From: Anaerolineae bacterium
GTDB taxonomy: Bacteria; Chloroflexota; Anaerolineae; UBA1429
Direction: 5' to 3'
NCBI GenBank assembly: GCA_963675785.1
Contig: OY776562.1
Location: forward strand, 672,001-736,000
DNA: 64,000 nucleotides
In this document: positions 1-64,000 of the stretch, piece after piece
How positions within the stretch are numbered: the first letter of the stretch is position 1
How the letters are laid out: each line of letters begins with the position of its first letter
Made by a program: the position numbers and the translations under genes
The notes under the pieces: generated by a model
The model's database searches: none
What the model was told of the DNA's origin: nothing
Seen by the model: only the letters and a program-made list of their open reading frames with translations

Positions 1-1204
1 CCCGAAGAATCGTTTCGTCAGGGACGCGGGGAAGGTCAGTCAAATAGTCGGTTAATCTTTCAGAGAGCTCCCCCACAAAACCTTGCATGGTGAGAACGGG
101 CCCTCTCAAGTCGTGTGCAAAGACATAGCTGTACTCGCGGATCTCGTCAACCGTATTTTCGAGTTCAGAAGCATAGCCAGCCATTTGATCTTCAGCACGT
201 CGTGTCTGGGTAATATCCTCCAATGTATAAAGATAACCGAGACTTGTCCCTTCCCCATCGTCGAGTTTGTCGATGTTGGCACGCACAACCCGAGTTTGTT
301 TTTGAAAGGTGGATTGGACGATGCTGAATGTGCTGCTTTGCCCGTCTTTGACGAGTGCCCCGAGATTGGGGAGCGAGTCGGTTACTCTGGTATTCAAGAC
401 GTCCTGTTCTTGTACCAACAAGAGCCGCAGAGCAGCCTTGTTGATATCCAGAACAATACCCTGGTCGTTTGTGACGATGACACCACTAGGCATCTTGTCG
501 ATAATGCTGGCACGTGCCAGGGGGATGACTGCCAAAAGGCGGTGCCGATATAATCCCCAGGCCATGATGGCACTGCCAGCACCCAGTGCCATCGGTGTAG
601 GATCAATAAAACCCCAAAGATCCAGATTCAGCAGGTGGGCAACATTGCCACCCCATGCAAAAAGTTGCGCCATCAATACAGAAAGCATACCCTTTTTGAT
701 CGATAGATGAGACGAGTAACCTTCTTTGATCAACAAAAGGGTTCCGAGAGCGAGTAGCACGTATGTGTAAGCGGCGTTGATGTAAAACAGAGGTCCGTAA
801 TCATAGGTAAATTTGGCTAGTTCTTTGGTCCCGTCCCAATAAAGTGCGGGATAGAACAGATGGTGATATTCGTTCGTCCAGACGATGATAAGTGTTATTA
901 CCATGCCAACGATTAAGAAAAAATGCAGGCGCTTGTTACGCGTTTTTGGTTGTTGTGTATATCCGCGAATGGCCAATAGCCAAAAGGGTGGAACCAATGT
1001 GATGCCAAAATATTGAAGGCGAGTCCAAAAGTAAGCTGATACCGGAGTGGTTGCAGTCAGTTCCAGGGCATAGGCAATGGTCCACCAGGAGCTTGCCAAG
1101 AGCAAGACACCAAAATGGCCGGCAGCAACGAGTCGACGATGTTGCCACAAATAGATTCCAACGGCTGCGCACAGGGCCCCGGCGATGTAGATCGATGCAA
1201 TCAC
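1..1204 (-). CDS. 7TM-sensor (HisKA_7TM-like) histidine kinase, probably with a PAS domain; 3' end runs off the window
   Basis: Not in the ORF track; translated by hand at both ends. GTG at 1204 after AAAGGT gives MIASIYIAGALCAAVGIYLWQ...WWTIAYALEL...LQYFGI...VWTNEYHHLFY...YGPLFY (7TM sensor pattern). The same frame near position 120 reads LEDITQTRRAE...VFAHDLRGP (H-box). Confidence 0.85.
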   Translation of the reverse strand, partial: MIASIYIAGALCAAVGIYLWQHRRLVAAGHFGVLLLASSWWTIAYALELTATTPVSAYFWTRLQYFGITLVPPFWLLAIRGYTQQPKTRNKRLHFFLIVGMVITLIIVWTNEYHHLFYPALYWDGTKELAKFTYDYGPLFYINAAYTYVLLALGTLLLIKEGYSSHLSIKKGMLSVLMAQLFAWGGNVAHLLNLDLWGFIDPTPMALGAGSAIMAWGLYRHRLLAVIPLARASIIDKMPSGVIVTNDQGIVLDINKAALRLLLVQEQDVLNTRVTDSLPNLGALVKDGQSSTFSIVQSTFQKQTRVVRANIDKLDDGEGTSLGYLYTLEDITQTRRAEDQMAGYASELENTVDEIREYSYVFAHDLRGPVLTMQGFVGELSERLTDYLTDLPRVPDETILR

Positions 1205-1465
1205 AGTGTCAACCTTTCAAACAATGGCTGAATTCATGCTTTTCTACCACGATACGACTATATGTGAGTTGTTATATTCACACAATAGGTTTACGAGCGA
1301 TTTAACAGATAGTTTATGCCCAGGGACTGTGCAAAATCGGTAAGGACGCTTATTTTACCTTGTTTGAGATTTGGATTGAGTGACCTGACTAGGCATATAC
1401 GAAGTCCCACCAATATGATAAAATACAAGAGTAGTGTATTTACCGTCCTAACAAGGAGGCTGTAC

Positions 1466-1870
1466 ATGACAAAGCTACAAACCATCGAGGGAATTGGCGA
1501 CGAGTACGCGAGGAGATTGGTTGAAGCCAGTATCGATTCAGTCGAGGCGTTATTGCAGGCTGGATCTACGCCTGCTGGCCGGAAGAAGGTCAGTGAGGAT
1601 GCCGATGTAAGCGGTACACTTGTTCTCGAATGGGTGAATCGTGCTGACTTGTATCGAGTGCCCGGTATTCAGGAAGAATATTCGGATCTGCTCGAAGCGG
1701 CCGGTGTGGATACAGTGCCAGAACTCGCTCAGCGTAACCCGGATAACCTTTTTGATACGCTTCAAGTGGTGAATGAGGAAAAGAAGCTCGTTCGTAGATT
1801 GCCCAGTCGTGGGCAGGTTGCGAATTGGGTTGCCAGTGCCAAAGAGCTTCCACGTATTGTGACATACTAG
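1466..1870 (+). CDS. DUF4332 family helix-hairpin-helix protein
   Basis: ATG 1466 after AAGGAGG; IEGIG HhH motif, ADLYRVPGIQEEYSDLLEAAGVDTVPELAQRNP, VRRLPS. Confidence 0.85.
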   Translation: MTKLQTIEGIGDEYARRLVEASIDSVEALLQAGSTPAGRKKVSEDADVSGTLVLEWVNRADLYRVPGIQEEYSDLLEAAGVDTVPELAQRNPDNLFDTLQVVNEEKKLVRRLPSRGQVANWVASAKELPRIVTY

Positions 1871-1891
1871 GGCCCATACTGAGGAATACAC

Positions 1892-1928
1892 GAGGCAGAA
1901 CCTAACAGGGTTCTGCCTCCTTTTATTT
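1892..1928. terminator. Intrinsic terminator between convergent genes
   Basis: GAGGCAGAACC / GGTTCTGCCTC stem followed by CTTTTATTT. Confidence 0.75.
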
Positions 1929-2949
1929 ACCGATAGCTAATCCGAACGTTGCTGTTCTGGAGGGTATCCCTGATCAGAGAAGCGAGTTCAGCCATATGTT
2001 GCGGCGATGGGGCTTTTATGTCATCTAGCAAATAGTCTTGCCCAAGTCGGGTGCGTTTCTCTACGCCCAGCTTGTGGTATCCCAATAGTTCGACCGCCTG
2101 TACCGCCGGAAGCATATTTTCTTGAACAAAATGGGCAGTCGAAGAGATATTTTCCTCGCTATCATTGATGCCAGGAATGATGGGGATGCGAATCCAGATG
2201 CCCTCGTTTTCATCCCGGGCATTAGCCCTCTCGCTGGCTAACCGCGTAGCGTTCTCCAAGATGCTCTTGTTAGAGACGCCCGTATACCGTCTGTGTTGTT
2301 CGTCATCCATGTGCTTGAGATCCAACAGCACGAGGTCAGCGCTGGTGCTGACTTGGTGCAAGCGTTCCCAAGGGCCAAAGCCCGTTGTGTCGAGGGCGGT
2401 GTGGATACCATTCGCCTGGCACATGATGAGCAGATTTTGGGCAAAGTCAGCCTGATAAAGCGGCTCGCCCCCCGTAATCGTAACACCCCCGCCAGAAGCG
2501 GTGTAAAAGGCGCGATCCAGCGCAATCTGGTCAAAAACATGCCGAACGCTCATCTCTTTGCCGACGAATTCCAAGGCTTGTGCATAACATACATCGGCGC
2601 AGGCGCCACAACGCTGACATAGGTCGATGTTATAACAACGGCGAATGCTGGCGATTTGCTCACTCTGCACCTGGGCATCGCGCGCCAGGCGTTCCCCATT
2701 GGCATCCTCAAACCACAGCGCCTCGGTGGGGCAGGCGCGGTAACAGGCCAGGTCGGCGATACAGCGGCTGGCATAGTACATTAGCTCTGGCCGAGGATCG
2801 ATGGATTCTGGGTTATGGCACCAGGCGCAATGTAGATAGCAGCCTTTTAAGAAAACTGCCGTACGAATGCCCGGCCCATCATGTGTGGCTGAACGTTCGA
2901 TATCAAAGACGATGCCCCGCATCTGCGATTGGTAATGGCTTGTCGTCAT
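1927..2949 (-). CDS. Glycyl-radical enzyme activating enzyme (radical SAM, with ferredoxin-like insert)
   Basis: HDGPGIRTAVFLKGCYLHCAWCHNPES (CxxxCxxC), GGGVTITGGEP, insert with CIADLACYRACP and CQRCGACADVC; overlaps the GRE stop codon. Confidence 0.95.
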   Translation of the reverse strand: MTTSHYQSQMRGIVFDIERSATHDGPGIRTAVFLKGCYLHCAWCHNPESIDPRPELMYYASRCIADLACYRACPTEALWFEDANGERLARDAQVQSEQIASIRRCYNIDLCQRCGACADVCYAQALEFVGKEMSVRHVFDQIALDRAFYTASGGGVTITGGEPLYQADFAQNLLIMCQANGIHTALDTTGFGPWERLHQVSTSADLVLLDLKHMDDEQHRRYTGVSNKSILENATRLASERANARDENEGIWIRIPIIPGINDSEENISSTAHFVQENMLPAVQAVELLGYHKLGVEKRTRLGQDYLLDDIKAPSPQHMAELASLIRDTLQNSNVRISYR

Positions 2950-5189
2950 GCGCTCTTCTCGTCGATGATGCGATCGACAACCAACTGCCTGAAAGCGGGT
3001 GAAAGGCTTGCGAAATAAGCCGAGAATCCGGTGACGCGAACCACCAGGTCAGGGTGCAACGAGGGGTCGCGGTGAGCCTCAAGAACTTTGGCCGAGTCCA
3101 TGATGTTCATATTGATCTGGGTTCCTCCCAAGCGAAAATGGGTGAGGATCAAGTTCATCACATAATCCACACCGCCTTCTTCTCGAGAGAGCATGGGGTC
3201 TAGTTCGATCTGCATGGGTGCGGCGTTGCCGTGCCCTGGTTGTACGCCTGCGATAGAGGCAGCCAGTGCTGTGGCGGCGCCGTCCTTACGAAAGCCTGGA
3301 TCGGGATTGGCACCGTGGGATATGGGTGCACCAGCAGGGCGGCCGTTGGGGGTTGCCCCCAATATTTTGCCCATGGAGATCGTATTCGCCCAGGAAAAGA
3401 TGCCCGGAATCATCTTGAATCCGTTCGGCGTCGTCTTTTCGGTGATCAATCGAGTCAGCATTTCCGAGACACGCAAGGCGTACTCGTCAGCCAGGGTGCC
3501 GCCCATGCCATAGTGCGGCACGCTCTTCATCATCAGCCGCTTTAGCTCGCCCTCGCGACCGGCCCAGTCGTTATCGAGAGATTCGATCAACTCTTGCCAG
3601 GAGAGACGTCGTTCTTGAATGATGCGCTGCTCAATGGCGGCCAGGGAATCTACGGCAGTGGCAAAGCCGGCCACATCGAGACAGATGTTATACTCGTCTA
3701 CGCCGCCATATGAGGCATCCAGCCCCCGCTCGATGGGGCCGTGGCAGAGCAAGTCGAGAACGAGTTCGGGAAAGACCTCGTGCATGTGGGCCATCTGAAA
3801 GTCGATGCTCTGAGCGGTGCCGAGTACAGCAGCCCTGAAATGATCTTCCAGATGTTCCCACAGCGGCTGCATACTACCGGCTGTCTCCCAGCCGGTGGGC
3901 ATATCGTGGATGGCCACATCCAACACGCGGGCAATGTTGATCTTGATGCAGTCGTTCATGGTGTATTCCCGGCCGGGCAGGGCAGACCAGTGGCACCCCG
4001 AATAGGCGCGCTGTCGGGCTGTTTCCAGGTCATAGCCATTGCGGCAGTACCCAGCGATGGAGGCGTCGGTGCCCAGGAACTTGGGGATGCCTAACTTGTC
4101 TTCAAAGAGAATCTCGACACCCTTGCGCAGTGTGCCCGTGTCACAGCCTTCGGCCACAGCTACAGCGAGGTTGCAAGGTATCTTGAGCCGATGTGTTGCT
4201 TCGAGGATGAGGTAAGACAGATGGGTGGTGACATCGCGACCATCTTTGTCCGGCCCGCCGATTTGCAGATAGGCCGTATCCCGCGCGAACAAGCAGGCTA
4301 GATAAAAGATGGCTTCCTCGTCGTTCAGCGTGCCCGCTTGCGTTTCGGCATCGTAATAAGGCTGCAAGAGTACGTCCAGCCGCCCCAATGAGCCGCTACC
4401 ATTGTACATGCGTGCGGCCATCTGAAACCAGAGCATCCACTGGCAGGCTTCGCGAAAGGTGGTTGGCGGTTCGCTGACCAATCGCTCGTTGATCTCAGCC
4501 ATCTCCAGCAGGTTTTGACGAACGGACGCATTCACTTCCGCGGCAGCCAACCGTCGTGCCTCGGCGGCGTTGTTGGCAATCCAGGCTTGCATACCGATGA
4601 CCACGTCGGCCAAGCCGTTGTAGAATTCGGCGCTTTCGGGGTGCTGCTGCCGCCCCTCGTCAATGCGCTCTTTGATTTGTCCCCAGCCCTGCGCGAGACC
4701 GATGGCTAAATCCTGGCAAAAGTGCTGCTTGGCGCCAATAGCCCCCTCGAGCTGATATTTGGCTCTGACGGGTTTGAGGTCCTCATAGCTGAATTCAGGC
4801 TTCCAATCGACAGCGCGATAGGACAAGAAATTGACCATGTAGCCACCAGCCAGCGCGCTCATGGGGTCGATATAGGTGGGATGATTCTCCAACAAACGGC
4901 GGTAATTGGCACCAGTCGCCCTGGCTCCATAAAAGCTGCCGTTTTCGTGGTTGGGTATGATCTCGATGCCGTCCAGCAGTACGTCGGTGATGGGCATTCC
5001 CGAGCCGCTGATGGTTTCTACCAGCTTGCGCCGCTCTGCTGGGGGCAGGATCAAGGCGTGATCGTCGTGATCCATCGCGCCGACGACCTGTTGCTTTTCT
5101 TGTGTCTGGGCCATTTTGGTCTCGCGGATGGCGCGTATTCTGGCGTCATAGCTATAGTCGAGTTTTGATTCTGCCATGTGGATTTTCAT
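2946..5189 (-). CDS. Glycyl radical enzyme (PFL-like superfamily), substrate unknown
   Basis: C-terminal LVVRVTGFSAYF glycyl-radical loop, SLGRLD, GATPNGR, Cys loop YSGCHW; ATG 5189 follows GAAAGGT (alternative start 5177). Confidence 0.93.
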   Translation of the reverse strand: MKIHMAESKLDYSYDARIRAIRETKMAQTQEKQQVVGAMDHDDHALILPPAERRKLVETISGSGMPITDVLLDGIEIIPNHENGSFYGARATGANYRRLLENHPTYIDPMSALAGGYMVNFLSYRAVDWKPEFSYEDLKPVRAKYQLEGAIGAKQHFCQDLAIGLAQGWGQIKERIDEGRQQHPESAEFYNGLADVVIGMQAWIANNAAEARRLAAAEVNASVRQNLLEMAEINERLVSEPPTTFREACQWMLWFQMAARMYNGSGSLGRLDVLLQPYYDAETQAGTLNDEEAIFYLACLFARDTAYLQIGGPDKDGRDVTTHLSYLILEATHRLKIPCNLAVAVAEGCDTGTLRKGVEILFEDKLGIPKFLGTDASIAGYCRNGYDLETARQRAYSGCHWSALPGREYTMNDCIKINIARVLDVAIHDMPTGWETAGSMQPLWEHLEDHFRAAVLGTAQSIDFQMAHMHEVFPELVLDLLCHGPIERGLDASYGGVDEYNICLDVAGFATAVDSLAAIEQRIIQERRLSWQELIESLDNDWAGREGELKRLMMKSVPHYGMGGTLADEYALRVSEMLTRLITEKTTPNGFKMIPGIFSWANTISMGKILGATPNGRPAGAPISHGANPDPGFRKDGAATALAASIAGVQPGHGNAAPMQIELDPMLSREEGGVDYVMNLILTHFRLGGTQINMNIMDSAKVLEAHRDPSLHPDLVVRVTGFSAYFASLSPAFRQLVVDRIIDEKSA

Positions 5190-5257
5190 GCGCACCTTTC
5201 ATCGTGCGGTTCGTTCGGATGATGTGACCGTTGAAATAGCACACCCCAGTGGCTGTG

Positions 5258-7165
5258 TCAATCGACAGGTTGGAGAGTATCTCTCTGGGGGCTGGGCACG
5301 TGAATGTCCAGACGGGTCAACGTTTGAGGCGCGGGGATACCCTGGTGATCATAGCCGGCCAAACGGTAGTAGCGATCCAGCATCTTGTCGAGCTTGACGG
5401 GCTGCCCTTGGTTAGAACCTTCCGGCGTCTCACTGGTAAGGCGTGCCGGTAGTGTATCGTCCTGGCGGGTAACGCCGCGCTGTGTGTTCAGGTAGCGCTC
5501 GAGGGTGTGGATGCGCTCTCCCGCTTCCAGAAACTCGCTCGCGGTCAAGGGAATGCCGGTAATGGCCGTATAGAGCTGGGCGTAGGGGGATACATCAAAT
5601 AGCTTGACCGTGAGGCTTGGGGCTGCCCACAAAGCGACGGACTTGGCCCAATTGGGGGTTAGACGGATGAGTGGTGCTTGTAGTAGATAAGCATAGGCGG
5701 TAAAGAGGCAGGTTTGTAATGAATTGAGCGCCGCATACAGCCGGTTGAAAAAGAAAACCATTTCAGCTTTACCGCGTGTACCTTGGGGGTTCTGAAGCCC
5801 AAGAAAGGATTCAAGCACGAATGAAGTGGCTGTGAGGTGGCATCCCCCGCGATTCGATACCGCATAAGCCAGACCTTGTCCCCAGGCACTGCGCGGGTCA
5901 TAAGCGGGCAGTTCCATACCCTTGACCTGGATAGCAAAAGACTCGCCGCCGTACTTGGCCGCTAGCCAACGTGAGCCGTTGGCCAGTTCATCACCTAGGC
6001 CGTTACGGTGTGCCGTCTGTTCAATGGCCCTACTCATCTCCTCGGCATTGCCAAAGTGGAGGGGCCAATCGAGGAGCCCTCGTTCGGTTGCCTCGGCAGC
6101 GTAAGCCAGCGTACCGCCCATGGAGATAGTGTCCATGCCCAGTTCGTCGCACTGCTCGCCCAATTGGCGCACAGCCTCGCGTTCCAGAATTCCCAGGTTG
6201 GGGCCTAGCAGACCAACCGTCTCGTACTCTGGGATTTTCACTCGTCGTCCATCGACTGTTGTACCGCTGTGCCCGCAGAGGATAGCGCAGGTTCGGCAAG
6301 CATGGGGTTTGGCATTATAGGCTTGGGCCCACACCGAGCCCGCCAGGCCATCGATATCGGCATTCCCACCCCGGAAATTGCGCACGGGCAAAAGCCCGGC
6401 CTCCTGGCAGATGGCCAGATTAGCCAGCGTCCCCTGTTGCCGGTAAAGCCTCCCCGTATATACGTTGTCGTTCAGATAGGTAATGAGCTTGGTGCGGAGT
6501 GCCATCAGCATTTCAGGGTCTACCGGGACGATCTTTTCCTTCGTTCCGCGAATGCTGATGGCTTTGACACCCTTGGCTCCCAAGACAGCGCCAAACCCGG
6601 CTCGCCCCAGAAAGCGCGTGCCGCAGGCTATGTTGGCATAGCGGACCTGGTTCTCTCCCGCGGGGCCAATGACCAGGGCACTGTCGTTTCGCCCGAGCGC
6701 GAGTGCATTTGTCGTCGCTGTGGTCGAGAGGCCCAATAATGAGGAAGCATCATGAAAGGCAACGCCGTTTTCGCTGATTTCGATGTGCAGGGGCACATCT
6801 GTTGCCCCCCGAAGAATGAGCCCATCCAATGAAAGCGACTTGAGTGCCAAACCGAAATCACCTCCGCAGGAGGCAGAGGCCACCAGGTTTGTTAGCGGTG
6901 AGAGGGATACGGCTGAAAAGCGGCTGGAACAGGGCATGCCGCTGCCAGCGAGAATGCCGGGCATGAGGATAAAGGGATTATCTGGATCCAGGGGCATTGT
7001 TTGGGGAGTGACAAGGCGCGAGAGCAGTAACAGGCCCAACCCTTTACCGCCCAGGTAGCGGCGTCGGTCGTCGGGTGCAACCTGCATCGTCGATGTCGAT
7101 TGTGTTGAAAGGTCGATTGAAAGAACCTGATTGTTTATGGGATTCATGTATATCGCAGACTGCAT
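5258..7165 (-). CDS. Aldehyde:ferredoxin oxidoreductase family (W/Mo-pterin) protein
   Basis: YLGGKGLG, SPLT, IGPAGEN, GRAGFGAVLGAKGVKAI, CRTCAILC, PEYET, CDELGMDTIS, VKGMELPAYDPR, RGGCH, DDTLPARL. Confidence 0.93.
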   Translation of the reverse strand: MQSAIYMNPINNQVLSIDLSTQSTSTMQVAPDDRRRYLGGKGLGLLLLSRLVTPQTMPLDPDNPFILMPGILAGSGMPCSSRFSAVSLSPLTNLVASASCGGDFGLALKSLSLDGLILRGATDVPLHIEISENGVAFHDASSLLGLSTTATTNALALGRNDSALVIGPAGENQVRYANIACGTRFLGRAGFGAVLGAKGVKAISIRGTKEKIVPVDPEMLMALRTKLITYLNDNVYTGRLYRQQGTLANLAICQEAGLLPVRNFRGGNADIDGLAGSVWAQAYNAKPHACRTCAILCGHSGTTVDGRRVKIPEYETVGLLGPNLGILEREAVRQLGEQCDELGMDTISMGGTLAYAAEATERGLLDWPLHFGNAEEMSRAIEQTAHRNGLGDELANGSRWLAAKYGGESFAIQVKGMELPAYDPRSAWGQGLAYAVSNRGGCHLTATSFVLESFLGLQNPQGTRGKAEMVFFFNRLYAALNSLQTCLFTAYAYLLQAPLIRLTPNWAKSVALWAAPSLTVKLFDVSPYAQLYTAITGIPLTASEFLEAGERIHTLERYLNTQRGVTRQDDTLPARLTSETPEGSNQGQPVKLDKMLDRYYRLAGYDHQGIPAPQTLTRLDIHVPSPQRDTLQPVD

Positions 7166-7381
7166 GACGGATTGATTCGCTCATCATGTCACCGACCAGG
7201 GATGCCGTCAACTAGAAGGTTGAATGGCTACCCGGCCGTGCTTTGCGCATTGGACTCTGATATTCAAACACAAAAAGGGGGAGGGTAGATGCGCTACAAG
7301 CGCCGATAGTTTGCCAAGTAGGAGAACTGGTGGCGGCGTGGCTGGATCAAAGACGAATTTCACCGCCACCAGAAGGGGCAT

Positions 7382-7585
7382 CTATTGCGCGGTTTGCAGG
7401 GTGATGATGGTCTGTTGTTCACTGGGGATCAGAGTGATGCGAGAAACATGGCCGCCTATAGGTGCATGTACGGCTTGATCATCGCTGATGCCGAGGTACT
7501 GACCTTTAACCACTTGATGAGAGAGCAATCTGAGTGTCGGGCTATCCACACGAATACACAGGCAATCTGTCAGATGATCCTTCAT
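7382..7585 (-). CDS. Small hypothetical protein with barrel-sandwich-hybrid-like motif
   Basis: Strong AGGAGG RBS; VVKGQYLG...VHAPIGGHVSRI; similar to the ORF at 10611-10820. Confidence 0.7.
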   Translation of the reverse strand: MKDHLTDCLCIRVDSPTLRLLSHQVVKGQYLGISDDQAVHAPIGGHVSRITLIPSEQQTIITLQTAQ

Positions 7586-7612
7586 GTGCGCCTCCTGTTA
7601 CCTAGTTAATCG

Positions 7613-8791
7613 CTACTTTGCGGATAACGTCTCCATATTGGGGCTAGGGTCTTGATCTTGTCGTGCTGCTGGTTTGTGTGAGACGAACAAGAACCCGCCG
7701 ACCAAAGCGGTAAAGGGAGCCACAGTGACCAAGCCAAAACTGCCAACCAGTGTTTTGACGATCTCGGCGGTTACATAATTGGTGTTGATGATAAAGAGTG
7801 GGGGAGTGCCCTGGGCCATGAACAACATCAACAGGGCCATGTACCCCGAGATGTAGGCCATCAGCAGCGTTGTTACCATCGTGCTGGTCATTGCTCGGCC
7901 TACCTCAAAGCCCGATTTGATCATTTCTCCGCGGGAAAGATCAGGTCGTTTGCGAATCACTTCGGCCATAGAGGCAGAGACATCGATGGCAATATCCATC
8001 ACACCACCTGATGCCCCCACAAAGACTGCGGCTACAAAGATGGCATTCAAATCTAGATCAGCAAAGCCGGAGTAGAGCAATGTTTCCGAGTAGGGTTGGA
8101 TCGCGCCGCTCAGTTTGAGTGTGGGCAACATGAGGATGGCCAAAGCGCAGGTTAGGCCTATGCCCAACAGTGCACCCAGAATAGCGACGAGCGCACGCCG
8201 GTTTACACCCGATACAAGACATAGCGTCGATACCGAGATCACAGCGACGAGCAGCAACGAAATGATGATGGGGTCCCAACGATCGAGGATGGCTGGCAGC
8301 CACAGCCGCCAGATGAGGATGATGGCAAAGGCAAAAGAGAGTAATGCTCGCAGGCCGCCCCAACCGGCAAAGGCAATGAGCGCGCCACCGAACAAAAGGA
8401 GCAGAATAAGCTCGGTATCGGCACGGTAGTGGTCATAAGCGGTGACGTTGGTAACGACTCCTCCCGCTTGCTGGATCACCACCAAGCATTCATCGCCTAT
8501 CTGAAAAATCTTGTCGGTTTCCATCTTACCCAGCAGGATATTGACTGCCTGCAAGATCTGTCCTTTGAGTTCGCCCGTCTCGATGCGCACTTGGACGACC
8601 TGTTCGCCCTGTTTGATGATGCCGAACTGTTGAATGTTGCTGTCATCTACTGCGACAACGACTGCGCGCTGCCGATCGACATTTTGGACATAGGCACTCT
8701 CAAAGGGGCTGGGAACGACGAGGACGATGGCAGTGAGTAGGATGATCAAAAGTGAGAAGAGAGCCTGTCGATTATTCAAGAGCTTTTTCAT
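7613..8791 (-). CDS. YibE/F family membrane protein
   Basis: Multi-TM; GWGGLRALLS, GASGGVMDIAIDVSASM, SGFEVGR, MVTTLLMAY, EIVKTLVGSFGLV; likely start ATG 8791 (MKKLL). Confidence 0.88.
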   Translation of the reverse strand: MKKLLNNRQALFSLLIILLTAIVLVVPSPFESAYVQNVDRQRAVVVAVDDSNIQQFGIIKQGEQVVQVRIETGELKGQILQAVNILLGKMETDKIFQIGDECLVVIQQAGGVVTNVTAYDHYRADTELILLLLFGGALIAFAGWGGLRALLSFAFAIILIWRLWLPAILDRWDPIIISLLLVAVISVSTLCLVSGVNRRALVAILGALLGIGLTCALAILMLPTLKLSGAIQPYSETLLYSGFADLDLNAIFVAAVFVGASGGVMDIAIDVSASMAEVIRKRPDLSRGEMIKSGFEVGRAMTSTMVTTLLMAYISGYMALLMLFMAQGTPPLFIINTNYVTAEIVKTLVGSFGLVTVAPFTALVGGFLFVSHKPAARQDQDPSPNMETLSAK

Positions 8792-8860
8792 ACGTTTGCC
8801 TTTTGCTGGCAGTTGGGAGAGGAGCTTGAGGCTTTCTCCCAACTGCCATGTGCCAATTGA

Positions 8861-10420
8861 CTAGAGACCGGCGATGTCAGTCATTGTGTAAAAGATGTCG
8901 GTCTGGTCATAGTAGCCGTTAAACAAGTCAGCGCCGACGCCAATGGCGGAGGTCTGAACGGGGATGCCTGTGTGAGAGTACGAGGTCCAGGCAATGCCGG
9001 CTTTTTGGTTGAGGATGGTGGTGAGCTTCATGGTAAGAGGATCATAGCCACCGTAGAGCAAATAGGTATAGTCGTCGGCAGCACGGAGTTCTTCATCCAG
9101 CATGGATTGTTCGAAACCTGCCTGCACCTCTGCGAGTTCGAGCTCGGTCAGGGCCATTGACAATGTGGTCTCGGCGTCAGCATCACCAGCTTCAGCCTGG
9201 GCGGTTAGGCTAGCACGCTCTTCTGCAGAGATGATCTTGAGGCCAAAAGCGGCTTCGATTTCATCGGCCAAATCGTTGAGGTCAGCGTTCTCGGGTGTGT
9301 GGTTCTCTTTGTAGGCATCGAGAACGGTGCCGAACGTGTCATAGGTCGAGGTCTGGTACTGGATCTTGTCAAAGAAGGTCGAATACTGCGTGCCGGCATA
9401 ACCGATAGTCATACCGCCGGTCTCATGGTCGGCCGTGGCGATGATGAGGGTTTCATCGGGGTGTTCGAGGTAGAATTGGTAGGCGACGTTGATGGCGTCG
9501 TCGAGGGCCAGGGTATCGCCGATGGAGGCAGCAGCATCATTGGCATGGCAGGCCCAGTCGATCTTGCCGCCTTCGACTACCATGATAAAGCCAGTCTCAT
9601 TGTCGAGAACTTCAATGCCCTTGGAAACGAAATCAGCCAGCGTGAGGCTGTTCTCTTCGTTGAGTATGTCAAAAGGCATAGCCTTGTCGGCATCCAGGAC
9701 GGGGTTGATGGCCCAAACCTTTTCGTCGTCAGCCGAGATAGCATTGAACTCTTCGATGGTATCGGCAACGGTATAGCCATTCTGTTCGGCCAGTTCGATG
9801 ACGCTGGACTGGCTGCCGTCATCGCCAAATTCGCGCTTGACGCCGCCGCCCGCGAAATAGTCGAAATCGCTGTTAGCCAGGGTTAGGTCGATGTTGTAAT
9901 AGTTGCTGCGGCTGGGCTCGTGGGCGTAAAACGCAGCTGGGGTGGCGTGGTCGATAGACACCGTGGAGATGACGCCAACTTCCCAACCAGCTTTCTTGGC
10001 TATTTCCGTGATGGTTTCATAGGACTCGGTGCCGTCAGCGTTCATGCCAATGGTGCCAGAGGTTGTTTTGTACCCTGTGGCGATGGCGGTGGCAGTTGAG
10101 GCAGAGTCGGGGATGACCGAGGTGAGGTCATAGGTGGTGTTCATACCTTGTGCAGGGAAGGTGTTCATCAAAAGCTGAACGTCCTCGGGGCGTTCTACAT
10201 CGGACGTAGCCGCCAGGTAGAGCTCAGCGGCATTGCGCTGGGCAACGCCCATGCCGTCGCCAATGAACAAAAAGACATACTTGGCCTGAGCAGACGAGTC
10301 GTCGGTGACTGCTGAGGTGGACTCGGGGGTGGTCGTGGCGTCAGGTGTAGCACACCCGATCATTGCGGCAATCACAGCCAGTGTGAGTACCAGAGATAGC
10401 CAGAGATGCTTCTTCTGCAT
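8861..10420 (-). CDS. phoA: Alkaline phosphatase (PhoA family), predicted lipoprotein
   Basis: Lipobox MIGC; FLFIGDGMG, PDSASTATA (catalytic Ser), HATPAAFYAH, VEGGKIDWACHAND, TADHETGG, SHTG; ATG 10420 after GGAGGG. Confidence 0.93.
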   Translation of the reverse strand: MQKKHLWLSLVLTLAVIAAMIGCATPDATTTPESTSAVTDDSSAQAKYVFLFIGDGMGVAQRNAAELYLAATSDVERPEDVQLLMNTFPAQGMNTTYDLTSVIPDSASTATAIATGYKTTSGTIGMNADGTESYETITEIAKKAGWEVGVISTVSIDHATPAAFYAHEPSRSNYYNIDLTLANSDFDYFAGGGVKREFGDDGSQSSVIELAEQNGYTVADTIEEFNAISADDEKVWAINPVLDADKAMPFDILNEENSLTLADFVSKGIEVLDNETGFIMVVEGGKIDWACHANDAAASIGDTLALDDAINVAYQFYLEHPDETLIIATADHETGGMTIGYAGTQYSTFFDKIQYQTSTYDTFGTVLDAYKENHTPENADLNDLADEIEAAFGLKIISAEERASLTAQAEAGDADAETTLSMALTELELAEVQAGFEQSMLDEELRAADDYTYLLYGGYDPLTMKLTTILNQKAGIAWTSYSHTGIPVQTSAIGVGADLFNGYYDQTDIFYTMTDIAGL

Positions 10421-10513
10421 GGTTCCCTCCAATGGAAATCAAGCGACTTTGACTAGACAAGTATCCTTGCCCTGTGTTAAGGGGAGGAAACTACAGGCTT
10501 AACTGCGGGCAAT

Positions 10514-10553
10514 TGTTTTGTTAAGGTTTAGTTTTTGTTCAGAGGTGGTTTAG
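10514..10553 (-). promoter_or_regulatory. Putative Pho-box-like direct repeats upstream of phoA
   Basis: Minus strand CTAAACC, CTGAACA, CTAAACC, CAAAACA at exact 11-bp period, plus an overlapping CTTAACA. Confidence 0.55.
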
Positions 10554-10557
10554 GAAA

Positions 10558-10582
10558 CAAAAAACCTGCCCGGAGGGCAGGT
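10558..10582 (-). terminator. Intrinsic terminator after the small ORF 10611-10820
   Basis: Minus strand ACCTGCCC-TCC-GGGCAGGT followed by a T run. Confidence 0.8.
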
Positions 10583-10610
10583 AGAGGGAGTGGTGCCTTG
10601 GTCATGCGGT

Positions 10611-10820
10611 TCAGAATGTTCTTTGTAGTGTAAGCTCAACCAATTCTCGAATGTTACTCCAGTGAACATTGGTGATGATACCATCACATGGCGCTTGAAC
10701 TGTCGCTATGCCTAGGGTTCCTAGCGGTTGTCCGGCACGTACGATCTCGGCGACATAACGATCAAAGGCCGGTCCATCGATGAGTACGTTGATGTGTTGT
10801 TCTTGCACAGTCACTTTCAA
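10611..10820 (-). CDS. Small hypothetical protein with barrel-sandwich-hybrid-like motif
   Basis: IVRAGQPLG...VQAPCDGIITNV; followed by a terminator; similar to 7382-7585; TTG start uncertain. Confidence 0.6.
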   Translation of the reverse strand: MKVTVQEQHINVLIDGPAFDRYVAEIVRAGQPLGTLGIATVQAPCDGIITNVHWSNIRELVELTLQRTF

Positions 10821-10938
10821 ATCGCTTTCTTTATCACTTCACCCGGGGTGTGCTCACAATATCCCAGGATTTCTACAACCATTCGCCATCGCTGTGTTCA
10901 TACCAGGAGAGAGTATTACTGGCGAATGGTGTTATGAG

Positions 10939-11070
10939 TGGTGCGACACGTGCGGAGTGAGGGTTGCCTATACCGGTAGCTGCAGGGGGACCGGAGAGGC
11001 TGTGGAGGATGCTGCAAGCGGATCAATGAATAATCTATTCAGTTGTCTCACTCCGCATGGTCATTCACCA
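10939..11070. ncRNA. Candidate structured non-coding element (family not recognised)
   Basis: GTGCGGAGTGAG (10950-10961) pairs with CTCACTCCGCAT (11047-11058), extended by TGGTG/CACCA; encloses hairpins CCGGT..ACCGG and TGAATA-ATC-TATTCA. Confidence 0.35.
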
Positions 11071-11148
11071 TCTGTAGGATAAAACACGCCTATTAAGAGA
11101 AAACGAATGGCGGGTAAACTGTTTGTTAACGACCAGGAAACAAATACC

Positions 11149-11177
11149 TTGACGATGGGCTACCCGGCGCTCATAAT
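11149..11177 (+). promoter_or_regulatory. Sigma70-type promoter for the pfkA operon
   Basis: TTGACG-17bp-CATAAT. Confidence 0.65.
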
Positions 11178-11211
11178 GAAAATACAATTATATGGATGAA
11201 GGGAGCCTCTC

Positions 11212-12276
11212 ATGGGCTGTGGCCTGATCGGGATTCTGACCTCCGGGGGAGATTGCCCCGGACTGAACGCGGCGATCCGGGCTGTTGGTAAAGCCGCCCA
11301 TTCCATGGACATGGAAGTGATTGGTTTTCGTGATGGGTTCCGCGGCCTCGTGGAAAACCGCACCGTACGTCTCGATAACGCGGCGCTCTCTGGTATTCTC
11401 ACCACTGGCGGCACTTTGTTGGGTACCAGTCGAGACAAACCTCATCGCTTCCCCGTAGCTAGCAGTGGCACAATGAACATGGTGCCCGTCGCAGTCGAGA
11501 ACTATTACCGTAATCATCTGGATTGCTTGGTCTGCATGGGGGGCAATGGCACGCAAAAAAACGCTCTTCGCCTGGCCAAAGAGGGCATCAACGTTATCAC
11601 CCTTCCCAAGACTATCGACAATGATATTTGGGGCACTGATGTGAGTTTTGGTTTTGATACGGCTATGGCTGTTGGGGCTGAAGCAGTAGACCGTCTCCAT
11701 ACGACTGCAGATAGCCATCAGCGCATCATTGTGGTTGAACTGATGGGGCATAGAGCTGGTTGGTTGGCTTTGGGGGCTGGTATTGCCGGTGGCGCAGATG
11801 CAATTCTCATCCCCGAGATTCCTTATTCGATCGAGGCAGTAGCTGAGGCTATTCTGGTACGTAGCCGCCATGGCAAGCGTTTTTCCATTGTGGCCCTGGC
11901 CGAAGGCGCTCGTCCTGTAGGGTATGATGAGCATGACGACGAAGAAGAGACCAACGATTTTTGGCATGTACACAGCCTTAATTTGGTAAACAAGCTGCAG
12001 GAGATCACCAAACTGGAAGCACGGTATACAGCTTTGGGGCACCTACAGCGAGGTGGCACGCCCACGCCCAACGATCGTCTCTTGGCGACGCGTGTAGGTA
12101 CGCGTTGTGTCGAGATGATCCGCGATGGCGTGACCAATTCACTCGTTGCAGTGCGTGGTGATGACTGCATAGCCCTTCCACTCGAAGAGACTGCTGGTCA
12201 GCTCAAGGTAGTGCCAGAGGATCATCCCTGGATTGAGAGCGCCAAGCTGGTGGGCACGACCTTGGGCGAGGGCTAG
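11212..12276 (+). CDS. pfkA: 6-phosphofructokinase (PfkA family)
   Basis: [51 protein letters not shown]. Confidence 0.95.
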
Positions 12277-12282
12277 ACCCAG

Positions 12283-13737
12283 ATGCCGGCTATCTGGTGG
12301 GCACGTCGCGATCTGCGCTTGGGAGATAATCCTGCGCTGAGTGCCGCCTTGGAAGCTGATCAACTCGTTCTTCCCTTGTTTATCATCGATCCTCAATTGA
12401 TGAATCGATATGCCACCGCTGAAAGGCGTGTGGCATTTCTTTTGCGTTGCCTAGCCAATATGGATGCCGAACTTTGTGCACGTGGCAGCCGACTATTGGT
12501 ACGTAGGGGCGAGCCTTTTCAGGTTTTACAAGAACTCGTTCGTGAGACGGGGGCTGAGCACATTTATGCCGAACACGATGTGTGGCCATATGGCAGGCAA
12601 CGTGACGCTCGCATTGCTCAAGACCTACCGCTTGATCTTGTCGATGGGGTGACACTGCTGCCTTCTGGAAGCGTGCTTAAAGATGACGGTCAGCCTTATA
12701 CGGTGTACACGCCTTATAGTCGGCGGTGGCATGAAACGCTAGAGACTAGGGGCGGTCTTGCTTCGTTGCCTTCTCGATGCTTCTTATCTCCAGAGCGCTT
12801 GCCACCCATTCCGCACGATCTTGATTCAGAATCTTTGGAGCAGGTCTTTGCTGATTTTGATGGTTTCATCCCCAGCGAGGTTGAGGCCAATAGGCGGTTG
12901 GAAGCCTGGTTTGAGGGTAACCCTGCTCCTGTGGATAATTATGATATAGAGCGTAATCGCCTCGATCTTGATCGAACTTCGACGCTTTCGCCCTATTTGC
13001 GTTGGGGTATGGTTTCGGTTCGACGTTGTTTTGCCAAGGTTGCCGAACGGTGTGCCCAGTTTGCTGGGGTATATCCAACAGGGCTCGATACCTGGGTTGC
13101 AGAGTTGGTTTGGCGAGAATTCTTCCAAGATGTGCTCTATCACTTTCCACGCGTCATCACTGAACCTTTCAAGCAAGAATATGGTGCTATTGAGTGGTTG
13201 CACTCACCCATGGAGCTGGATGCCTGGAAACACGGCATGACCGGGTATCCGGTGGTGGATGCTTGTATGCGTCAACTTTTGCATACCGGTTGGATGCACA
13301 ACCGTGGACGCATGATCGTTGCCTCTTTTTTGACCAAAGATTTGCTCATCGATTGGCACGAGGGCGAAGCTTGGTTCATGACGCAACTCTTGGATGCCGA
13401 CCCTGCTGCCAATAATGGTGGTTGGCAGTGGACTGCTGGTACTGGCACAGACGCTGCTCCTTATTTCCGCATTTTCAACCCCATCTTGCAGGGCAAAAAG
13501 TTTGATCCTGAGGGGGTTTTTGTACGTACTTGGGTGCCAGAGCTGGAGAACGTATCCACACGCTATATTCATGAACCTTGGCGTATGTCTGGTGCAGAAC
13601 AAGAGCGTGTCGGTTGCCATATTGGCAAGGATTATCCTGTGCCCATCGTCGACCACAAAATTGCACGTCAGCGCACTTTGGATGCTTATGCTGCTTCTCG
13701 CGAGCATGTTCAACAGCAAAGGGAGGTGGAATCATGA
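12283..13737 (+). CDS. phrB: Deoxyribodipyrimidine (CPD) photolyase, class I/III-like
   Basis: RRDLRLGDNPAL, TSTLSPYLRWG, ELVWREF, GMTGYPVVDACMRQL, GWMHNRGRM, NNGGWQW, YFRIFNP. Confidence 0.93.
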   Translation: MPAIWWARRDLRLGDNPALSAALEADQLVLPLFIIDPQLMNRYATAERRVAFLLRCLANMDAELCARGSRLLVRRGEPFQVLQELVRETGAEHIYAEHDVWPYGRQRDARIAQDLPLDLVDGVTLLPSGSVLKDDGQPYTVYTPYSRRWHETLETRGGLASLPSRCFLSPERLPPIPHDLDSESLEQVFADFDGFIPSEVEANRRLEAWFEGNPAPVDNYDIERNRLDLDRTSTLSPYLRWGMVSVRRCFAKVAERCAQFAGVYPTGLDTWVAELVWREFFQDVLYHFPRVITEPFKQEYGAIEWLHSPMELDAWKHGMTGYPVVDACMRQLLHTGWMHNRGRMIVASFLTKDLLIDWHEGEAWFMTQLLDADPAANNGGWQWTAGTGTDAAPYFRIFNPILQGKKFDPEGVFVRTWVPELENVSTRYIHEPWRMSGAEQERVGCHIGKDYPVPIVDHKIARQRTLDAYAASREHVQQQREVES

Positions 13738-14063
13738 AGTGGATCAGAATCATTGCCTGGATCGGCTTGTTGGCTATGACGGTTGTTTTGCTGAACGGTT
13801 TTATTACCGGGGATTTTACAGGCGAGGGGAACGTGCTACTGGGTATGTCCTGGGGCATTGTCTCTCTGGTGGATCTCTATGCTGGGTTTGCTCTCTTTTC
13901 CTGCTGGGTGGCCTATCGCGAGAAAAATCTGTTGAGGGCGATTATTTGGATCATCCTGATGATGGTATTAGGCTTTTGGGCAGGGTGTTTGTACACACTG
14001 TTGGCCAGCTATCGCGCTGGCGATGACGTCAACAAGCTCTTGCTCGGCAAACATGCCAAATGA
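13734..14063 (+). CDS. Small membrane protein, DUF1475-like
   Basis: ATG overlaps the photolyase stop, GGAGG RBS; WGIVSLVDLYAGF...WVAYRE; three hydrophobic segments. Confidence 0.75.
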   Translation: MKWIRIIAWIGLLAMTVVLLNGFITGDFTGEGNVLLGMSWGIVSLVDLYAGFALFSCWVAYREKNLLRAIIWIILMMVLGFWAGCLYTLLASYRAGDDVNKLLLGKHAK

Positions 14064-14069
14064 CGATCC

Positions 14070-15032
14070 TTGGGTGAAAACGAAAAGGCTGGTTCTGTTA
14101 TGTGGATAGTGATAGGCATAGTGGCGCTTTTGCTGGGTGGATGGATATGGGCAGAGCATGGGCATCTGCTGTTGGATTCTACGCGCCGTATGATCAAGTT
14201 ATCTGGGTGGAAACGTTTTTGGAAAGGGACCATTCTCCACGGGTACTTTTACTCGCGCTGGCCGCGCCTCTATGTGTGGCTGGGGGGGCGCAAAGTGGCA
14301 CCCCACTTGGGGCAACGCGGCGGTCGCTGGCTAGAGAAACACTATCACGGCAAGGTGGTACCCACAGAATTGGCCAAGTCCCTCATTACGGTGAACCAGG
14401 ATGTCGACCTGCGCAGCATAGAGCATGTGATTCCCTTTCCCATAGCGCGCGATCTCGTTTTGAGCGGTCCGCCGGATATCGCCGTCATTGACTGCCCCTG
14501 CCGACTTACCAGCGAACACCCCTGTGAACCCATCCGCGTGTGCATGGTGGTGGGCCAGCCCTTTGTTGATTTTATGTTGGAGCATCATCCCAATAGTTCC
14601 GAACGACTGACCACCGAGCAGGCGTTGGAGCTACTAGAAGCTGAACATCAGCGGGGGCACATCCACACGGCCTATTTCAAGGATGCCGCTGCGGACCGTT
14701 TCTACGCCATCTGCAACTGCTGCAAGTGTTGTTGTGGTGGCATTGATGTGATGAATAAATACGGCATCAACATGATTATCCCCTCGGGCTTTGTGGCTCG
14801 GGTGGATGAGACACTTTGCTTGGGGTGTGGCACCTGCGCAGAGACCTGCGCCTTTGGGGGCATGTCGGTGATCGATGGCATTGCCGCGCTGAATTGGGAC
14901 AACTGCGTGGGCTGTGGTGCTTGCGAGGCGACCTGCCCGGCTGGGGCTATCATTTTGGCGCGCGATGAGGCCAAGGGTATTCCCCTGGATATCAACGCTC
15001 TGCTTGCTGAAAGCAAAGAACCTGCTCAATGA
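14070..15032 (+). CDS. Membrane-anchored 4Fe-4S binding protein
   Basis: N-terminal TM; CPCR, ICNCCKCCCG, CLGCGTCAETC, CVGCGACEATCP; start may be ATG 14100. Confidence 0.88.
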   Translation: MGENEKAGSVMWIVIGIVALLLGGWIWAEHGHLLLDSTRRMIKLSGWKRFWKGTILHGYFYSRWPRLYVWLGGRKVAPHLGQRGGRWLEKHYHGKVVPTELAKSLITVNQDVDLRSIEHVIPFPIARDLVLSGPPDIAVIDCPCRLTSEHPCEPIRVCMVVGQPFVDFMLEHHPNSSERLTTEQALELLEAEHQRGHIHTAYFKDAAADRFYAICNCCKCCCGGIDVMNKYGINMIIPSGFVARVDETLCLGCGTCAETCAFGGMSVIDGIAALNWDNCVGCGACEATCPAGAIILARDEAKGIPLDINALLAESKEPAQ

Positions 15033-15048
15033 GAGCAGGTTCTTTTTT
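15015..15048. terminator. Intrinsic terminator, likely bidirectional
   Basis: AAAGAACCTGCTC / GAGCAGGTTCTTT followed by more T. Confidence 0.8.
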
Positions 15049-15062
15049 CCTGATTGGGGTAC

Positions 15063-16055
15063 CTAGGCCATAGTTGCTAGCATATCCAGTGTGACTTCGT
15101 AAGGATCCCCTTCGCCCTTGGCCCAATTTGCAAAAGAACTCAGGGCATAGTCGGCCATGCGTATGACCTCATCGTTCAATGAGCCAGCTATGTGCGAGGT
15201 GAGGAACACGTTGGGTAGCGTATAGAGTGGTGAACCTTCTACTGGGGGTTCGGGGAAGGTTACGTCCAGCAGGGCGATGATATCCTGGCGTTCTTTGAGC
15301 ACCCCAACCATCTCCTCCTCGACGATTTGTGCGCCGCGCCCCGTATTGATGAACACCGCATTAGGTCGCATCATCTTGAAATGCTCGCCCTTGATAGAGC
15401 CCACGGTGTGGGGGCGGTTGGCCATGTGGTTGCTCACCACATAACAGGTCTTAAAGGCCTCTTCCAAGCTGACACGACGAACACCCATGGCATCTGCTTC
15501 TTCTTTCGTCATGTGTGAGGAAACTACGCAAACATCGAGCACGAACGGTTTGAGCAGGTCAATCACCAACTGGCCGATCATGCCCACACCCACAATGGCT
15601 ATGGATTCACCATAGACGCCGGGCCCTTTGTAGGCCGTACGCCAATCATCGGGCTTGTGCAGATCCTGAATATTCTGAAAGTACCCCTTACTTGCTAACA
15701 GAATCTGTGCCACGGTGTATTCGGCAACGGGCACAGCATTGGCCGCCCAGGCGCTAAATACCTTGACGCCTTTGTTGAGAAATGGGCGGGCAAAAGCCTG
15801 AACGCTGCCAGCAGCATAAAAAACCGCCTTGAGATTGGGGAGCAGATCAACTTGCTCTTCGGTGAGTTGCGGGAATCCCCAGGTGCCAAAAGCGACATCT
15901 ACATCTTTTAGCTTGTCGACATGTTCCAAGAGGGTTTCGGAGCTGACAACGTCTGGATAAAGATCAGTGAGCGTGGCCAGATTTTCACGACGCCCTTGGG
16001 CCCAAACATAATCGACACGTTCTGTACTGTCGCCGAGGATAACGGATTTGAACAT
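15063..16055 (-). CDS. D-isomer-specific 2-hydroxyacid dehydrogenase family protein
   Basis: NAVPVAEY, GVGMIG, FINTGRG, LDVTFPEP, TSHIAGS. Confidence 0.92.
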   Translation of the reverse strand: MFKSVILGDSTERVDYVWAQGRRENLATLTDLYPDVVSSETLLEHVDKLKDVDVAFGTWGFPQLTEEQVDLLPNLKAVFYAAGSVQAFARPFLNKGVKVFSAWAANAVPVAEYTVAQILLASKGYFQNIQDLHKPDDWRTAYKGPGVYGESIAIVGVGMIGQLVIDLLKPFVLDVCVVSSHMTKEEADAMGVRRVSLEEAFKTCYVVSNHMANRPHTVGSIKGEHFKMMRPNAVFINTGRGAQIVEEEMVGVLKERQDIIALLDVTFPEPPVEGSPLYTLPNVFLTSHIAGSLNDEVIRMADYALSSFANWAKGEGDPYEVTLDMLATMA

Positions 16056-16096
16056 GTGGCAGCTCTCCTGTATGTGAATACGATGCAGTGTCTCAC

Positions 16097-16124
16097 ACTA
16101 TATCTCTAGAAGGGGCTTGGTCAA
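16097..16124 (-). promoter_or_regulatory. Sigma70-type promoter for the dehydrogenase
   Basis: Minus strand TTGACC-16bp-TATAGT. Confidence 0.5.
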
Positions 16125-16211
16125 GTGTCAAAACTCGGACTCATGCCAGCGTTTTGCGTCTTTCCAAGAGCAGGATTTGCGCGTGAATAAAGAGCAACTG
16201 CTAATTCGTTC

Positions 16212-18332
16212 TTACTGGATGCCAAGTTCGTGCAAGCGTGTCAGCAGAGCAACTGATGTTAACGGAGGGTAGAGGATACGTTCTGCGGGCACATCGGGCA
16301 AGTCCCTGCTGTGGCCAGCATAGTGGAATAGTTCAAAGTCTGATCGTATTCGTCGGGCAATCTGTTCAAACCATGCAGGGTCTAGGTGACTGATGGATAC
16401 ACTGGATATGACCAGATCGAGGCGATTGGAATGATCGCGAATGATGTTTAGTGCGCTCTCCCAGTTACCTACGCCCCTGGTTACATAACCAACAGCAGAC
16501 GCAACTTCTATGAGATGCTCCAATTCTTGTAGCTGTGGGGCGATAATCAATGCTTGCGGCAGATTCCGGGTATGTGGCAGACTGTCTGGGGTACCCTCAT
16601 CTCTCATTGTGCCAAAGGTGCTTTCTGCCAGGGGGATATATAGCTCAAAACAGGCACCTCCGTTAGGCACGTTGGTGACCCGCACAGAACCCTTCATACG
16701 AGCGATAAGTCCAGACACTTCGGCCAAGCCCATGCCGGTATGAACGGAAGGGTCTTTTGTAGTGAAAAAAGGCTCAAAGATGAGCTCAAATAACTTTTCG
16801 TTGATGCCGGGCCCTGTATCCGTTATGCGTATGCATCCAGAAGCGCTATTCACATAGGGGTTAGTAGCTTGTTCATGGTTTGAGGTGATGGTGATGGTAA
16901 GAGTGCCCCCTTGTGGCATGGCCTCACGGGCGTTGACTGCGATATTGACCAGAATCTGGTGGAGTGCCGTAGGATCGGCCTGACAGATAATGGGTTTGGG
17001 AGGGGTATTTATGATAATGTTGATATCAGCGCCTAGCGGACCCCGAAGCATACTGATTGTAGACAAGGTGATGCTGATCAAATCGACAGGGTGTGGTGTC
17101 AACGATTCTGCGCGGCTAAAGGCAAGGAGCGGCGCGGCGATCTCTCTTGCCTGAGTACAGGCATTAGTAATGGCATTGATCTCGGGGTGAGCAGGGTGGT
17201 CTATCGGTAGGGCTTCTCGACAAAAATCGGCATACCCAGATATGACGGTGAGTGCATTTCGTAGATCATGTGTAGCACTGCCGGCCAACTGTCCCAGAGC
17301 CGCGAGGCGACTTGATAAGCTCAATGCCCCGATCATTTCTTGACGCAGTGATGAATCTCGGACAAAGAGGCAAGTTCCTAATTGTTCTTTATCAGTATAA
17401 AGGGTCCCTTCAGACACCCACACCGGAATACTTTTCCCATCCTCAAGAGAAAGCTGTCCATCACATATTGCCCCCGCACTAGTTCTATCCCATACAAGTA
17501 GATCAGAAATGGGACGATCGACGTTCTCCTGTGGATTGATACCTGTCAATCTCTGTGCAGCGAGATTAGTCTCTTGGATTCTCTTGTTCTCATCTAGCAG
17601 AAAGACGGCATCCGACATGTTATTGACGATAGCATCGACCGCCGATTTTGCATCGAAAAAGTTGCCCTGCATTCGCATCGCGAGAGGTACTCCCAACAAC
17701 AACGCAAGAGATAAAAGTGGGCCATTGAGATTCGGCGTAGAGCTTTTAGCTGCTGTTAGAATAAGGTGGGTTGTATTCGCGAGGATCAGGGCTATTGCAA
17801 AGGTGTAGAGTGGTAGCGCCACGCGCTTTCTTGTCCCAGGGTTCTCGATGCTAGGTATGATGTTTGCGATTTTTGCGAGAAACCACAAACCAAGCAAGAG
17901 CAGCCAGCCGTGTACGCCGTATCGAACGCCCTGCGGCATTTGTGCGAGCTGATTCCCCGCTATAGAAGCGTTTGCATCCAAAATGAGTTTGTAAACGCAT
18001 GTTCCTATCGTTAAAAGCCCCGTCGAGATCAAGATGATATATCTGTATCGTTTTCCTATCGGTTGTATGCACTGAACGATAGACAGCATTGCTACAATAG
18101 CCAAGCCCACGGCATATGGCCCGAATGACACCAGAGAAGCCAGTATGCGAGCGGTTCCAGCATCGACTAGGGCTATGCGCAGAGCAATAACAATATCCAA
18201 AAAGCCAATTCCGATACATCCCAAGGCATAAGAGAGGTGTAATCGGCTTTTGGGACGGGAACTGAGGACAAGCGCAGCACAGAATTGCACGGCGACGCCG
18301 CAGAATAGGTCAAGAACGACAAGAGCGCTCAT
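16212..18332 (-). CDS. Membrane hybrid histidine kinase (TM sensor, PAS, HisKA, HATPase, degenerate receiver)
   Basis: [41 protein letters not shown]; C-terminal domain reads DLVISSVS. Confidence 0.9.
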   Translation of the reverse strand: MSALVVLDLFCGVAVQFCAALVLSSRPKSRLHLSYALGCIGIGFLDIVIALRIALVDAGTARILASLVSFGPYAVGLAIVAMLSIVQCIQPIGKRYRYIILISTGLLTIGTCVYKLILDANASIAGNQLAQMPQGVRYGVHGWLLLLGLWFLAKIANIIPSIENPGTRKRVALPLYTFAIALILANTTHLILTAAKSSTPNLNGPLLSLALLLGVPLAMRMQGNFFDAKSAVDAIVNNMSDAVFLLDENKRIQETNLAAQRLTGINPQENVDRPISDLLVWDRTSAGAICDGQLSLEDGKSIPVWVSEGTLYTDKEQLGTCLFVRDSSLRQEMIGALSLSSRLAALGQLAGSATHDLRNALTVISGYADFCREALPIDHPAHPEINAITNACTQAREIAAPLLAFSRAESLTPHPVDLISITLSTISMLRGPLGADINIIINTPPKPIICQADPTALHQILVNIAVNAREAMPQGGTLTITITSNHEQATNPYVNSASGCIRITDTGPGINEKLFELIFEPFFTTKDPSVHTGMGLAEVSGLIARMKGSVRVTNVPNGGACFELYIPLAESTFGTMRDEGTPDSLPHTRNLPQALIIAPQLQELEHLIEVASAVGYVTRGVGNWESALNIIRDHSNRLDLVISSVSISHLDPAWFEQIARRIRSDFELFHYAGHSRDLPDVPAERILYPPLTSVALLTRLHELGIQ

Positions 18333-20518
18333 GCGTCTTTATCCCTTTTATGCATCAAGGCAACGGCAATAGCCTCTGCAAGCGATTCTCGCGTAAAAGG
18401 TTTTTTCAGAAACTGCACTTGGCCCAGTTCTGCGCTGATGATTTCTTGTTCGCGTCCGGTATAACCGGACATGTAGACGACGCCAAAACCATTCCGTCTT
18501 TTACCAGCGAGCTGCACAAACTCTGGGCCGCTCACCTCGGGCATAACTACATCGACGAGCAGTACATCAATCTGAAGGGATGTGTCGTTTAAGAATGTCA
18601 GGCCCTCTTCCCAGTTTCCGGCCTCCAGTGTTTCATACCCCAGTTTTCTGAGCATGATTGCAGCCAGATCTCTAACAGGTGTTGTGTCATCCAAGATGAG
18701 AATAGTTGCTTTGACGGAATTGGTTATGTGAGCCTGTTTGCTCGGCATCGCGATGATGGGGGTATCAGAACAGAGTGGCAAAGCGACTTCAAACGTGGTT
18801 CCCGCGTTTTCTATGCTTCTCACATTGACCCATCCATTCATCCGCTCGACTAGAGTTTGTACTGTCGCGAGTCCTAACCCTGTCCCCCCCCCTTGGTCGG
18901 CACGCGTGGTGAAAAAAGGATCAAAGATATGTTCCAGTACATCACGGCTCATGCCGAGGCCAGTATCGCGGATAACGATTACTGCAAAGTCTCCATCAAC
19001 CCCGATTTCACTTTTACTATTTGTGGGCTGAGGCCGATACTCGTCAAGGCTCATGTGCAATTCGCCGCCTTTTGGCATGGCTTCACGAGCATTCGTTACT
19101 AAATTCATGATGATGCGTTCTATAACGCCCGGTCGCGTATGGACGGGGAGAGGTTGGGGAGGTAGAGATACTGTGAAGGTTATCGATTTATCCAGTGCTC
19201 TTTCGATAGCATGTGCGGTTTCTTGGATCAGCTTGGTGAGATCTAGGACAATTCCTTGATCACCCTGTTCATCATCTATAATGGCCAGCTGTTCGATGAT
19301 GCTCTGGGCTTTTTCCGTGGCGGCCAAAATTGATTGGGCGTCACTGACAGTTTGAGCATCATTCAGGCTGGTGGTAAGCAACTCTGCAGAGCCATGAATC
19401 ACAGTGAGTATCTCGCGAAAATCATGCGAGATGCCCTTGATGAGGTGGGCTATGGCACGGAGGTTGCGAGATTTTTCCAACTGGAGTTCTGCGTCTATGT
19501 ATTCACTGATATTGCGCACAGTAAGGACTTGTCCTTGCGTCCTATCAACAAGGTCAACAAGTTGTGCACTGCTGCAAGAAACAGGAATTGGTTTTCCGTC
19601 AGCGTTGACGAGTTCAGCTTGAAAGCCTCTATTTTCGCCAGTCGCTAGTTCTACGGGCTTGATGAGATGGGTATACTCAATAGGACGGGCTAGTTCATTC
19701 CATTTTTTTCCGACTATGCTGGTGCTCGGAAAGCCTACGAGCTGCTCAGCAGCGGGGTTGACCCTTCTAATGCGTCCATCTGTATCCAGGATAAAGAGCG
19801 CATCGGGCATATTCAGCAACAGGCTTTCAGCAACTGATCTTGAAGTTGGATCAAAAGGACGGTAAGCGGAAAGACGAATTCCCATGCCAATGAGCGTCAA
19901 AGAAAAGATCATTGTCGTGATATCTGCTGGGTTCTTTAGCCAGTAAAAGTTCAAGAAAGTGGCGATTCCCCCAGCGAAAAGGCCAACAGCCGACCATCTC
20001 AGGACGATGCGCGAGAAATGTTGGTAGACGATATCTTGCGTAGTATGTTGCGTGCGATAGTCAGCCAAGATACAAGCGGCGCATGCTAGAACACCGCTGA
20101 TGAGGCCGATGATTGCTATGTGCATATTGAGATGAAGCGGAATCCGGGCACCCGGTATGAGTGATGCAGAATTGGGTAATCTCACAAACGCAAGAGTCAC
20201 GGCGCTGGCCAATCCCAAAATCAAAGCAGTCATTGTTGCAGTTCGTCGGACATGAGCAGGGCAAAGTGAGAAAGGAAGTACAAGGATAAGGCAATAGGCG
20301 AGAGGCCAAGCCAAACTGAGGTGAGTAAAGGCTCTGGTGATCTCGATGGATAGAGATCTGTCTGTTCCGGCAAGGACTAGCAGATAGACTGCTAGAAGAG
20401 CAGCGGCAAAGGAATACATGCGCCTCAAAACAGGCCGGCCTCCTCGGAAAAAATTCAGGCCGGCAAGAACAGCCAGTATTATGGCGTCTGCAATGCAAAA
20501 AAGCACATAAATGCTCAA
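18329..20518 (-). CDS. Membrane hybrid histidine kinase (TM sensor, PAS, kinase, receiver)
   Basis: ISHDFRE H-box, NLVTNAREAM, DTGLGM, GTGLGL, receiver ILDD..LVDVVMP..MSGY..KPF. Confidence 0.92.
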   Translation of the reverse strand: MSIYVLFCIADAIILAVLAGLNFFRGGRPVLRRMYSFAAALLAVYLLVLAGTDRSLSIEITRAFTHLSLAWPLAYCLILVLPFSLCPAHVRRTATMTALILGLASAVTLAFVRLPNSASLIPGARIPLHLNMHIAIIGLISGVLACAACILADYRTQHTTQDIVYQHFSRIVLRWSAVGLFAGGIATFLNFYWLKNPADITTMIFSLTLIGMGIRLSAYRPFDPTSRSVAESLLLNMPDALFILDTDGRIRRVNPAAEQLVGFPSTSIVGKKWNELARPIEYTHLIKPVELATGENRGFQAELVNADGKPIPVSCSSAQLVDLVDRTQGQVLTVRNISEYIDAELQLEKSRNLRAIAHLIKGISHDFREILTVIHGSAELLTTSLNDAQTVSDAQSILAATEKAQSIIEQLAIIDDEQGDQGIVLDLTKLIQETAHAIERALDKSITFTVSLPPQPLPVHTRPGVIERIIMNLVTNAREAMPKGGELHMSLDEYRPQPTNSKSEIGVDGDFAVIVIRDTGLGMSRDVLEHIFDPFFTTRADQGGGTGLGLATVQTLVERMNGWVNVRSIENAGTTFEVALPLCSDTPIIAMPSKQAHITNSVKATILILDDTTPVRDLAAIMLRKLGYETLEAGNWEEGLTFLNDTSLQIDVLLVDVVMPEVSGPEFVQLAGKRRNGFGVVYMSGYTGREQEIISAELGQVQFLKKPFTRESLAEAIAVALMHKRDKDA

Positions 20519-20538
20519 TCTCAGGTGTCCTGTGTGAA

Positions 20539-22773
20539 CTAGGGGATACGAGCCCTGGCGTCCAATACGCGGCGAACCTGACGAGCGAGTGTTTCAAAAG
20601 CAAAAGGTTTTTCTAAAAAGGCAAGCCCTGGTTCAATAACCCCTTGGTGAACAATAGCATGATCAGTGTAACCCGAGGTAAATAGAACCGCAAGGTCAGG
20701 ATAGAGATTGAGCAAAGAGTCAGCCAATTGTTTTCCATTCATACCGGGCATAATGATGTCCGTCAGTACTAGGTCAACCTTGTTTCTGCTTTGACTCATC
20801 AACTCGAGAGCATCTTGTCCGTTTGCTGCCTGAATGACTTGATAGCCCAGGCGTTCAAGCAGACTGGCGGTGATAATGCGTACTTCGGCCTCGTCTTCTA
20901 CAACGAGAATTTTCTCGTGTCCGCCACACAGCTCATGGGTCTCTTCTGTTGTGATGCTGGCGCTGGCCTGAGCCTGATGTGGAAGGTAGATCTTGAAAGT
21001 AGAGCCATGTACGAGTTCACTATACACATAGATGCTGCCACCAAACTGCTTGACGATGCCATATACGGTGGCCAGGCCCAGGCCGGTGCCCTTGCCGGGT
21101 TCTTTGGTTGTAAAAAAAGGCTCAAAGAGATGTTCCCGAACTTCGGGCGTCATGCCTGTACCAGTATCGCTGACGACAATGCGAACATATTCGCCGGGTT
21201 GAAAGTCAATGTGGTTGGCCGCAAAATCTTCGTCTACAACTGCACGGCCCGTTTCAATGATCAGCATACCGCCGTCAGGCATAGCGTCGCGGGCATTCAC
21301 CGAGAGGTTTAGAATCATCTGCTCTATTTGACCAGGATCTGCTAGAACGAGACCAAGGTCTGGCATTAGAGAGAGATCGATAAGAATATCTTCTCCCAGA
21401 ATGCGTTCGAGCATGGCTACCATATTCTGGATGACTTGGTTCACGTCCACAAACTGCATTTTGAGCATCTGTCGACGGCTAAATGCCAGCAATTGCCTTG
21501 TCAGGCGTGCAGCTCGATCGACAGCGAGATGTATTTCTTCCAGATCGGGCAGAATACAAGCTGCATCCGGAGGTAAATTCATGGCTATGAATTGACTATA
21601 CCCCTTGATGACGGTGAGTAAGTTGTTAAAGTCGTGTGCAACACCACCCGCCAGCTGCCCAATTGCCTCCATCTTTTGCGATTGCCTGAGCTGTTCCTGC
21701 AAAAGTCGTTGCTCGGTGATATCCGTCAAAACAAGCATTGCATCTGACGTCTTGCGGGTTGTAACGAGTGAGCCGATATGCGCAGAAAGCCACTCTGCTC
21801 CTCTACCGCCGGCCAGACGGAGTTCAAGGCTCAGATTGCCTGGGTGACTTGTGACAGTCGCCAGAGCGTCTCGAAGTGGTGCGCGTTCGTCACCCCTGAG
21901 CAAATCGAACAAGTTCTCGTCTTCCTGAGGAGCAAAGGCACACTCTGATACGGACTTGGAGGCGTACAGTACCTTGCCATCGGCGTCAACGGTGACGATG
22001 ACGCTGGGTGCATTGACAATGAGACTTTTCCAGCGGGCTTCCGAATCACGCAGTGCCTGTTCGGTTTCCTGGCGACGTTCAATCTCTTGTTTGAGCTCAA
22101 TGTTGATCTGTTCGAGTTCACGGGTCCTGGCAGCTACGCGTTCTTCCAATTCGGCCTGTGCGGCCACAAGCGATTGCTCGATACGCTTACGCGAGATCAA
22201 AGAAGCCACATAGTTTGCCAGGCTGGCCGAAGTGCGGATGAGTTGTTCTCTGAGTTCTATCACCTCGGGATGAGCCAGGGTCAGTGCCCCCACAACTTCT
22301 TGGTTGACAATCATCGGAACGATGAGGAGTGTTTTGACACCCAACCGCTCAAGGCTGCGGTTGCCATGTTCCGATTGTCCCCAGACATGGGTTTGTACAA
22401 AGGTTTGCCCGGTTCTGATGACGGTTCCCGAGAGGGTTTCATCCATAGGCAGTTCGAGGGCGTTTTCATCTACTGGTGAGGCAAGGCCAAAGGCGGCATC
22501 CAGAACCATTTTTCCGGTTCTAGCATCGGGATGTTTGATGAGCACAATAGGGAGACTGGTGGCATTGCTGATTTCTTCAACAAGGTCCTGACATACCTCT
22601 CGCAAAGATCCGGGGCGAAGAGATATCTCGGACATGTTGTGCAATGCATGCAGCTCTTGCTCATTCAGACGAAGACTGCGAATGAGCTCGTTTTCATCGC
22701 TCCATGTTTCAGCGTTTTCAGGTGCAGAATGTGCCACGTCGGTAGACAAATGACTCCCTTCCCGAAAACCCAT
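20539..22773 (-). CDS. Cytoplasmic hybrid histidine kinase (GAF, PAS, kinase, receiver), CckA-like
   Basis: [49 protein letters not shown]; real start may be TTG 22749 (GGGAG RBS). Confidence 0.95.
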
Positions 22774-22790
22774 AGGCTACAATAGAGGCG

Positions 22791-22819
22791 ATTATACTTT
22801 TGACATAATGGGGGGTCAA
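22791..22819 (-). promoter_or_regulatory. Sigma70-type promoter for the three-kinase unit
   Basis: Minus strand TTGACC-17bp-TATAAT. Confidence 0.75.
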
Positions 22820-22890
22820 GTGCTTGTGTGAAAACCGATTGCCTCTTGGCAGAGCCTTCGTGTTCGTGCATAATCTAGTATGTAATATTT

Positions 22891-25836
22891 GTGGGGAGGA
22901 TCTCGCTGGTTGCCTCAAATCTTGTAATACTTGGCCTTGGCGGCATTCTGGTGTCTATCATTGCCTATGTTTTGGGCATGATTATTATCTGGGATGATCG
23001 CGGTTCACATGATGCATTGCCTTTTGGGGCATTGTTTCTTGTTGCTGCACTTGTGAGTTTGGCATACCTCGGAGAGATGCTCAGTCCGTCCTACGTACTT
23101 GCAACTAGTTGGTCCTACGCTCTAGCATCTCTGCAAGCAGTCATTCCTGTGGCCTGGGTTGTTGTTACGATATCGCTGGTGGGTAGCCCTGCTTTGTTGC
23201 GCGGTTGGCGCTTGGCTGTACTCATGTTCGTGCCTCTTTTGACTCTTTTAGTGATTGCTGTACCGCCGCTTCGATCGTTCTACTGGCAGAGCCGCGTGTA
23301 TGTTAGGGTGGGTGGTGCACTGGTTGCCCATCATCATTATAACGGGTGGGCCTGGGTTCAGTTTGGCTATACAGCCCTACTTACACTGGCAGGAGTGAGG
23401 TTGTGGCTAAAGGCTCAACATCGAGATAGCCCTGTGAGTATTCGCGTTGGTTTGGGGATTGCGTTTGTTGCGTTGGTCACAGTCATACCCTTCTTTTTAC
23501 AGCTCTTTGGATTTTCCAATGAGCAACAGATTGCTCTGATTGGCGTGGGAATGGCGATTTCTGCGACGGCAGCAATCTATAGTGTATTGGGAGAATTGGT
23601 ATCTGGCTTTGCCAGGGTAAACAGAGGGGCAGTTGTTGATACAACCAACATGATCATTGTTGCCCTAGACCAGCAAGGGCACATCCTGGATATGAACCCT
23701 GCAGCCGAAGCTTTTTGGGGATGTTCATTGCGCGAATGTATCGGGTTGGATGTTGGCATTCTAGAACAGGGCAGTGACGCAGCGTTTGCACAAAATATTC
23801 AGGGCGACCAAGAGCTGCGTCTAGTTGCCCATTGGGATCGTCACCCGGGGCGAGATTTTGAGGTTTTATTTCAACCGATGATAGGAAAACGAGGTGAAAG
23901 GCTTGGCCGCCTTCTTGCTGTGACGGATGTAACCGCACGTGTCAGGGCCGAGCAAGAGTTGGCGCACTCACAACGCTGGTATCGGTCCATCCTGGAACAG
24001 TCTCCTTCGATGATCATGGTCCTTGATCAGGATGGGCGAATTGAGCTGGTTAACCAGACGCCTCAAGGATTCTCAACGGAATATATGCTGGGGCAGAGTG
24101 TTTATGATTTTGTTCCTGGGGATCATGCCGAACGCTTACGATCGGCATTGAAGCAAGTGTTTGAAAAGGGTGAGAACGCCACTTACGAGCACCAGGGAGC
24201 TGAGGATGGCACTTGGCACACCAACACACTTGCGCCAATTGCTGTGGATGGTGAGGTCAGCCAGGCTGCTTTGGTTGGTACGGATATCACCGCTTTAATT
24301 CAGGCACAACAGGCATTGCTAGAAAGCGAACAACGATATCGGACAATATTTGAGACGGCTGGGACGGGCCTCCTTATCATTGATGAGGATACTACCATCG
24401 CCATGGCGAATCAGCTGATTTGCGATATGACGGGCTATTCGCATGAAGAGATTGTCGGTTCGCCGTTTCCCCAGCTTTTTGCAGTCTATGAACACGAACG
24501 TATGTTGGGTTATCATTGTGAGAGACGCGAACCAGATGGGAGTGCTCCCTCGACGTACGAGTGTGCCATGCACCAGAAAGATGGCATGGAGCGAATCGTG
24601 TTTCTCAATGTTTCGGTAATACCGGGGACGAAGCAATCTGTTGTATCTGTTCTTGATGTGAGCGAGCAACGCAGAACCGAAGAGAGACTTCGCCATGCAC
24701 TCAAATTGGAAGCCATTGGCCAGCTTGCAGGTGGTGTTGCGCATGACTTTAACAACCTTTTGACGGTAATTAACGGTAGCGCCGAATTTGTAATTGACGC
24801 CCTGCAGGAGGGGAGTGCTGAACGAGCAGATGTAGAGGAAATCCTGCGCTCAGGTCAGCGCGCCGCCGAGCTAACACGTCAGCTTCTTGCTTTCAGTCGG
24901 CGTCAGGTGCTCGAGATGAACATGTTGAATCTGAATGACGTGCTAAGCAACGTTTCTGAAATGGTGCGGCGTCTTATTGGCGAACATATCGAACTAGAAT
25001 TGGATTTGGCCCCTGATCTCTGGGGTATTTATGCAGACGATGCACAGCTTGAACAAGTTGTGATCAATTTATGTATCAACGCGCGCGATGCAATGCCGAC
25101 TGGTGGGCATGTTTATCTATCTACTCGCAATTGCGAACTGCATGAAGAGATGACTGCATCGAATCTGCGGCTTGCAGCCGGCAGGTATGTGGTTCTTACT
25201 ATACAGGATACGGGCGAGGGCATGTCTCCAGCGGTTTTGGATCACCTTTTTGAGCCCTTTTTCACCACCAAAGAAGTTGGCAAGGGCACAGGCTTGGGCC
25301 TTTCATCTGTCTATGGCATTGTTACCCAATCGGGTGGTGAGATCTGCTGTGAGAGTACGGTGGGCGAGGGTACCACTTTTCAGGTTTATCTGCCGGTTTC
25401 CGAAATCAATGACAATGACTGTGATACAACCTCAAACGCCAAAGCGGAAGCATCTTTTGCTGGAGAGACGATCCTTGTAGTTGAAGACCAGAATGATGTG
25501 CGCCGTCTGACGCGGCGTATGCTGGAAAACAAGGGCTACCATGTGATTGAAGCAACAGACGGCATTAACGCTCTGGACATCGGCGTTTCGTATGACGAAC
25601 CTATCGACGTGATTCTTACGGATGTAGTTATGCCGCAAATGCTGGGGCCAGAGATGATAGCTCGCTTGCGTCGGGCCCGTCATGATTTCGTGGTCATTTA
25701 TGCGTCTGGCTATTCTGATCAGGTAGATGAGGTTTGGTCCCAGGCTGAGCGCGATGGCGATTTTTTCCTTTCCAAGCCTTATACAGCTGATGAACTTTTG
25801 GGTACAATCGTACGGGCCTTGGCCACAAAAGAGTAA
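22891..25836 (+). CDS. Hybrid histidine kinase (7TM sensor, three PAS, kinase, receiver)
   Basis: Hydrophobic N-terminus, three PAS units ending [35 protein letters not shown]. Confidence 0.95.
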   Translation: MGRISLVASNLVILGLGGILVSIIAYVLGMIIIWDDRGSHDALPFGALFLVAALVSLAYLGEMLSPSYVLATSWSYALASLQAVIPVAWVVVTISLVGSPALLRGWRLAVLMFVPLLTLLVIAVPPLRSFYWQSRVYVRVGGALVAHHHYNGWAWVQFGYTALLTLAGVRLWLKAQHRDSPVSIRVGLGIAFVALVTVIPFFLQLFGFSNEQQIALIGVGMAISATAAIYSVLGELVSGFARVNRGAVVDTTNMIIVALDQQGHILDMNPAAEAFWGCSLRECIGLDVGILEQGSDAAFAQNIQGDQELRLVAHWDRHPGRDFEVLFQPMIGKRGERLGRLLAVTDVTARVRAEQELAHSQRWYRSILEQSPSMIMVLDQDGRIELVNQTPQGFSTEYMLGQSVYDFVPGDHAERLRSALKQVFEKGENATYEHQGAEDGTWHTNTLAPIAVDGEVSQAALVGTDITALIQAQQALLESEQRYRTIFETAGTGLLIIDEDTTIAMANQLICDMTGYSHEEIVGSPFPQLFAVYEHERMLGYHCERREPDGSAPSTYECAMHQKDGMERIVFLNVSVIPGTKQSVVSVLDVSEQRRTEERLRHALKLEAIGQLAGGVAHDFNNLLTVINGSAEFVIDALQEGSAERADVEEILRSGQRAAELTRQLLAFSRRQVLEMNMLNLNDVLSNVSEMVRRLIGEHIELELDLAPDLWGIYADDAQLEQVVINLCINARDAMPTGGHVYLSTRNCELHEEMTASNLRLAAGRYVVLTIQDTGEGMSPAVLDHLFEPFFTTKEVGKGTGLGLSSVYGIVTQSGGEICCESTVGEGTTFQVYLPVSEINDNDCDTTSNAKAEASFAGETILVVEDQNDVRRLTRRMLENKGYHVIEATDGINALDIGVSYDEPIDVILTDVVMPQMLGPEMIARLRRARHDFVVIYASGYSDQVDEVWSQAERDGDFFLSKPYTADELLGTIVRALATKE

Positions 25837-25848
25837 GGGCAATTCATT

Positions 25849-27537
25849 ATGCGAGATCATCGAGCATTGGTTCTGTGCCTGGTTCTTGGTCTAACCGTTG
25901 TTTTTGCTCCTCTGCTTGCTGCGGATTCGGTGGTTACGGCGTATGTATTGGTAGGGCAGAGCAGCGATGCCATCCCCAACGGCTATTCTGGTTACGCCGA
26001 TGTCTCTTACAACGGCCGGTATGTAGCTTTTTATTCCGAAGCCAATAATCTTGTAACAGGAGACACTGCCTGGGGAGATGTTTTTGTATACGATATGGAG
26101 ACAAAAACATGCGAGCTGGTTAGCGTCGGCATCAATGGCATAGAGGCCAACCAGGCTAGTGGCGAAGAATGGGCTGTGCGGGGACTTTCTATATCTGATA
26201 ATGGTGAGCTGGTTGCTTTCAACTCTTGGGCCTCCAATCTTGTTGATGGTGATACCCAGTTCGACAGCCTGGATGTGTTTGTGCGAGAACTATCACCCCA
26301 GGTAACAACGCGAATCTCGGTGGGGCTGGATGGCGCCGAAGCCAACGGTTCGTCGTGGTCGCCGATTATCTCGGGAGATGGCTCTCGTGTTGTCTTTATC
26401 TCTCGCGCCGGGAACCTTGATGAAAATGATGGCAACGGCGCTGCGGATGTTTTTCTGTATGATCTGGATAATGAAGAATTGCAGCTCGTTTCACAGGGGC
26501 TCGATGGTAAGGCAGCTGCGGCCGACGTTGGGGGCTTGACGACGATGGGCGGTCTCGACATCTCGGCTGATGGGCGCTATGTGGTGTTTGCTTCGCATAG
26601 CAGTGATCTGATAGCGGACGATACGAACGATTCTACCGATGTCTTTTTGTGGGATACAAAAAGAAACGTCATGAGCCGGGTTTCGGTCTCTTCTGATGGC
26701 CGCCAGGGCAATGACGACTCTGGAGAGAGTTTGCCCGATGGCGGCGGTGTGGCCATCTCCGATGATGGCCGATATATTGCCTTTGTCTCCTGGGCCAGCA
26801 ACCTGGTATCCGGTGACACCAATCAACACCCCGACGTATTCTTGCATGATACCGTGAGCGGCATTACCGAGCGCGTCTCTGTGAGTAGCGAGGGCAATCA
26901 GGCTCAGTGGAGTGGAGAAGAGCCGCAAGCTTATCAGCAGTTGCCGAGTGTGGATATCAGCGGCGATGGCCGTTATGTGGTTTTTCAGTCGGCGGCGACG
27001 AATCTTGATAGCGCAGTTTCGGTTTCTGGTTGGGGGGTGTACATCCACGATAGCCTGACTGGCGTAACCCGGCGCATAGCCGATACCCTGGTGGGGGAGA
27101 GCTCCGCTGCGCAGGACGGTGTATCTACGGTGGCGCTTTCCGGGGATGCTAGTACTTTGGTGTTTGGTTCCAATTCGGCCAACATCTTGCCGGCAGGCGC
27201 GAGCTCTTTTAGTGATATCTATGCGGCACGCCTTGACTTGGTTGCACTGAACATGGGCCAGGTTGACATAGTTCCCACAGTAACGCTCGTACCGACGGCG
27301 CCGGTTGTAGTGCCGACTCTTCCAGTTGAGCCGACACCTCAGGCGACACAACAAGTGGTTACGACGCCCACGCCGATCGAGGGATTTACCGCGACACCTG
27401 TTCTCGTTACGCCAACCCCCGAGGCTGCCGATGAGACGGGTAGATTGGGCGGAACGTGGTTCAGTCGAATCGTGACGCAAATCCAAGGAGTATTCCGGGC
27501 CTTTTTTGATTGGCTCGTCTCTCTTTCAAAGGGATGA
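25849..27537 (+). CDS. Secreted TolB-like beta-propeller repeat protein with Pro/Thr-rich linker
   Basis: Signal peptide; repeated ISxDGRYVxFxSxAxNLVxGDTN..DVF units; PT-rich stretch before a C-terminal amphipathic helix. Confidence 0.88.
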   Translation: MRDHRALVLCLVLGLTVVFAPLLAADSVVTAYVLVGQSSDAIPNGYSGYADVSYNGRYVAFYSEANNLVTGDTAWGDVFVYDMETKTCELVSVGINGIEANQASGEEWAVRGLSISDNGELVAFNSWASNLVDGDTQFDSLDVFVRELSPQVTTRISVGLDGAEANGSSWSPIISGDGSRVVFISRAGNLDENDGNGAADVFLYDLDNEELQLVSQGLDGKAAAADVGGLTTMGGLDISADGRYVVFASHSSDLIADDTNDSTDVFLWDTKRNVMSRVSVSSDGRQGNDDSGESLPDGGGVAISDDGRYIAFVSWASNLVSGDTNQHPDVFLHDTVSGITERVSVSSEGNQAQWSGEEPQAYQQLPSVDISGDGRYVVFQSAATNLDSAVSVSGWGVYIHDSLTGVTRRIADTLVGESSAAQDGVSTVALSGDASTLVFGSNSANILPAGASSFSDIYAARLDLVALNMGQVDIVPTVTLVPTAPVVVPTLPVEPTPQATQQVVTTPTPIEGFTATPVLVTPTPEAADETGRLGGTWFSRIVTQIQGVFRAFFDWLVSLSKG

Positions 27538-27550
27538 CCTTTAGCTGAGC

Positions 27551-27586
27551 AAGCCCTTCATATTCGCGTGAAGGGCTTCTTTTCTT
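27551..27586 (+). terminator. Intrinsic terminator
   Basis: AAGCCCTTCA / TGAAGGGCTT followed by CTTTTCTT. Confidence 0.8.
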
Positions 27587-27590
27587 GTTG

Positions 27591-27619
27591 TTGACATTAA
27601 AATTGAACTATAGTATAAA
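27591..27619 (+). promoter_or_regulatory. Sigma70-type promoter for tetR and the ABC exporter
   Basis: TTGACA-17bp-TATAAA in an AT-rich tract. Confidence 0.75.
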
Positions 27620-27643
27620 TATAGATAATGGTATAAGAAAAGA

Positions 27644-28270
27644 GTGAACATGCTCCAGGAAACGGGTTTGAGGGAACGCAAAAAGAGACAGACACGTCGC
27701 GATATCGTCTGGGCGGCGACGCAGCTTTTTGAAAAGCAGGGTTATGATGCCACCTCGGTGGAGCAGATTGCCGAAAAGGCCGAGATATCTCGTGGCACAT
27801 TTTTCAACTATTTTCCGAGCAAAGACGTATTGTTGAATGCCATCGCCGAACAGGAAGTGGATGATTTGCGTGACGTATTCACCCGTGACCTGTCGACAAT
27901 ATCGAGCCCTCTCAAGCGCTTGGAGCGCCTTGTCGAGCTTTATTCACGCGATACACTCGAATACAGGAATGTCACCCGTCTGACGATGCAATCCATCCTT
28001 TCAGCGCCAGACTGTCTTCCTAGCGCGGTCAGGTCTTTTCTCAATCTAGTGGGGGACCAACTTATGGATGCACGTGCTGCCGGAGAGATCGACAAGGATG
28101 TCGACCCGGAGGAGGCGGTCATTGCTTTTATGGGTATTCATCTTGCCTCGGTTTTCTGGTCGATTGCCCAAGAGGATTCATCCACGTCTCCACAGGAGCG
28201 TTTCTATAGCCTGTTGGACTTGCTTTTCCGAGGGATAGCAGGCCCAGCTTATGATGCAAGAGGAAACTAG
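27644..28270 (+). CDS. TetR/AcrR family transcriptional regulator
   Basis: GLRERKKRQTR...LFEKQGYDATSVEQIAEKAEISRGTFFNYFPSKD. Confidence 0.93.
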   Translation: MNMLQETGLRERKKRQTRRDIVWAATQLFEKQGYDATSVEQIAEKAEISRGTFFNYFPSKDVLLNAIAEQEVDDLRDVFTRDLSTISSPLKRLERLVELYSRDTLEYRNVTRLTMQSILSAPDCLPSAVRSFLNLVGDQLMDARAAGEIDKDVDPEEAVIAFMGIHLASVFWSIAQEDSSTSPQERFYSLLDLLFRGIAGPAYDARGN

Positions 28271-28271
28271 T

Positions 28272-30023
28272 ATGTTCAGGCAATTGCGACGTGCTGCCGC
28301 ATACATTCGGCCGTATTGGCGATATATGCTGGTTGGCCAACTGGCTATGCTGGTGGTCACAGCAGCAAGCCTTGCTTTTCCGACACTCATTGGCGACCTG
28401 ACCGATATGCTGGCTGTTGGTGTGGTTTGGGCCGAAATGAGTCGTACAGCATGGATTCTCGCGGCTATTCTGGGGGTTCAAGCTTTGGCGGACTATGGGC
28501 AGACGTTGACGTTGGGCTTTATGAGCCAGCGTATTTTGGGCGATCTTCGCTCGCGCCTTTATGAAAAGCTTTTATCGCTCTCGCTGGATTATTATGCGAA
28601 TAAAGAGTCAGGAGACCTCGTTTCCAGCATGACCAACGATATTACGGTGTTTCAGCAAGGGCTAACAACTGGCCTGACCTATGTGCTGCAAAAGGGGCTT
28701 TTGCTGATCGGCATTGTTGCCTTGCTGCTTACCGTCGATCCCCTCATGACCGCGGCGCTGTTTGCCATTCTCCCCCCCGTGGTTCTCATTGCCACGAAAA
28801 AGGGCGGCCAGGCGCGTAAAATCTCTCGCCGTGCCCAGGAATACTTGGGCAAGTTGACCAGTCATATGAGCCAGACCCTGGCCGGCATGACGGTCATCAA
28901 GGCTTTTACCCTCGAAAAGCAAGCTGATAGCATGTTCGAACACATCAATTCGGGCGTGTTGGCTGCCTCCAATGACAATGTGCGTGTCAAGGGATCGACC
29001 AACCTGATGGTGGGCTTTTTGAGTACGGGGATTATCGTAGGGGTTGTGGCGTTAGGTGCATTCCGTGTCTCCACCGGGGTCATGAGCGTGGGCGAACTGA
29101 TGTCCTTTCTGCTCTACGCCGAGATGGCGGTAACGCCATTGGCCCTGTTTGCCAGTTTGCAGGTCGAGATCAACCGTGCACTTGCCGCCTTTGACCGCAT
29201 TACCGATATTTTGGATACCGAACCCGAGATCATTGATGGCCCCAGCTCGATCACGCTGGACAAAGTGAGCGGCCAAATCGAGTTCAGGGATGTAGATTTT
29301 TCCTATGACCATGAGCACCTCGTTCTAGAGCACATCAATTTGATCATCAGACCCGGCGAGACGATAGCACTTGTGGGCCCTAGCGGTGTAGGTAAATCCA
29401 CTTTGGCTAGGTTGATCCCGCGCTTCTATGATCCTACCGGGGGTGAGGTTCTGCTCGATGGCGCAGATATTCGCGGACTCTCATTGCAAGAGCTGCGTTC
29501 TTATATTGGCATCGTGCCGCAGGATACCTACCTGTTCGATATGACCATTGCCGAAAATATCGCTTGTGGTAGCCCCAATGCCAACAAGGAAGAGATCATC
29601 AAGGCGGCGCAATTGGCCTTTGCTGACGAATTCATCACTATGCTGGATGGAGGTTATGATGCCATGGCTGGTGAGAGAGGAGTGAGGCTTTCAGGTGGGC
29701 AAAAGCAGCGCTTGGCCATCGCCAGGGCTTTTCTCAAGGATCCACGAGTGCTTATTCTGGATGAGGCGACTTCTGCACTAGACACGGCCTCAGAAGAGCG
29801 CGTGCAACAGGCTTTGGATCACCTTATGAAGGGCCGTACCACGATCATCATTGCCCATCGCCTGTCGACCATTCGTAACGCCGATAAAATCGTCGTGCTG
29901 CAAGATCACGGCATTTTGGCTGTGGGTACGCACGAGGAATTGATGCGGGATTGCCCCTTTTACGCGGGGCTCTATCAAAAGCAATTCGCAACTCCGACGG
30001 CTCCACTGCAAATTGCTTCTTAA
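28272..30023 (+). CDS. ABC exporter, fused permease/ATPase (MsbA/Sav1866-like)
   Basis: N-terminal TM domain, GPSGVGKST, LSGGQKQR, ILDEATSALD, IAHRLST; ATG 28272. Confidence 0.93.
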   Translation: MFRQLRRAAAYIRPYWRYMLVGQLAMLVVTAASLAFPTLIGDLTDMLAVGVVWAEMSRTAWILAAILGVQALADYGQTLTLGFMSQRILGDLRSRLYEKLLSLSLDYYANKESGDLVSSMTNDITVFQQGLTTGLTYVLQKGLLLIGIVALLLTVDPLMTAALFAILPPVVLIATKKGGQARKISRRAQEYLGKLTSHMSQTLAGMTVIKAFTLEKQADSMFEHINSGVLAASNDNVRVKGSTNLMVGFLSTGIIVGVVALGAFRVSTGVMSVGELMSFLLYAEMAVTPLALFASLQVEINRALAAFDRITDILDTEPEIIDGPSSITLDKVSGQIEFRDVDFSYDHEHLVLEHINLIIRPGETIALVGPSGVGKSTLARLIPRFYDPTGGEVLLDGADIRGLSLQELRSYIGIVPQDTYLFDMTIAENIACGSPNANKEEIIKAAQLAFADEFITMLDGGYDAMAGERGVRLSGGQKQRLAIARAFLKDPRVLILDEATSALDTASEERVQQALDHLMKGRTTIIIAHRLSTIRNADKIVVLQDHGILAVGTHEELMRDCPFYAGLYQKQFATPTAPLQIAS

Positions 30024-30053
30024 CGAAGATGATATTGCGTGCCGGGCAGGTTT

Positions 30054-30389
30054 CTAGAGGCCCGGTATGTCCATTTTACTCAAGAATCCGCTGACCCAAT
30101 CTATAGCCGTTTGCAGACCATTGATGATCGAATCTGCAATCTGGGCAGGGGGAAACAAGAGGTACAGTAGCACAAAAAGCACAATGGCGAGGATGCCAGC
30201 GGTCAACCAGACGGGGCGGGCAGATTTGAGCTGTATGCCGCATTCCGGGCAAAAACGGTGATGCCCAGCAACCACATGGCCATTGGGGCATACTACCTGG
30301 TCTCGAAGGGGCATCTTTTGTCCGCATATCGGGCAATAAACCAACAAACGATCTGTTTCTATATGGTGTCCAGCGGGACAAGTAGGCAT
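30054..30389 (-). CDS. Double zinc-ribbon membrane protein
   Basis: CPAGH..CPICG and CPNGH..CPECG followed by a TM helix. Confidence 0.8.
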   Translation of the reverse strand: MPTCPAGHHIETDRLLVYCPICGQKMPLRDQVVCPNGHVVAGHHRFCPECGIQLKSARPVWLTAGILAIVLFVLLYLLFPPAQIADSIINGLQTAIDWVSGFLSKMDIPGL

Positions 30390-30399
30390 TGATTACCTT

Positions 30400-31188
30400 C
30401 TAGGGCTCTATATCGGCTACTGATTCGACGATATGTGTTGGCTGGTAGGCATATTTACCAACCTGTTCGCGCTTGGTAACGCCGCTCAACACAAGGATGG
30501 TCTCCAGGCCGGCTTCAACACCAGAGATGATATCGGTCATCATGTTATCGCCGATCATTACCGTCGTCTCTGAATGGACGCCGAGATAGTTTAAAGCGTT
30601 CCGCATCATCAGGGGGTTGGGCTTGCCAGCGATGAGGGCCTCTTTGCCGGTGGCTTTTTCTACCAGAGCTACCATGGCACCGCAAGCGGGTACGATACCG
30701 CCTTCAGCTGGGCCAACTGGGTCGGGGTTGGTGGCCACAAAGCGTGCCCCAGCGGCAACCAGCCGAATCGCTTTGGTTACTTCGGTCAGGTTATAAGAGT
30801 GGGTCTCTCCGAGGATGACATATTCTGGGTCGTGATCAGTGATGATATAGCCAATGTTGTGAATAGCTTCGGTCAATCCGCTTTCGCCAATAACATAGGC
30901 TGTGCTGTTGGGGCGCTGAGACCGCAGGAATTGAGCAGTAGCCATGGCTGAAGTGTAGATGTGTTCCGGTGTGACGGGCAGCCCAATAAGGTTGAGCCTG
31001 TGCGCTAGGTCGCCGGGGGTATAGATGGGATTGTTGGTGAGAACCAAATAGTGCGCCTGGCGCTCGTGCAGGCGTTCTATAAATTCAGCAGCTCCCGGTA
31101 TCGGTGTGTTGCCCCGTACCAAGACGCCGTCCATATCGATCAAATAGTTTTTCGGTTCGGGCATTGTTTTCTCCGAGTATTTCTTCAT
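30400..31188 (-). CDS. HAD-IIA family hydrolase (NagD-like)
   Basis: [35 protein letters not shown]. Confidence 0.92.
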
Positions 31189-31288
31189 GATTTGATGTTA
31201 CCAGCGGCAGGCCCGGATGCCAAACCGCTGTTTGGTACACACAGAGAACGGCATTTTGTACAAGACCGTTCCCATCGTTTAGCATTTT

Positions 31289-32962
31289 TCACAACGCTAC
31301 TGTAATACCTTCCGGGGCCTCTATCCGCGTCTCTATTTTGCCTGATGCCGCGCGTTCATGGTGTACTTTTACCGGCCCGAGCGGCGTGGGAAAGGTGCCC
31401 TCTATCCATTTCAACTCTCCAAGATGCGGCTGTACTTGAATGGCCCTACAACCAGGCTCTAGTGGGCGAACGCCCAGCACATGCCGGCTGAGCCAGGCCG
31501 TAGGGCCTGCCGCCCAGCCATGGCACAGACTGTGTCGGTGCCCCACATAGCAATGGTCGCCGTATTCGGCATGGATGTCGTGTTTATCGGGTTCGGGCAG
31601 TTCGTCAATGCGTGTGGCGTTTTCGGCCCAGTCCAGATCGAAATGCTCCCAAAAGCTGGTGGCACCCAGGTCTAACATGCCGCCCCAGTAAGTGGAGATG
31701 ACCTCCAGGGCCTCATCATAACAGCCCAGTTGGGCCAATGCTTCCAGCACGTAATACCCGTAAAAGGTCGACAGGCGATGGGCGCCATCGGCCAGCAGGC
31801 ATTCGCGTACATCCTGAGCACTATGGGCAGTGTGGCCCAGCAGAGCCAAGGCAGCAGCCTGCTTGTTGACCCCCGTGGGTGGCTGGCTTTGTTGCAAACG
31901 CAGCAGTGCCTGTTGGCAAAGCACTGCCAAGCGATATTCGCCCAACGTCTCGCAGAGGAACGACCCCTTGCGTAGAGCCATGGCCATCAGCCCTTGCAGA
32001 CCCTGATGCACCGCCTCATCGTCACCACAAGAGGGCCAATCGATAAAACGGAATCCGTTCAAGGCTTCGGCGCCGTCTTGCCCAATTCGTTCGATAACCA
32101 GCGGCAGCAGACCACGCAGATAATCGCGCTGTTCCTCTAGATAGGCGCGGTTGCCGTGGTGCAGATACCAATCGTGTTGGATGATGATCCACCACAGCGA
32201 ATAAGAGGAGATGTTGTTCATCCAGCGCGGTAGCGGAAAGTCTCCACGCACCAAATCTAGGCTCTCTTCGACCAGAGGCTGGTGGCCAAAAACTGCCGAA
32301 ACCACGTCGGTTTCGGGGTGCATGTCACCGATCCACACCAGCCGGTCGCGTTTGATGCCGTCCCATAGCCGGGTTTGCATGTTGAGGTGCACGGTACGGG
32401 CGCCGATCTGCCAGATGCGATTGAGGCGTTCGTTATTGCAGGCAAACGAGCCCACCTGTTCGATATCACGGTATACGGCTATAGCTGGCGCAGCCCGCAA
32501 CTCGATGGAGGCGTCGGGCTCTTCCATATCGATGCGCACAAAGCGAAATCCTGTGGGGCCCAGTTCGGCCATGCCCAATTGCGGCACGCGCACAATGCTA
32601 TCGCGGATGGCGTGGTCGTTCTTGTGGTCGCGGCCTGGCGTAGTCCCTTGCGAATCGCTCATGGCCTCCGAGGCCGATTCGCCAAAGCGAATGCGCATAT
32701 GCACGGGCATCTTGGTGGACGACTGGCCGGTAACCAGAATGATGCCGCCGTGAATCTCCTGGCCGTAATCCAGCAGAATGGCCCCTCCCGGCCCCTGGCG
32801 GCGCAACACACAACTGTCACCTGCGCCCATGGTGGGCTGAGTGCGGGTGTTGTTCAGCAGTACCTCGGGGTTTTCGGGTTGGGTGTTGCCCAGCGTTTGC
32901 CATACCAGGCGCACCGGTGGCAACAGCTCGCGTACGCGTTCGTCGATGATACGTTCACTCAC
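31289..32962 (-). CDS. GH78-like alpha-L-rhamnosidase family glycosidase
   Basis: GFRFVRI, GSFACNNERLNRIW, DGIKRDRLVWIGD, GATSFWE, SLCHGW, PTPLG. Confidence 0.88.
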   Translation of the reverse strand: MSERIIDERVRELLPPVRLVWQTLGNTQPENPEVLLNNTRTQPTMGAGDSCVLRRQGPGGAILLDYGQEIHGGIILVTGQSSTKMPVHMRIRFGESASEAMSDSQGTTPGRDHKNDHAIRDSIVRVPQLGMAELGPTGFRFVRIDMEEPDASIELRAAPAIAVYRDIEQVGSFACNNERLNRIWQIGARTVHLNMQTRLWDGIKRDRLVWIGDMHPETDVVSAVFGHQPLVEESLDLVRGDFPLPRWMNNISSYSLWWIIIQHDWYLHHGNRAYLEEQRDYLRGLLPLVIERIGQDGAEALNGFRFIDWPSCGDDEAVHQGLQGLMAMALRKGSFLCETLGEYRLAVLCQQALLRLQQSQPPTGVNKQAAALALLGHTAHSAQDVRECLLADGAHRLSTFYGYYVLEALAQLGCYDEALEVISTYWGGMLDLGATSFWEHFDLDWAENATRIDELPEPDKHDIHAEYGDHCYVGHRHSLCHGWAAGPTAWLSRHVLGVRPLEPGCRAIQVQPHLGELKWIEGTFPTPLGPVKVHHERAASGKIETRIEAPEGITVAL

Positions 32963-34440
32963 AGTGTGAGGTCCTCCTCGTTGCTGCTGTAGTTGGCAGT
33001 ATCCGTTCTGGTATATAGGAATGTCGTCCAGGCGTAATCCAGCATTTCCTGGCCGTTGACGTCCGAGATGGCGCCCTTTTTGGGGCAGCCCGCCTCCAGC
33101 AACATCAGCAGACGTTCATCGTAGGGCACACTATCCAGCAGAAGCCAGCGATAGGCCCCGACGAGGCCGGCTTTGGCTTCTCCGCCCAGGCCCTGCCGCA
33201 GATCGACACAACCGTGAGTGGGTGTGCTCACTGTGCCGCGGGCGTAATAGTAGGCGCAGTTGAAATAATCTTCGGTGCCCGTGCCAATCCATGAAGGATC
33301 TTTGTCGCCATCGACGTAGATGTACTCGTTGCCTTCTTGGTTAAAGTAGGGTACTGAGCTGACGGGTGGGAGTTGTTCGGTGGTGAGATAGAGGCCTACC
33401 AACCGCCCACCGCCTTGGGCGTTGACCAGTTGGATTACTGTGCCGTAGGGCAGTCTGCGTCGGGTGGTTTTCACTTGCAGACGCAACGGCACAAGTTCGG
33501 TTGGTTCACTCAGGCTGTAGGCCCAGCCGAGGGATACGTTCGCATCGCCCTCGTTGCACAGCGTGATGCGGCAGCGTTCAAAGGGCATAGGCAACCCAAG
33601 CCAGCCCCGTCCATCGCCAAAACGCGCAAAGAGCGAGTGAACTTTTGCTGCTGCCGTACGCTGATAGAACAAATCCGCCAAGGGCACATCGATGGCTGGC
33701 TGTTTGGCGCCATCCCAATAGATGCGCAAGAGCAAGTTGTGTAGGGCGGACACGTTCGTGCTCAGGTCGAAGGCCATCAAGTCGAATCGTCCTGGCTCTT
33801 TACGGGTTAGCAGCGTTGTTTCTTGCCCGGCCGGGCAGTTGATGCTCTGCCAGTCGAGCGTCTCAGGCACATCGTTTTGTGTCCAGTGCTCGACGATCGC
33901 GGCTAGAGCAGCTTGCTCTGCCTCGCCAAATTCTTTGGGCATGGTTGTGACTTGCATATCGCTGCTATAGCTCAGGGCGTTGATCTGCCAATAAAAGCTA
34001 TGGGTATCGGATGCGGCGCGAACCACGCAGTGCTTGGCGTAGGGGATGGGCATATAGCTGACACGTCCTTCGCTGGAAGCCGGTGAATCGAGCACCAGGG
34101 GCGGCTGAAAATGCTCCAGCCCGCCCCCGAAAAATGCATTGATCGTGGTGCGGTAGCGTGGTGTGGGCTCATCGTCTAGCCAGATTTCCAGCGCGCCATC
34201 GAACCGTCCGCCCGTCCAAAAGCGGGTGATACATCCCGGTCCTTCTAAATCGACCAGCACATGCCAAGTCGTATCACCCTCGATTTCGTCCCGCTGAAAA
34301 TAGTTGCAATCGCGCGGGCCGTTTTTTTGATTGAAACTCGAGGCCATCAGGCAACGTTCTCCGGGCACTGCTGCTTGACAGAGCCACAACGGGTCGGCGA
34401 GGCGCGCCAAATAGGCGCACAGGTCGAATCGTTCAATCAC
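32959..34440 (-). CDS. DUF2961 (GH172-like) domain protein
   Basis: GPGCITRFW, LRIYWDG, LPMPF, EGNEYIYVDG, GTGTEDYFN, YRW. Confidence 0.82.
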   Translation of the reverse strand: MIERFDLCAYLARLADPLWLCQAAVPGERCLMASSFNQKNGPRDCNYFQRDEIEGDTTWHVLVDLEGPGCITRFWTGGRFDGALEIWLDDEPTPRYRTTINAFFGGGLEHFQPPLVLDSPASSEGRVSYMPIPYAKHCVVRAASDTHSFYWQINALSYSSDMQVTTMPKEFGEAEQAALAAIVEHWTQNDVPETLDWQSINCPAGQETTLLTRKEPGRFDLMAFDLSTNVSALHNLLLRIYWDGAKQPAIDVPLADLFYQRTAAAKVHSLFARFGDGRGWLGLPMPFERCRITLCNEGDANVSLGWAYSLSEPTELVPLRLQVKTTRRRLPYGTVIQLVNAQGGGRLVGLYLTTEQLPPVSSVPYFNQEGNEYIYVDGDKDPSWIGTGTEDYFNCAYYYARGTVSTPTHGCVDLRQGLGGEAKAGLVGAYRWLLLDSVPYDERLLMLLEAGCPKKGAISDVNGQEMLDYAWTTFLYTRTDTANYSSNEEDLTL

Positions 34441-34441
34441 G

Positions 34442-35569
34442 TCAGATGACCTCGGCGGGCGGCAAGTCGCACACCTCTTCCAGCGTGGTGGCGATGGCGT
34501 CGATCACTTTGAGGGAGACATCTGGTTCGGCCTCGGCATGCAGCATCAAGCCACCCTCGGGCAAGTAGAGCCCTTCGAATACCTCATGGATGTGATCTTG
34601 CACCTCTGCGGGTGAGGCAAAGGGAAACAATTGGCGGTCGAGATCCTGATTCAGTGCTACGCGCCCCATCGCCACTTGTTGCAGACCTTCCAGACCATTG
34701 GCCCGAATCTGCGGATTGAGCAGGGTTACGCCCGCTTCGATCAAGTCGGGGATGATCTCCAAAATATGCCCGTCGGTGTGCTGGCTAATTGGGATGCCGC
34801 GTTCGCGCATGGGCGCATACAGGTGCATGTAACTAGGCTTGATGTATTTGCGCCACATGCGCGGGCTCATGGGCAGCGATTTCTGCAGACCCAGGTCGCC
34901 AGCAAAAGACATATGTTCCGCGCCCATCTCGATGTACTTGTTGATGACCACCTGGTTATAGCCCTCTACCATGTCGATGAGCTTGAAAACGCGCGGGTCG
35001 CCGCTGCCTAGGTCCATCATCAGGTTGTCAAAGCCGTGCAGATAAAAGAGGTTCATGTACATGAACCCGTGGGGCAGCCCGGGGCCGGTGGCCAGGTCAC
35101 CACGCGCTTTGGCGGCTTCTATCTCGGCCTTGGCTTCAGCCCAGGGCCTGCGTGGTCCGAACCAGTCCTGCGTCATGGGGTTGGGCGGCGCATAGCTATC
35201 CAGGGCGGCCCAATCTTCCAAGGGGCCGCTGATGGCCATAGAATCGAGGCCGCGTTCACAGTTGTTCCAAACTACACCCCAGCAATCGATGTGTTCACCG
35301 AGTTCGTAGAGGGGATTTGTGCCGGGGTCGTCATAATCTTTGGTTCCGGCGGCAAAATCGGGCCACACGCGCGGGTGGGCTAACACAACGGCTTCCAGCT
35401 CTGCGCGGTATTTCATCCAGGTGGCCGGCATCAGGCTGAACTGGCATGGTGTCCAGTCAGGGTGGTCGAATTCGACCATCTTGATCCAGTTCAATGTGCG
35501 GGCATTGCGGCCCTCTCGGGATATGCTCAGCGGTCGCCGTTCTGTGTCTGACATTCGTTTCTCCTGCAT
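34442..35569 (-). CDS. Uroporphyrinogen decarboxylase-fold (UroD/MtaA-like) protein
   Basis: DCWGVVW, GFDNLMMDL, GDLGLQ...MSPRMWRKYIKP, HTDG, LNPQ, DLDRQ. Confidence 0.85.
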   Translation of the reverse strand: MQEKRMSDTERRPLSISREGRNARTLNWIKMVEFDHPDWTPCQFSLMPATWMKYRAELEAVVLAHPRVWPDFAAGTKDYDDPGTNPLYELGEHIDCWGVVWNNCERGLDSMAISGPLEDWAALDSYAPPNPMTQDWFGPRRPWAEAKAEIEAAKARGDLATGPGLPHGFMYMNLFYLHGFDNLMMDLGSGDPRVFKLIDMVEGYNQVVINKYIEMGAEHMSFAGDLGLQKSLPMSPRMWRKYIKPSYMHLYAPMRERGIPISQHTDGHILEIIPDLIEAGVTLLNPQIRANGLEGLQQVAMGRVALNQDLDRQLFPFASPAEVQDHIHEVFEGLYLPEGGLMLHAEAEPDVSLKVIDAIATTLEEVCDLPPAEVI

Positions 35570-35599
35570 CTTTTTTCAAGTGCTTGTTTGAATGAAATA

Positions 35600-36607
35600 C
35601 TAGAACTCGGGTGTTAGGGGAATCACCATATTCCAGGTTCGGCTGGCGTTGCGAAAGCCCCCCGGACCGTCGGCAGTGGCTGCGAACAGGTGCGTCGCCA
35701 TACCATCCTGGAACAAGAGCTGCGGCCGTTCCAGCGATCCTTGGGTCGTGGTAGTACCGTCATCCCAATGGATGACGCGGGAATAAGCCTTGGCTGGTTT
35801 AGAAAGTACCCAGTGGATAGCATCGCTGCTATAGGCATGGATGCCGGCGTGTTTTTCTCCACTGATGCCGCCGGTCATGTCCTTGGCTAGCAGCTCGAAA
35901 CGCTCGCCAGTCCACCAGATAAAGGGATCCTCGACATAATTGCCGTCTTCAAAGACCAACACTGGGTTGTCAGCAAGCCGTACAAAGGGAGATTCATAGT
36001 TGACCGCACGAGCCACGCCCAGGCGAAGCCCCTCTGGTGTGTTGGCGCGATAGAGCATGACGATCGAACCATCATCGAGAATGCAGGGGGCCGGGTTGGT
36101 GACGATGCTGCTATCCCATTTGCCGGATCTGGGCCTGAGGATGGGTTCGTCGCGGCGTTCCCAGGGGCCATCGAGGGATTTGCTGGTGGCCAGACCGATT
36201 TGGATGTTGGCATAGCTCTCGTTCTGTTTGGACGATTCTGCGGCGTCTTCTGGCGGCACGTGAGGGCCGCTCCAGGTGGAACCGATGTAGAACAAGAGAT
36301 AGGTATCACCCACTTGATGGATGGTGGGATTGTGGGTCATGCGGCCGTCCCAATAGGCCTCACCACGCGCGGGCAAGGCCACATCTTTAAAAGTGTAGGG
36401 GCCTTCTGGCGTGGGCGAGGTGGCGTGTACGATCTCGGAATAGAGTTTATAGCCCTCAAAAAAAGGGTATGTCTTGGGCCAGCGTGCGGCGTAAAGGTGA
36501 AAATCACCCTCGGGGCCGGCAATAGCTGAACCGCACCATATCCAATAATCATCCATGTAAAAGCCGCCATCGACGGGGGCCGGCTGTAAGCGCTTGATAA
36601 AGTCCAT
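35600..36607 (-). CDS. Five-bladed beta-propeller glycoside hydrolase (GH43/117/130 clan-like)
   Basis: WIWCGS, HNPTI, NPAP, EDPFIW, LERPQLL. Confidence 0.8.
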   Translation of the reverse strand: MDFIKRLQPAPVDGGFYMDDYWIWCGSAIAGPEGDFHLYAARWPKTYPFFEGYKLYSEIVHATSPTPEGPYTFKDVALPARGEAYWDGRMTHNPTIHQVGDTYLLFYIGSTWSGPHVPPEDAAESSKQNESYANIQIGLATSKSLDGPWERRDEPILRPRSGKWDSSIVTNPAPCILDDGSIVMLYRANTPEGLRLGVARAVNYESPFVRLADNPVLVFEDGNYVEDPFIWWTGERFELLAKDMTGGISGEKHAGIHAYSSDAIHWVLSKPAKAYSRVIHWDDGTTTTQGSLERPQLLFQDGMATHLFAATADGPGGFRNASRTWNMVIPLTPEF

Positions 36608-36756
36608 GATATTCTCCAGTCAGGTCGTACCTTCCATCCGTCGACAGATTAGCCCACCCTGTGTCTAGTTTCAAGCCCTTACGGTGACGAATCTCGTGTT
36701 TGCCCAAATTAACTGAACGAAGCACACTGTAACGGATTGCTAGAAGGGAGTATGTC

Positions 36757-37617
36757 TTGCGAACGTTCATGGATTGCTATGCTTGTTTTGTGGGCCAGGC
36801 TCTGGATGCTCTGCGTTTGGCTGGGGTCGAGGAATGCGTTCAGAAATCTGCCATGGAGAAGGTTCTGGCGTTGCTGCAGGGCCTGGAATTGACCACCACG
36901 CCGCCCGAGATCGGTCGTGACGTCCATGCCATCATCCGTAAAGTGACGGGGGTGGATGACCCTTACCTGAGCATCAAGACCGAAACCACTGGCATCGCCC
37001 TGGGGCTTTATCCTGCACTCAAAGAAAAGGTTGCGGTTTCGTCCGATCCGATAGATACGGCTATTCGTCTGGCTGTGGCCGGCAACATTCTCGATTCGGG
37101 TATCGCCAATCACACTTATGACATTATGGAGACCATCGAGCGGGCCTTGACGGACGATTTTGCCATTGATGATCGCCTCGCGTTGCGCCAGGCTTTTGAT
37201 AGGGCCGATTGGCTGCTCTATCTGGGCGATAACACTGGCGAAACGGTCTTTGACCGTATTCTTATCGAGACCTTGGCCATGCGCACCGTCTATGCCGTCA
37301 AAAGCGGTCCCATCCTCAATGATGCGACCCTGGCCGAGGCCCGCGATGCTGGGTTGGACGGCTGTGCCGAACTGGTGGAGACAGGGCTGCGCGCCCCTGG
37401 TTGCATCCTCGCCGATACTTCGGCAGCATTTCGCGAACTGTATGCTGCTGCGCCTCTGATCATCGCCAAGGGCCAAGGCAATTATGAGACGCTCAGCACT
37501 ACCAGTGATCCTCGTCTATTTCACTTACTTCAAGCCAAATGCCGCGTTATTGCTGCGGACCTGCGTGTTCCGCAATTCGGTCTTATCGTCGAGAGGTCTT
37601 TACGCAACCTTCATTGA
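36757..37617 (+). CDS. DUF89/ARMT1-like damage-control phosphatase
   Basis: N-terminal CYAC, AGNILD, DNTGE..FD, NDAT, KGQGNYE, AKC. Confidence 0.9.
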   Translation: MRTFMDCYACFVGQALDALRLAGVEECVQKSAMEKVLALLQGLELTTTPPEIGRDVHAIIRKVTGVDDPYLSIKTETTGIALGLYPALKEKVAVSSDPIDTAIRLAVAGNILDSGIANHTYDIMETIERALTDDFAIDDRLALRQAFDRADWLLYLGDNTGETVFDRILIETLAMRTVYAVKSGPILNDATLAEARDAGLDGCAELVETGLRAPGCILADTSAAFRELYAAAPLIIAKGQGNYETLSTTSDPRLFHLLQAKCRVIAADLRVPQFGLIVERSLRNLH

Positions 37618-37642
37618 CATGACCTTTACGCTCACCTAAACT
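37614..37642 (+). promoter_or_regulatory. Sigma70-type promoter for the giant surface protein
   Basis: TTGACA-17bp-TAAACT about 58 bp before the ATG. Confidence 0.65.
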
Positions 37643-37699
37643 GCAAAAGATAGTTTTCACTGTTAGTTTGCTAACCTCACACAATAGGGAAGAGGCCTT

Positions 37700-40600
37700 A
37701 TGCCCAAAAGCCGCGGCATTCGTGTATTCGCTCGTTGTCTACTTGCTATCATCCTTTTCTCGCTGAGCGGTATGTCCGTTATGGCGGCTGGTGAAGAAAC
37801 TCCTGTTCCCTTGGTAGGATTATCAGGTAGTAACAGCGCTCTCATTGGTGAGAGCACGACTTTTTATGCCACCTTTGATAATACTTCTTCCGATTTGAAC
37901 GCTGTAGGCTATGGCCCCTTTATCGACATCGTTCTACCGACCAACGGTGCTGATGGCGTGGCGGGCACCGATATCGCCGACGGCCTTTCGTTCGTTAGTG
38001 CGACCTATGAGACGACTACTCTTGACCCCATCGTCATCGTGTTCGATGAGCTCGGGCAGGCTGAACACCCCCTGACCGGCGAGATCATTTCGGGCACACC
38101 CGGCGATGAGCTTGTGGTCTTTGAACTTCCTTTTGGCAGCTTTGTACCCGATCAGCCTTCTGTGCGCATTGCCATCCGTGCTTTGCTAAGTGAGTTTGCC
38201 GATCTGGATACTACACTTTATGTGACTTCTCGCGCCGGTTTCTACCTCGGCGCTGATCCTTTGAACAACCCCTCGACGGATGCACCCATCATCTCCGCCT
38301 GGTCTGATCCTGGCTTTGCCATGAGTCCCACCATTATGACCATCCATAAGGACTATATCGGGCCAGAGGACGAAACGGCTACTGGCCCCAACTGGGTGCG
38401 CCAGTATGAGATCAGGGTGAACATCGCCGATGGACAGCCGGTCTCGAATATCGAGTTATCTGATATTCTTCCGCCCGAGCTGGCCTATGTCTCGCTGGAT
38501 ACTGTGTCGCCTGCGGATTACACCCTTACGGCTGAACCGCCTTTGGCAGTTCCCTCCGAAAGCCCTACTAGCACCCTTAGCCTGACCTGGGAGGTCATCA
38601 CCGGCACGGGTTCATCTGCTGATATCACCGCTCGATTCTCTTTCTTTGTGCCCGAATATGACGCCTATGGCGACCCCATTCTGGATCCCCTGACTGGCGG
38701 CTGCACGACTATTTCCAATCAGGCGACGGCGAGCGGCACCTGGACGCCCATCGATGAGCGCGATGAAGAGGTTGTCCTCTCACAGCAATCGGCAGAGCAT
38801 GAAGCCGATTTCGAGGCCTGTGCTTTGGTCATCCAGAAAGATGTCTCCATCGTCAACGACCTTTTCACCAGCGGGGCTACCCCGGGAGACACACTCGGCT
38901 ATACCCTGCACATTCAGGCCTCGGATTATTACACCGTGGGCGGCGATGTCTCCTTTGTGGTCACCGATACCCTTTCTGACGGTCAGCTGTTTGCGTTTGA
39001 CAGCCTGAGTGGCGCTGATGCCAGTTATTCCATTGGGGATCGTGACGGCACAGCCACCGGCGTATTCACGGACGGCATCAATCTTGACGTGGATACCTCG
39101 CTGAACCCGCTTTATGGCACCAGCGGTGTCTGCGGAGGCGGCGAGACCATCCTTACCTTTGACCTGGGCACAGCTCTGGCCGCCAGTCTGACCCAGCCCG
39201 ATGCCCTTCTCACCGGTGGTTCTATTGGGCAGAGTGGCGATCCTTCTCAGGATCCGGCGTATCCCGCGCCTTGTGCACCAGCACAGGGTACTATTACCTA
39301 TCGCACAGTGATTCAAGAACAGTATGGTTGCACTGTGCCCTCTGGTGATCAGAGCATCGACCAGAACGACTATCTCGATAACGATGTCGATATCGTCGGC
39401 GGCGTTTACACAGGCGACCCCCTCACACTTACCGGCACCACTGGCGATGATAGCGCTGAACGTGTGGATTTAGTCGATGGCTCTATCTCCAAAGTAGTTT
39501 ATGCACGTAACGGCGTCATTGGCGATACGGGTCCCTTTGAGGCTGGTGATACCATTACCTATCGTATTCGATACAACCTGCCTACTGCCGATGTGGAAGA
39601 CCTCTCGCTCATCGACTTTTTGCCGTTACCCACGCTGCAGGTCAATGATTGGGATGCGGATAACACCACGGGCGATGCCGCGACCTGGATGTTTGATGAG
39701 GTGGTGGCTATTGATTCTGTGCCTGTCTCGGGCCACGCTTCCTACGGCCCAGCAGACACCTTCCACGAGATGTCGGGCGGCAACCCTTCGCCCGCGCCCG
39801 CCCCCGTGCTAACGGCAGATGCCTCGGGCAATAGCCTGACTTTTTACTATGGTAACCACGATATTGATAACGGTATTTCGGCTACCATCGACCTCTTGTT
39901 CACCGTTACCGTGCAGGACGATCCCTTTGCAGATGGCATGTACCTGACCAACCAACTGCAGGCAATAGAGCAAAACTCTTTCCTCGACGTGGTTACAACG
40001 ACCGACATCGTACAGATACAGTTGACTGGCCCCGAGCTCAATATTTACAAGGGCATCGTTTGGGCCAGCAATGGCGAACTCTCGCCTGCGACAGCCGCAC
40101 CTGTGGCTATGGATGTCGAAGCCTGCCCTGCCTTTAGCGAGGCCATTACTTCCGCGGGTTTGGAAACCAACCCCATTGATAGTGACCTTTCGGGCGTAGA
40201 TGGTGGCGATACCATTCGCTTTGCCATCGTGTTAGAGAATACCGGCACCGGTCCTTCTGGTGCTTTTGATGTCCAGCTCAGCGATGCCCTGCCGACTGGC
40301 ATCACGTCTGCTGATGTGCAAAACATCTGTGTCACCGATGGCGCAGGCACACCGCTTGCATATACCGAACTCGGTAGTGGCCTCTTTGATCTTGCTGGCG
40401 GTATCGAATTGACGGATGGCGCCGAGACTGGCGCTATCGGACCCTATTCCGAAGACGCCGGCACCAACATCGTCGTCGTTACCTATGATGTGGTCGTGCC
40501 AGCCTCTGCTGCTGTGGATTCTCTCTATGAGAACACTGCTTCCCTTGCGAACTATACCAACGTCGAGGGCGGCGAGGACTATATTGACAAATATGGCGTG

Positions 40601-43600
40601 GTGGAGGAGACGGCTTCTTGGGAGACGACCGATCCAACCGTCTCCAAGTCGTTGCTTTCTACCTCTGAGAGTCAGACATCCGGGAATAATGCGGTCATTG
40701 GCGAATTGGTGACTTATCAGGTGCAGATCGATCTGCCTGAAGGTACCACGCCCGATGCTGTGCTGGTGGACACCCTCGAAGCCGGCTTGGCTTTTGTCGA
40801 TGTGATCACGGTTACAGCGCCCGTGTCGATCACGACCGATTATGCCGGTAGTTGGGATGGCGTGGTCGCTGGTTCCTCTTTGGATAACGTGGGTACGGGA
40901 GATGCCAACGTCGACCGTCAACTCACTCTTTCTCTAGGTTCGCTGGTGAACAGCGACACCGACGACGAGACGACGGAATCTGTTACGGTGGAATATCGCG
41001 CCGTGGTGCTCAACACTCTGGCTAATGTTCGCGGTGTCTCTCGTGAGAACAGCGCCGTGCTTCAGTGGACCACCGGTTCCGATACGGCCGGCGCAGTCTC
41101 TGTAGTGGTGGTCGAGCCGCAATTCACGATTTCCAAGGATATGACGCCATCGACCGCTGATGCAGGCGATCAAGTGGTGATAACGCTTACTATCGCCAAT
41201 CCCTCGGCCTCCAGCCAGGTCGATGCTTATGATGTCTCTCTGGAGGATATGCTGTCGACCGGCCTGACTTTTGTAGGCTTTGGTGCGCAGACTGGCCTGA
41301 CGCCAGATAGTTTGACCGAAACAGACGGCCAAATCGATGCGACTTGGTCGGTGTTCCCTCTGAATCAAACGGCTACCGTCGTGTTTACCGCGACGATGGA
41401 TGCCGATGTCTCTGCCGGCCAAATCATCCAAAACGGTGCGACAGTTGAATGGGCTAGCAAAGCCGATGCTTCGACCGCTGGCGCGAATCCTCTTGGCGTG
41501 CGCCGTACTGGCGATACCAGCGATGCGGGTGCTTTGGCGAACGACTATCTTACCACTGCAGCGGACACCACCAGCGTTCCAGTAGCGATCGCCAAAACGC
41601 TCATCAGCACCTCTGAGAGCGAGACCACCGGCACCTATGTGGCTGTGGGCGAAATCGCGCGCTATCGCTTGGTAGCCACCATCCCCGAAGGCGAAACGGC
41701 TAGCCTAGTCATTCAAGATCGTATTCCCACGGGTCTTGGCTACCTGGATGACGGCACGGCTACGGCCGCCATCATTTCGGATGATGCTATGACCAGCACC
41801 CTGGCCGGCTCATTGGAATTGACCAGCATCTATACCACGGGTAGCAGTGTAGTGACGCCGGTGGTCGTATTGCCCGACACCATGGCTTCAAGCTCGCTTT
41901 CCGACACCGCTGCTGATACCTATAGTTCGGGCAGCGATGTCTATTTCCACTTTGGTACAGTAACCAACGACGATCGTGATGAAAACGCCGAATACATCGT
42001 CATCGAGTTCAACGCCCAGGTGCTCAACACCAGCACCGCTCAAGAGGGTGTTTCTCTTTCCAATAATGCCCGAATATACACTGGCAGCACCGTTGTGGCT
42101 ACGTCAGGCAGTGTGGCCGTGCGTGTGGCCGAACCCGTATTGACTGTCAACAAACAAATCATCACTGCTGCACCCTATGATGCGGCCGATGAGCTGGTTT
42201 ACGAGGTTGTGGTGACCAACAGTTCGACAGCGGGCAACGGCCGCATCGCCCATGAAGTTGTCATCAGCGATACCATCGATGCAGATACCACGTTGGTTTC
42301 GGCGGTGATGAGCAATGGCAATCCCGTTTCGGATATGGGCGCCTATGTACAGAGCAGCGTGGATTCGCTCGCTCCGGGTGAGAGCGTGACACTCACGGTG
42401 ACCGTTGACATCAGTGATGCCGTGGCGCCAGCAACTGCCGTTGCCGATACAGCCACTGCCAGTTGGACCAGCCTGCCTGCTTCTGGAACCACCTCTAACC
42501 CTACAGGCTCGGTTGTACTCGGAAGTCAGGGCGCGGCGAATGGCGAGCGCGATGGTTCGGGCGGTGTGAATGACCATATCACCAATGATAGTGTGTCGGT
42601 TTCAGTGGACAATGTGGCCCCCACCAAAGTGCTGCTTGGCACTTCGGAAGACGATACCAGCGGCACCAATGTCGCCATCGGCGAATTAGCTACGTTTGAG
42701 ATCGAGGTGGTGATTCCCGAGGGAGCAACTTCGGTGATGACCATCACCGACGCCATTCCCAATGGCCTGTGGGTTGATCTCTCAACGGTACAGCTCAATT
42801 TCGGCACCTCGGTTACGGCTGTGAGCAGCGATGTTTCCGGTGGTGGCAGTAGTGGTGCCGATCTGGTAGTAGCTTTGACGGATTTGGTGGTTGAGGCCAA
42901 CAATGTGGCCGATGACAACTTGCTGACCATCACCTACACGGCCCATGTGGTGGATGAATCCGGCATTTCTGGCATTACCGTGCCTACGCAAACCGTGCTT
43001 AGCAATGGTGTCAGCGTACAAGTGGGTTCTTCGCCTGTGGTGAACGCTACACCCGTCAGCTTGCGTGTGGTTGAACCGCGCCTTCAGATCGTCAAAGAAA
43101 TGTCACCCGATCCCATTGCCCTCGATGATACCTTGGTCATGACGGTGACGGTTCGTAATACCGGTCTGGCTTCAGCGTATGATCTTGCGGTGAGTGATCA
43201 GGTGCCGGGCACCTATGTCGAGAATCTGACCCTGACCAATGTTTCGGCAGGCGCCTCACCTTCCACTTCTGTGGTAGGCGATGATCTGCTGGTGACTTTG
43301 ACCCAGGATACCCTCGTGGCCGGAGCAGAAATGAGCTTTGTCGTTACCGGCACGGTCAAGGCTGGTGTGCCCTATCAAACGGTGATAACCAACTCGGCCA
43401 CCGTAACCCAAGCGACGACATTGCCTGGTGACGATCCGCTGGAACGCACTGAACCCGAGGTTAGTGATGCTGAGAACGTAACCGTCGGTCGCCCCGATAT
43501 CGTGGTGACCAAGACGGATAACGTCACCATTGCGGCACCTGGCGATACCTTGAACTATGTGATCACCGTGCGTAACGCAGGTAATGTTCGCGCCACTGGC

Positions 43601-46600
43601 ATTGTGGTTACTGATACTCTGCCAGCATTGGCGTCTTATGTGGTCGATTCGGCCAGCGATAGCGGCACCTATGATGTAGATGCTCGCCAGCTCAATTGGG
43701 CCGTTGCTCTATTGGCCCCCGGTGGGTCGGTCAACTTGACCTACTCTGCGTTGATGGATGCTTATGTCTCCGAGTTTGCCGAGAGTATTACCAATACGGT
43801 CTCGGCGGCAGACGATGGCGTTCGCGGCGAAGATCCTAATCCTGATGATAACCATGACACCGACATAGACACTATCAATGCTACGGCTGTGGCTGAGGTC
43901 ACCAAAGAGGCCCTCACCGAGAGCCCCGTGGCGCCAGGCGACCCCGTGAGCTACTCGGTTGAGGTGACCAATACCGGCGACCGCGAAGCCGAGATGGTGT
44001 TGGTTGATGCTTTGGATGATGTCGATCTCTCACTGGTGGTGGGCACCGTTGCGACCACCCAGGGAACGGTGGTGCTGGGCAACACGCCTGGCGATACAAC
44101 GGTTCGCGTTGAACTGGGCACGGTAGCGCCTACTGATATCATTACGGTGACCTTTGGCGGCCTTACAGCCGATCCAATCACCAAGGCTGTGGCTCAGGTC
44201 GAGAACCAAAGCACAGTTTCGGGTAATAGTATCACCACGGTTGATTCGGACGATCCCACCACGCCTGCGGCAGATGATCCTACCATAGTGCCGGTGAACG
44301 CTTTGGCCCAGGTGGAAAGCACCAAGGCCGACCTGCTCTTGCTCGACGGCAACTCGGACGGCATCGTCAATCCGGGCGATACGCTACGCTACACGGTCAT
44401 CATCAGCAGTACCGGCAACATGCCGGCGAACGGCGTGATCTTCAGCGACACGCCTGATAGCAACACAGCCCTTGTGGTTGGCAGCGTTACCACGACGCAG
44501 GGTTCGGTGACTATGGGCAACAATGCAGGGAATAGCACAGTTTCTGTTGCGCTGGGGCAACTGCCTGCTGGTTCTACCGCCACCATCACCTTTGATGTGA
44601 TCGTCGATAATCCGCTTCCTGCGGACATCGAGTCCGTGGCCAATCAGGGCCTCGTCTCGGGGGACAACATCACCCCGGTTTCTACCGATGATCCCGACAC
44701 GCCTGATGAGGGCGACGAGACCGTGACGCCTGTGGTAACTACCCATACATTGGTTAGCACCAAGACTGTAGCTCTGTTGACCGACTCGGACAGCGACGCT
44801 CAGGTCTCGCCGGGCGACGTGCTCGAATACACCGTGGTAGTCACCAATACAGGCGATATTGCCGTGACCTCATTGGTCATCAGTGATGTGCTTGATAGCA
44901 ACCTGGCGTTGGTGGTGGGCAGTGTTGCCACGACGCAGGGCACGGTGACCAATGGGAACACCTTGGGGGATACCGATATCGAGGTGACTTTGGGGGAACT
45001 AGCCGGCGGCAATGCTTTTGCTACGGTCACCTTTGCGGCAACGATCGTGAATCCGCTGCCTGAGGGAGTGGACACGGTGACCAACCAGGCTTTGGTGCAA
45101 TCCAACGAGGTCGCTGATGTGCTTACCGACGATCCGACTACGGATATGCCGGATGATCCCAATGTGACGCCTGTAACAGCCGCACCGGAAATCATGGTAA
45201 CAAAGGATGATGGTGTGAGTCTCGACGATACCCTTGTACCCGGTGATGTCTTTACTTATACGCTAACTGTTGAGAACGTGGGTAACCAAGATATTGCCCT
45301 AGTTCTGGACGATGATATAGAAGATACCAACCTGTCTTTGGTGGCTGGCACTGTAACGACTACTCGAGGCACGGTGCTGTTGGGCAACAGTTCAGATGAC
45401 GCAGTGCAGGTCGATTTGGGGACGATGTCGCCGAGCACTGGCATCATCACCGTTACTTTCCAGGTGCAGGTGAATGATCCTATCGTCGGTGGTGTGGATT
45501 CCGTGGCTAACCAGGCCTTGGTGTCTGGTGAGGGTGTTGAGGAATCCTCGAATGATCCCGAAACGCTCGCCGAGGACGACCCAACCGTGACCTATGTCGA
45601 TGCGGCGCCGGCAGTGGATATGCTCAAATCAGCGGCCTTGCTCAATGATGTCGATACTAACGGTGTGGTCTCGCCGGGCGATGTGCTGCGCTATACCCTC
45701 CTTACCGAGAACAGTGGTAACGCCAGCGCCATGAACCTTACGCTGGAGGACACACCGGATGCGAATTCGACGCTGATCACGGGTACCGTGACCGCCACAC
45801 AGGGAACCGTAACCACAGGGAACGGTGCTGGCGATGTGACAGTGGCCGTGAGCGTGCCCGAGTTAATGGGCAGCGAATCCTTTACGGTGACCTATGATGT
45901 GATGGTTAACTATGCCTTTACCGAGGCCATCACGCTAACCAACCAAGCTCTGATCGATTTCGATGAGACCACCGAGCCTATACCCAGCGATGATCCCGGA
46001 ACGCCCGAAGAGGATGATCCCACGTTGGTGCCGGTGGATATCACACCAGCGCTGATGCTTACCAAGACGGATAGCCTTCTTCTCGACGAGAACGAGGATG
46101 CCGCCTTGAACCCCGGCGAGACGCTGGTCTATACCATCGTCCTGACCAACAAAGGTTTTCAACCCGCCTCGGCGGTGGTTTTGACCGACACCATCGATTC
46201 GGGTGCTGTGCTGGTAACAGGTACGGTGACAAGCACGCTGGGTACTGTAGTTGAGGGCAATGGCGCCGAGGATACGGCTGTGCGCGTCGAGTTGGATACA
46301 CTAGAGGCCCAAGCCGTTGTGACGGTGAGCTTTCAGGTGACGCTACCCTTCGATTGGCCGTTGGATGTGACCGAAATCGCCAACCAAACAGTGCTAACTA
46401 GTGCTGAGACAGAGCCGCTTGTTAGCGATGACCCCGAAACCGACGAGGCCGATGATCCAACGGTAACGCCGATAGTGGCCCAGCCGGATGTGTTGGCTTT
46501 CAAAGTAGATGAACTGCTCGATGATGTCGCTCAGGATGGGGCGATCAGCGCGGGTGATGCCCTACGCTACACCATCACACTGAACAATGTGGGCACTGGG

Positions 46601-47257
46601 CCAGCGAGCAGCGTGGTTTTGAGTGATACATTGGATACCAATACCTCACTCATTGCGGGTTCGGTAACGACGACCCAGGGTATGATCAATATTGGCAATG
46701 GCCAGGCTGATACGGCAGTGCAAGTGACTATCGATGAGCTTTTGCCAGGAACAGTGGTTACCGTTACTTATGATGCGCGTATTGCCAGCGAACTTGCGCC
46801 GGGCACGGTGCTGAGCAACCAGGCCGTGATCTCGAGCCCTGATTTTCTCACAAAGTACAGCGATGATCCTGCGGCAGGTGGCGATGAAGATCCGACCGAG
46901 ACGCCGGTGGTGCCACCTACAGCAATCGACTTGCTCTCTTTTGGGATCACAGGGGTGCATGGTAGCCAGGTCGATCTGGCCTGGACGACGGCTACTGAAG
47001 TGGACAACCAGCGTTTTGAGATCTGGCGGGCCGATTCATCTTCGTTCTCCGAGGCCACACAGGTGGGCACGGTGATGGCTCAAGCCGCCGCAGCGAATGG
47101 TGCCAGCTATGCCTGGAGCGATACGGACGTGCCCGATGGTGCCTGGTGGTACTGGCTTGTTGATGTCGATTCTGAGGGTGCCAGCCAGGTACATTATGAT
47201 AGAGTCCGAGTGGCTGTTGTGGGACGCCAGTTTTACCTGCCCTTGTTGTTCAACTAG
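37700..47257 (+). CDS. 3185-aa secreted surface protein with isopeptide-forming fimbrial (D2-type) / DUF11 repeats
   Basis: Signal peptide; many K...GD/GExxTYxI...DxLP...NxA modules; very acidic, Thr/Val rich; C-terminal PTAIDLLSF...W.TATEVDN.RFEIWR domain; ends FYLPLLFN; no TM anchor or LPXTG. Confidence 0.92.
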   Translation: MPKSRGIRVFARCLLAIILFSLSGMSVMAAGEETPVPLVGLSGSNSALIGESTTFYATFDNTSSDLNAVGYGPFIDIVLPTNGADGVAGTDIADGLSFVSATYETTTLDPIVIVFDELGQAEHPLTGEIISGTPGDELVVFELPFGSFVPDQPSVRIAIRALLSEFADLDTTLYVTSRAGFYLGADPLNNPSTDAPIISAWSDPGFAMSPTIMTIHKDYIGPEDETATGPNWVRQYEIRVNIADGQPVSNIELSDILPPELAYVSLDTVSPADYTLTAEPPLAVPSESPTSTLSLTWEVITGTGSSADITARFSFFVPEYDAYGDPILDPLTGGCTTISNQATASGTWTPIDERDEEVVLSQQSAEHEADFEACALVIQKDVSIVNDLFTSGATPGDTLGYTLHIQASDYYTVGGDVSFVVTDTLSDGQLFAFDSLSGADASYSIGDRDGTATGVFTDGINLDVDTSLNPLYGTSGVCGGGETILTFDLGTALAASLTQPDALLTGGSIGQSGDPSQDPAYPAPCAPAQGTITYRTVIQEQYGCTVPSGDQSIDQNDYLDNDVDIVGGVYTGDPLTLTGTTGDDSAERVDLVDGSISKVVYARNGVIGDTGPFEAGDTITYRIRYNLPTADVEDLSLIDFLPLPTLQVNDWDADNTTGDAATWMFDEVVAIDSVPVSGHASYGPADTFHEMSGGNPSPAPAPVLTADASGNSLTFYYGNHDIDNGISATIDLLFTVTVQDDPFADGMYLTNQLQAIEQNSFLDVVTTTDIVQIQLTGPELNIYKGIVWASNGELSPATAAPVAMDVEACPAFSEAITSAGLETNPIDSDLSGVDGGDTIRFAIVLENTGTGPSGAFDVQLSDALPTGITSADVQNICVTDGAGTPLAYTELGSGLFDLAGGIELTDGAETGAIGPYSEDAGTNIVVVTYDVVVPASAAVDSLYENTASLANYTNVEGGEDYIDKYGVVEETASWETTDPTVSKSLLSTSESQTSGNNAVIGELVTYQVQIDLPEGTTPDAVLVDTLEAGLAFVDVITVTAPVSITTDYAGSWDGVVAGSSLDNVGTGDANVDRQLTLSLGSLVNSDTDDETTESVTVEYRAVVLNTLANVRGVSRENSAVLQWTTGSDTAGAVSVVVVEPQFTISKDMTPSTADAGDQVVITLTIANPSASSQVDAYDVSLEDMLSTGLTFVGFGAQTGLTPDSLTETDGQIDATWSVFPLNQTATVVFTATMDADVSAGQIIQNGATVEWASKADASTAGANPLGVRRTGDTSDAGALANDYLTTAADTTSVPVAIAKTLISTSESETTGTYVAVGEIARYRLVATIPEGETASLVIQDRIPTGLGYLDDGTATAAIISDDAMTSTLAGSLELTSIYTTGSSVVTPVVVLPDTMASSSLSDTAADTYSSGSDVYFHFGTVTNDDRDENAEYIVIEFNAQVLNTSTAQEGVSLSNNARIYTGSTVVATSGSVAVRVAEPVLTVNKQIITAAPYDAADELVYEVVVTNSSTAGNGRIAHEVVISDTIDADTTLVSAVMSNGNPVSDMGAYVQSSVDSLAPGESVTLTVTVDISDAVAPATAVADTATASWTSLPASGTTSNPTGSVVLGSQGAANGERDGSGGVNDHITNDSVSVSVDNVAPTKVLLGTSEDDTSGTNVAIGELATFEIEVVIPEGATSVMTITDAIPNGLWVDLSTVQLNFGTSVTAVSSDVSGGGSSGADLVVALTDLVVEANNVADDNLLTITYTAHVVDESGISGITVPTQTVLSNGVSVQVGSSPVVNATPVSLRVVEPRLQIVKEMSPDPIALDDTLVMTVTVRNTGLASAYDLAVSDQVPGTYVENLTLTNVSAGASPSTSVVGDDLLVTLTQDTLVAGAEMSFVVTGTVKAGVPYQTVITNSATVTQATTLPGDDPLERTEPEVSDAENVTVGRPDIVVTKTDNVTIAAPGDTLNYVITVRNAGNVRATGIVVTDTLPALASYVVDSASDSGTYDVDARQLNWAVALLAPGGSVNLTYSALMDAYVSEFAESITNTVSAADDGVRGEDPNPDDNHDTDIDTINATAVAEVTKEALTESPVAPGDPVSYSVEVTNTGDREAEMVLVDALDDVDLSLVVGTVATTQGTVVLGNTPGDTTVRVELGTVAPTDIITVTFGGLTADPITKAVAQVENQSTVSGNSITTVDSDDPTTPAADDPTIVPVNALAQVESTKADLLLLDGNSDGIVNPGDTLRYTVIISSTGNMPANGVIFSDTPDSNTALVVGSVTTTQGSVTMGNNAGNSTVSVALGQLPAGSTATITFDVIVDNPLPADIESVANQGLVSGDNITPVSTDDPDTPDEGDETVTPVVTTHTLVSTKTVALLTDSDSDAQVSPGDVLEYTVVVTNTGDIAVTSLVISDVLDSNLALVVGSVATTQGTVTNGNTLGDTDIEVTLGELAGGNAFATVTFAATIVNPLPEGVDTVTNQALVQSNEVADVLTDDPTTDMPDDPNVTPVTAAPEIMVTKDDGVSLDDTLVPGDVFTYTLTVENVGNQDIALVLDDDIEDTNLSLVAGTVTTTRGTVLLGNSSDDAVQVDLGTMSPSTGIITVTFQVQVNDPIVGGVDSVANQALVSGEGVEESSNDPETLAEDDPTVTYVDAAPAVDMLKSAALLNDVDTNGVVSPGDVLRYTLLTENSGNASAMNLTLEDTPDANSTLITGTVTATQGTVTTGNGAGDVTVAVSVPELMGSESFTVTYDVMVNYAFTEAITLTNQALIDFDETTEPIPSDDPGTPEEDDPTLVPVDITPALMLTKTDSLLLDENEDAALNPGETLVYTIVLTNKGFQPASAVVLTDTIDSGAVLVTGTVTSTLGTVVEGNGAEDTAVRVELDTLEAQAVVTVSFQVTLPFDWPLDVTEIANQTVLTSAETEPLVSDDPETDEADDPTVTPIVAQPDVLAFKVDELLDDVAQDGAISAGDALRYTITLNNVGTGPASSVVLSDTLDTNTSLIAGSVTTTQGMINIGNGQADTAVQVTIDELLPGTVVTVTYDARIASELAPGTVLSNQAVISSPDFLTKYSDDPAAGGDEDPTETPVVPPTAIDLLSFGITGVHGSQVDLAWTTATEVDNQRFEIWRADSSSFSEATQVGTVMAQAAAANGASYAWSDTDVPDGAWWYWLVDVDSEGASQVHYDRVRVAVVGRQFYLPLLFN
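43880..46912 (+). repeat. Seven tandem ~140-aa intragenic repeats
   Basis: Each unit has K..(DxxxDG-like)..PGD.L.YT, LV.G(S/T)V.TTQG.V..GN, NQ, (S/T)DDP...DP; counted seven in the translation; boundaries approximate. Confidence 0.85.
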
Positions 47258-47287
47258 TACGCAGCTCATCATAGAAGGAAGCAAACC

Positions 47288-47914
47288 ATGAAGCGTATGA
47301 TTCTGATACTGTCGATACTAGTAGGGATGCTCATTGCGGCACAGCCGGTAGCAGCTGGCTTTACGCCGACGCCCGTTGCTCCCACTGTGGCGCCAACGGT
47401 TACACCAATCCCCACTGGCGTCGTTTCCGATTCTTCCGAGAATTGCGCGGCGCAACTGGTGGTTGAGTTGCTTGGCGATGTTCCTGAGGGTCTGGTGGTT
47501 TCGGGCTGGCTGGGTAGCGACAGCAGCAATCAGTCCGAACCGACTGGCTCTATGGCTTTTGAGAGGCCCTGGTTGGGGCAGATTTTGGGTATCCCCATCT
47601 CACCCAAAACAACCTACCAAGTTTGGGGTTGGACAGAACAGGGTGGGTGGATATACTTTTTCGAGGTGACTGCTGGTGGTTGTGTGGATGTGTTGGGGCA
47701 GCACGCGTTCTACACTGCTACGTCAACGGCCACGCCCGTTCTTGCGCCAACGCCAGCCGAATTGCCCGAGACAGGTGGTATGGCACCATCTATCCCCTGG
47801 GGGCAAATTGCTTTGGCTGTGACGGGTGTAGGTGTGCTCTGGCAGGGTATTGCTTCTGGTACGCTCCTACCCAACCGGCGCTCCAAGCGCTCAGAACGTT
47901 ATCGCGATCAATAA
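47288..47914 (+). CDS. Small secreted protein with LPXTG sortase sorting signal
   Basis: Signal peptide, PT-rich ends, LPETG (47762-47776), then a hydrophobic segment and RRSKR tail. Confidence 0.8.
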   Translation: MKRMILILSILVGMLIAAQPVAAGFTPTPVAPTVAPTVTPIPTGVVSDSSENCAAQLVVELLGDVPEGLVVSGWLGSDSSNQSEPTGSMAFERPWLGQILGIPISPKTTYQVWGWTEQGGWIYFFEVTAGGCVDVLGQHAFYTATSTATPVLAPTPAELPETGGMAPSIPWGQIALAVTGVGVLWQGIASGTLLPNRRSKRSERYRDQ

Positions 47915-48009
47915 CGCGGGATTGCAGAGAGGCTCTCTGTGCTCTCTGTTTCTAGTGTATGGCCAGGGGGGACAGCAATTCTCGCGGATTGCCATGGCCT
48001 GCACAATTG

Positions 48010-48043
48010 GGCGAGCCGTCGGATTGTCTGACGGCTCGCCTTT
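48010..48043 (+). terminator. Strong hairpin, terminator-like, just before the C25 RBS
   Basis: GGCGAGCCGTCGGA-TTG-TCTGACGGCTCGCC followed by TTT. Confidence 0.6.
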
Positions 48044-48059
48044 GCTATAGGGAGATACG

Positions 48060-50783
48060 TTGAAAAGACTTGTAGTCATCCTCTTGTTGATGCTTGTCAA
48101 CGGGAGTGCCCTGGTGAGTGCTGCTGTGCCTGTCGCACAGCCAGCTTCAGCGGGACGCACGGTAATCGTATACCAGGATGGCCTGACGGTCTCTTGGAGC
48201 ACCCCCGATCTTGCCATTGCTGCCGAAGAAGATAGCATAGTAAGCGTCCATGCTGGCGAATGGGCAGTGGATACCGTTGAGAATAGCAGTGTATCCTTGC
48301 CCTACGATGCCCTCCTTATCGCCCTTCCTCCCAATATAGAGCCTCAATTGACGATAATCTATCCCGATGCGCAGTATGTTACTTCCCTAGCGCTCTCTGC
48401 ATCAACTGACACGAGTTCCCCCGTTACTTTTGTCGAATTAGGCACCTCGGCGGGCGTGCGGCTGGCTTCGCTGCGCTTTGATTGTGCCACTGTACAAGAG
48501 GGAGAACTATTCTACTGGCCCTCGGCCTCGGTGGAGATATCCTGGAATACTGCTGTGGTGGATGAAGGGCAGCCTGCGCCTGCCTGGGTGGCCGATTCGG
48601 TGGTAAATCCCCAACATGCGCTTGTTGCGCGTGAGGCCAATATCATTCAAACGGCCATGCCCAGTGTTGAGGGCGATCTCTATGCCCAGGTGGACGAGGC
48701 CGGCTTGTACAGCCTGGATGCAGCCCTTTTGGTTGCGCAAGGTTGGGAGAGCGTCGATCTGCGTCAGGTCTGTGTTTTCCATGGCGACGAGCAGGTGGCG
48801 ACCCTCATCGAGGACGATGGCGATATCATGCTGGAGAGCGGTGAACGTATCCTCTTTTATGCCGAACCCGAACACAATCGCTATGCACTGGATGACGCCT
48901 ATCGCATCACGCTGGATGCCAGCGCCTTGGCAATGGACACACGCTCCGCCTCATTGGGCACACTGCCAGAGGCATCATTACGGCGTAGCGTGCTCTTGGA
49001 GCAGGATTTACTCTATACCCCGGACTGCCTGTGCGGCAGCTTGCCCGCTGGCCATGATGGTGATATGTGGGCCTGGGCCTATTTGCGCGTGCCCGATGCG
49101 ACCGCTTTCGAGACATCGGTCGATCTCGATGATGTGGCTGTAAATGCCTCCGGTGTCGTGACGGCCTGGTTCATCGGTGGCACCTCGGTGCTCGATTACC
49201 CTGATCATATGGTGGAATTGTGGATCAATGGCGTGCGCGTAGGGCAGGGTAGCTTTGATGGCAAGACTCTCTACGCACTGGAAGTAGACATCCCCTCTGG
49301 CGTATTGGTACAGGGTGAGAACACCTTGCGCGTGGTGCTGCCCGGGAGTGGTGCTTCGGTTGAGGCTTGCTGGCTGGACGCCATCCAGCTCTCTTACAGT
49401 TGCGATGCTTTCTCTGTTGGTGGACAGCTCATCGTCGAGGGGGAAGAGTCAGTCTCTACCTATCAGGTAATCCTTGGTTCCGGCGATCTTTTATTTGACA
49501 TAACAGATGTATTCACGCCTGTTCAATTGGATACAGGCGCATCTTCAGGAAGCGTGTACTTGACCGATACAACCGGCGGGCAGCGTTATCTGTTGGTGGA
49601 TGAGGATGCGTTTCTTACGCCTGTGCTACGTCAAGCGCAGCAGGTGGAGGATGAATCGGGGAACTGCCTCATCATCACTCAGGCAGAGCTAATGCCCGCT
49701 GCACAGCGTTTGGCGGCTTGGCGAACTGCACAAGGCTATGGGGTGGTGCTAGTCAACGTGCAGGCTATCTATGATACCTTTGGCAGCGGTGTTGCCGAGC
49801 CAGAGGCCATCCGCGCTTATTTGCAGTATGCCTATGAAGAATGGCCTGCTGACATAGCTGGCGTCACACTGTTTGGTGGGGGCACCAGTGATCCCCGCCA
49901 GAACGTGACGGACATTGAGACTTTTATCCCAATCTATCTAGCAGATGTCGACCCCTGGGCTGGCGAGACCGCGGCGGATAACCGTTATGCTTGTGTGGAT
50001 GGTGCTGACAGTCTTCCTGATCTGGCTTTGGGGCGCCTGCCGGCCTGGTCGTTGGCTGAGGCGCAGACAATGGTGGATACGCTCGTCGCTTACGAGAGTG
50101 ATGGAGACCGTCAGCCATGGCATGGTTCGGCCGTGCTGGTTTCCGATGATCAAGATACAGCCGGAGACTTTGAGGCTATCTCTGAACAGTCGGCGGCGCA
50201 GCTGCCACAGGGAACTGTGGCGCAAACACTTGTGCTAGAGGGGGCCAGTGCCTCATATTCTGATGGCACTGAGGCGGATGCGGCCTCTATTCGGCAAGCG
50301 CTGGTTGCGGCCTGGCAGCAGGGGATTGCCTTTGTGCAATTTTCCGGGCACTCTTCCTGGCAACAGTGGGCTATCGAATCGGTGCTGCACCTGGATAATT
50401 TGCCCTGGCCTAATACTATTGGTCAGGTGCCCGTAGTGTTGGAGCTCACTTGCTTTACGGGGGCGTTTCAGCGCCCCGAAGCCACGCTGGATCGAACCCT
50501 GGTCTCCAGCGGGAAAGCCATAGCGGTTTTTGGCCCTTCGGGTTTAGGCATCAACACCGGTCATGACCAACTGGCGCAGGGTTTTGTGGCGGCTCTGTAC
50601 GACCAAGAGCAGATGTTGACGCTGGGCCAGATAGCCAATGCCGCCCGGTTGCAATTGGCTGCTTCCGGACGGCATCTAGAGTTATTGGATACCTATACTT
50701 TACTAGGTGATCCGCTGGTGGTTCCCCATACAGGTGCGGGTAGTCTACCCTATGCTTGTTACCTTCCTCTGAATTTGCGCTAG
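48060..50783 (+). CDS. Secreted C25 family (gingipain/PorU-like) cysteine peptidase
   Basis: Signal peptide; AGLYSL, ILFYAE, IYDTFG..PEAIRAYL, ADNRY, PDLALGRLP, FSGHSS (His), LTCFTG (Cys), YTLLGDP; ends CYLPLNLR. Confidence 0.9.
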   Translation: MKRLVVILLLMLVNGSALVSAAVPVAQPASAGRTVIVYQDGLTVSWSTPDLAIAAEEDSIVSVHAGEWAVDTVENSSVSLPYDALLIALPPNIEPQLTIIYPDAQYVTSLALSASTDTSSPVTFVELGTSAGVRLASLRFDCATVQEGELFYWPSASVEISWNTAVVDEGQPAPAWVADSVVNPQHALVAREANIIQTAMPSVEGDLYAQVDEAGLYSLDAALLVAQGWESVDLRQVCVFHGDEQVATLIEDDGDIMLESGERILFYAEPEHNRYALDDAYRITLDASALAMDTRSASLGTLPEASLRRSVLLEQDLLYTPDCLCGSLPAGHDGDMWAWAYLRVPDATAFETSVDLDDVAVNASGVVTAWFIGGTSVLDYPDHMVELWINGVRVGQGSFDGKTLYALEVDIPSGVLVQGENTLRVVLPGSGASVEACWLDAIQLSYSCDAFSVGGQLIVEGEESVSTYQVILGSGDLLFDITDVFTPVQLDTGASSGSVYLTDTTGGQRYLLVDEDAFLTPVLRQAQQVEDESGNCLIITQAELMPAAQRLAAWRTAQGYGVVLVNVQAIYDTFGSGVAEPEAIRAYLQYAYEEWPADIAGVTLFGGGTSDPRQNVTDIETFIPIYLADVDPWAGETAADNRYACVDGADSLPDLALGRLPAWSLAEAQTMVDTLVAYESDGDRQPWHGSAVLVSDDQDTAGDFEAISEQSAAQLPQGTVAQTLVLEGASASYSDGTEADAASIRQALVAAWQQGIAFVQFSGHSSWQQWAIESVLHLDNLPWPNTIGQVPVVLELTCFTGAFQRPEATLDRTLVSSGKAIAVFGPSGLGINTGHDQLAQGFVAALYDQEQMLTLGQIANAARLQLAASGRHLELLDTYTLLGDPLVVPHTGAGSLPYACYLPLNLR

Positions 50784-50787
50784 TCCA

Positions 50788-51417
50788 TTACTCCATAGCC
50801 AAGAGCACAGCGCTGGTTGCTGCAATACCGCAAGCAGTTCCCCCGATCAGCTCGCTCTTTGTATGGCGCCCCATGCGCAGCCGTGCCCAATATACGGCAG
50901 GCAATAGAATCAGCGTTCCCCAGGCGGCGTTCCCCACCAAGTAGGCCAATAGCAGCACTGGCCCGACTGTGCCGGCCGCGTGGGCTGAGGCCTTAAAGTG
51001 GAGCAGCACATTCACGGCCATGATCAGCGCGACGTTCACGCAATAGGTGATGAACACCATTTTGATGAATGACGGGGCATCGGCCGCGTAACTGGTTATC
51101 AATCCGCCAAACCAGCCGATTGTCGCCATGATAAAGGCCATACCCCGCTCTGCATGGCGTCCCTGCTTTTTGAGCGCAGGCACCAACCAGGCAATAGGGT
51201 AGGCCAGCAACGGAAACGCGGTAAGGCACAGCAGGGTGAAAAGATACCACAACCAGGGATGGTCGATCGTGCTGCCTCGTTCAGCGAATACCCAGGTAAA
51301 TGAGAGCAATGCCAGTGTTGGGGCCGTGGTGATGATGCTGATCCCTTTGGCCAGATAATCCAGCCAGGAATCCTTGCGGGCCTTGTCGGCCGCAGGAGAG
51401 GGTTCTGGAGCGTTCAT
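50788..51417 (-). CDS. Integral membrane protein, PAP2-like C-terminal motifs
   Basis: About six TM helices; KASAHAAG and WARLRMGRHT..ELIGG. Confidence 0.75.
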   Translation of the reverse strand: MNAPEPSPAADKARKDSWLDYLAKGISIITTAPTLALLSFTWVFAERGSTIDHPWLWYLFTLLCLTAFPLLAYPIAWLVPALKKQGRHAERGMAFIMATIGWFGGLITSYAADAPSFIKMVFITYCVNVALIMAVNVLLHFKASAHAAGTVGPVLLLAYLVGNAAWGTLILLPAVYWARLRMGRHTKSELIGGTACGIAATSAVLLAME

Positions 51418-51429
51418 TGTGACTTCTTT

Positions 51430-52536
51430 CTATTTGATATCCGAGGGGATAAGGGAAAAGGAAATCGCATCGTGCGGCGCGTTGTGCAGCCGCAAGCGAT
51501 TGCGCAGTGAGGCTTCATATCGCGCACCAGCGCGTTGTGCTGCGCCTTGGCTGGCCGTATTGCCCTGGGCGGCAATGATCTGGCAGCGCGTCAGTTCCAG
51601 ATATTCAAAGGCATAGGCTGCTGCCAGGCGAATGGCCGTGCTGGCTGCGCCTTGACCGGTCCGGTCACTACGTATCCAGTAGCCCATCTCGGCGTAGCGA
51701 TGCAGTTTGTGGATGCTGAGTGCGCAGTTGCCAACGAATTGCCCGTCACGCGTATCGGTTACTGCAAACGTGTAGCGTGTGCCTGCTTGCCAATCGTCCA
51801 CGCACCGCTGACAATAGTCCGTCGCTTCTTGCAGGGAATAGGCCTCATGACACCAGGGCATCCAGCGCAACAACTCTGGCATTGATTTGCATACGCCCTC
51901 ATAGTGAGTGAGCGCATCGTTCAGGGTGTAGGGGCGCAGTGTAAAGGGTCCTGCGGCAAAAGGAGCGGTTTCCTGGGGAACAAAGGTGGCCGGCTGTCGC
52001 ATCTCACCGGTCAAATCGGTGGAGATAAGCGAAAAGACCACAGCATCATGCAGTTTGCCGTTTATCAACAGGCGATTACGCAGCAGACCTTCTTTGGTGG
52101 CACCAGCGCGTTCGGCGGTACGCTGGCTGCCAATATTCTCAGTGGCTGCCACGATCTCACAGCGTTGCAGGTCAAGTTCATCAAAACCGAATTGAGCGAT
52201 CAGGGGGACAGCAGAACTTGCCGCCCCCTGGCGCATACGGTTGGTGCGCACCCAGTAGCCCAGATTTGCCCAGCCATTCTGCCAGTCGATGTTGTTTAGA
52301 CCAATGCCGCCTACGAACTCGCCCGTATCCACGTCATAGATGACCACAGAATAATCGGTGCGTTCTAGCCGAGCCTGTTCTCTGGCTGCGACCCATTGTT
52401 CGGCATCGGCATAGCCATAGTTTGGTGAACACCATGGCAGCCATTGGCCGACCTCATTGATCGATTCAGTTGCCGCCTCATAGAGCGAGTTCGTATCGCT
52501 GATTTTATAGGGACGAATAGAAAACCTTGTCATCAC
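51430..52536 (-). CDS. Tandem double RimJ/RimL-type GNAT acetyltransferase
   Basis: Two similar halves: WLPWC/WMPWC, LGYWVR/MGYWIR, N.(G/A)SQ..A.RAGA..E..LRNRL. Confidence 0.9.
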   Translation of the reverse strand: MMTRFSIRPYKISDTNSLYEAATESINEVGQWLPWCSPNYGYADAEQWVAAREQARLERTDYSVVIYDVDTGEFVGGIGLNNIDWQNGWANLGYWVRTNRMRQGAASSAVPLIAQFGFDELDLQRCEIVAATENIGSQRTAERAGATKEGLLRNRLLINGKLHDAVVFSLISTDLTGEMRQPATFVPQETAPFAAGPFTLRPYTLNDALTHYEGVCKSMPELLRWMPWCHEAYSLQEATDYCQRCVDDWQAGTRYTFAVTDTRDGQFVGNCALSIHKLHRYAEMGYWIRSDRTGQGAASTAIRLAAAYAFEYLELTRCQIIAAQGNTASQGAAQRAGARYEASLRNRLRLHNAPHDAISFSLIPSDIK

Positions 52537-52544
52537 GTGTTACT

Positions 52545-53996
52545 CTAGTTTGCTTCTTCGATGATCAGATGGTATCCGCCGGTCTCGTATTGCGTTGCAT
52601 CCTCGACCACCACATAGAATATGCCAGTCTGCGGGGCTGTATATTCTAGACTGGCGTTCAGTGCAAACAGACCATAGCCAGAATCGTCATCCCATTCGAT
52701 CTCATTCTCGGTGGCACCCTGATAATCCACGGTTACATAACCATCGATTGCTATCGAGTCCACGGTGATGGTTACTGTCTGACCGCGTTCGAGCGAGAGC
52801 AGAAAGACATCCATATCACCCGGATAATCGATGTTGCCGATCGTATCCGTGCCGGGCACAATCGTTAATACATCGTCAGGATCGTTCAGCGGGATGAGAG
52901 GTACATTTGATTCGAGACTAAAAGTCCCGCTGTCTTCAGTATACTGCTCGACGATCAGGAAATAAGGCCCAGACCAGTCGATGGTGCCTACCAGTGTCTC
53001 AGTACCACGGATGCCCTCATCGGCGGTAACCCCCACATCGCCATAGGAATCTAAAAGAGTCATGGCGACATCATTTCGTCCGTCGACGCTGATCTGTACT
53101 TCGGTGTCCAACGGCTGGTCAATGACATAAGTCTGTGAATCCCAATAGTTGTCGAGCTCGATGGTGTCGCGATAAAGCGATGCACCCGTGAGAATGTTGT
53201 TTCGTGCAGCGAGTCCGGAAGGATCGCCGCCGGCAATCAACGCATCGATGTTATCCACAAGATCCTGAGTGGCGGCTACCAGTGCAAACACATCGGAAAA
53301 GCTAAAGCCCGATATACCGATGATCTGGCCTGAGGAAGAGACGAGTGCTCCACCGCTCTGACCGCCGGCAATAGCTGCATCGGACTGGATATAGGTAATG
53401 CCCTCTTTTTCCCAAAAGCGCAGCAGTGATACAAGCCCTTGGGTTAGGGCGGGCTGTGGGAATGCATCTCCCTCACCGGGGTAACCAATCAGGTAAACCG
53501 TGTCGCCAATCTGTAAATCGTCCAGGTTTGCAAACGAAGCGCCCGGAACGATTGTATCAATGGGACCAATGACAGCCAGGTCCACCATCAAGTCGGTGCC
53601 AACGACGGGTGTGTCAATGTATTCCGAACCATCAGGCAAGACGACGCGGACGGTCTCGAATGGCCAAACGACGTGGGCGTTCGTCACCACATACCCACCT
53701 GCATAGACGATGCCGCTGCCCGTCCCTGTAGGGGTATCAATATAGGCTATAGAAGGTGCAAGATACTGGTAGATTTCTCCAGCAGTAGTCTTCGATTGAA
53801 AAGCAAGGGGTTCGAGAGTCGCTGTGCCGACAACGGCAGTGGCCTTGGTAGGCGTACTAGTGGCAGAAGCCGCAGCACCGGTTTCAAGGGTGGCTTTTGT
53901 CGTCAGTCCATTGGTAGATTCTCCAAGATCGCAACCGCTCAATAATGTGGCCACGGCGACGAGCACCAACAGTACGACAAAGATTTTTTTCTTCAT
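52545..53996 (-). CDS. Trypsin-like (S1C-like) serine protease lipoprotein with C-terminal PPC-like domains
   Basis: MKKK signal, lipobox LSGC, VTNAHVV, DLAV, GQSGG; ATG 53996 after GGAGG. Confidence 0.87.
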   Translation of the reverse strand: MKKKIFVVLLVLVAVATLLSGCDLGESTNGLTTKATLETGAAASATSTPTKATAVVGTATLEPLAFQSKTTAGEIYQYLAPSIAYIDTPTGTGSGIVYAGGYVVTNAHVVWPFETVRVVLPDGSEYIDTPVVGTDLMVDLAVIGPIDTIVPGASFANLDDLQIGDTVYLIGYPGEGDAFPQPALTQGLVSLLRFWEKEGITYIQSDAAIAGGQSGGALVSSSGQIIGISGFSFSDVFALVAATQDLVDNIDALIAGGDPSGLAARNNILTGASLYRDTIELDNYWDSQTYVIDQPLDTEVQISVDGRNDVAMTLLDSYGDVGVTADEGIRGTETLVGTIDWSGPYFLIVEQYTEDSGTFSLESNVPLIPLNDPDDVLTIVPGTDTIGNIDYPGDMDVFLLSLERGQTVTITVDSIAIDGYVTVDYQGATENEIEWDDDSGYGLFALNASLEYTAPQTGIFYVVVEDATQYETGGYHLIIEEAN

Positions 53997-54012
53997 AGGG
54001 CCTCCGAGTTCT

Positions 54013-55215
54013 CTAGCCGTTAACGGCATAGAGATTGGCTATTGCCAGTGCAGGCGCATCGGTGGATTCAAAGTCGATCCACACCTTGGCTGTTCTGACG
54101 GGCGGAAAGTGGCAGATGCGGCGTATGCCGATGTGATTGCCTTCAGTGAGCGTGATAGGCATATGTGAGTTGAGCGACTCGCAATAAATTGCAAAGTGTT
54201 TGACGTGTTCGCCCAATGCCACATCCTCGCTGAGAAAAACGCGGTCTACCAGGGCGGGGGTAGGCAATTCCCAAGAGAGCTTTTTTGCCGAGGAGAGTGC
54301 ATCAGAGATGCAGGACAGCGGATGCCCGTATTGTCGCGTTATCTCTTGGCCAAAAGCGACGAGTCTTTGCGAGTCGGCTTCTGGCAACAGACCACGACGA
54401 TCGGGTCCGATGTTGAGCAAGAGGTTGCATCCTCGTCCACAGGAGAGCTGATAGATTCCCATGAGCTCTTTTACCGATTTAATAGTATTTACGTCCTCGT
54501 CGCTGTAGAACCAATTGTGCTCGCGCATTCGCATGTCGCATTCGGCAGGTAGCCATACCTGTCGTCCATCCCGGGTTGTTATAGAGCTAATGTCCAGAGG
54601 TGCCAAACCATCCTCGTTGCCAACCCAGCGAAAATCAGGATCACCCTGTTCGAATAACAAAATATCGGGCTGCATACGCCGTATTTCGCCAACAATGCGT
54701 TTCCAATCATAGGTATGTTCTTCAGAGCCGCAGCCATCGAACCAGAGAATGTCGATTGGGCCATAGGGCTCTAATAGCTCCGCTACCTGAGTGATGAAAT
54801 AGTCATCATAGGCAGTGGGGTTGTCGTAAACCGGGCAAGATGCATCGTAAGGCGAATAATAAAGGCCAAAGGCCAGACCGTGCTTTCTGCAAGCCTGCAC
54901 AAACTCACGCACCACATCCCCTTGTCCATTGCGCCAGGGGCTGCTGGCTACGCTAAAATGAGTAGTCGCTGAGGGCCATAGGGCAAAGCCATCATGATGC
55001 TTGGCCGTCATCACTACATACCGGAACCCTGCTTTTTTGATGGTACGGGCCCATTGTTCGCAGTCCAGCGCTTGCGGATCAAAACGTGTAGGGTCCATGG
55101 CGCGCGGGTCAAAATCTACCCAGCCTTCATAGAATGTGCGCAGACCAAAATGCAAAAAGACCCCACGTTCCCAGAGCTGGTATTCTAGTTGACGCGCCGA
55201 TGGCGTGGCGTTCAT
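54013..55215 (-). CDS. GH29 alpha-L-fucosidase
   Basis: FLHFG, TAKHHDGFALWPS, GLYYSP, LWFDG, RWVGNE, NLLLNIGPD. Confidence 0.92.
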   Translation of the reverse strand: MNATPSARQLEYQLWERGVFLHFGLRTFYEGWVDFDPRAMDPTRFDPQALDCEQWARTIKKAGFRYVVMTAKHHDGFALWPSATTHFSVASSPWRNGQGDVVREFVQACRKHGLAFGLYYSPYDASCPVYDNPTAYDDYFITQVAELLEPYGPIDILWFDGCGSEEHTYDWKRIVGEIRRMQPDILLFEQGDPDFRWVGNEDGLAPLDISSITTRDGRQVWLPAECDMRMREHNWFYSDEDVNTIKSVKELMGIYQLSCGRGCNLLLNIGPDRRGLLPEADSQRLVAFGQEITRQYGHPLSCISDALSSAKKLSWELPTPALVDRVFLSEDVALGEHVKHFAIYCESLNSHMPITLTEGNHIGIRRICHFPPVRTAKVWIDFESTDAPALAIANLYAVNG

Positions 55216-55233
55216 GGTAACCTCCGAGCTGGA

Positions 55234-55848
55234 TTAGCTCTGCAGATGGTAGACGATCAATGCAATAACGACGATGATAATGATCCAGATTGCCGCTTGA
55301 CGGATGACTGCTCTAGTATCTCGCCTGACCTGTTTCTTATTCAGTACGTGCTGAGATACAAGCGTGACAAATCGATTCCAATCCGCTTCAGAGTGAAAAA
55401 GACTGCGTGTCAAGATAGAAAAAGCCGTTCGATTTTGGTACAAAAGCACCGAGTTTTCGGTCGACTTGAAATAAATAACTTCTTCCCAGGGCAGTTTTTC
55501 CTCTTGCTCCTGATCGTAAAAACTGATCATTGTCTCATTGACGCGACCTCTAATAGTCTGCCCCAAAGCCGAATTCTTTCTCCATTGCTGGCTGGTGATG
55601 AATTGAGGCAGCCACAGGTGGGTATTGATCATGGCGACAAAAAAGAGGATGCCTATGCCATTGGGCCATAGATCGGGATTTGTAAAGACGGAGACCAATG
55701 CAAAAATCACAAAAAGTATACCGGCGCCGAGGCGGATCTGTTGCCCTAATGCCGATGGCATGTAATGCTGGCGCACGCCTTCTTCGTATTCTTCTCGATC
55801 TATTATGCCGCTGTAGACAATTTCTTCAGAATCTGGATTGGAGGCCAT
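55234..55848 (-). CDS. YcxB-like membrane protein
   Basis: Two TM helices followed by KLPWEEV...LLY...F.IL..SLF...W..F and a C-terminal TM. Confidence 0.7.
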   Translation of the reverse strand: MASNPDSEEIVYSGIIDREEYEEGVRQHYMPSALGQQIRLGAGILFVIFALVSVFTNPDLWPNGIGILFFVAMINTHLWLPQFITSQQWRKNSALGQTIRGRVNETMISFYDQEQEEKLPWEEVIYFKSTENSVLLYQNRTAFSILTRSLFHSEADWNRFVTLVSQHVLNKKQVRRDTRAVIRQAAIWIIIIVVIALIVYHLQS

Positions 55849-55875
55849 TTCCCCTCTTCCATTCGTTAGTTTGAT

Positions 55876-56640
55876 TTATTTCAGAGGTATTGGAATGAGC
55901 GTTTCATCCACAACATAGCTCAATTCGAGTTCTCCATAAACCCATACAGTATCTCCCAAGGTGGTATCTTCCCAGGTGATGGACTCTGGCAAACTGCTGT
56001 TGAGAGGGAACCAAAGGTCAACCTGAATGGTATCGTCGGCATCTCCTTGCAAATTCGGTAGCATATCTCCGGTGCCTATGAGCGTATACTGCGTCATCTC
56101 TGTGTTGTCATGGAGGGCCGTACCTTGCAGGGTAGCTACACCAGAGAGGCAGGGGCCGAAAATGAGCTCTTGATTGAAATTGTCGGTTTCAAAACAGGCG
56201 GTTGGCCAAGTTACCAGGCCGTCAGCTCGCTCATCCCAGGCACCATTGGCAGTTGTTCGTTGCCAAATCTTGCCGTCGCGTTCCACCATCTCCAAATAGG
56301 TTAACTCTTGCCCACTGGCATGTGTAATGAGTTGCACATAGTGTGCATCGCTGGCTGCAATCTCTTCCAAGCGGGTGATCGTTGTGCTTTCGCCCATACT
56401 CAGAACAACAATACCCTGTGCGCTATGCTCAATCGCTGCGATGGATGCCAGCAGCTCTTTAGTATCGATTTCACTCTGGGAAGCACTGGAATCGGATAGC
56501 GAAAACGCAGGGTTCAGTTCACTTGGCTCTAGCAGGCCTCGACCATCCAGAACATTCATGAGCACAGCAAGGATGATCGCCAGAACGGCGAGTGCAAGTA
56601 ACCCCAGAATAATTATGCGTGTACCTGCCTGATCTGTCAT
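55876..56640 (-). CDS. Hypothetical membrane-anchored protein
   Basis: Long ORF co-oriented with neighbours, N-terminal TM, acidic ectodomain. Confidence 0.7.
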   Translation of the reverse strand: MTDQAGTRIIILGLLALAVLAIILAVLMNVLDGRGLLEPSELNPAFSLSDSSASQSEIDTKELLASIAAIEHSAQGIVVLSMGESTTITRLEEIAASDAHYVQLITHASGQELTYLEMVERDGKIWQRTTANGAWDERADGLVTWPTACFETDNFNQELIFGPCLSGVATLQGTALHDNTEMTQYTLIGTGDMLPNLQGDADDTIQVDLWFPLNSSLPESITWEDTTLGDTVWVYGELELSYVVDETLIPIPLK

Positions 56641-56758
56641 TCAAGTACCCCTTTTCGATGATAGTGCCGTGGCTTGCACGTGTCAACGGGAAATGTCGAT
56701 GCCTTTGCACTCACCCTGGCACAAGGGTAGAATGTATATTATACCGTGGAGGTCGAAT

Positions 56759-57160
56759 ATGGACGAAAAGAACATACTTGAATCGTGCCAGGCAAGGGCG
56801 ACTACGGATGGTTTCCTCGCCTGTGCCGTTGCACATGATCTAGCCCAGGAGATCGGCGTTAGCCCGCTGGAGCTTGGACAGGTTGTCAACAATGCCTCTA
56901 CGCTTCGCTTCTATCGCTGCCAGCTAGGATTGTTTGGGTATGGAAAAAAGAGCAAAGGAACCCATCGCATCATTGTGCCCGCAGCCTATATTCCACCTGA
57001 CTTGCGTCAGGCCATCTTAGATGAACTTGTGGATGGTCGTATCTCTTGCCTGAGCATTTGGCACATAGCGGATCGTTTTGTCTATCCGCGTCTGCAAGTA
57101 GCCAATATTGTGGAGGCGATGCAAATCTCCATCAAACCTTGTCAACTGGGATGTTTCTAG
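56759..57160 (+). CDS. Hypothetical protein with duplicated Cys-containing domain
   Basis: ATG 56759 after GGAGG; two halves DG...C...A...CQLGLF and DG...C...A...CQLGCF. Confidence 0.8.
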   Translation: MDEKNILESCQARATTDGFLACAVAHDLAQEIGVSPLELGQVVNNASTLRFYRCQLGLFGYGKKSKGTHRIIVPAAYIPPDLRQAILDELVDGRISCLSIWHIADRFVYPRLQVANIVEAMQISIKPCQLGCF

Positions 57161-57161
57161 A

Positions 57162-57190
57162 TTGACAGGCACTTGCGCCGGTGTTAATAT
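57162..57190 (+). promoter_or_regulatory. Sigma70-type promoter
   Basis: TTGACA-17bp-TAATAT, followed by AGGAGG and ATG 57218. Confidence 0.65.
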
Positions 57191-57217
57191 CGCGCGGATA
57201 ATAGCAGGAGGCCATCT

Positions 57218-57523
57218 ATGGGGCAGCTTATACCCGGTGAGCACCCGCGTTTTGTAAAATCAGGGTTTGGTAAAAGTGGGCACAGCCTGGAGGGTTTGCC
57301 CCATATGTTGTTGACCAAACGACTTGAAGAACAACTCGATCTGGTCGATGATCAACTCTTTAGGCAGCTCTATAGCTTTTCAACTAGATCAGATACTGCT
57401 TCTTTGCCGTTTTCCCGTTCCGCCATGACCGCGGATGACTGGGATGATTTGATCATGTTAGGTTATCTTGTGGCGCAGCGTGAGGCTATCGTCAGCGCGT
57501 TGCAGGGGGTCTTGGAGGGGTAG
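57218..57523 (+). CDS. Hypothetical protein
   Basis: AGGAGG RBS and upstream promoter; no family recognised. Confidence 0.6.
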   Translation: MGQLIPGEHPRFVKSGFGKSGHSLEGLPHMLLTKRLEEQLDLVDDQLFRQLYSFSTRSDTASLPFSRSAMTADDWDDLIMLGYLVAQREAIVSALQGVLEG

Positions 57524-57529
57524 CGCATT

Positions 57530-57748
57530 ATGGGTGAAAGGCGCAGATCACAGAGAAATGCTGATGGGCACCGCCTGCGTTCGGCGGCGCTTTTCATCGG
57601 TGTAACCCTCATTTTGTTGCTATATGCACTGGGTGCCCTTGGCCTTTATATCCGTAAGCATTACATGTTCGAGGGGATAGGGAACATGGCGGTTGTGCAG
57701 CAATATGCTTACCCCGATGATGTAACCTACAGTGTGATAATTCGCTGA
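57530..57748 (+). CDS. Small hypothetical membrane protein
   Basis: GGAGG RBS, one TM helix, closely spaced with neighbours. Confidence 0.55.
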   Translation: MGERRRSQRNADGHRLRSAALFIGVTLILLLYALGALGLYIRKHYMFEGIGNMAVVQQYAYPDDVTYSVIIR

Positions 57749-57761
57749 GAGGAGCGATTGC

Positions 57762-58823
57762 ATGGATACAGCAGCTTTGCTGCAAGAGTTTTCAGATGCT
57801 CACGGCGTCTCTGGTTATGAGGATGCCCCTAGGGCCATCGCCCAGCGGGTTCTTGAACCCCTGGTGGATTCAATGCGTGTGGACGCCCTCGGCAACCTGA
57901 TTACCTTTAAAAAGGGTACAGGCGATGCCAATGGCAAACACCGCACCATGATGCTTGCGGCCCACATGGACGAAATCGGCATGATGGTAACGGGTTATTC
58001 TGGCGGTTTTTTGCGCGTATTCCGCGTAGGCGGCTCAGACCCTCGCACGCTGGTCGGCCAAGAAGTGGTGGTGCATGGCGTTCGCGATTTCCCCGGTGTT
58101 ATCGCCAGTCGTCCGCCCCATGTGCTTTCTGCCGAGGACCGCAAAAAGACGCCCGATTGGAATGATCTCTATATTGATATCGGCGCCACAGCCGATGAGA
58201 TTGAGGGACTTGTGACCATCGGCGATACCATCACCCTGCGTTCGTCCTTCGTCAAGCTAAGCGGCGGTTATGCTGCAGGCAAGGCCATGGATGACCGTGC
58301 TAGCGTGGTGACGATTGCCCTCTGTATGCAAGAGCTTGCGGGTGTGACTCACGAATGGGACATAGCCGCTGTAGCCACCACGCAAGAAGAAGTGGGACTC
58401 CGTGGCGCTATCGTGAGCGCTTTTGGCGTTGCACCGGATGCGGCTATCGCTATCGACGTGGGTTTTGGCGCTCAGGTGGGCGTTGATCCCAATATCAGCA
58501 TCAAGATGGATGGTGGGCCTTGCCTGTCGATCGGTCCCAATTTCCATCCAACCATGTATCAGGGTCTCATAGATGTCGCCCAAAAGCGCGAGATCAAAAT
58601 ACAGAGCGAAGTCATCCCCGGAGCCAGCGGTACCGATGCTTGGGGTATCCAGATAGCTCGCGAGGGTGTACCTACCGCGTTGCTTGGCTTGCCCCTGCGC
58701 TACATGCACTCTAGTGTCGAGACTGTTGCCATTGCCGATGTCGAGCGCACTGGGCGTCTGATGGCGGCGTTCATCCAGTCGCTCAAGGGCGATATTGAGC
58801 TCGACGCGCAGGCAAAGGAGTAA
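57762..58823 (+). CDS. M42 family (TET) aminopeptidase, paralog 1
   Basis: AAHMDEIG, KAMDDR, QEEVG, AIDVG, GTDA, RYMHS. Confidence 0.93.
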   Translation: MDTAALLQEFSDAHGVSGYEDAPRAIAQRVLEPLVDSMRVDALGNLITFKKGTGDANGKHRTMMLAAHMDEIGMMVTGYSGGFLRVFRVGGSDPRTLVGQEVVVHGVRDFPGVIASRPPHVLSAEDRKKTPDWNDLYIDIGATADEIEGLVTIGDTITLRSSFVKLSGGYAAGKAMDDRASVVTIALCMQELAGVTHEWDIAAVATTQEEVGLRGAIVSAFGVAPDAAIAIDVGFGAQVGVDPNISIKMDGGPCLSIGPNFHPTMYQGLIDVAQKREIKIQSEVIPGASGTDAWGIQIAREGVPTALLGLPLRYMHSSVETVAIADVERTGRLMAAFIQSLKGDIELDAQAKE

Positions 58824-58827
58824 TAAC

Positions 58828-59868
58828 GTGCTGCTAGAAAAAATCTCGAATGCCCGCGGCGTATCGGGCAATGAAAAAGGGGTACGCCAGGTACTGCGCG
58901 AGGCTGTGGCCGAGTATTGCGATGACATAAAAGTGGATGCCCTCGGCAACCTCATCTGCTACAAAAAGGCTCGCACGGCCACCACCGACAAGCCACTTCG
59001 CCTCATGGTCTCGGCGCACATGGATGAAGTCGGCCTCATCGTAACGGGTTTTAACGGCGATGGCACCCTGCGCTTTGGCTGTGTAGGCGGCATCGATGGC
59101 CGCGTGTTGGTGGCTCGCACCGTGTTGATTGGCGATACAGAGGTGCCCGGCGTTATTGGCTGCTCACCTATTCACTTGGTGCCTGCCGAAGCGCGCACCA
59201 AGGCCGTAGATGCAGACAAGCTGGTGATCGACATCGGGGCTACTGACGAGGCTTCAGCCCGTAAATTGGTCAGCTTGGGCGATTATGCCTGTTTTGCCGT
59301 TACCTACGAGCCCTTGCTCGATGGTCAATTGCGGGCCGTCAAAGGCAAGGCCTTTGACGATCGCGCTGGTTGCACCGTCTTGGTCGAACTACTCAAAGAG
59401 GACTTGCCCGTCGATCTCTACGCTTGCTTCACCTCTCAAGAAGAGGTCGGTTTGCGTGGCGCTAGGGTAGCGGCTTATGCCGTCGATCCCGATGCGGCCA
59501 TCGCTCTCGAGGGCACCATCTGTGATGATCTGCCCAAGGAACAAGACAAGACGCCCGTTACCGAGGTGGGCAAGGGACCGGCAATTACCTTTATGGATCG
59601 CTCCTTTATTGCTGATCAGCGTTTGGTCAAACTGTTGACCAGTACAGCAAAAGCTGAGGGCATTCCTTGCCAGTTCAAGCGGGCCGCGGCTGGTGGCACC
59701 GATGCTGGCGCTATCCATCTGGCGCGTGAGGGTGTTCCTTCGGTAACTGTTGCTGTGCCCTGTCGCTATATTCACGCTCCGGCGAGCGTACTCAGTTTGA
59801 ATGACTTGGAAAACACCGTCCAGCTCCTGGCTGCGGCGATCAAGAGAATGAACGGAGGCCTGGCATGA
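58828..59868 (+). CDS. M42 family aminopeptidase, paralog 2
   Basis: GTG 58828 after AAGGAG; SAHMDEVG, KAFDDR, QEEVG, ALEGT, RYIHA. Confidence 0.92.
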   Translation: MLLEKISNARGVSGNEKGVRQVLREAVAEYCDDIKVDALGNLICYKKARTATTDKPLRLMVSAHMDEVGLIVTGFNGDGTLRFGCVGGIDGRVLVARTVLIGDTEVPGVIGCSPIHLVPAEARTKAVDADKLVIDIGATDEASARKLVSLGDYACFAVTYEPLLDGQLRAVKGKAFDDRAGCTVLVELLKEDLPVDLYACFTSQEEVGLRGARVAAYAVDPDAAIALEGTICDDLPKEQDKTPVTEVGKGPAITFMDRSFIADQRLVKLLTSTAKAEGIPCQFKRAAAGGTDAGAIHLAREGVPSVTVAVPCRYIHAPASVLSLNDLENTVQLLAAAIKRMNGGLA

Positions 59869-60860
59869 AAGAAATGATCAAGGAGCTGGTCAGCGCTTAT
59901 GGTCCCTCGGGCAACGAGGGACAGGTGAGGGCTATTATTGAGAGCCTCGCCGTCAAGGCGACCGATGATATCCGTACCGACAGCATGGGCAACTTGATTG
60001 TCCTGAAAAAAGGTACCGGTGGCGGCAAGCGTGTTATGGTGGCTGCCCATATGGACGAGATCGGCCTGGTGGTTTCCTATATCGACAAAAATGGGTTTGC
60101 GCGAGTGAACCCTGTGGGTGGCGTACGTATCCCCAGCATTATGGGTACCCTGGCCCGCTTTGCCGATGGCACCGTGGCGACCATTAACCGCGAAAAAGCC
60201 ATGACCAAGGGCAACGAAGTAGCCACCTGGGATGAGATATTTCTTGATTTTGGCGTAGATAGCGCTGAGGATTGCCCCGTGGGCATCGGCGATATGGCCT
60301 GTCTCGATTGCGCCTATGCAGATTTGGGCAAGCGCTTGGTTGGCAAGGCCATGGACGATCGCATTAGTTGCGCCGTCGAACTTCAAGCCCTGTTGGAAAT
60401 GGGCGAGTCCCCCAACGACATCTACTTTGTCTTTACTGTGCAGGAAGAAGTGGGTACTCGTGGCGCTATGGTTTCGGCCTTTGGCGTCGAGCCGGATCTG
60501 GGCATCGCGATCGATGTAACGCTCTCTGGCGATACGCCAGAAGATGATCCCTTTGCGGTTGTTTTGGGCAAGGGCCCGGCTATCAAGGTGATGGATTCTG
60601 GTTCTATTGCTCATCCGGGTGTCAAGAATTGGATGATCAAGGGGGCTCAGGAAATGGAGCTGCCTTACCAGCTCGAAGTACTAAAGTTTGGCGGCACCGA
60701 CGCTCGCGCTATCCAGATGTCACGCGGTGGCGTGCCCTCTGGTTGTATCTCTGTCCCTACTCGCTATGTACACACCTCGGTCGAGATGGTAGACATGGAC
60801 GATGTGGAGAACTCGGTCAAGCTGCTCAAGGGCCTGCTGAGCAAGCCCATCGCCTTCTAA
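59865..60860 (+). CDS. M42 family aminopeptidase, paralog 3
   Basis: ATGA overlap; AAHMDEIG, KAMDDR, QEEVG, AIDVT, RYVHT. Confidence 0.93.
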   Translation: MKEMIKELVSAYGPSGNEGQVRAIIESLAVKATDDIRTDSMGNLIVLKKGTGGGKRVMVAAHMDEIGLVVSYIDKNGFARVNPVGGVRIPSIMGTLARFADGTVATINREKAMTKGNEVATWDEIFLDFGVDSAEDCPVGIGDMACLDCAYADLGKRLVGKAMDDRISCAVELQALLEMGESPNDIYFVFTVQEEVGTRGAMVSAFGVEPDLGIAIDVTLSGDTPEDDPFAVVLGKGPAIKVMDSGSIAHPGVKNWMIKGAQEMELPYQLEVLKFGGTDARAIQMSRGGVPSGCISVPTRYVHTSVEMVDMDDVENSVKLLKGLLSKPIAF

Positions 60861-60870
60861 AATCAAAGAG

Positions 60871-60912
60871 TAGAGCGCCTGCAGGATTCATTCTGCAGGC
60901 GCTCTATTGTTT
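60871..60912. terminator. Bidirectional intrinsic terminator
   Basis: TAGAGCGCCTGCAGGA / TTCTGCAGGCGCTCTA stem between convergent genes. Confidence 0.85.
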
Positions 60913-62138
60913 CAGGGGGTGATGACAGTGCCATCCAATCGGCGCACTTCAGGCCAGGCGCCGTTATAGCGATCCTCGGGAAAGGGGAATTCGGCGGCCA
61001 GCTTTTCGTCGATATCCACGCCCAAACCTGGTTTTTCGTTGCACCACAGGCAGCCATCGCGCACCTCGGGGCAGCCGGGGAAAACCGCCTTGGTGTTCTC
61101 TTTGAACAGGGCCAGCTCCTGAATGCCAAAGTTGGGGACGGCCAAATCCAGGTGCATGTTGGCGGCGTGCCCCACCGGGGAAACATCCCCGGGGCCGTGG
61201 AAGGCAGTGCGCACGCCCATGAACTCGCCCAAGGTAGCTAGCTTGCGCGCCTCTGAGAGGCCGCCGATATCCGAGATGTGCACACGGATGAAATCGATGA
61301 GCCGCTCGCGCACCAGGGGTACGTATTCGTTGCGATTGACGAACAGCTCGCCCATGGCGATGGGTGTGGCCGTCTGCTGGCGCACCATGCGGAAATAGTC
61401 GATCTGGTCGGGTGCGAACAAATCCTCCAAGAAGAACAGCCGGTACTGCTCCAGTTCTTTGGCCAGCCAAACGCCCTGAATGGCCGGGATGCGCTCGTGC
61501 ACGTCGTGCAACAGTTCTACCTCGTCGCCCAGTGCCAGACGCAAGTGCTCGATCAGCTTGGGCACAGCAATGACATAGGGCGTGGGCTCCCATGTGCGGG
61601 TTTGTGCCGGATTCAGTGCCGGGATGATCTTGCCGCTCTGGCTGCCGTAGGTGCTCAGCCCCTGAATATTCATCTGCACGCGAATATAGCGGAACCCCTG
61701 GGCCATGTAACCTCGGGCCTGCTCTTCGACCTCTTCGGGTGAGTTGCCGCTGGCATGAGTATAAACGGGCACTGCTTCGCGGCATTTGCCGCCAAAGAGT
61801 TGGTATACGGGCATGTTGGCTCTCTTACCCTTGATGTCCCACAAAGCCTCGTCTACACCGCTGAGGGCGTTGTTCAGCACCGGGCCGCTACGCCAGTAAG
61901 AACTGACATAGGCTGCCTGATAGATATCCTCGATGCGATCCACGTCACGGCCAATGAGGAAAGGCTTGAGATACTCGTCGATGGCCGCTGCCACGGCCAT
62001 GGGCCGCTGGGTAAAAGTAGCGCAGCCCAGGCCGTACAGGCCGGGCTCACTGGTAACAATCTTGACCACCACCAGGCGAATGCCATCTGGCGCGGTGAGG
62101 ATCGTTTGTACGTCTTGGATGGTGACGGGTTGGCTCAT
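60912..62138 (-). CDS. Enolase-superfamily sugar acid dehydratase (RspA/ManD-like)
   Basis: YGLGCATF, YWRSGPV, LWDIKGK, LLHDVHER, FFLED, AMGELF, HGPGDVSPVG, NFGIQE. Confidence 0.92.
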   Translation of the reverse strand: MSQPVTIQDVQTILTAPDGIRLVVVKIVTSEPGLYGLGCATFTQRPMAVAAAIDEYLKPFLIGRDVDRIEDIYQAAYVSSYWRSGPVLNNALSGVDEALWDIKGKRANMPVYQLFGGKCREAVPVYTHASGNSPEEVEEQARGYMAQGFRYIRVQMNIQGLSTYGSQSGKIIPALNPAQTRTWEPTPYVIAVPKLIEHLRLALGDEVELLHDVHERIPAIQGVWLAKELEQYRLFFLEDLFAPDQIDYFRMVRQQTATPIAMGELFVNRNEYVPLVRERLIDFIRVHISDIGGLSEARKLATLGEFMGVRTAFHGPGDVSPVGHAANMHLDLAVPNFGIQELALFKENTKAVFPGCPEVRDGCLWCNEKPGLGVDIDEKLAAEFPFPEDRYNGAWPEVRRLDGTVITP

Positions 62139-62208
62139 AGCGAGATTGCTCCTCTCACGTTAGGCGATTGCTGCATACGCTTTCGAGCGGTATAATGGCC
62201 CCCATACG

Positions 62209-63192
62209 ATGATGAGTCAAGCGGAGAACGCCATGAATCGATATTCTCACGTAACTGAAACCCACGCCGACACGGGCTTGGAGCTCGTCCGCCTCACTTG
62301 TGAGGCCGATGCCAGCCGAACTGAGATTGCTTTTGCCCCCGCCATGGGCTGCAACATCATGAGCTTTGTGGTGGATGGTCGCGAGTACTTGGTAGCTTCG
62401 GGTGACGGCCGCGTACTGGGCACGCCCATTCTCTACCCCATGCCTAACCGCGTGCGCAACGCCCATTTCGAGTTCGACGGACACAGCTTTGATTTTGAGC
62501 CCAACAACACGGGCAACTTTATCCATGGCCTGGTGCGCGAACGCCCTTGGGCAGTGGATGAGCCCGTGATTACCAACGAGGGCATTGCTTGTACCATGCG
62601 CTTTGTCTTTGCGCCGGGCTGCGAGGCCTATGACCTGTTCCCCATCAGCAATACGCTGACGCTCAAGTTGACCCTCTCGCCGCACAAGCTGCGCTTCGAT
62701 TGGACCATTGAGAACCAGGACGAGAGCCGTCGGTTGCCTTTTGGCCTGGCCATTCATCCCTACTTTGCCATTCAGGGAGAGCGTGCACGGGTGCGCCTGC
62801 AGGTGCCTGCGCAAAAGGCCATGGAGGCTGTCGATCTGCTGCCCACCGGCAAGCTCATCGATATTGAAGACACACCCTTGGGCGAGGAGCCGGTGCGCCT
62901 CTCCGAGCTCGACTTGGACGACGTTTTCTTGGGCATGGCTGAGGACAGGCCGCAGGTGATTTATTACGATGCCCTGGGCAAGAAAATCACCCTTACCGCC
63001 TCGGACTTTTTCACGCACACGGTCGTATTCACGCCGCAAGGCAAGCCCTTTTTCTGCATCGAGAACCAATCCTGCTCGACCGATGCTCACAACTTTTATG
63101 CTCGTGGCCTGCAGGATGTGGCCCATCTGACCATCCTCGACCCTGGCCAGCAGCAACGTGAGTGGATCGAGTTCCAATTGACAGATTTCTAG
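62209..63192 (+). CDS. Aldose 1-epimerase family protein
   Basis: PILYPMPNRV, IHGLV, HPYF, LDDVF, FCIENQ; start could be ATG 62234 after GGAG. Confidence 0.88.
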   Translation: MMSQAENAMNRYSHVTETHADTGLELVRLTCEADASRTEIAFAPAMGCNIMSFVVDGREYLVASGDGRVLGTPILYPMPNRVRNAHFEFDGHSFDFEPNNTGNFIHGLVRERPWAVDEPVITNEGIACTMRFVFAPGCEAYDLFPISNTLTLKLTLSPHKLRFDWTIENQDESRRLPFGLAIHPYFAIQGERARVRLQVPAQKAMEAVDLLPTGKLIDIEDTPLGEEPVRLSELDLDDVFLGMAEDRPQVIYYDALGKKITLTASDFFTHTVVFTPQGKPFFCIENQSCSTDAHNFYARGLQDVAHLTILDPGQQQREWIEFQLTDF

Positions 63193-63263
63193 TATGGTTC
63201 CTCGCTCCCGTACCTTGAGCAGGAGAGTGAGGTTATCCTTTTGTAGAGTTTGGCGGGCTGTAA

Positions 63264-63293
63264 TTGACATGATCAGCCCGTCATTCTTATACT
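63264..63293 (+). promoter_or_regulatory. Sigma70-type promoter for the beta-galactosidase
   Basis: TTGACA-18bp-TATACT. Confidence 0.6.
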
Positions 63294-63343
63294 GCATTCA
63301 TGTTCTGCCTGAGTAGCTTTTCCCGACTATGTGAGGTCGTACA

Positions 63344-64000
63344 ATGTATTACGGTGCCGATTATTACCCCGAACACTGGCCCCAAGAGCGTTGGGCTTTG
63401 GATGCCCGTCTCATGCGCGAGGCTCATATCAATGTAGTGCGTTTGGCCGAGTTCGCCTGGGCCCTGCTGGAACCGAGCGAAGGCACCTACGATTTCTCCT
63501 GGCTCGATTTGGCCATAGAAACCTTGGCTCGTGAGGGCATCAAGGTGGTGATGTGCACCCCCACAGCGGCGCCGCCAGCCTGGCTGTGTACGGCTCATCC
63601 CGAGATCATGCGGGTCACCCGCGATGGTCGCCGGGTTTCCTTTGGTATGCGTCGCCAGTATTGCGCCACCAGTGCCCTTTATCGCCGTTATTCGGCCAAC
63701 ATCAACCGCAAACTCGTAGAGCATTATGCGCACAACGAGAATGTGGTACTCTGGCAGCTCGATAACGAGTTTGGCTGTCATGATTCCACTCGCTGCTATT
63801 GCCCGGAATGCCAGGCTGCTTTTCAAGCTTGGTGTCGTCAGCGCTATGGCAGCTTGCAGGCGCTCAATGAAGCTTGGGGTACGTCCTTTTGGAGCCACGT
63901 CTATACCGCCTGGGAGCAGATTCCCCTGCCTACCGATAGTGTAGCCATCTCCAACCCCTGCCTTGAGCTGGATTACGATCGTTTTAGCTCGGATCAGATG
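63344..64000 (+). CDS. GH42 beta-galactosidase, 5' part (runs off the window)
   Basis: Not in the ORF track; ATG 63344 gives MYYGADYYPEHWP...VRLAEFAWALLEP...TPTAAPPAWL...WQLDNEFGC...LNEAWGTSFWS. Confidence 0.92.
   Translation, partial: MYYGADYYPEHWPQERWALDARLMREAHINVVRLAEFAWALLEPSEGTYDFSWLDLAIETLAREGIKVVMCTPTAAPPAWLCTAHPEIMRVTRDGRRVSFGMRRQYCATSALYRRYSANINRKLVEHYAHNENVVLWQLDNEFGCHDSTRCYCPECQAAFQAWCRQRYGSLQALNEAWGTSFWSHVYTAWEQIPLPTDSVAISNPCLELDYDRFSSDQM

Follow-up and report, generated by a model that had tools for sequence, protein, structure and literature searches.

Glycyl radical enzymes (GREs) share a scheme in which a glycyl radical gives rise to a thiyl radical on a cysteine, which then removes a hydrogen atom from the substrate. 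PflD and YbiW open the rings of 1,5-anhydromannitol-6-phosphate and 1,5-anhydroglucitol-6-phosphate. According to the excerpts of a 2026 review used here (PMC13450708), only pyruvate formate-lyase (PFL) and TdcE have a loop with two cysteines, both essential in PFL, one of them being Cys418; all eliminases and isomerases, among them the six described C-O eliminases, keep a C-x-E motif, the glutamate of which is hydrogen-bonded to the substrate and corresponds to Glu433 in PflD and Glu443 in YbiW. This agrees with the original prediction for the locus described here, which had assigned a Cys-Cys loop to PFL and Cys-x-Glu to the eliminases. Excerpts of two papers state that in all solved eliminases and isomerases the substrate is contacted by the residue two positions after the cysteine (PMC13450708; PMC7077986). 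The review excerpts furthermore list Gln484, Trp495 and Tyr691 as essential in PAD and His164 as the proposed proton donor of glycerol dehydratase, mention several characterised GREs that use amino-acid derivatives, and name unannotated GRE clades as an open frontier of the field (PMC13450708).

Here we analysed a GRE gene within a stretch of 64,000 nucleotides from an Anaerolineae bacterium (contig OY776562.1, positions 672,001 to 736,000; the window). Neither a Cys-x-Trp loop nor a clade carrying it was found described in the literature searched, whose supplementary trees and sequence similarity networks (e.g. Supplementary Figure 8 of PMC6258724) could contain this clade. Two papers considered as prior descriptions, one on AARE (PMC11528403) and one on limonene (PMC12583861), were unrelated in the excerpts used, the latter dealing with an X-succinate synthase in Syntrophobacteraceae; PFL terms were looked for and not found in PMC11748557.

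Gene, fold and radical machinery

The GRE gene is located at positions 2946..5189 on the minus strand, which the original prediction had left unstated, and, as derived from an ORF scan and translation, encodes 747 aa from an ATG at 5189. This codon was taken as the start because a GAAAGG ribosome-binding site lies 7 nt ahead of it and the database record of the protein (P0004) also comprises 747 aa. An alternative GTG at 5195 would yield 749 aa, and residue numbers are given throughout in this 749-aa frame. Pfam detected a PFL-like domain (PF02901, E 3.9e-86) and a Gly_radical domain (PF01228, E 8.6e-12). The AF2 model (pLDDT 93.3, pTM 0.93) has the PFL-like ten-stranded barrel fold and matched more than 30 solved GRE structures in Foldseek with TM values of 0.75-0.83. 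Propanediol dehydratase (5i2g) and glycerol dehydratase (1r8w) were the best matches (TM 0.78-0.80); since the scores were almost flat over all eliminases, isomerases and CutC, no specific kinship can be read from them.

An intact RVTGF glycine loop and an own activase had been predicted from the DNA, and both were confirmed. The glycine loop (Arg720-Phe724, 3024..3038, minus strand) is covered by PF01228 and fits RVxG[FWY]; its putative radical site, Gly723, is invariant in 50 of 50 aligned sequences, as is Cys401. The ORF at 1927..2949 on the minus strand, whose start overlaps the GRE stop, encodes a radical-SAM GRE-activating enzyme of 340 aa as judged by Pfam and by TIGR02494 (325 bits, cut-off 174), with a CX3CX2C motif (C37-x3-C41-x2-C44) and a two-cluster ferredoxin insert.

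Translation of 3987..4004 (minus strand) gives the cysteine loop YSGCHW (Tyr398-Trp403), in line with the initial reading. When the protein is aligned to solved structures by HMMER, Cys401 coincides with the catalytic cysteine of CutC (9f3w), HpsG (6lon, Cys462) and PflD (8yjo), and Trp403 with the catalytic glutamate of the same three enzymes (Glu464 in HpsG). Trp403 thus takes the position of the catalytic glutamate, and the C-x-E motif of GRE eliminases and isomerases is absent and reads C-H-W. The concern, raised together with the original prediction, that this cysteine might not be the thiyl residue is answered by its alignment with the thiyl cysteines of solved GREs. From fold, glycine loop, aligned cysteine and cognate activase, the predicted radical machinery of the enzyme, expected to be oxygen-sensitive, is intact.

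The C-x-W clade and characterised GREs

The GCHW motif is kept in all 120 listed close homologues (119 by regex, P0017 by BLAST) and in 80/80 genome loci, 77 of which were recognised by regex and the remaining three read GCHWCAMPGREY. G400, C401, H402 and W403 are also invariant in an alignment of 25 sequences with 61-67% identity; because of this invariance among homologues and loci, the YSGCHW loop is not a chance variant. The GCHW family occurs in at least 519 species-level genomes, mostly of Anaerolineae, and in 21 of the 24 sister genomes of the source bacterium's family, where it is expanded to 2-5 paralogues.

All 26 C-x-W representatives fell into one clade in FastTree (SH-like support 99), and so did the 24 C-x-W rows analysed by IQ-TREE under LG+G4 (SH-aLRT 99) after two truncated sequences of less than 650 aa (P0195, P0200) had been dropped. 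The clade includes the loop types GCHW, GCNW, GCQW, GCFW and others, and is characterised by Trp at Cys+2, PGxEY six residues past the cysteine, Asp at Cys+14 and a length of approximately 700-760 aa; the GRE of the window fits all of these traits. E. coli PflB, PflD and YbiW, the HpsG equivalog P0252 and the long CutC-like P0269 are located outside the clade in the trees, and in FastTree GC(G/A/V)Q-type representatives are also found outside and PflB is the most distant row. Named anchors are few, namely the three E. coli proteins and P0252, because only 1/62 canonical representatives (P0252, HpsG) passed an NCBIfam equivalog cut-off.

The profile searches gave a similar picture. With the NCBIfam equivalogs of PFL, PflD, HypD, CutC, HpsG, HpfG, IAD and HPAD the GRE obtained 83-226 bits versus cut-offs of 994-1150, thus remaining 4-12 fold under each of them; for the seven models other than PFL the scores were 124-226 bits and the cut-offs, none of which was reached, 1000-1150. 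Even TIGR01774, a broad PFL2-3 subfamily model that gives 600-900 bits with canonical C-x-E representatives, scored only 258 bits, its cut-off being 678. The best PDB sequence matches in HMMER were eliminases (E 1e-43 to 1e-61), and identity to solved structures was at most 23%. Based on these trees and models, the C-x-W clade is monophyletic and apart from every characterised GRE class, and the GRE studied here is evidently a real, widespread and uncharacterised variant of these enzymes. The original suggestion of a possibly uncharacterised class is thereby supported; clustering with a characterised GRE, named at the time as the outcome that would speak against it, was seen neither in the HMM searches nor in the two trees.

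The change that defines the clade is, as judged from the alignments, the replacement of Glu by Trp at Cys+2, common to the much larger C-x-W clade, and His402 is specific to the GCHW family. Since H, N, Q, F, G, P and Y all occur at Cys+1 within the clade, a catalytic role of His402 common to all of its members is unlikely. The strand following the cysteine loop carries EYTMND (Glu410-Asp415, 3951..3968, minus strand), in which Asp415 (Cys+14) is present in 26/26 C-x-W representatives and corresponds to a variable column in 71 canonical ones, and Glu410 is kept in most C-x-W representatives, with Gly in P0017. Both are candidates for relocated acid/base residues. His158, located on the first barrel strand within QHFCQD (Gln157-Asp162, 4710..4727, minus strand), is kept in at least 90% of the aligned GREs.

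The GRE resembles the 1,2-eliminases (glycerol dehydratase 1R8W/1R9D, propanediol dehydratase 5I2G, CutC 5FAU, HypD 6VXE, IslA 7KQ3, HpsG 6LON) in fold, glycine loop, aligned cysteine, two-cluster type activase and the conserved histidine on the first barrel strand, but differs from them by Trp403 in place of the C-x-E glutamate, low identity, a length shorter by approximately 40-100 aa, equivalog and PFL2-3 scores far under the cut-offs and its position in a separate clade. The sugar isomerases PflD and YbiW (8ID0, 8ID7, 8YJO), as GREs acting on carbohydrate derivatives, resemble the family in their sugar-related gene context, and only two solved structures match the GRE better in sequence than PflD does (E 1.6e-48). 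However, both keep C-x-E according to the excerpted review (PMC13450708), branch among the C-x-E proteins in the tree and show a PTS/aldolase linkage in E. coli, and PRK09983, the PflD model, scores the GRE at 196 bits versus a cut-off of 1109. A precedent for a GRE without Glu at this place is provided by PAD/PhdB with its essential Gln484 (PMC13450708, excerpt); PAD was compared by description, its gene context is unrelated, and GC(G/A/V)Q types do not belong to the C-x-W clade.

Gene neighbourhood

A gene of the tungsten-type aldehyde:ferredoxin oxidoreductase (AOR) family (5258..7165, minus strand, 635 aa, Pfam AFOR_N and AFOR_C) lies immediately upstream of the GRE gene and shares its strand, with 68 nt up to the GRE start, and a search for a terminator-like site in this gap gave none. 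Upstream of the AOR gene, a motif search identified a sigma-70-like promoter with a weak consensus match (7183..7211, minus strand), from which a joint AOR-GRE-activase transcript might start; the match is not significant alone, because five sites were found versus 3.9 expected by chance. AOR, GRE and activase form an apparent operon in the window, which suggests an aldehyde as product. No Rfam match to a riboswitch or other RNA at E <= 0.1 was obtained for window positions 1-12000. A PFK gene lies 4 kb from the GRE, no sugar-specific genes were seen directly flanking the operon, and the source genome also has a canonical T-C-V-E GRE.

In the closest orthologue (66% identity), the GRE is followed by a PLP enzyme, which is class-V aminotransferase-like, and then by an AOR, all on one strand. 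Adjacency across the 80 genome loci was counted for the activase in 36, a URO-D-like gene in 11, an MR/MLE gene in nine and an AOR in two cases. The AOR was rejected as a conserved partner on the basis of this count (tblastn), and among 43 further loci (20 from genomes of relatives and 23 metagenomic) the window's own copy, L088, was the sole one with an AOR near the GRE. The MR/MLE gene, galactonate-dehydratase-like, is positioned directly upstream in 9/80 genome loci and 3/43 further loci. Loci of Bacteroidota and Ignavibacteria show the order activase, GRE, URO-D-like gene, sugar ABC binding protein and permeases, after which comes either a PfkB kinase/HAD fusion or a pair of Zn-dependent dehydrogenases. 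The best matches to the URO-D-like protein in the source genome have 28% and 24% identity, so that this partnership is inapplicable there.

The surrounding genes elsewhere encode transporters and kinases of sugars, dehydratases of sugar acids, and glycosidases; some loci contain fucosidase, MR/MLE, DHDPS-family and aldo-keto reductase genes, and many glycoside hydrolases, sulfatases and esterases were found among 120 flanking ORFs. The annotation of flanking ORFs covered 176/264 candidates, 56 of them hand-picked and not random, and this carbohydrate signal is read from raw occurrences, Anaerolineae genomes being rich in carbohydrate genes anyway. Overall, the gene neighbourhood of the family is poorly conserved.

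Probable reaction and significance

Taken as a whole, the data are best explained, in our view with fair likelihood, by a functional GRE of the C-x-W clade, outside PFL and the characterised classes, that performs a radical cleavage or rearrangement leading to a carbonyl on a substrate that is probably carbohydrate-derived. The adjacent activase would install the radical on Gly723, from which a thiyl radical on Cys401 would be formed that removes a hydrogen atom from the substrate. By homology, the indole of Trp403 is predicted to line the substrate pocket, where it may serve as a stacking or hydrophobic wall, and acid/base chemistry would be taken over by other residues, with Asp415, Glu410, His158 and, in the GCHW family only, His402 as candidates. 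Chemically, a hydroxylated small molecule would most likely be cleaved at a C-O or C-X bond, or rearranged, by a radical route, and the resulting carbonyl would in the source genome be an aldehyde, which the apparently co-transcribed AOR would oxidise. We infer from the altered loop that substrate or mechanism differ from those of the known enzymes, and the reaction is probably new.

The AOR, co-oriented and adjacent in the window, would also serve a 1,2-diol or polyol dehydratase of the glycerol or propanediol dehydratase type, with His402 or Asp415 as general base and an aldehyde passed on to the AOR. The two top Foldseek matches are such enzymes, His158 lies in the histidine column of most GREs that includes the proposed proton donor His164 of glycerol dehydratase (PMC13450708, excerpt), and the fucosidase, MR/MLE, DHDPS-family and aldo-keto reductase neighbours might reflect deoxy-sugar catabolism yielding a diol. 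We nevertheless regard this reading as unlikely, given the C-x-E motif of all six C-O eliminases in the excerpted review (PMC13450708), the nearly flat Foldseek scores, the fact that sister subfamilies have Asn, Gln, Phe, Gly, Pro or Tyr instead of His at Cys+1, the AOR adjacency in 2/80 loci and the canonical T-C-V-E GRE already present in the source genome. The PLP enzyme between GRE and AOR in the nearest orthologue could point to amino-acid-derived substrates, so that the AOR-linked orthologues of the window and its nearest relative would use a metabolite derived from amino acids or amines and the sugar-linked loci would represent functionally different paralogues. It has been proposed that in Anaerolineaceae AORs oxidise the aldehydes produced when amino acids are oxidised (PMC5481317, excerpt), amino-acid derivatives are substrates of several characterised GREs (PMC13450708, excerpt), and the operon of the window is not directly flanked by sugar-specific genes. 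This scenario is based on two loci, however, the 61-67% identity together with the invariant pocket motif argues for one substrate type, and a PFK is encoded 4 kb away; we consider it rather improbable.

PFL-like GREs of sediments are sometimes read as hydrocarbon-activating X-succinate synthases or arylacetate decarboxylases. Decarboxylases without Glu at Cys+2 do exist, as shown by Gln484 of PAD (PMC13450708, excerpt), and pflD- and assA-like genes are described as hard to tell apart in metagenomes (PMC6258724, excerpt). However, BSS, MASS and HPAD structures matched the GRE with E values of 1e-20 to 1e-26 (4pkc 1.4e-20) versus 1e-45 to 1e-61 for eliminases, the IAD and HPAD equivalogs gave 124-144 bits versus 1100-1150, small-subunit genes were not seen beside the GRE among ORFs above the size limit of 80-120 aa, and the neighbours are sugar-related rather than part of beta-oxidation or aromatic pathways, which makes such a function very improbable. 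A genuine PFL (formate C-acetyltransferase), as publicly annotated, has next to no probability. Homologues bear the source names 'formate acetyltransferase' or 'pyruvate-formate lyase', and ESM Atlas has only the generic labels 'formate acetyltransferase family' and 'URO-D family'. Formate production has been reported for several cultured Anaerolineaceae (PMC5481317, Table 2, excerpt), and at least one reconstruction of this family infers it from a PFL-type label, whichever GRE type that gene may be (PMC5481317, excerpt). The GRE does share the superfamily and a glycyl radical domain at the C-terminus with PflB and TdcE, but Gly400 occupies the place of Cys418, leaving G-C instead of the Cys-Cys pair, TIGR01255 gives 83.5 bits versus a cut-off of 994, PflB is most distant in the tree, and 0/41 genomes of the source bacterium's family reach the PFL cut-off, which three control genomes do. 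The 'formate acetyltransferase' annotation is, judged by loop, profile and tree, wrong.

Beyond the favoured reading of a radical cleavage or rearrangement on a probably carbohydrate-derived substrate, a tentative extension would make the clade a new mechanistic class of radical carbohydrate enzymes. Its Trp platform might stack the ring of a sugar, polyol or sugar acid, a relocated carboxylate (Asp415 and/or Glu410) might provide the acid/base steps, and imported carbohydrates might undergo radical dehydration, ring opening or C-O cleavage. If this were true, the clade would have split into many paralogues, the residue at Cys+1 (H/N/Q/F/G/P/Y) would be their specificity switch, Anaerolineaceae and some Bacteroidota would possess an unrecognised anaerobic sugar breakdown, and such enzymes would stand in for what is annotated as PFL in the same genomes.

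PFL-like GREs characterised outside the decarboxylases and X-succinate synthases use Cys-Cys or C-x-E, and the C-x-W clade has neither. Because the substrate must be positioned or activated differently without them, the clade is a defined target for a new GRE reaction. Correction of the PFL label changes the predicted fermentation pathways of a family in which none of the 41 genomes has a true PFL by the curated model. The occurrence of the GCHW family in hundreds of species-level genomes, often with several paralogues in the sister genomes, points to its ecological relevance.

The glycyl radical enzyme and its loops

The glycyl radical enzyme (GRE) gene studied here (protein P0001) occupies 2946-5189 on the minus strand of the window according to ORF and translation analysis. 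Two starts are possible, a GTG at 5195 giving 749 aa, the frame used here for residue numbers, or an ATG at 5189; GAAAGG was seen 7 nt before the ATG, and the 747-aa database record P0004 agrees with this second start. As the original prediction held, an intact Gly loop RVTGF (3024-3038, minus strand, in VVRVTG723FSAYF) and a Cys loop YSGCHW (3987-4004, minus strand, in RQRAYSGC401HWSALPGREY) were both read in the translation, and Pfam identified the PFL-like (E 3.9e-86) and Gly_radical (E 8.6e-12) domains. The enzyme also has its own predicted activase, encoded directly downstream on the same strand (1927-2949) and overlapping the GRE stop, which scores 325 bits on TIGR02494 (cut-off 174) and carries C37-x3-C41-x2-C44 and a ferredoxin-like insert.

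In HMMER alignments with solved structures, Cys401 coincided with the catalytic Cys of CutC (9f3w), HpsG (6lon, Cys462) and PflD (8yjo), which identifies it, at the level of homology, as the predicted catalytic and thiyl-radical residue; His402 aligned with Val or Thr of these enzymes and Trp403 with their catalytic Glu, e.g. HpsG Glu464. Sequence and homology show every element needed for installing the glycyl radical and transferring it to Cys401, and the radical would be put in the GRE and then passed to this Cys. A confident AlphaFold2 model from a 50-sequence alignment (pLDDT 93.3, pTM 0.93) superposed, with TM scores of 0.75-0.83 and identities of at most 23%, on practically all solved structures of GRE eliminases, isomerases and CutC, and no solved GRE stood out as the nearest in this range.

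The loop is highly conserved. A word-indexed search found 1764 relatives; the 120 listed are 61-67% identical to the query, and where source names are given they read 'formate acetyltransferase' from Anaerolineae/Chloroflexi. GCHW is present in all 120 of these, in 119 by regular expression and in one (P0017, with Gly at position 410) by BLAST, and a 25-sequence alignment shows no variation at G400, C401, H402 or W403. When one genome per species was scanned with a pattern, 519 genomes turned out to encode a relative, and all of the best 80 loci had GCHW (77 by regular expression, 3 reading GCHWCAMPGREY). Anaerolineae and other Chloroflexota make up most of the hosts; Bacteroidota, Ignavibacteria, Latescibacterota and KSB1 account for some. 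One 61% orthologue (L096, G011:C224:2091-4331) has a single in-frame TGA in an otherwise full-length match; this TGA may reflect a sequencing error, recoding or decay to a pseudogene.

A separate clade with Trp in place of Glu

The premise that pyruvate formate-lyase (PFL) has a CC loop and eliminases a catalytic Glu was borne out by the 2026 review of Imrich et al. (PMC13450708), where two loop Cys occur in PFL and TdcE only, and where C-x-E, its Glu hydrogen-bonded to the substrate, is kept by all six C-O eliminases, CutC, the C-S lyases and the three isomerases. The window GRE differs from the former by Gly400 next to Cys401 and from the latter by C-H-W, with Trp403 in the Glu position. For eliminases, the HypD structure paper (PMC7077986) describes no strictly conserved sequence beyond the Cys and Gly loops.

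When 1.84 billion cluster representatives were searched exhaustively with phmmer, 4534 matches were returned, 929 of them below 1e-30; of the top 150, the 96 that were near full length were aligned. Trp at Cys+2 was found in every aligned representative at least 29% identical to the GRE and in most at 24-28%; GCHW spans 33-56% identity, GCNW or VCNW 38-44%, and GCQW, GCFW, GCGW, ACPW and GCYW 24-32%, while the loop of the other 71 representatives is mostly GC(V/I)E. All C-x-W representatives have (I/V)PGxEY after the loop and most an F(S/Y)SW strand. Asp415 (Cys+14) is kept in 26 of 26 and Glu410 in most, whereas both columns are variable among canonical representatives.

FastTree, applied to 101 rows with E. 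coli PflB as root, grouped the 26 C-x-W representatives into one clade (SH-like 99), which splits into a sub-clade of 15 rows (GCHW/GCNW/GCQW) and another of 11 rows (GCFW and others). E. coli PflD and YbiW, the second GRE of the host genome, P0252 (an HpsG equivalog) and a long representative resembling CutC fell outside this clade. A short IQ-TREE search (LG+G4) on 55 rows, comprising C-x-W rows of at least 650 aa, anchors and 26 random canonical rows, separated all 24 full-length C-x-W rows from the rest by a branch with an SH-aLRT of 99. The Cys-loop columns kept in these alignments are a handful among ~700. On the NCBIfam equivalogs for PFL, PflD, HypD, CutC, HpsG, HpfG, IAD and HPAD, P0001 scored 83-226 bits against cut-offs of 994-1150, and on the broad PFL2-3 subfamily model 258 bits against 678, where canonical C-x-E representatives score 600-900 bits. 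Clustering with a characterised GRE was thus absent from both trees and from the curated models. Motif, HMMs, identity to solved structures and phylogeny place P0001 in no characterised GRE class, and as far as computation reaches the suspicion of an uncharacterised class stands. A literature search, with a supplementary tree outside its scope, returned no description of a Cys-x-Trp loop or of this clade.

Tandem C-x-W paralogues were seen at three loci. The order is GCNW enzyme, activase, GCHW enzyme at L015 (GCNW ~1554, GCHW ~4849) and similarly at L067 (~1322, ~4558), where the two GREs may share one activase; at L023 a GCHW enzyme precedes a GCQW enzyme (~8186, ~10538).

Gene neighbourhood

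Directly upstream of the GRE, a tungsten aldehyde:ferredoxin oxidoreductase (AOR) family gene (5258-7165, minus strand) was assigned by Pfam (AFOR_N E 4e-59, AFOR_C E 1.3e-110). AOR, GRE and activase lie on one strand, with an AOR-GRE gap of 68 nt lacking a terminator-like site and a GRE-activase overlap of 4 nt, and from this layout they look like one operon; a weak promoter-like site precedes the AOR gene, the count of such sites being not above chance. Farther upstream, the same strand encodes a YibE/F-like membrane protein (7613-8842) and, at 8861-10432, an alkaline phosphatase whose N-terminus resembles a signal peptide; neither gene has an evident link to the GRE. Three consecutive large ORFs (16212-22773, minus strand; 706, 729 and 744 aa) resemble, by eye, PAS/histidine-kinase hybrid sensors with receiver-like C-terminal parts.

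Over the 80 genome loci the neighbourhood is variable, with an activase at 36, a URO-D-like protein at 11, a galactonate-dehydratase-like MR/MLE enzyme at 9, one GFO/IDH/MocA type at 5 and an AOR at 2. One of the two AOR loci belongs to the closest orthologue (66%, L001), where the GRE is followed on the same strand by a class-V aminotransferase-like PLP enzyme (8003-9466) and a 740-aa AOR-family protein (9678-11900) with gaps of 19 and 212 nt; 23 metagenome loci contained no further AOR neighbours. Among 264 ORFs within 2.5 kb of a GRE, the first 120 (L002-L034) were annotated and include glycoside hydrolases (GH10, GH20-like, GH99, GH116, GH127, GH130/43, alpha-galactosidase, fucosidase), two sulfatases, an acetyl-xylan esterase, a glucuronyl esterase, DUF2961, an aldose epimerase, a xylose-isomerase-like barrel, G6PD, transketolase and fructosamine kinases, plus many housekeeping genes. 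The Bacteroidota and Ignavibacteria loci, which were picked deliberately and not at random, show a tighter cassette of activase, GRE, URO-D-like protein, SBP_bac_1 binding protein and two permeases; L077 closes with a PfkB kinase/HAD fusion, L076 with two Zn-dependent dehydrogenases. As raw counts, in phyla rich in such genes, these neighbours may point to imported carbohydrates or polyols.

Immediately downstream of the GRE, loci from Bacteroidota, Ignavibacteria and some Chloroflexota encode the URO-D-superfamily protein of ~365 aa (L076:9276-10373, L077:9456-10553, L061:9354-10454, L053:3487-4584, L078:9212-10306, L019:5885-6979, L118:1389-2477). Its similarity to MtaA/CmuA is weak (E 1e-8), and it shows conserved WYHNCG and ICTKGN motifs, an H-x-C...C pattern resembling that of Zn-dependent methyltransferases; the URO-D proteins of L080 and L050 belong to another subgroup (21% identity).

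Possible reactions and lineage context

Tryptophan is unable to deprotonate a hydroxyl and is a classic stacking partner of sugar rings. Given that Cys+2 touches the substrate in every solved eliminase and isomerase (PMC13450708), Trp403 should line the pocket as part of its wall. Candidate acid/base residues would be Asp415 or Glu410, which follow the loop on the next strand, and the first-strand residue His158. Glycerol dehydratase presumably has an active-site Asp, Asp447, at Cys+14, which, if right, would support Asp415 in the pocket. In the same enzyme His164, equivalent to His158, is the proposed proton donor (PMC13450708). His402, invariant in the GCHW family and replaced in sister subfamilies, is read as a putative specificity or family-specific catalytic residue and not as the base of the clade. 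The product would be a carbonyl, and the AOR genes in the window and beside the nearest orthologue suggest an aldehyde.

We consider it probable that P0001 is not a PFL but an active GRE from a new C-x-W class, acting on a hydroxylated, likely carbohydrate-derived substrate; that the whole clade is a carbohydrate-specialised mechanistic class is a more tentative proposal, which we would not favour at present. A glycerol/propanediol-dehydratase-like enzyme in which another residue substitutes for the base appears unlikely, and an amino-acid-derived substrate for the AOR-linked orthologues, one of which adjoins the aminotransferase-like gene, less likely still. An X-succinate synthase or decarboxylase seems very improbable. 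Least credible of all is a true PFL, since Gly occupies position 400 where the second PFL Cys is needed and the PFL equivalog cut-off was reached in none of 41 genomes of the window's bacterial family (best 146 bits against 994), while the same search was positive in E. coli, B. thetaiotaomicron and L. lactis.

These 41 genomes hold 1-21 GRE-like matches each (21 in G017, 18 in G003, 17 in G014), an unusually large repertoire for free-living fermenters. With P0001 as query (E at or below 1e-100), 21 of 24 sister genomes matched, with up to five matches each; among 16 genomes representing other families of the class, a single one did. Given the lack of PFL and these matches, non-PFL GREs, the C-x-W clade in particular, have expanded in this lineage. 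The host genome itself (single contig, 3.22 Mb) has two PFL-like genes only, the window GRE and a canonical S-T-C-V-E enzyme; the latter (720 aa, RVGGYS Gly loop; L081:1066-3228, minus strand, own genome C1 ~1,098,400-1,100,600) adjoins a 272-aa ORF that resembles an IclR-type regulator by eye. As a conserved feature, the GCHW loop characterises a large GRE clade that has gone unstudied under a mistaken PFL annotation, and the C-x-W enzymes are a good target for enzymology.

Follow-up and report, generated by a model that had tools for sequence, protein, structure and literature searches.

A candidate PorU-like, CTD-processing module for surface-protein sorting linked to sortase genes in Chloroflexota

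Surface display of bacterial proteins is determined by C-terminal sorting systems such as sortase/LPXTG, exosortase/PEP-CTERM and PorU/T9SS-CTD. The locus described here raises the question of how a giant, adhesin-like protein is held at the cell envelope if it carries no LPXTG signal itself, and what part its two neighbours, a small LPXTG protein and a C25 cysteine peptidase, may play in this. The three genes are located in a 64-kb stretch of DNA, referred to as the window (Table 1). They are separated by 30 bases (giant/small protein) and 145 bases (small protein/C25), and the C25 gene starts with TTG. A preliminary description had seen three co-oriented secreted proteins here; coordinates and strand were confirmed, and a Kyte-Doolittle scan revealed hydrophobic, signal-peptide-like N-termini in the giant (residues 6-32), the small protein (1-26) and the C25 peptidase (1-27). 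Its statement that the window contains no sortase or T9SS gene holds for the 39 ORFs, out of 40 further non-overlapping ones of at least 90 aa, that were scanned with Pfam; the one omitted encodes 100 aa (10780-11082). A promoter/terminator scan found 10 promoter-like (9.2 ± 2.3 in shuffles) and 16 terminator-like sites (10.5 ± 3.4 in shuffles) and speaks neither for nor against an operon. A full-text literature search revealed no description of the cluster, the papers on C25 and Chloroflexi and on PorU and Chloroflexota being unrelated judging by their titles and the first lines of their abstracts.

Table 1 Features of the three-gene locus (positions in the window; residues numbered within each protein)
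Feature	Position	Strand	Basis
Giant cargo gene, adhesin-like repeat protein, 3185 aa	37700..47257	+	ORF; DUF11 in 9 stretches, TIGR04226 in 4 stretches
Giant, signal-peptide-like N-terminus, about residues 1-30	37700..37789	+	hydrophobic 6-32, mean hydropathy 2.09
Giant, repeat region, TIGR04226 and TIGR01451 (DUF11), about residues 830-3050	40187..46849	+	260-aa window scan
Giant, P-T-A-I boundary motif, residues 3073-3076, proposed cleavage region	46916..46927	+	conserved in aligned CTDs
Giant, fn3-like beta-sandwich CTD, residues about 3075-3173	46922..47218	+	alignment, AF2 model, Foldseek
Giant, YLP-box tail QFYLPLLFN-COOH	47228..47254	+	aligns with cargo tails passing NF050076
Small P/T-linker stalk protein with LPXTG-type signal, 208 aa	47288..47914	+	ORF; no family
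Stalk, G-F-T-P-T motif, residues 24-28, predicted mature N-terminus	47357..47371	+	motif count in related stalks
Stalk, LPETG, residues 159-163, then hydrophobic stretch and basic tail	47762..47776	+	sequence scan
PorU-like C25 cysteine peptidase gene, 907 aa	48060..50783	+	PF01364 6.4e-74; PorU 6za2 profile and fold
C25, N-terminal beta domain like gingipain propeptide, about residues 32-161	48153..48542	+	Kgp 5mun_A match; mapping approximate
C25, middle beta domains, predicted CTD-docking surface, residues 318-436, family motif YTPDCLCGSLPAGHDGDMW	49011..49367	+	predicted interface, invariant columns
C25, catalytic domain, residues 537-887	49668..50720	+	PF01364; His764, Cys798
C25, His764 and Cys798	50349-50351, 50451-50453	+	invariant; in predicted interface
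C25, YLP-box tail CYLPLNLR-COOH	50757..50780	+	tail in 62/76 homologues with complete 3' end

The giant protein consists largely of repeats. Pfam assigned DUF11 (8.7e-86, nine stretches) as well as DUF7619, DUF7507 and DUF7927, and NCBIfam the isopeptide-forming fimbrial-type domain TIGR04226 (170 bits, cutoff 30) in four stretches with putative isopeptide bonds and the TIGR01451 repeat (275.4 bits, cutoff 24) in ten. When the protein was scanned as 24 overlapping segments of 260 aa, segments 6-13 and 15-23 matched TIGR04226 and/or TIGR01451, and neither model matched segments 1-3, 5, 14 and 24. A scan of the full sequence found neither an LP.T[GAN] motif nor a hydrophobic segment at the C-terminus, in agreement with the earlier observation that the giant has neither TM anchor nor LPXTG. 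A 98% identical copy (P0168) is present on a 2.59 Mb contig; a search with the last 146 residues of the giant retrieved this copy only, because it was restricted to proteins of similar length.

The preliminary description had named no C-terminal signal cassette of the giant; its C-terminus was found to comprise P-T-A-I, a beta-sandwich domain (CTD) and a YLP-box tail. P-T-A-I is the sole PTA[VI] within the 3185 aa, and the P, T, A and V/I positions are conserved to 82-97% across 33 aligned CTDs. The CTD of ~100 aa was modelled by AF2 with seven strands and a pLDDT of 86.8. The top Foldseek matches of the model were fn3 domains; at the sequence level neither a Pfam nor an NCBIfam family was assigned, the best matches, fn3 or Kre9, being at chance level. 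Among representative proteins, 70,907 matched the CTD profile at E ≤ 1e-3. In seven out of seven tested proteins from elsewhere the sandwich family is followed by a T9SS type A CTD, which fits a role beside an anchor signal. Homology of the giant's own CTD to T9SS CTDs was considered and rejected: TIGR04183 gave no match to the giant or, at E ≤ 1, to the 33 CTDs, and hhalign against seven confirmed T9SS CTDs gave a probability of 1.7%.

The last residues of the giant resemble a C-terminal motif with the consensus [RQ]-h-[YF]-L-P-h-h-x-[RK]-COOH. It is already curated in NCBIfam as "YLP-box putative sorting motif" (NF050076, sort_motif_YLP, and NF053834, ultrashort_CTERM); a full-text search found no paper on it. 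Nine of the 33 aligned cargo CTDs matched NF050076 and five NF053834, and three out of four related cargo tails tested exceeded the NF050076 cutoff of 15 (15.6, 18.2 and 15.6 bits). The two tails of the window, ending in LLFN and NLR, matched no NCBIfam YLP model even at E ≤ 10; they fit h-[YF]-L-P-h-h with four residues past the Pro, the commonest spacing. Only the giant and the C25 peptidase end in h-L-P-L (2/43 ORFs of the window); that cargo and enzyme carry the same type of tail had likewise gone unnoticed. This extends to the relatives: of 76 C25 homologues whose 3' end is complete, 62 have a YLP tail, and a stricter pattern was found in 51/76 C25 proteins and in 23/64 products of the gene at position -1, with 0-6 matches at all other positions. 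The tail of the C25 peptidase is disordered in the AF2 model (pLDDT <50 at residues 895-902).

The C25 peptidase is PorU-like in sequence and fold. PF01364 covers profile positions 2-372 of 374 with 249.9 bits (cutoff 23). An alignment of 61 homologues shows His764 and Cys798 unchanged throughout, and in PorU and RgpB the catalytic GH and C motifs occupy the corresponding positions; the His and Cys motifs reported before are retained. The best solved relative in a sequence profile search was PorU (6za2, 5.9e-40), and the AF2 model (pLDDT 88.2, pTM 0.89) matched the same structure in Foldseek over 792 columns (E 3.7e-29, TM 0.46/0.39), compared with 376-397 columns for gingipains. With the catalytic domain, RgpB (4.5e-34) and Kgp (4.7e-16) were found as well. 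Profile positions 56-201 matched a Kgp fragment (5mun_A, 1.6e-16), which we take to be the gingipain pro-domain; the model has strands at residues 32-161, and PF08126 is annotated on two homologues (P0005 and P0013). The NCBIfam PorU models were the best named matches, with scores under their cutoffs (NF033707, 200.6 vs 420 bits; NF052324, 103.5 vs 450 bits). In the middle domains Y319, P329, G334, W337, W339 and T375 are invariant.

A gene-neighbourhood analysis of C25 homologues had been suggested as a check, and it revealed a conserved linkage. In 80 related loci chosen by their C25 gene and having flanks of varying length (932 ORFs), a CTD HMM detected 51 ORFs, all on the strand of the C25 gene. 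Fifty of them are accompanied by a called C25 gene and are found at positions -4 to +2 relative to it, 35 at -1 (35/51 of all CTD ORFs). Upstream sequence of 600 bases or more is available for 67 loci; 45 of these have CTD cargo beside C25 and 22 have no adjacent CTD cargo. Of the 80 locus titles, 77 name Chloroflexota or a class, order, family or genus within it; the remaining three read "uncultured bacterium" (L033, L062) and Cellvibrionaceae (L057). The module is present in L030, titled Litorilinea aerophila, and in loci with Thermoflexus titles. Co-occurrence of LPXTG genes with C25, the second part of the check, was likewise observed, as was that of sortases. Sortase genes are located at +1 to +3 of C25 in 22/80 loci, or 21/66 of those with at least 2.5 kb downstream, and small LPXTG proteins are found in 12/80; about two thirds of the loci have no sortase or stalk nearby. 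The Pfam Sortase domain was present in 22 of 23 scanned members of the 24-member cluster. Three out of seven locus-linked sortases passed the general sortase model, and all scores with class-specific NCBIfam models were far under cutoff. When the 932 ORFs were clustered, only C25, cargo and sortase were widely shared; the remaining clusters are families of few loci, and the examples inspected looked unrelated to sorting.

The small protein between cargo and enzyme has the features of an LPXTG substrate: an N-terminal signal-peptide-like segment, the LPETG motif, about 25 mostly hydrophobic residues and the basic tail RRSKRSERYRDQ. The complete LPETG sorting signal ascribed to it earlier is present. 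Neither a Pfam nor an NCBIfam family was assigned to this P/T-rich stalk (P0002), no NCBIfam anchor model matched at E ≤ 0.01, and BLAST and phmmer gave no significant match among the 932 locus ORFs; its sole relative in a large protein set is distant, with 71% identity (P0167). Since it has neither a family nor homologues in the loci, we treat the stalk as a compositional class: as a "conserved component" it is defined by position and composition, not as a family. Thirteen such small, P/T-rich LPXTG proteins are encoded in 12/80 loci, at most two genes away from C25. All 13 have [GA]-[IFLV]-T-x-T at the mature start (13/844 other ORFs), and 10 of the 13 have the G form, G-h-T-x-T (5/844 other ORFs).

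Modelling the C25 peptidase together with the C-terminal domain of the giant had also been proposed as a check. In these predictions the two proteins docked with ipSAE values of 0.83, 0.82 and 0.83, the best of three controls giving 0.01. The runs agreed in at least 95% of contacts with a partner pLDDT of at least 81. In a benchmark the ipSAE mark was reached by 116/157 solved complexes and 2/215 mismatched pairs, counts that hold only roughly here because the analysis used its own alignments. We know of no similar complex, and thus it seems unlikely that the predictor passed by memorisation. The confident interface comprises the catalytic side of C25 with residues 763-769 (His764), 796-799 (Cys798), 829-835 and 700-704, and the middle domains with residues 318, 322-326, 341, 343, 345-347, 374-377, 402, 433-434 and 436. 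On the side of the CTD construct it comprises residues 6-11 (the pre-CTD sequence VPPTAI, residues 3071-3076 of the giant), 33-40, 61-69 and 91-95. Conservation is higher at the interface residues of the CTD than over the remainder of that domain (0.68 vs 0.54; 153 of 10,000 random draws were as high); for the interface residues of the middle domains the excess over neighbouring residues was not significant (0.59 vs 0.53, p = 0.13). As judged from the interface list and the strand topology, the P-T-A linker would sit in the His764/Cys798 cleft. The docking score is a measure of model confidence, and recognition of the CTD by C25 is predicted on this basis.

With moderate confidence, we propose that the three genes encode a Sec-dependent module for sorting surface proteins, in which the CTD is cut off and the cargo transferred in analogy to PorU. 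The cargo would be the giant isopeptide/DUF11 protein with its cassette of P-T-A-(V/I), CTD, short disordered linker and YLP-box, and the enzyme the PorU-like clan CD (family C25) peptidase with a YLP-box of its own; the small LPXTG protein would be a stalk which a sortase would fix to the wall. After export of all three proteins by Sec, the YLP-box may hold enzyme and cargo at the envelope as a co-localising tag for a putative receptor. The middle beta domains of C25 would then dock the CTD at the end where the E-x-D-N-x-G-F and D-V-D-T loops lie, which would place the linker VPPTAI at His764/Cys798. CTD and YLP-box would be cut off and, by analogy with PorU, the new C-terminus of the cargo passed to an amine acceptor in the envelope, for which the N-terminal G-h-T-x-T of the stalk is the best candidate. 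Weighing against the proposal are the YLP tail, which falls outside the confident contacts, the lack of an NCBIfam YLP match for the two tails of the window, the non-significant conservation of the middle-domain contacts, the 22/67 loci that have no CTD cargo next to C25, the restriction of nearby sortases to about a third of the loci, the lack of a sortase in the window and a stalk that has no homologue among the locus ORFs. The preliminary description had suggested that C25 processes the C-terminus of the giant and attaches it. Linkage, sortase and small LPXTG genes beside C25 in part of the loci, PorU likeness and modelled docking of the CTD speak for this proposal, but the extreme C-terminus as the site of action does not agree with the complex model, in which the predicted site is the linker before the CTD.

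The evidence for recognition (linkage, fold and docking) applies equally if C25 cuts the CTD by hydrolysis only, the adhesin being matured or shed from its YLP tether and stalk and sortase forming a separate pair. We consider this unlikely, albeit to be taken seriously, since the gingipains, which are the remaining C25 relatives of solved structure, are listed as proteinases, the N-terminal domain similar to part of a gingipain points to a protease of zymogen type and two thirds of the loci are without nearby sortase or stalk. However, the fold match to PorU, which is described as a sortase in PMC5121618, extends over the whole length and over twice the columns matched by gingipains. Besides, the stalk gene of the window is located between cargo and enzyme, and for a mere spacer in the wall a conserved N-terminal motif would be superfluous.

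Alternatively, the YLP-box could be read by other machinery, or by a sortase as a degenerate L-P-x, and C25 would merely be a secreted protease cargo, a reading that we regard as quite improbable. It would explain why enzyme and cargo carry the same tail, but PorU itself bears a CTD in T9SS according to PMC11285876, and a shared tag is therefore no argument against an enzyme role of C25. YLP tails are also found on CTD-less proteins (L026 at +5, L046 at +3, L070 at +2 and L072 at +12), the tail is not among the contacts predicted with confidence and the titles of the NCBIfam models name no enzyme, all of which would suit another reader of the tail. Against this, only C25, cargo and sortase are widely shared among the 932 ORFs, and in the docking prediction the active site is part of the interface, the best control reaching 0.01. 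A sortase as the reader would be missing near C25 in about two thirds of the loci, and the adjacent stalks already have canonical LPXTG signals.

It is very improbable that C25 is an ordinary PorU of a T9SS whose other components are encoded elsewhere in the genome. PorU is its nearest relative in sequence and fold and the NCBIfam PorU models are the best named matches, but both scores are under the cutoffs, the giant and the 33 CTDs lack a T9SS type A tail match (hhalign 1.7%) and no T9SS family was found in the window. Moreover, 77/80 locus titles are Chloroflexota or subgroups, and reviews restrict T9SS to Bacteroidetes/Bacteroidota (PMC5445135, PMC11611037, PMC10202324). Hardly tenable either is a giant that is the subunit of a sortase-assembled pilus or fibre with C25 unrelated to its anchoring, since four TIGR04226 domains and an LPXTG protein next door are set against the absence of LP.T[GAN] and of a C-terminal hydrophobic segment and against a CTD/YLP cassette that is common to cargo beside C25 genes.

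If the locus encodes a PorU-like, CTD-processing sorting module, as we favour, a PorU-type enzyme would be found outside the T9SS setting, paired with a new class of putatively cleavable CTD and with the uncharacterised YLP-box and tied to sortase genes. A motif known from databases only would gain a candidate enzyme and a concrete predicted cleavage site. Filamentous Chloroflexota are common in activated sludge and sediments, and the module suggests how they display adhesins of very large size. Furthermore, protein ligation could profit from a transpeptidase whose docking domain is defined. A more far-reaching version, which we think doubtful, is a two-enzyme relay of monoderm Chloroflexota in which sortase anchors the stalk to the wall through its LPXTG signal and C25 docks the CTD, cuts at P-T-A and ligates the cargo to G-h-T-x-T, the YLP-box holding enzyme and cargo at the envelope up to that point. 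If true, this would amount to a new system of protein sorting, and PorU-type CTD sorting would be independent of, and would perhaps predate, the type IX machinery.

To our knowledge, a PorU-type enzyme has so far been known only from T9SS, in unrelated bacteria. PorU of P. gingivalis (6za2) and the enzyme described here share the C25 catalytic domain with its His/Cys dyad and a multi-domain fold over 792 columns, and in both systems the cargo has a C-terminal beta-sandwich domain (CTD) of seven strands. Here, too, the enzyme is predicted to act where this domain begins. PorU carries the C-terminal tag of its own system (PMC11285876), as the present C25 carries the YLP tail. Unlike PorU, the latter is under both NCBIfam PorU cutoffs, and unlike in T9SS the CTD is fn3-like without profile likeness to T9SS CTDs (1.7%), cargo and enzyme have an additional ultrashort YLP tail, nearly all related loci bear titles of Chloroflexota or its orders, about a third of them are linked to sortase/LPXTG genes, and T9SS genes are missing from the window. 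The lineage of this DNA is, as we assume, monoderm; without an outer membrane, A-LPS cannot be the acceptor.

The sortase/LPXTG anchoring of monoderms is similar in the LPETG, hydrophobic stretch and basic tail of the stalk and in the sortase-domain genes that follow C25 in 22/80 loci. It differs in that the giant cargo is without LPXTG, that the linked sortases are under every class-specific NCBIfam cutoff and that most stalks consist of little more than a P/T linker, with G-h-T-x-T conserved at the N-terminus. NF050076 and NF053834 describe the same extreme C-terminal motif as in the present system but, as judged from model names and descriptions, cover the 10-11-residue motif alone, and their titles mention no link to an enzyme, CTD or sortase. 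The gingipains RgpB and Kgp have the catalytic domain and the N-terminal domain similar to the Kgp fragment in common with the present C25, but in fold they match it only over the catalytic and Ig-like region (376-397 columns), and their place in T9SS is that of cargo and not of sorting enzymes. Butelase-type plant asparaginyl ligases and GPI transamidase belong to C13, unlike C25, but are also members of clan CD, and they swap a C-terminal signal for an amine nucleophile.

The three genes that the preliminary description had grouped together encode a giant protein (the cargo), a small LPXTG protein (here called stalk) and a C25 peptidase; coordinates and common orientation were exactly as it had given them, and each product starts with a hydrophobic, signal-peptide-like segment, in line with the secretion claimed for all three. 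The giant matched the Pfam families DUF11 (nine stretches), DUF7619, DUF7507 and DUF7927 and the NCBIfam models TIGR04226 (four isopeptide-type domains) and TIGR01451 (ten repeats), and these repeat domains span about residues 830-3050. The stalk has LPETG at residues 159-163 followed by a hydrophobic stretch and a basic tail, that is, the sorting signal described before, and Pfam and NCBIfam scans assigned it to no family. The third protein is a Peptidase_C25 match (Pfam, 6.4e-74). No sortase or T9SS family was found in the 39 scanned of the 40 other window ORFs of at least 90 aa, which agrees with the earlier statement that the window lacks such genes; the remaining genes belong to ordinary metabolism and signalling. 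The glycyl-radical enzyme/activase/aldehyde:ferredoxin oxidoreductase set among them points to an anaerobic lifestyle. Promoter-like and terminator-like sites were listed as well, and neither class was more frequent in the window than in shuffles.

Features of the window discussed in the text
Feature	Position	Strand	Remark
Giant gene	37700-47257	+	3185 aa ORF
Stalk gene	47288-47914	+	208 aa ORF
C25 enzyme gene	48060-50783	+	907 aa ORF, TTG start
Promoter-like site	37614-37642		10/12 matches, 58 bases 5' of giant start
Terminator-like hairpin	47923-47941		weak, directly 3' of stalk gene
Four adjoining sensor histidine kinase genes	16212-25836		3 hybrid with receiver domains, 1 with 7TM N-terminus
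Glycyl-radical enzyme (PFL-like) and radical-SAM activase, adjoining aldehyde:ferredoxin oxidoreductase	1927-7165		
Three tandem M42 aminopeptidase paralogues	57762-60860		

The His and Cys motifs of the C25 enzyme are intact, as had been claimed, with His764 and Cys798 shared by all 61 aligned sequences. A profile search of the PDB returned PorU (6za2, 5.9e-40), RgpB (4.5e-34) and Kgp (4.7e-16); in addition, a Kgp fragment of 214 residues (5mun_A), which we take to be the Kgp pro-domain, matched at profile positions 56-201 (1.6e-16). With the AF2 model (pLDDT 88.2, pTM 0.89, tail disordered), Foldseek found PorU first, with 3.7e-29 over 792 columns, and the gingipains over just 376-397 columns. 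Since this fold match extends over 792 columns and the scores stay under both NCBIfam PorU cutoffs (200.6 versus 420 and 103.5 versus 450), the enzyme is PorU-like over its whole length, yet no PorU by curated cutoffs.

Related loci were chosen by their C25 gene: the C25 alignment, scanned against genome contigs, found 95 relatives, and 80 of them were retained (27-43% identity over the best-matching segment); 932 ORFs were called mechanically in these 80 loci, with a callable C25 ORF in 78. The titles of 77 loci refer to Chloroflexota or to a taxon within it, including Anaerolineae/-ales, Thermoflexales, Caldilineales, Ardenticatenaceae, Promineifilaceae and Leptofilum; L033 and L062 are titled just "uncultured bacterium" and L057 Cellvibrionaceae. 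Locus L057 (contig JBLIMP010000198.1) has a C25 gene of the same family with an FLPVINR tail and a transposase-like ORF upstream; this contig, binned as Cellvibrionaceae (Gammaproteobacteria), may be mis-binned or may reflect a transfer.

Proteins encoded upstream of the C25 genes have about 110 residues in common before a short YLP tail (33 sequences aligned), with the pattern P-T-A-V-E-L-L-x-F ... W-x-T-A-x-E-x-D-N-x-G-F ... W-W-Y-W-L-x-D-V-D-T ... H-G-P, followed by about ten variable residues and the YLP-box. An HMM of this domain (CTD) matched 51 of the 932 locus ORFs, all on the C25 strand and 47 of them at the extreme C-terminus. The 50 with a called C25 gene lay at positions -4 to +2 relative to it, 35 of them at -1, and no match was found among roughly 466 ORFs farther away. 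The neighbourhood analysis proposed in the preliminary description revealed CTD cargo, from about 340 aa up to over 3300 aa long, in 45 of the 67 loci whose upstream sequence spans 600 bases or more. The CTD belongs to no Pfam or NCBIfam family; its AF2 model (pLDDT 86.8, tail of low confidence) is a seven-strand sandwich with fn3 domains as best fold matches. A relation to the T9SS type A CTD was tried and rejected (profile-profile probability 1.7%, no likeness). At E<=1e-3 this very large family counts 70,907 representative proteins, and 12,742 remain at E<=1e-10. A YLP-like tail was present on 104 of the best 150 (113 with a looser alignment at Pro). In other members, tandem sandwich copies precede a T9SS type A sorting domain (7/7 tested: P0018, P0051, P0076, P0097, P0116, P0130 and P0151, each with 3-4 sandwiches; 32-45 bits, cutoff 23), and P0048, P0061 and P0122 have a hydrophobic segment and then a basic tail at the C-terminus. 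Given these varied signals, the sandwich is a domain placed just before sorting signals of several kinds and seems to be a general spacer ahead of them.

The structure prediction suggested earlier was carried out with enzyme residues 25-890 (own tail left out) and the C-terminal 120 residues of the giant, an alignment being supplied for each chain, and gave a confident predicted interface that includes the active site. The ipSAE values were 0.83, 0.82 and 0.83, the best of three controls reached 0.01, and the runs agreed in at least 95% of contacts with a partner pLDDT of at least 81; in the calibration of the tool, the mark was reached by 116/157 solved complexes and 2/215 mismatched pairs, counts that apply only roughly here, since the alignments for the present run were our own. 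The model supports binding of the giant's CTD by the C25 enzyme. On the active-site side, the predicted interface comprises residues 633-634, 700-704, 763-769 (with His764), 796-799 (with Cys798) and 829-835, and in the middle beta domains residues 318, 322-326, 341-347, 374-377, 402 and 433-436, a region which includes the family signature motif YTPDCLCG. On the cargo side it is formed by residues 6-11 of the 120 (VPPTAI, giant 3071-3076), which are the conserved boundary, by 33-40 (the E-x-D-N-x-G-F loop), 61-69 and 91-95 (the D-V-D-T loop). By strand order, all of these map to the sandwich end at which the N-terminus lies, the YLP tail leaving at the opposite one. The P-T-A linker would sit in the His764/Cys798 cleft; PTAI occurs only once in the 3185 residues of the giant. 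Interface residues of the CTD are more conserved than the rest of the domain (0.68 versus 0.54, p about 0.015), and those of the catalytic domain are conserved (p about 0.015), unsurprisingly for an active site; for the middle-domain interface, conservation was not significant (p = 0.13).

The preliminary description had the giant without TM anchor or LPXTG. Indeed, neither an LPXTG motif nor a C-terminal hydrophobic segment is present, but the YLP-box tail and the CTD cassette at its C-terminus had been overlooked. The C-terminal residues are GRQFYLPLLFN in the giant and ACYLPLNLR in the C25 enzyme; among the 43 window ORFs, no others have an h-L-P-L tail (h, hydrophobic residue). The first seven distant C25 homologues either end in a tail of this kind, for example FLPLVSRRR, or contain it as an insertion within the chain, for example IYLPLVARN; the latter arrangement was seen in 3/8 aligned sequences. 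Among C25 homologues with a complete 3' end, 62/76 carry the tail, and several without it end in close variants such as LNLPVIRR. A stricter pattern was found in 51/76 C25 genes, in 23/64 genes at -1 and in 0-6 genes at each other position, where matches at +2/+3 mostly belong to another family ending in HPSALLLPLT. This protein of 568-581 aa, encoded at +2 to +4 in L029, L031, L036, L038, L044, L047, L050, L051 and L065, is kept across Promineifilaceae, Ardenticatenaceae and Leptofilum loci, where it shares a lineage-specific synteny with a membrane protein of 478 aa and a protein of 292 aa, and its YLP likeness is superficial. The consensus of the box is [RQ]-h-[YF]-L-P-h-h-x-[RK], most commonly with exactly 4 residues after Pro. 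Two NCBIfam models, NF050076 (sort_motif_YLP) and NF053834 (ultrashort_CTERM), describe the tail; both are titled "YLP-box putative sorting motif-containing protein" and their titles name no enzyme. They match 9/33 and 5/33 related cargo C-termini, respectively, and 3/4 related tails tested passed the NF050076 cutoff, whereas the two window tails gave no match to either model even at E<=10. A full-text literature search for "YLP-box" found no published account; the motif is therefore known from database curation.

A canonical internal YLPLVxR is present in 10/78 C25 homologues (L006, L010, L014, L033, L048, L059, L060, L063, L073 and L078), at about residue 490-530 where the N-terminus is complete, and an internal box is also found in P0005, P0009 and P0010. 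It is part of a loop inserted after the middle beta domains, ahead of the domain that follows, and corresponds to about residues 460-466 of the window enzyme, near the strands 433-448 predicted to dock the CTD; L033, P0005 and P0010 have the internal box and no C-terminal one. Candidate roles are a self-cleavage site, a cis tag or a pseudo-substrate. A few proteins without CTD also have the tail. The YLP-box, common to enzyme and cargo, is most simply read as a putative co-localising tag that some receptor would recognise.

At +1 to +3 on the C25 strand, 22 loci encode the members of a 24-protein cluster (about 270 aa each), and 22 of 23 scanned members have a Pfam Sortase domain; none of seven tested reached class-specific NCBIfam cutoffs. 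The sortase was found in 21/66 loci with at least 2.5 kb downstream, and the module is tied genomically to sortase anchoring in about a third of loci. Furthermore, 12 loci encode 13 small LPXTG proteins at most two genes from the C25 gene. In most, nothing but a P/T-rich linker separates the signal peptide from the sorting signal, with one DUF11 domain added in 5/12 scanned, and none has detectable homology to the window stalk. The mature part opens with [GA]-[IFLV]-T-x-T in all 13 and in the window stalk (GFTPT at residues 24-28, directly after PVAA) versus 13/844 other ORFs. The G form is present in 10/13 stalks versus 5/844 others, and 3 of these 5 adjoin a C25 gene (two stalk-like proteins and a sortase). 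Stalks thus form a class that is conserved in position and at the N-terminus, as expected of an acceptor, a role we infer for them. The stalk-like proteins L028:12844-13431 and L052:4361-4768 adjoin C25 genes, start with GFTPT or GITPT and end, with no LPXTG, in P-[AS]-L-G-E, a hydrophobic segment and a basic tail; P-[AS]-L-G-E may be a variant sortase signal, and a sortase is encoded just downstream in both. The sortase L049:12844-13584 has its own N-terminal GFTNT and P/T-rich linker, as in stalks.

The best-supported reading is that of a PorU-like, CTD-directed sorting peptidase acting on Sec-exported cargo. The CTD would dock on the C25 enzyme, the cargo would be cut at the P-T-A boundary and passed to an envelope amine, for which the stalk N-terminus is the most attractive candidate. 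That the enzyme hydrolyses only and does not ligate would fit the same predicted docking and is unlikely, set against the acceptor-like stalk N-terminus. Somewhat less probable still, the C25 protein, which bears the tail itself, could be mere cargo of some other YLP machinery, set against the predicted interface at its active site. Very improbable are an ordinary T9SS PorU, despite the fold match, with no T9SS genes in the window or in those parts of the related loci that were inspected, and, equally so, a sortase-assembled pilus made of the giant, which has isopeptide-type domains and no LPXTG.

The YLP motif is already curated in NCBIfam; for its link to an enzyme, for the CTD and for the stalk, full-text literature searches found no description. 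According to published accounts, PorU removes the CTD of T9SS cargo (PMC5121618), the T9SS CTD is a seven-strand sandwich and PorU itself bears a CTD (PMC11285876), and T9SS cargo is attached to A-LPS (PMC12704123). The C25 module resembles PorU and T9SS CTDs in its proposed CTD-directed mode of action. Unlike in that system, the enzyme and the cargo CTD fall outside PorU and T9SS CTD membership, respectively, and the module adds a YLP-box and a link to sortase and stalk.
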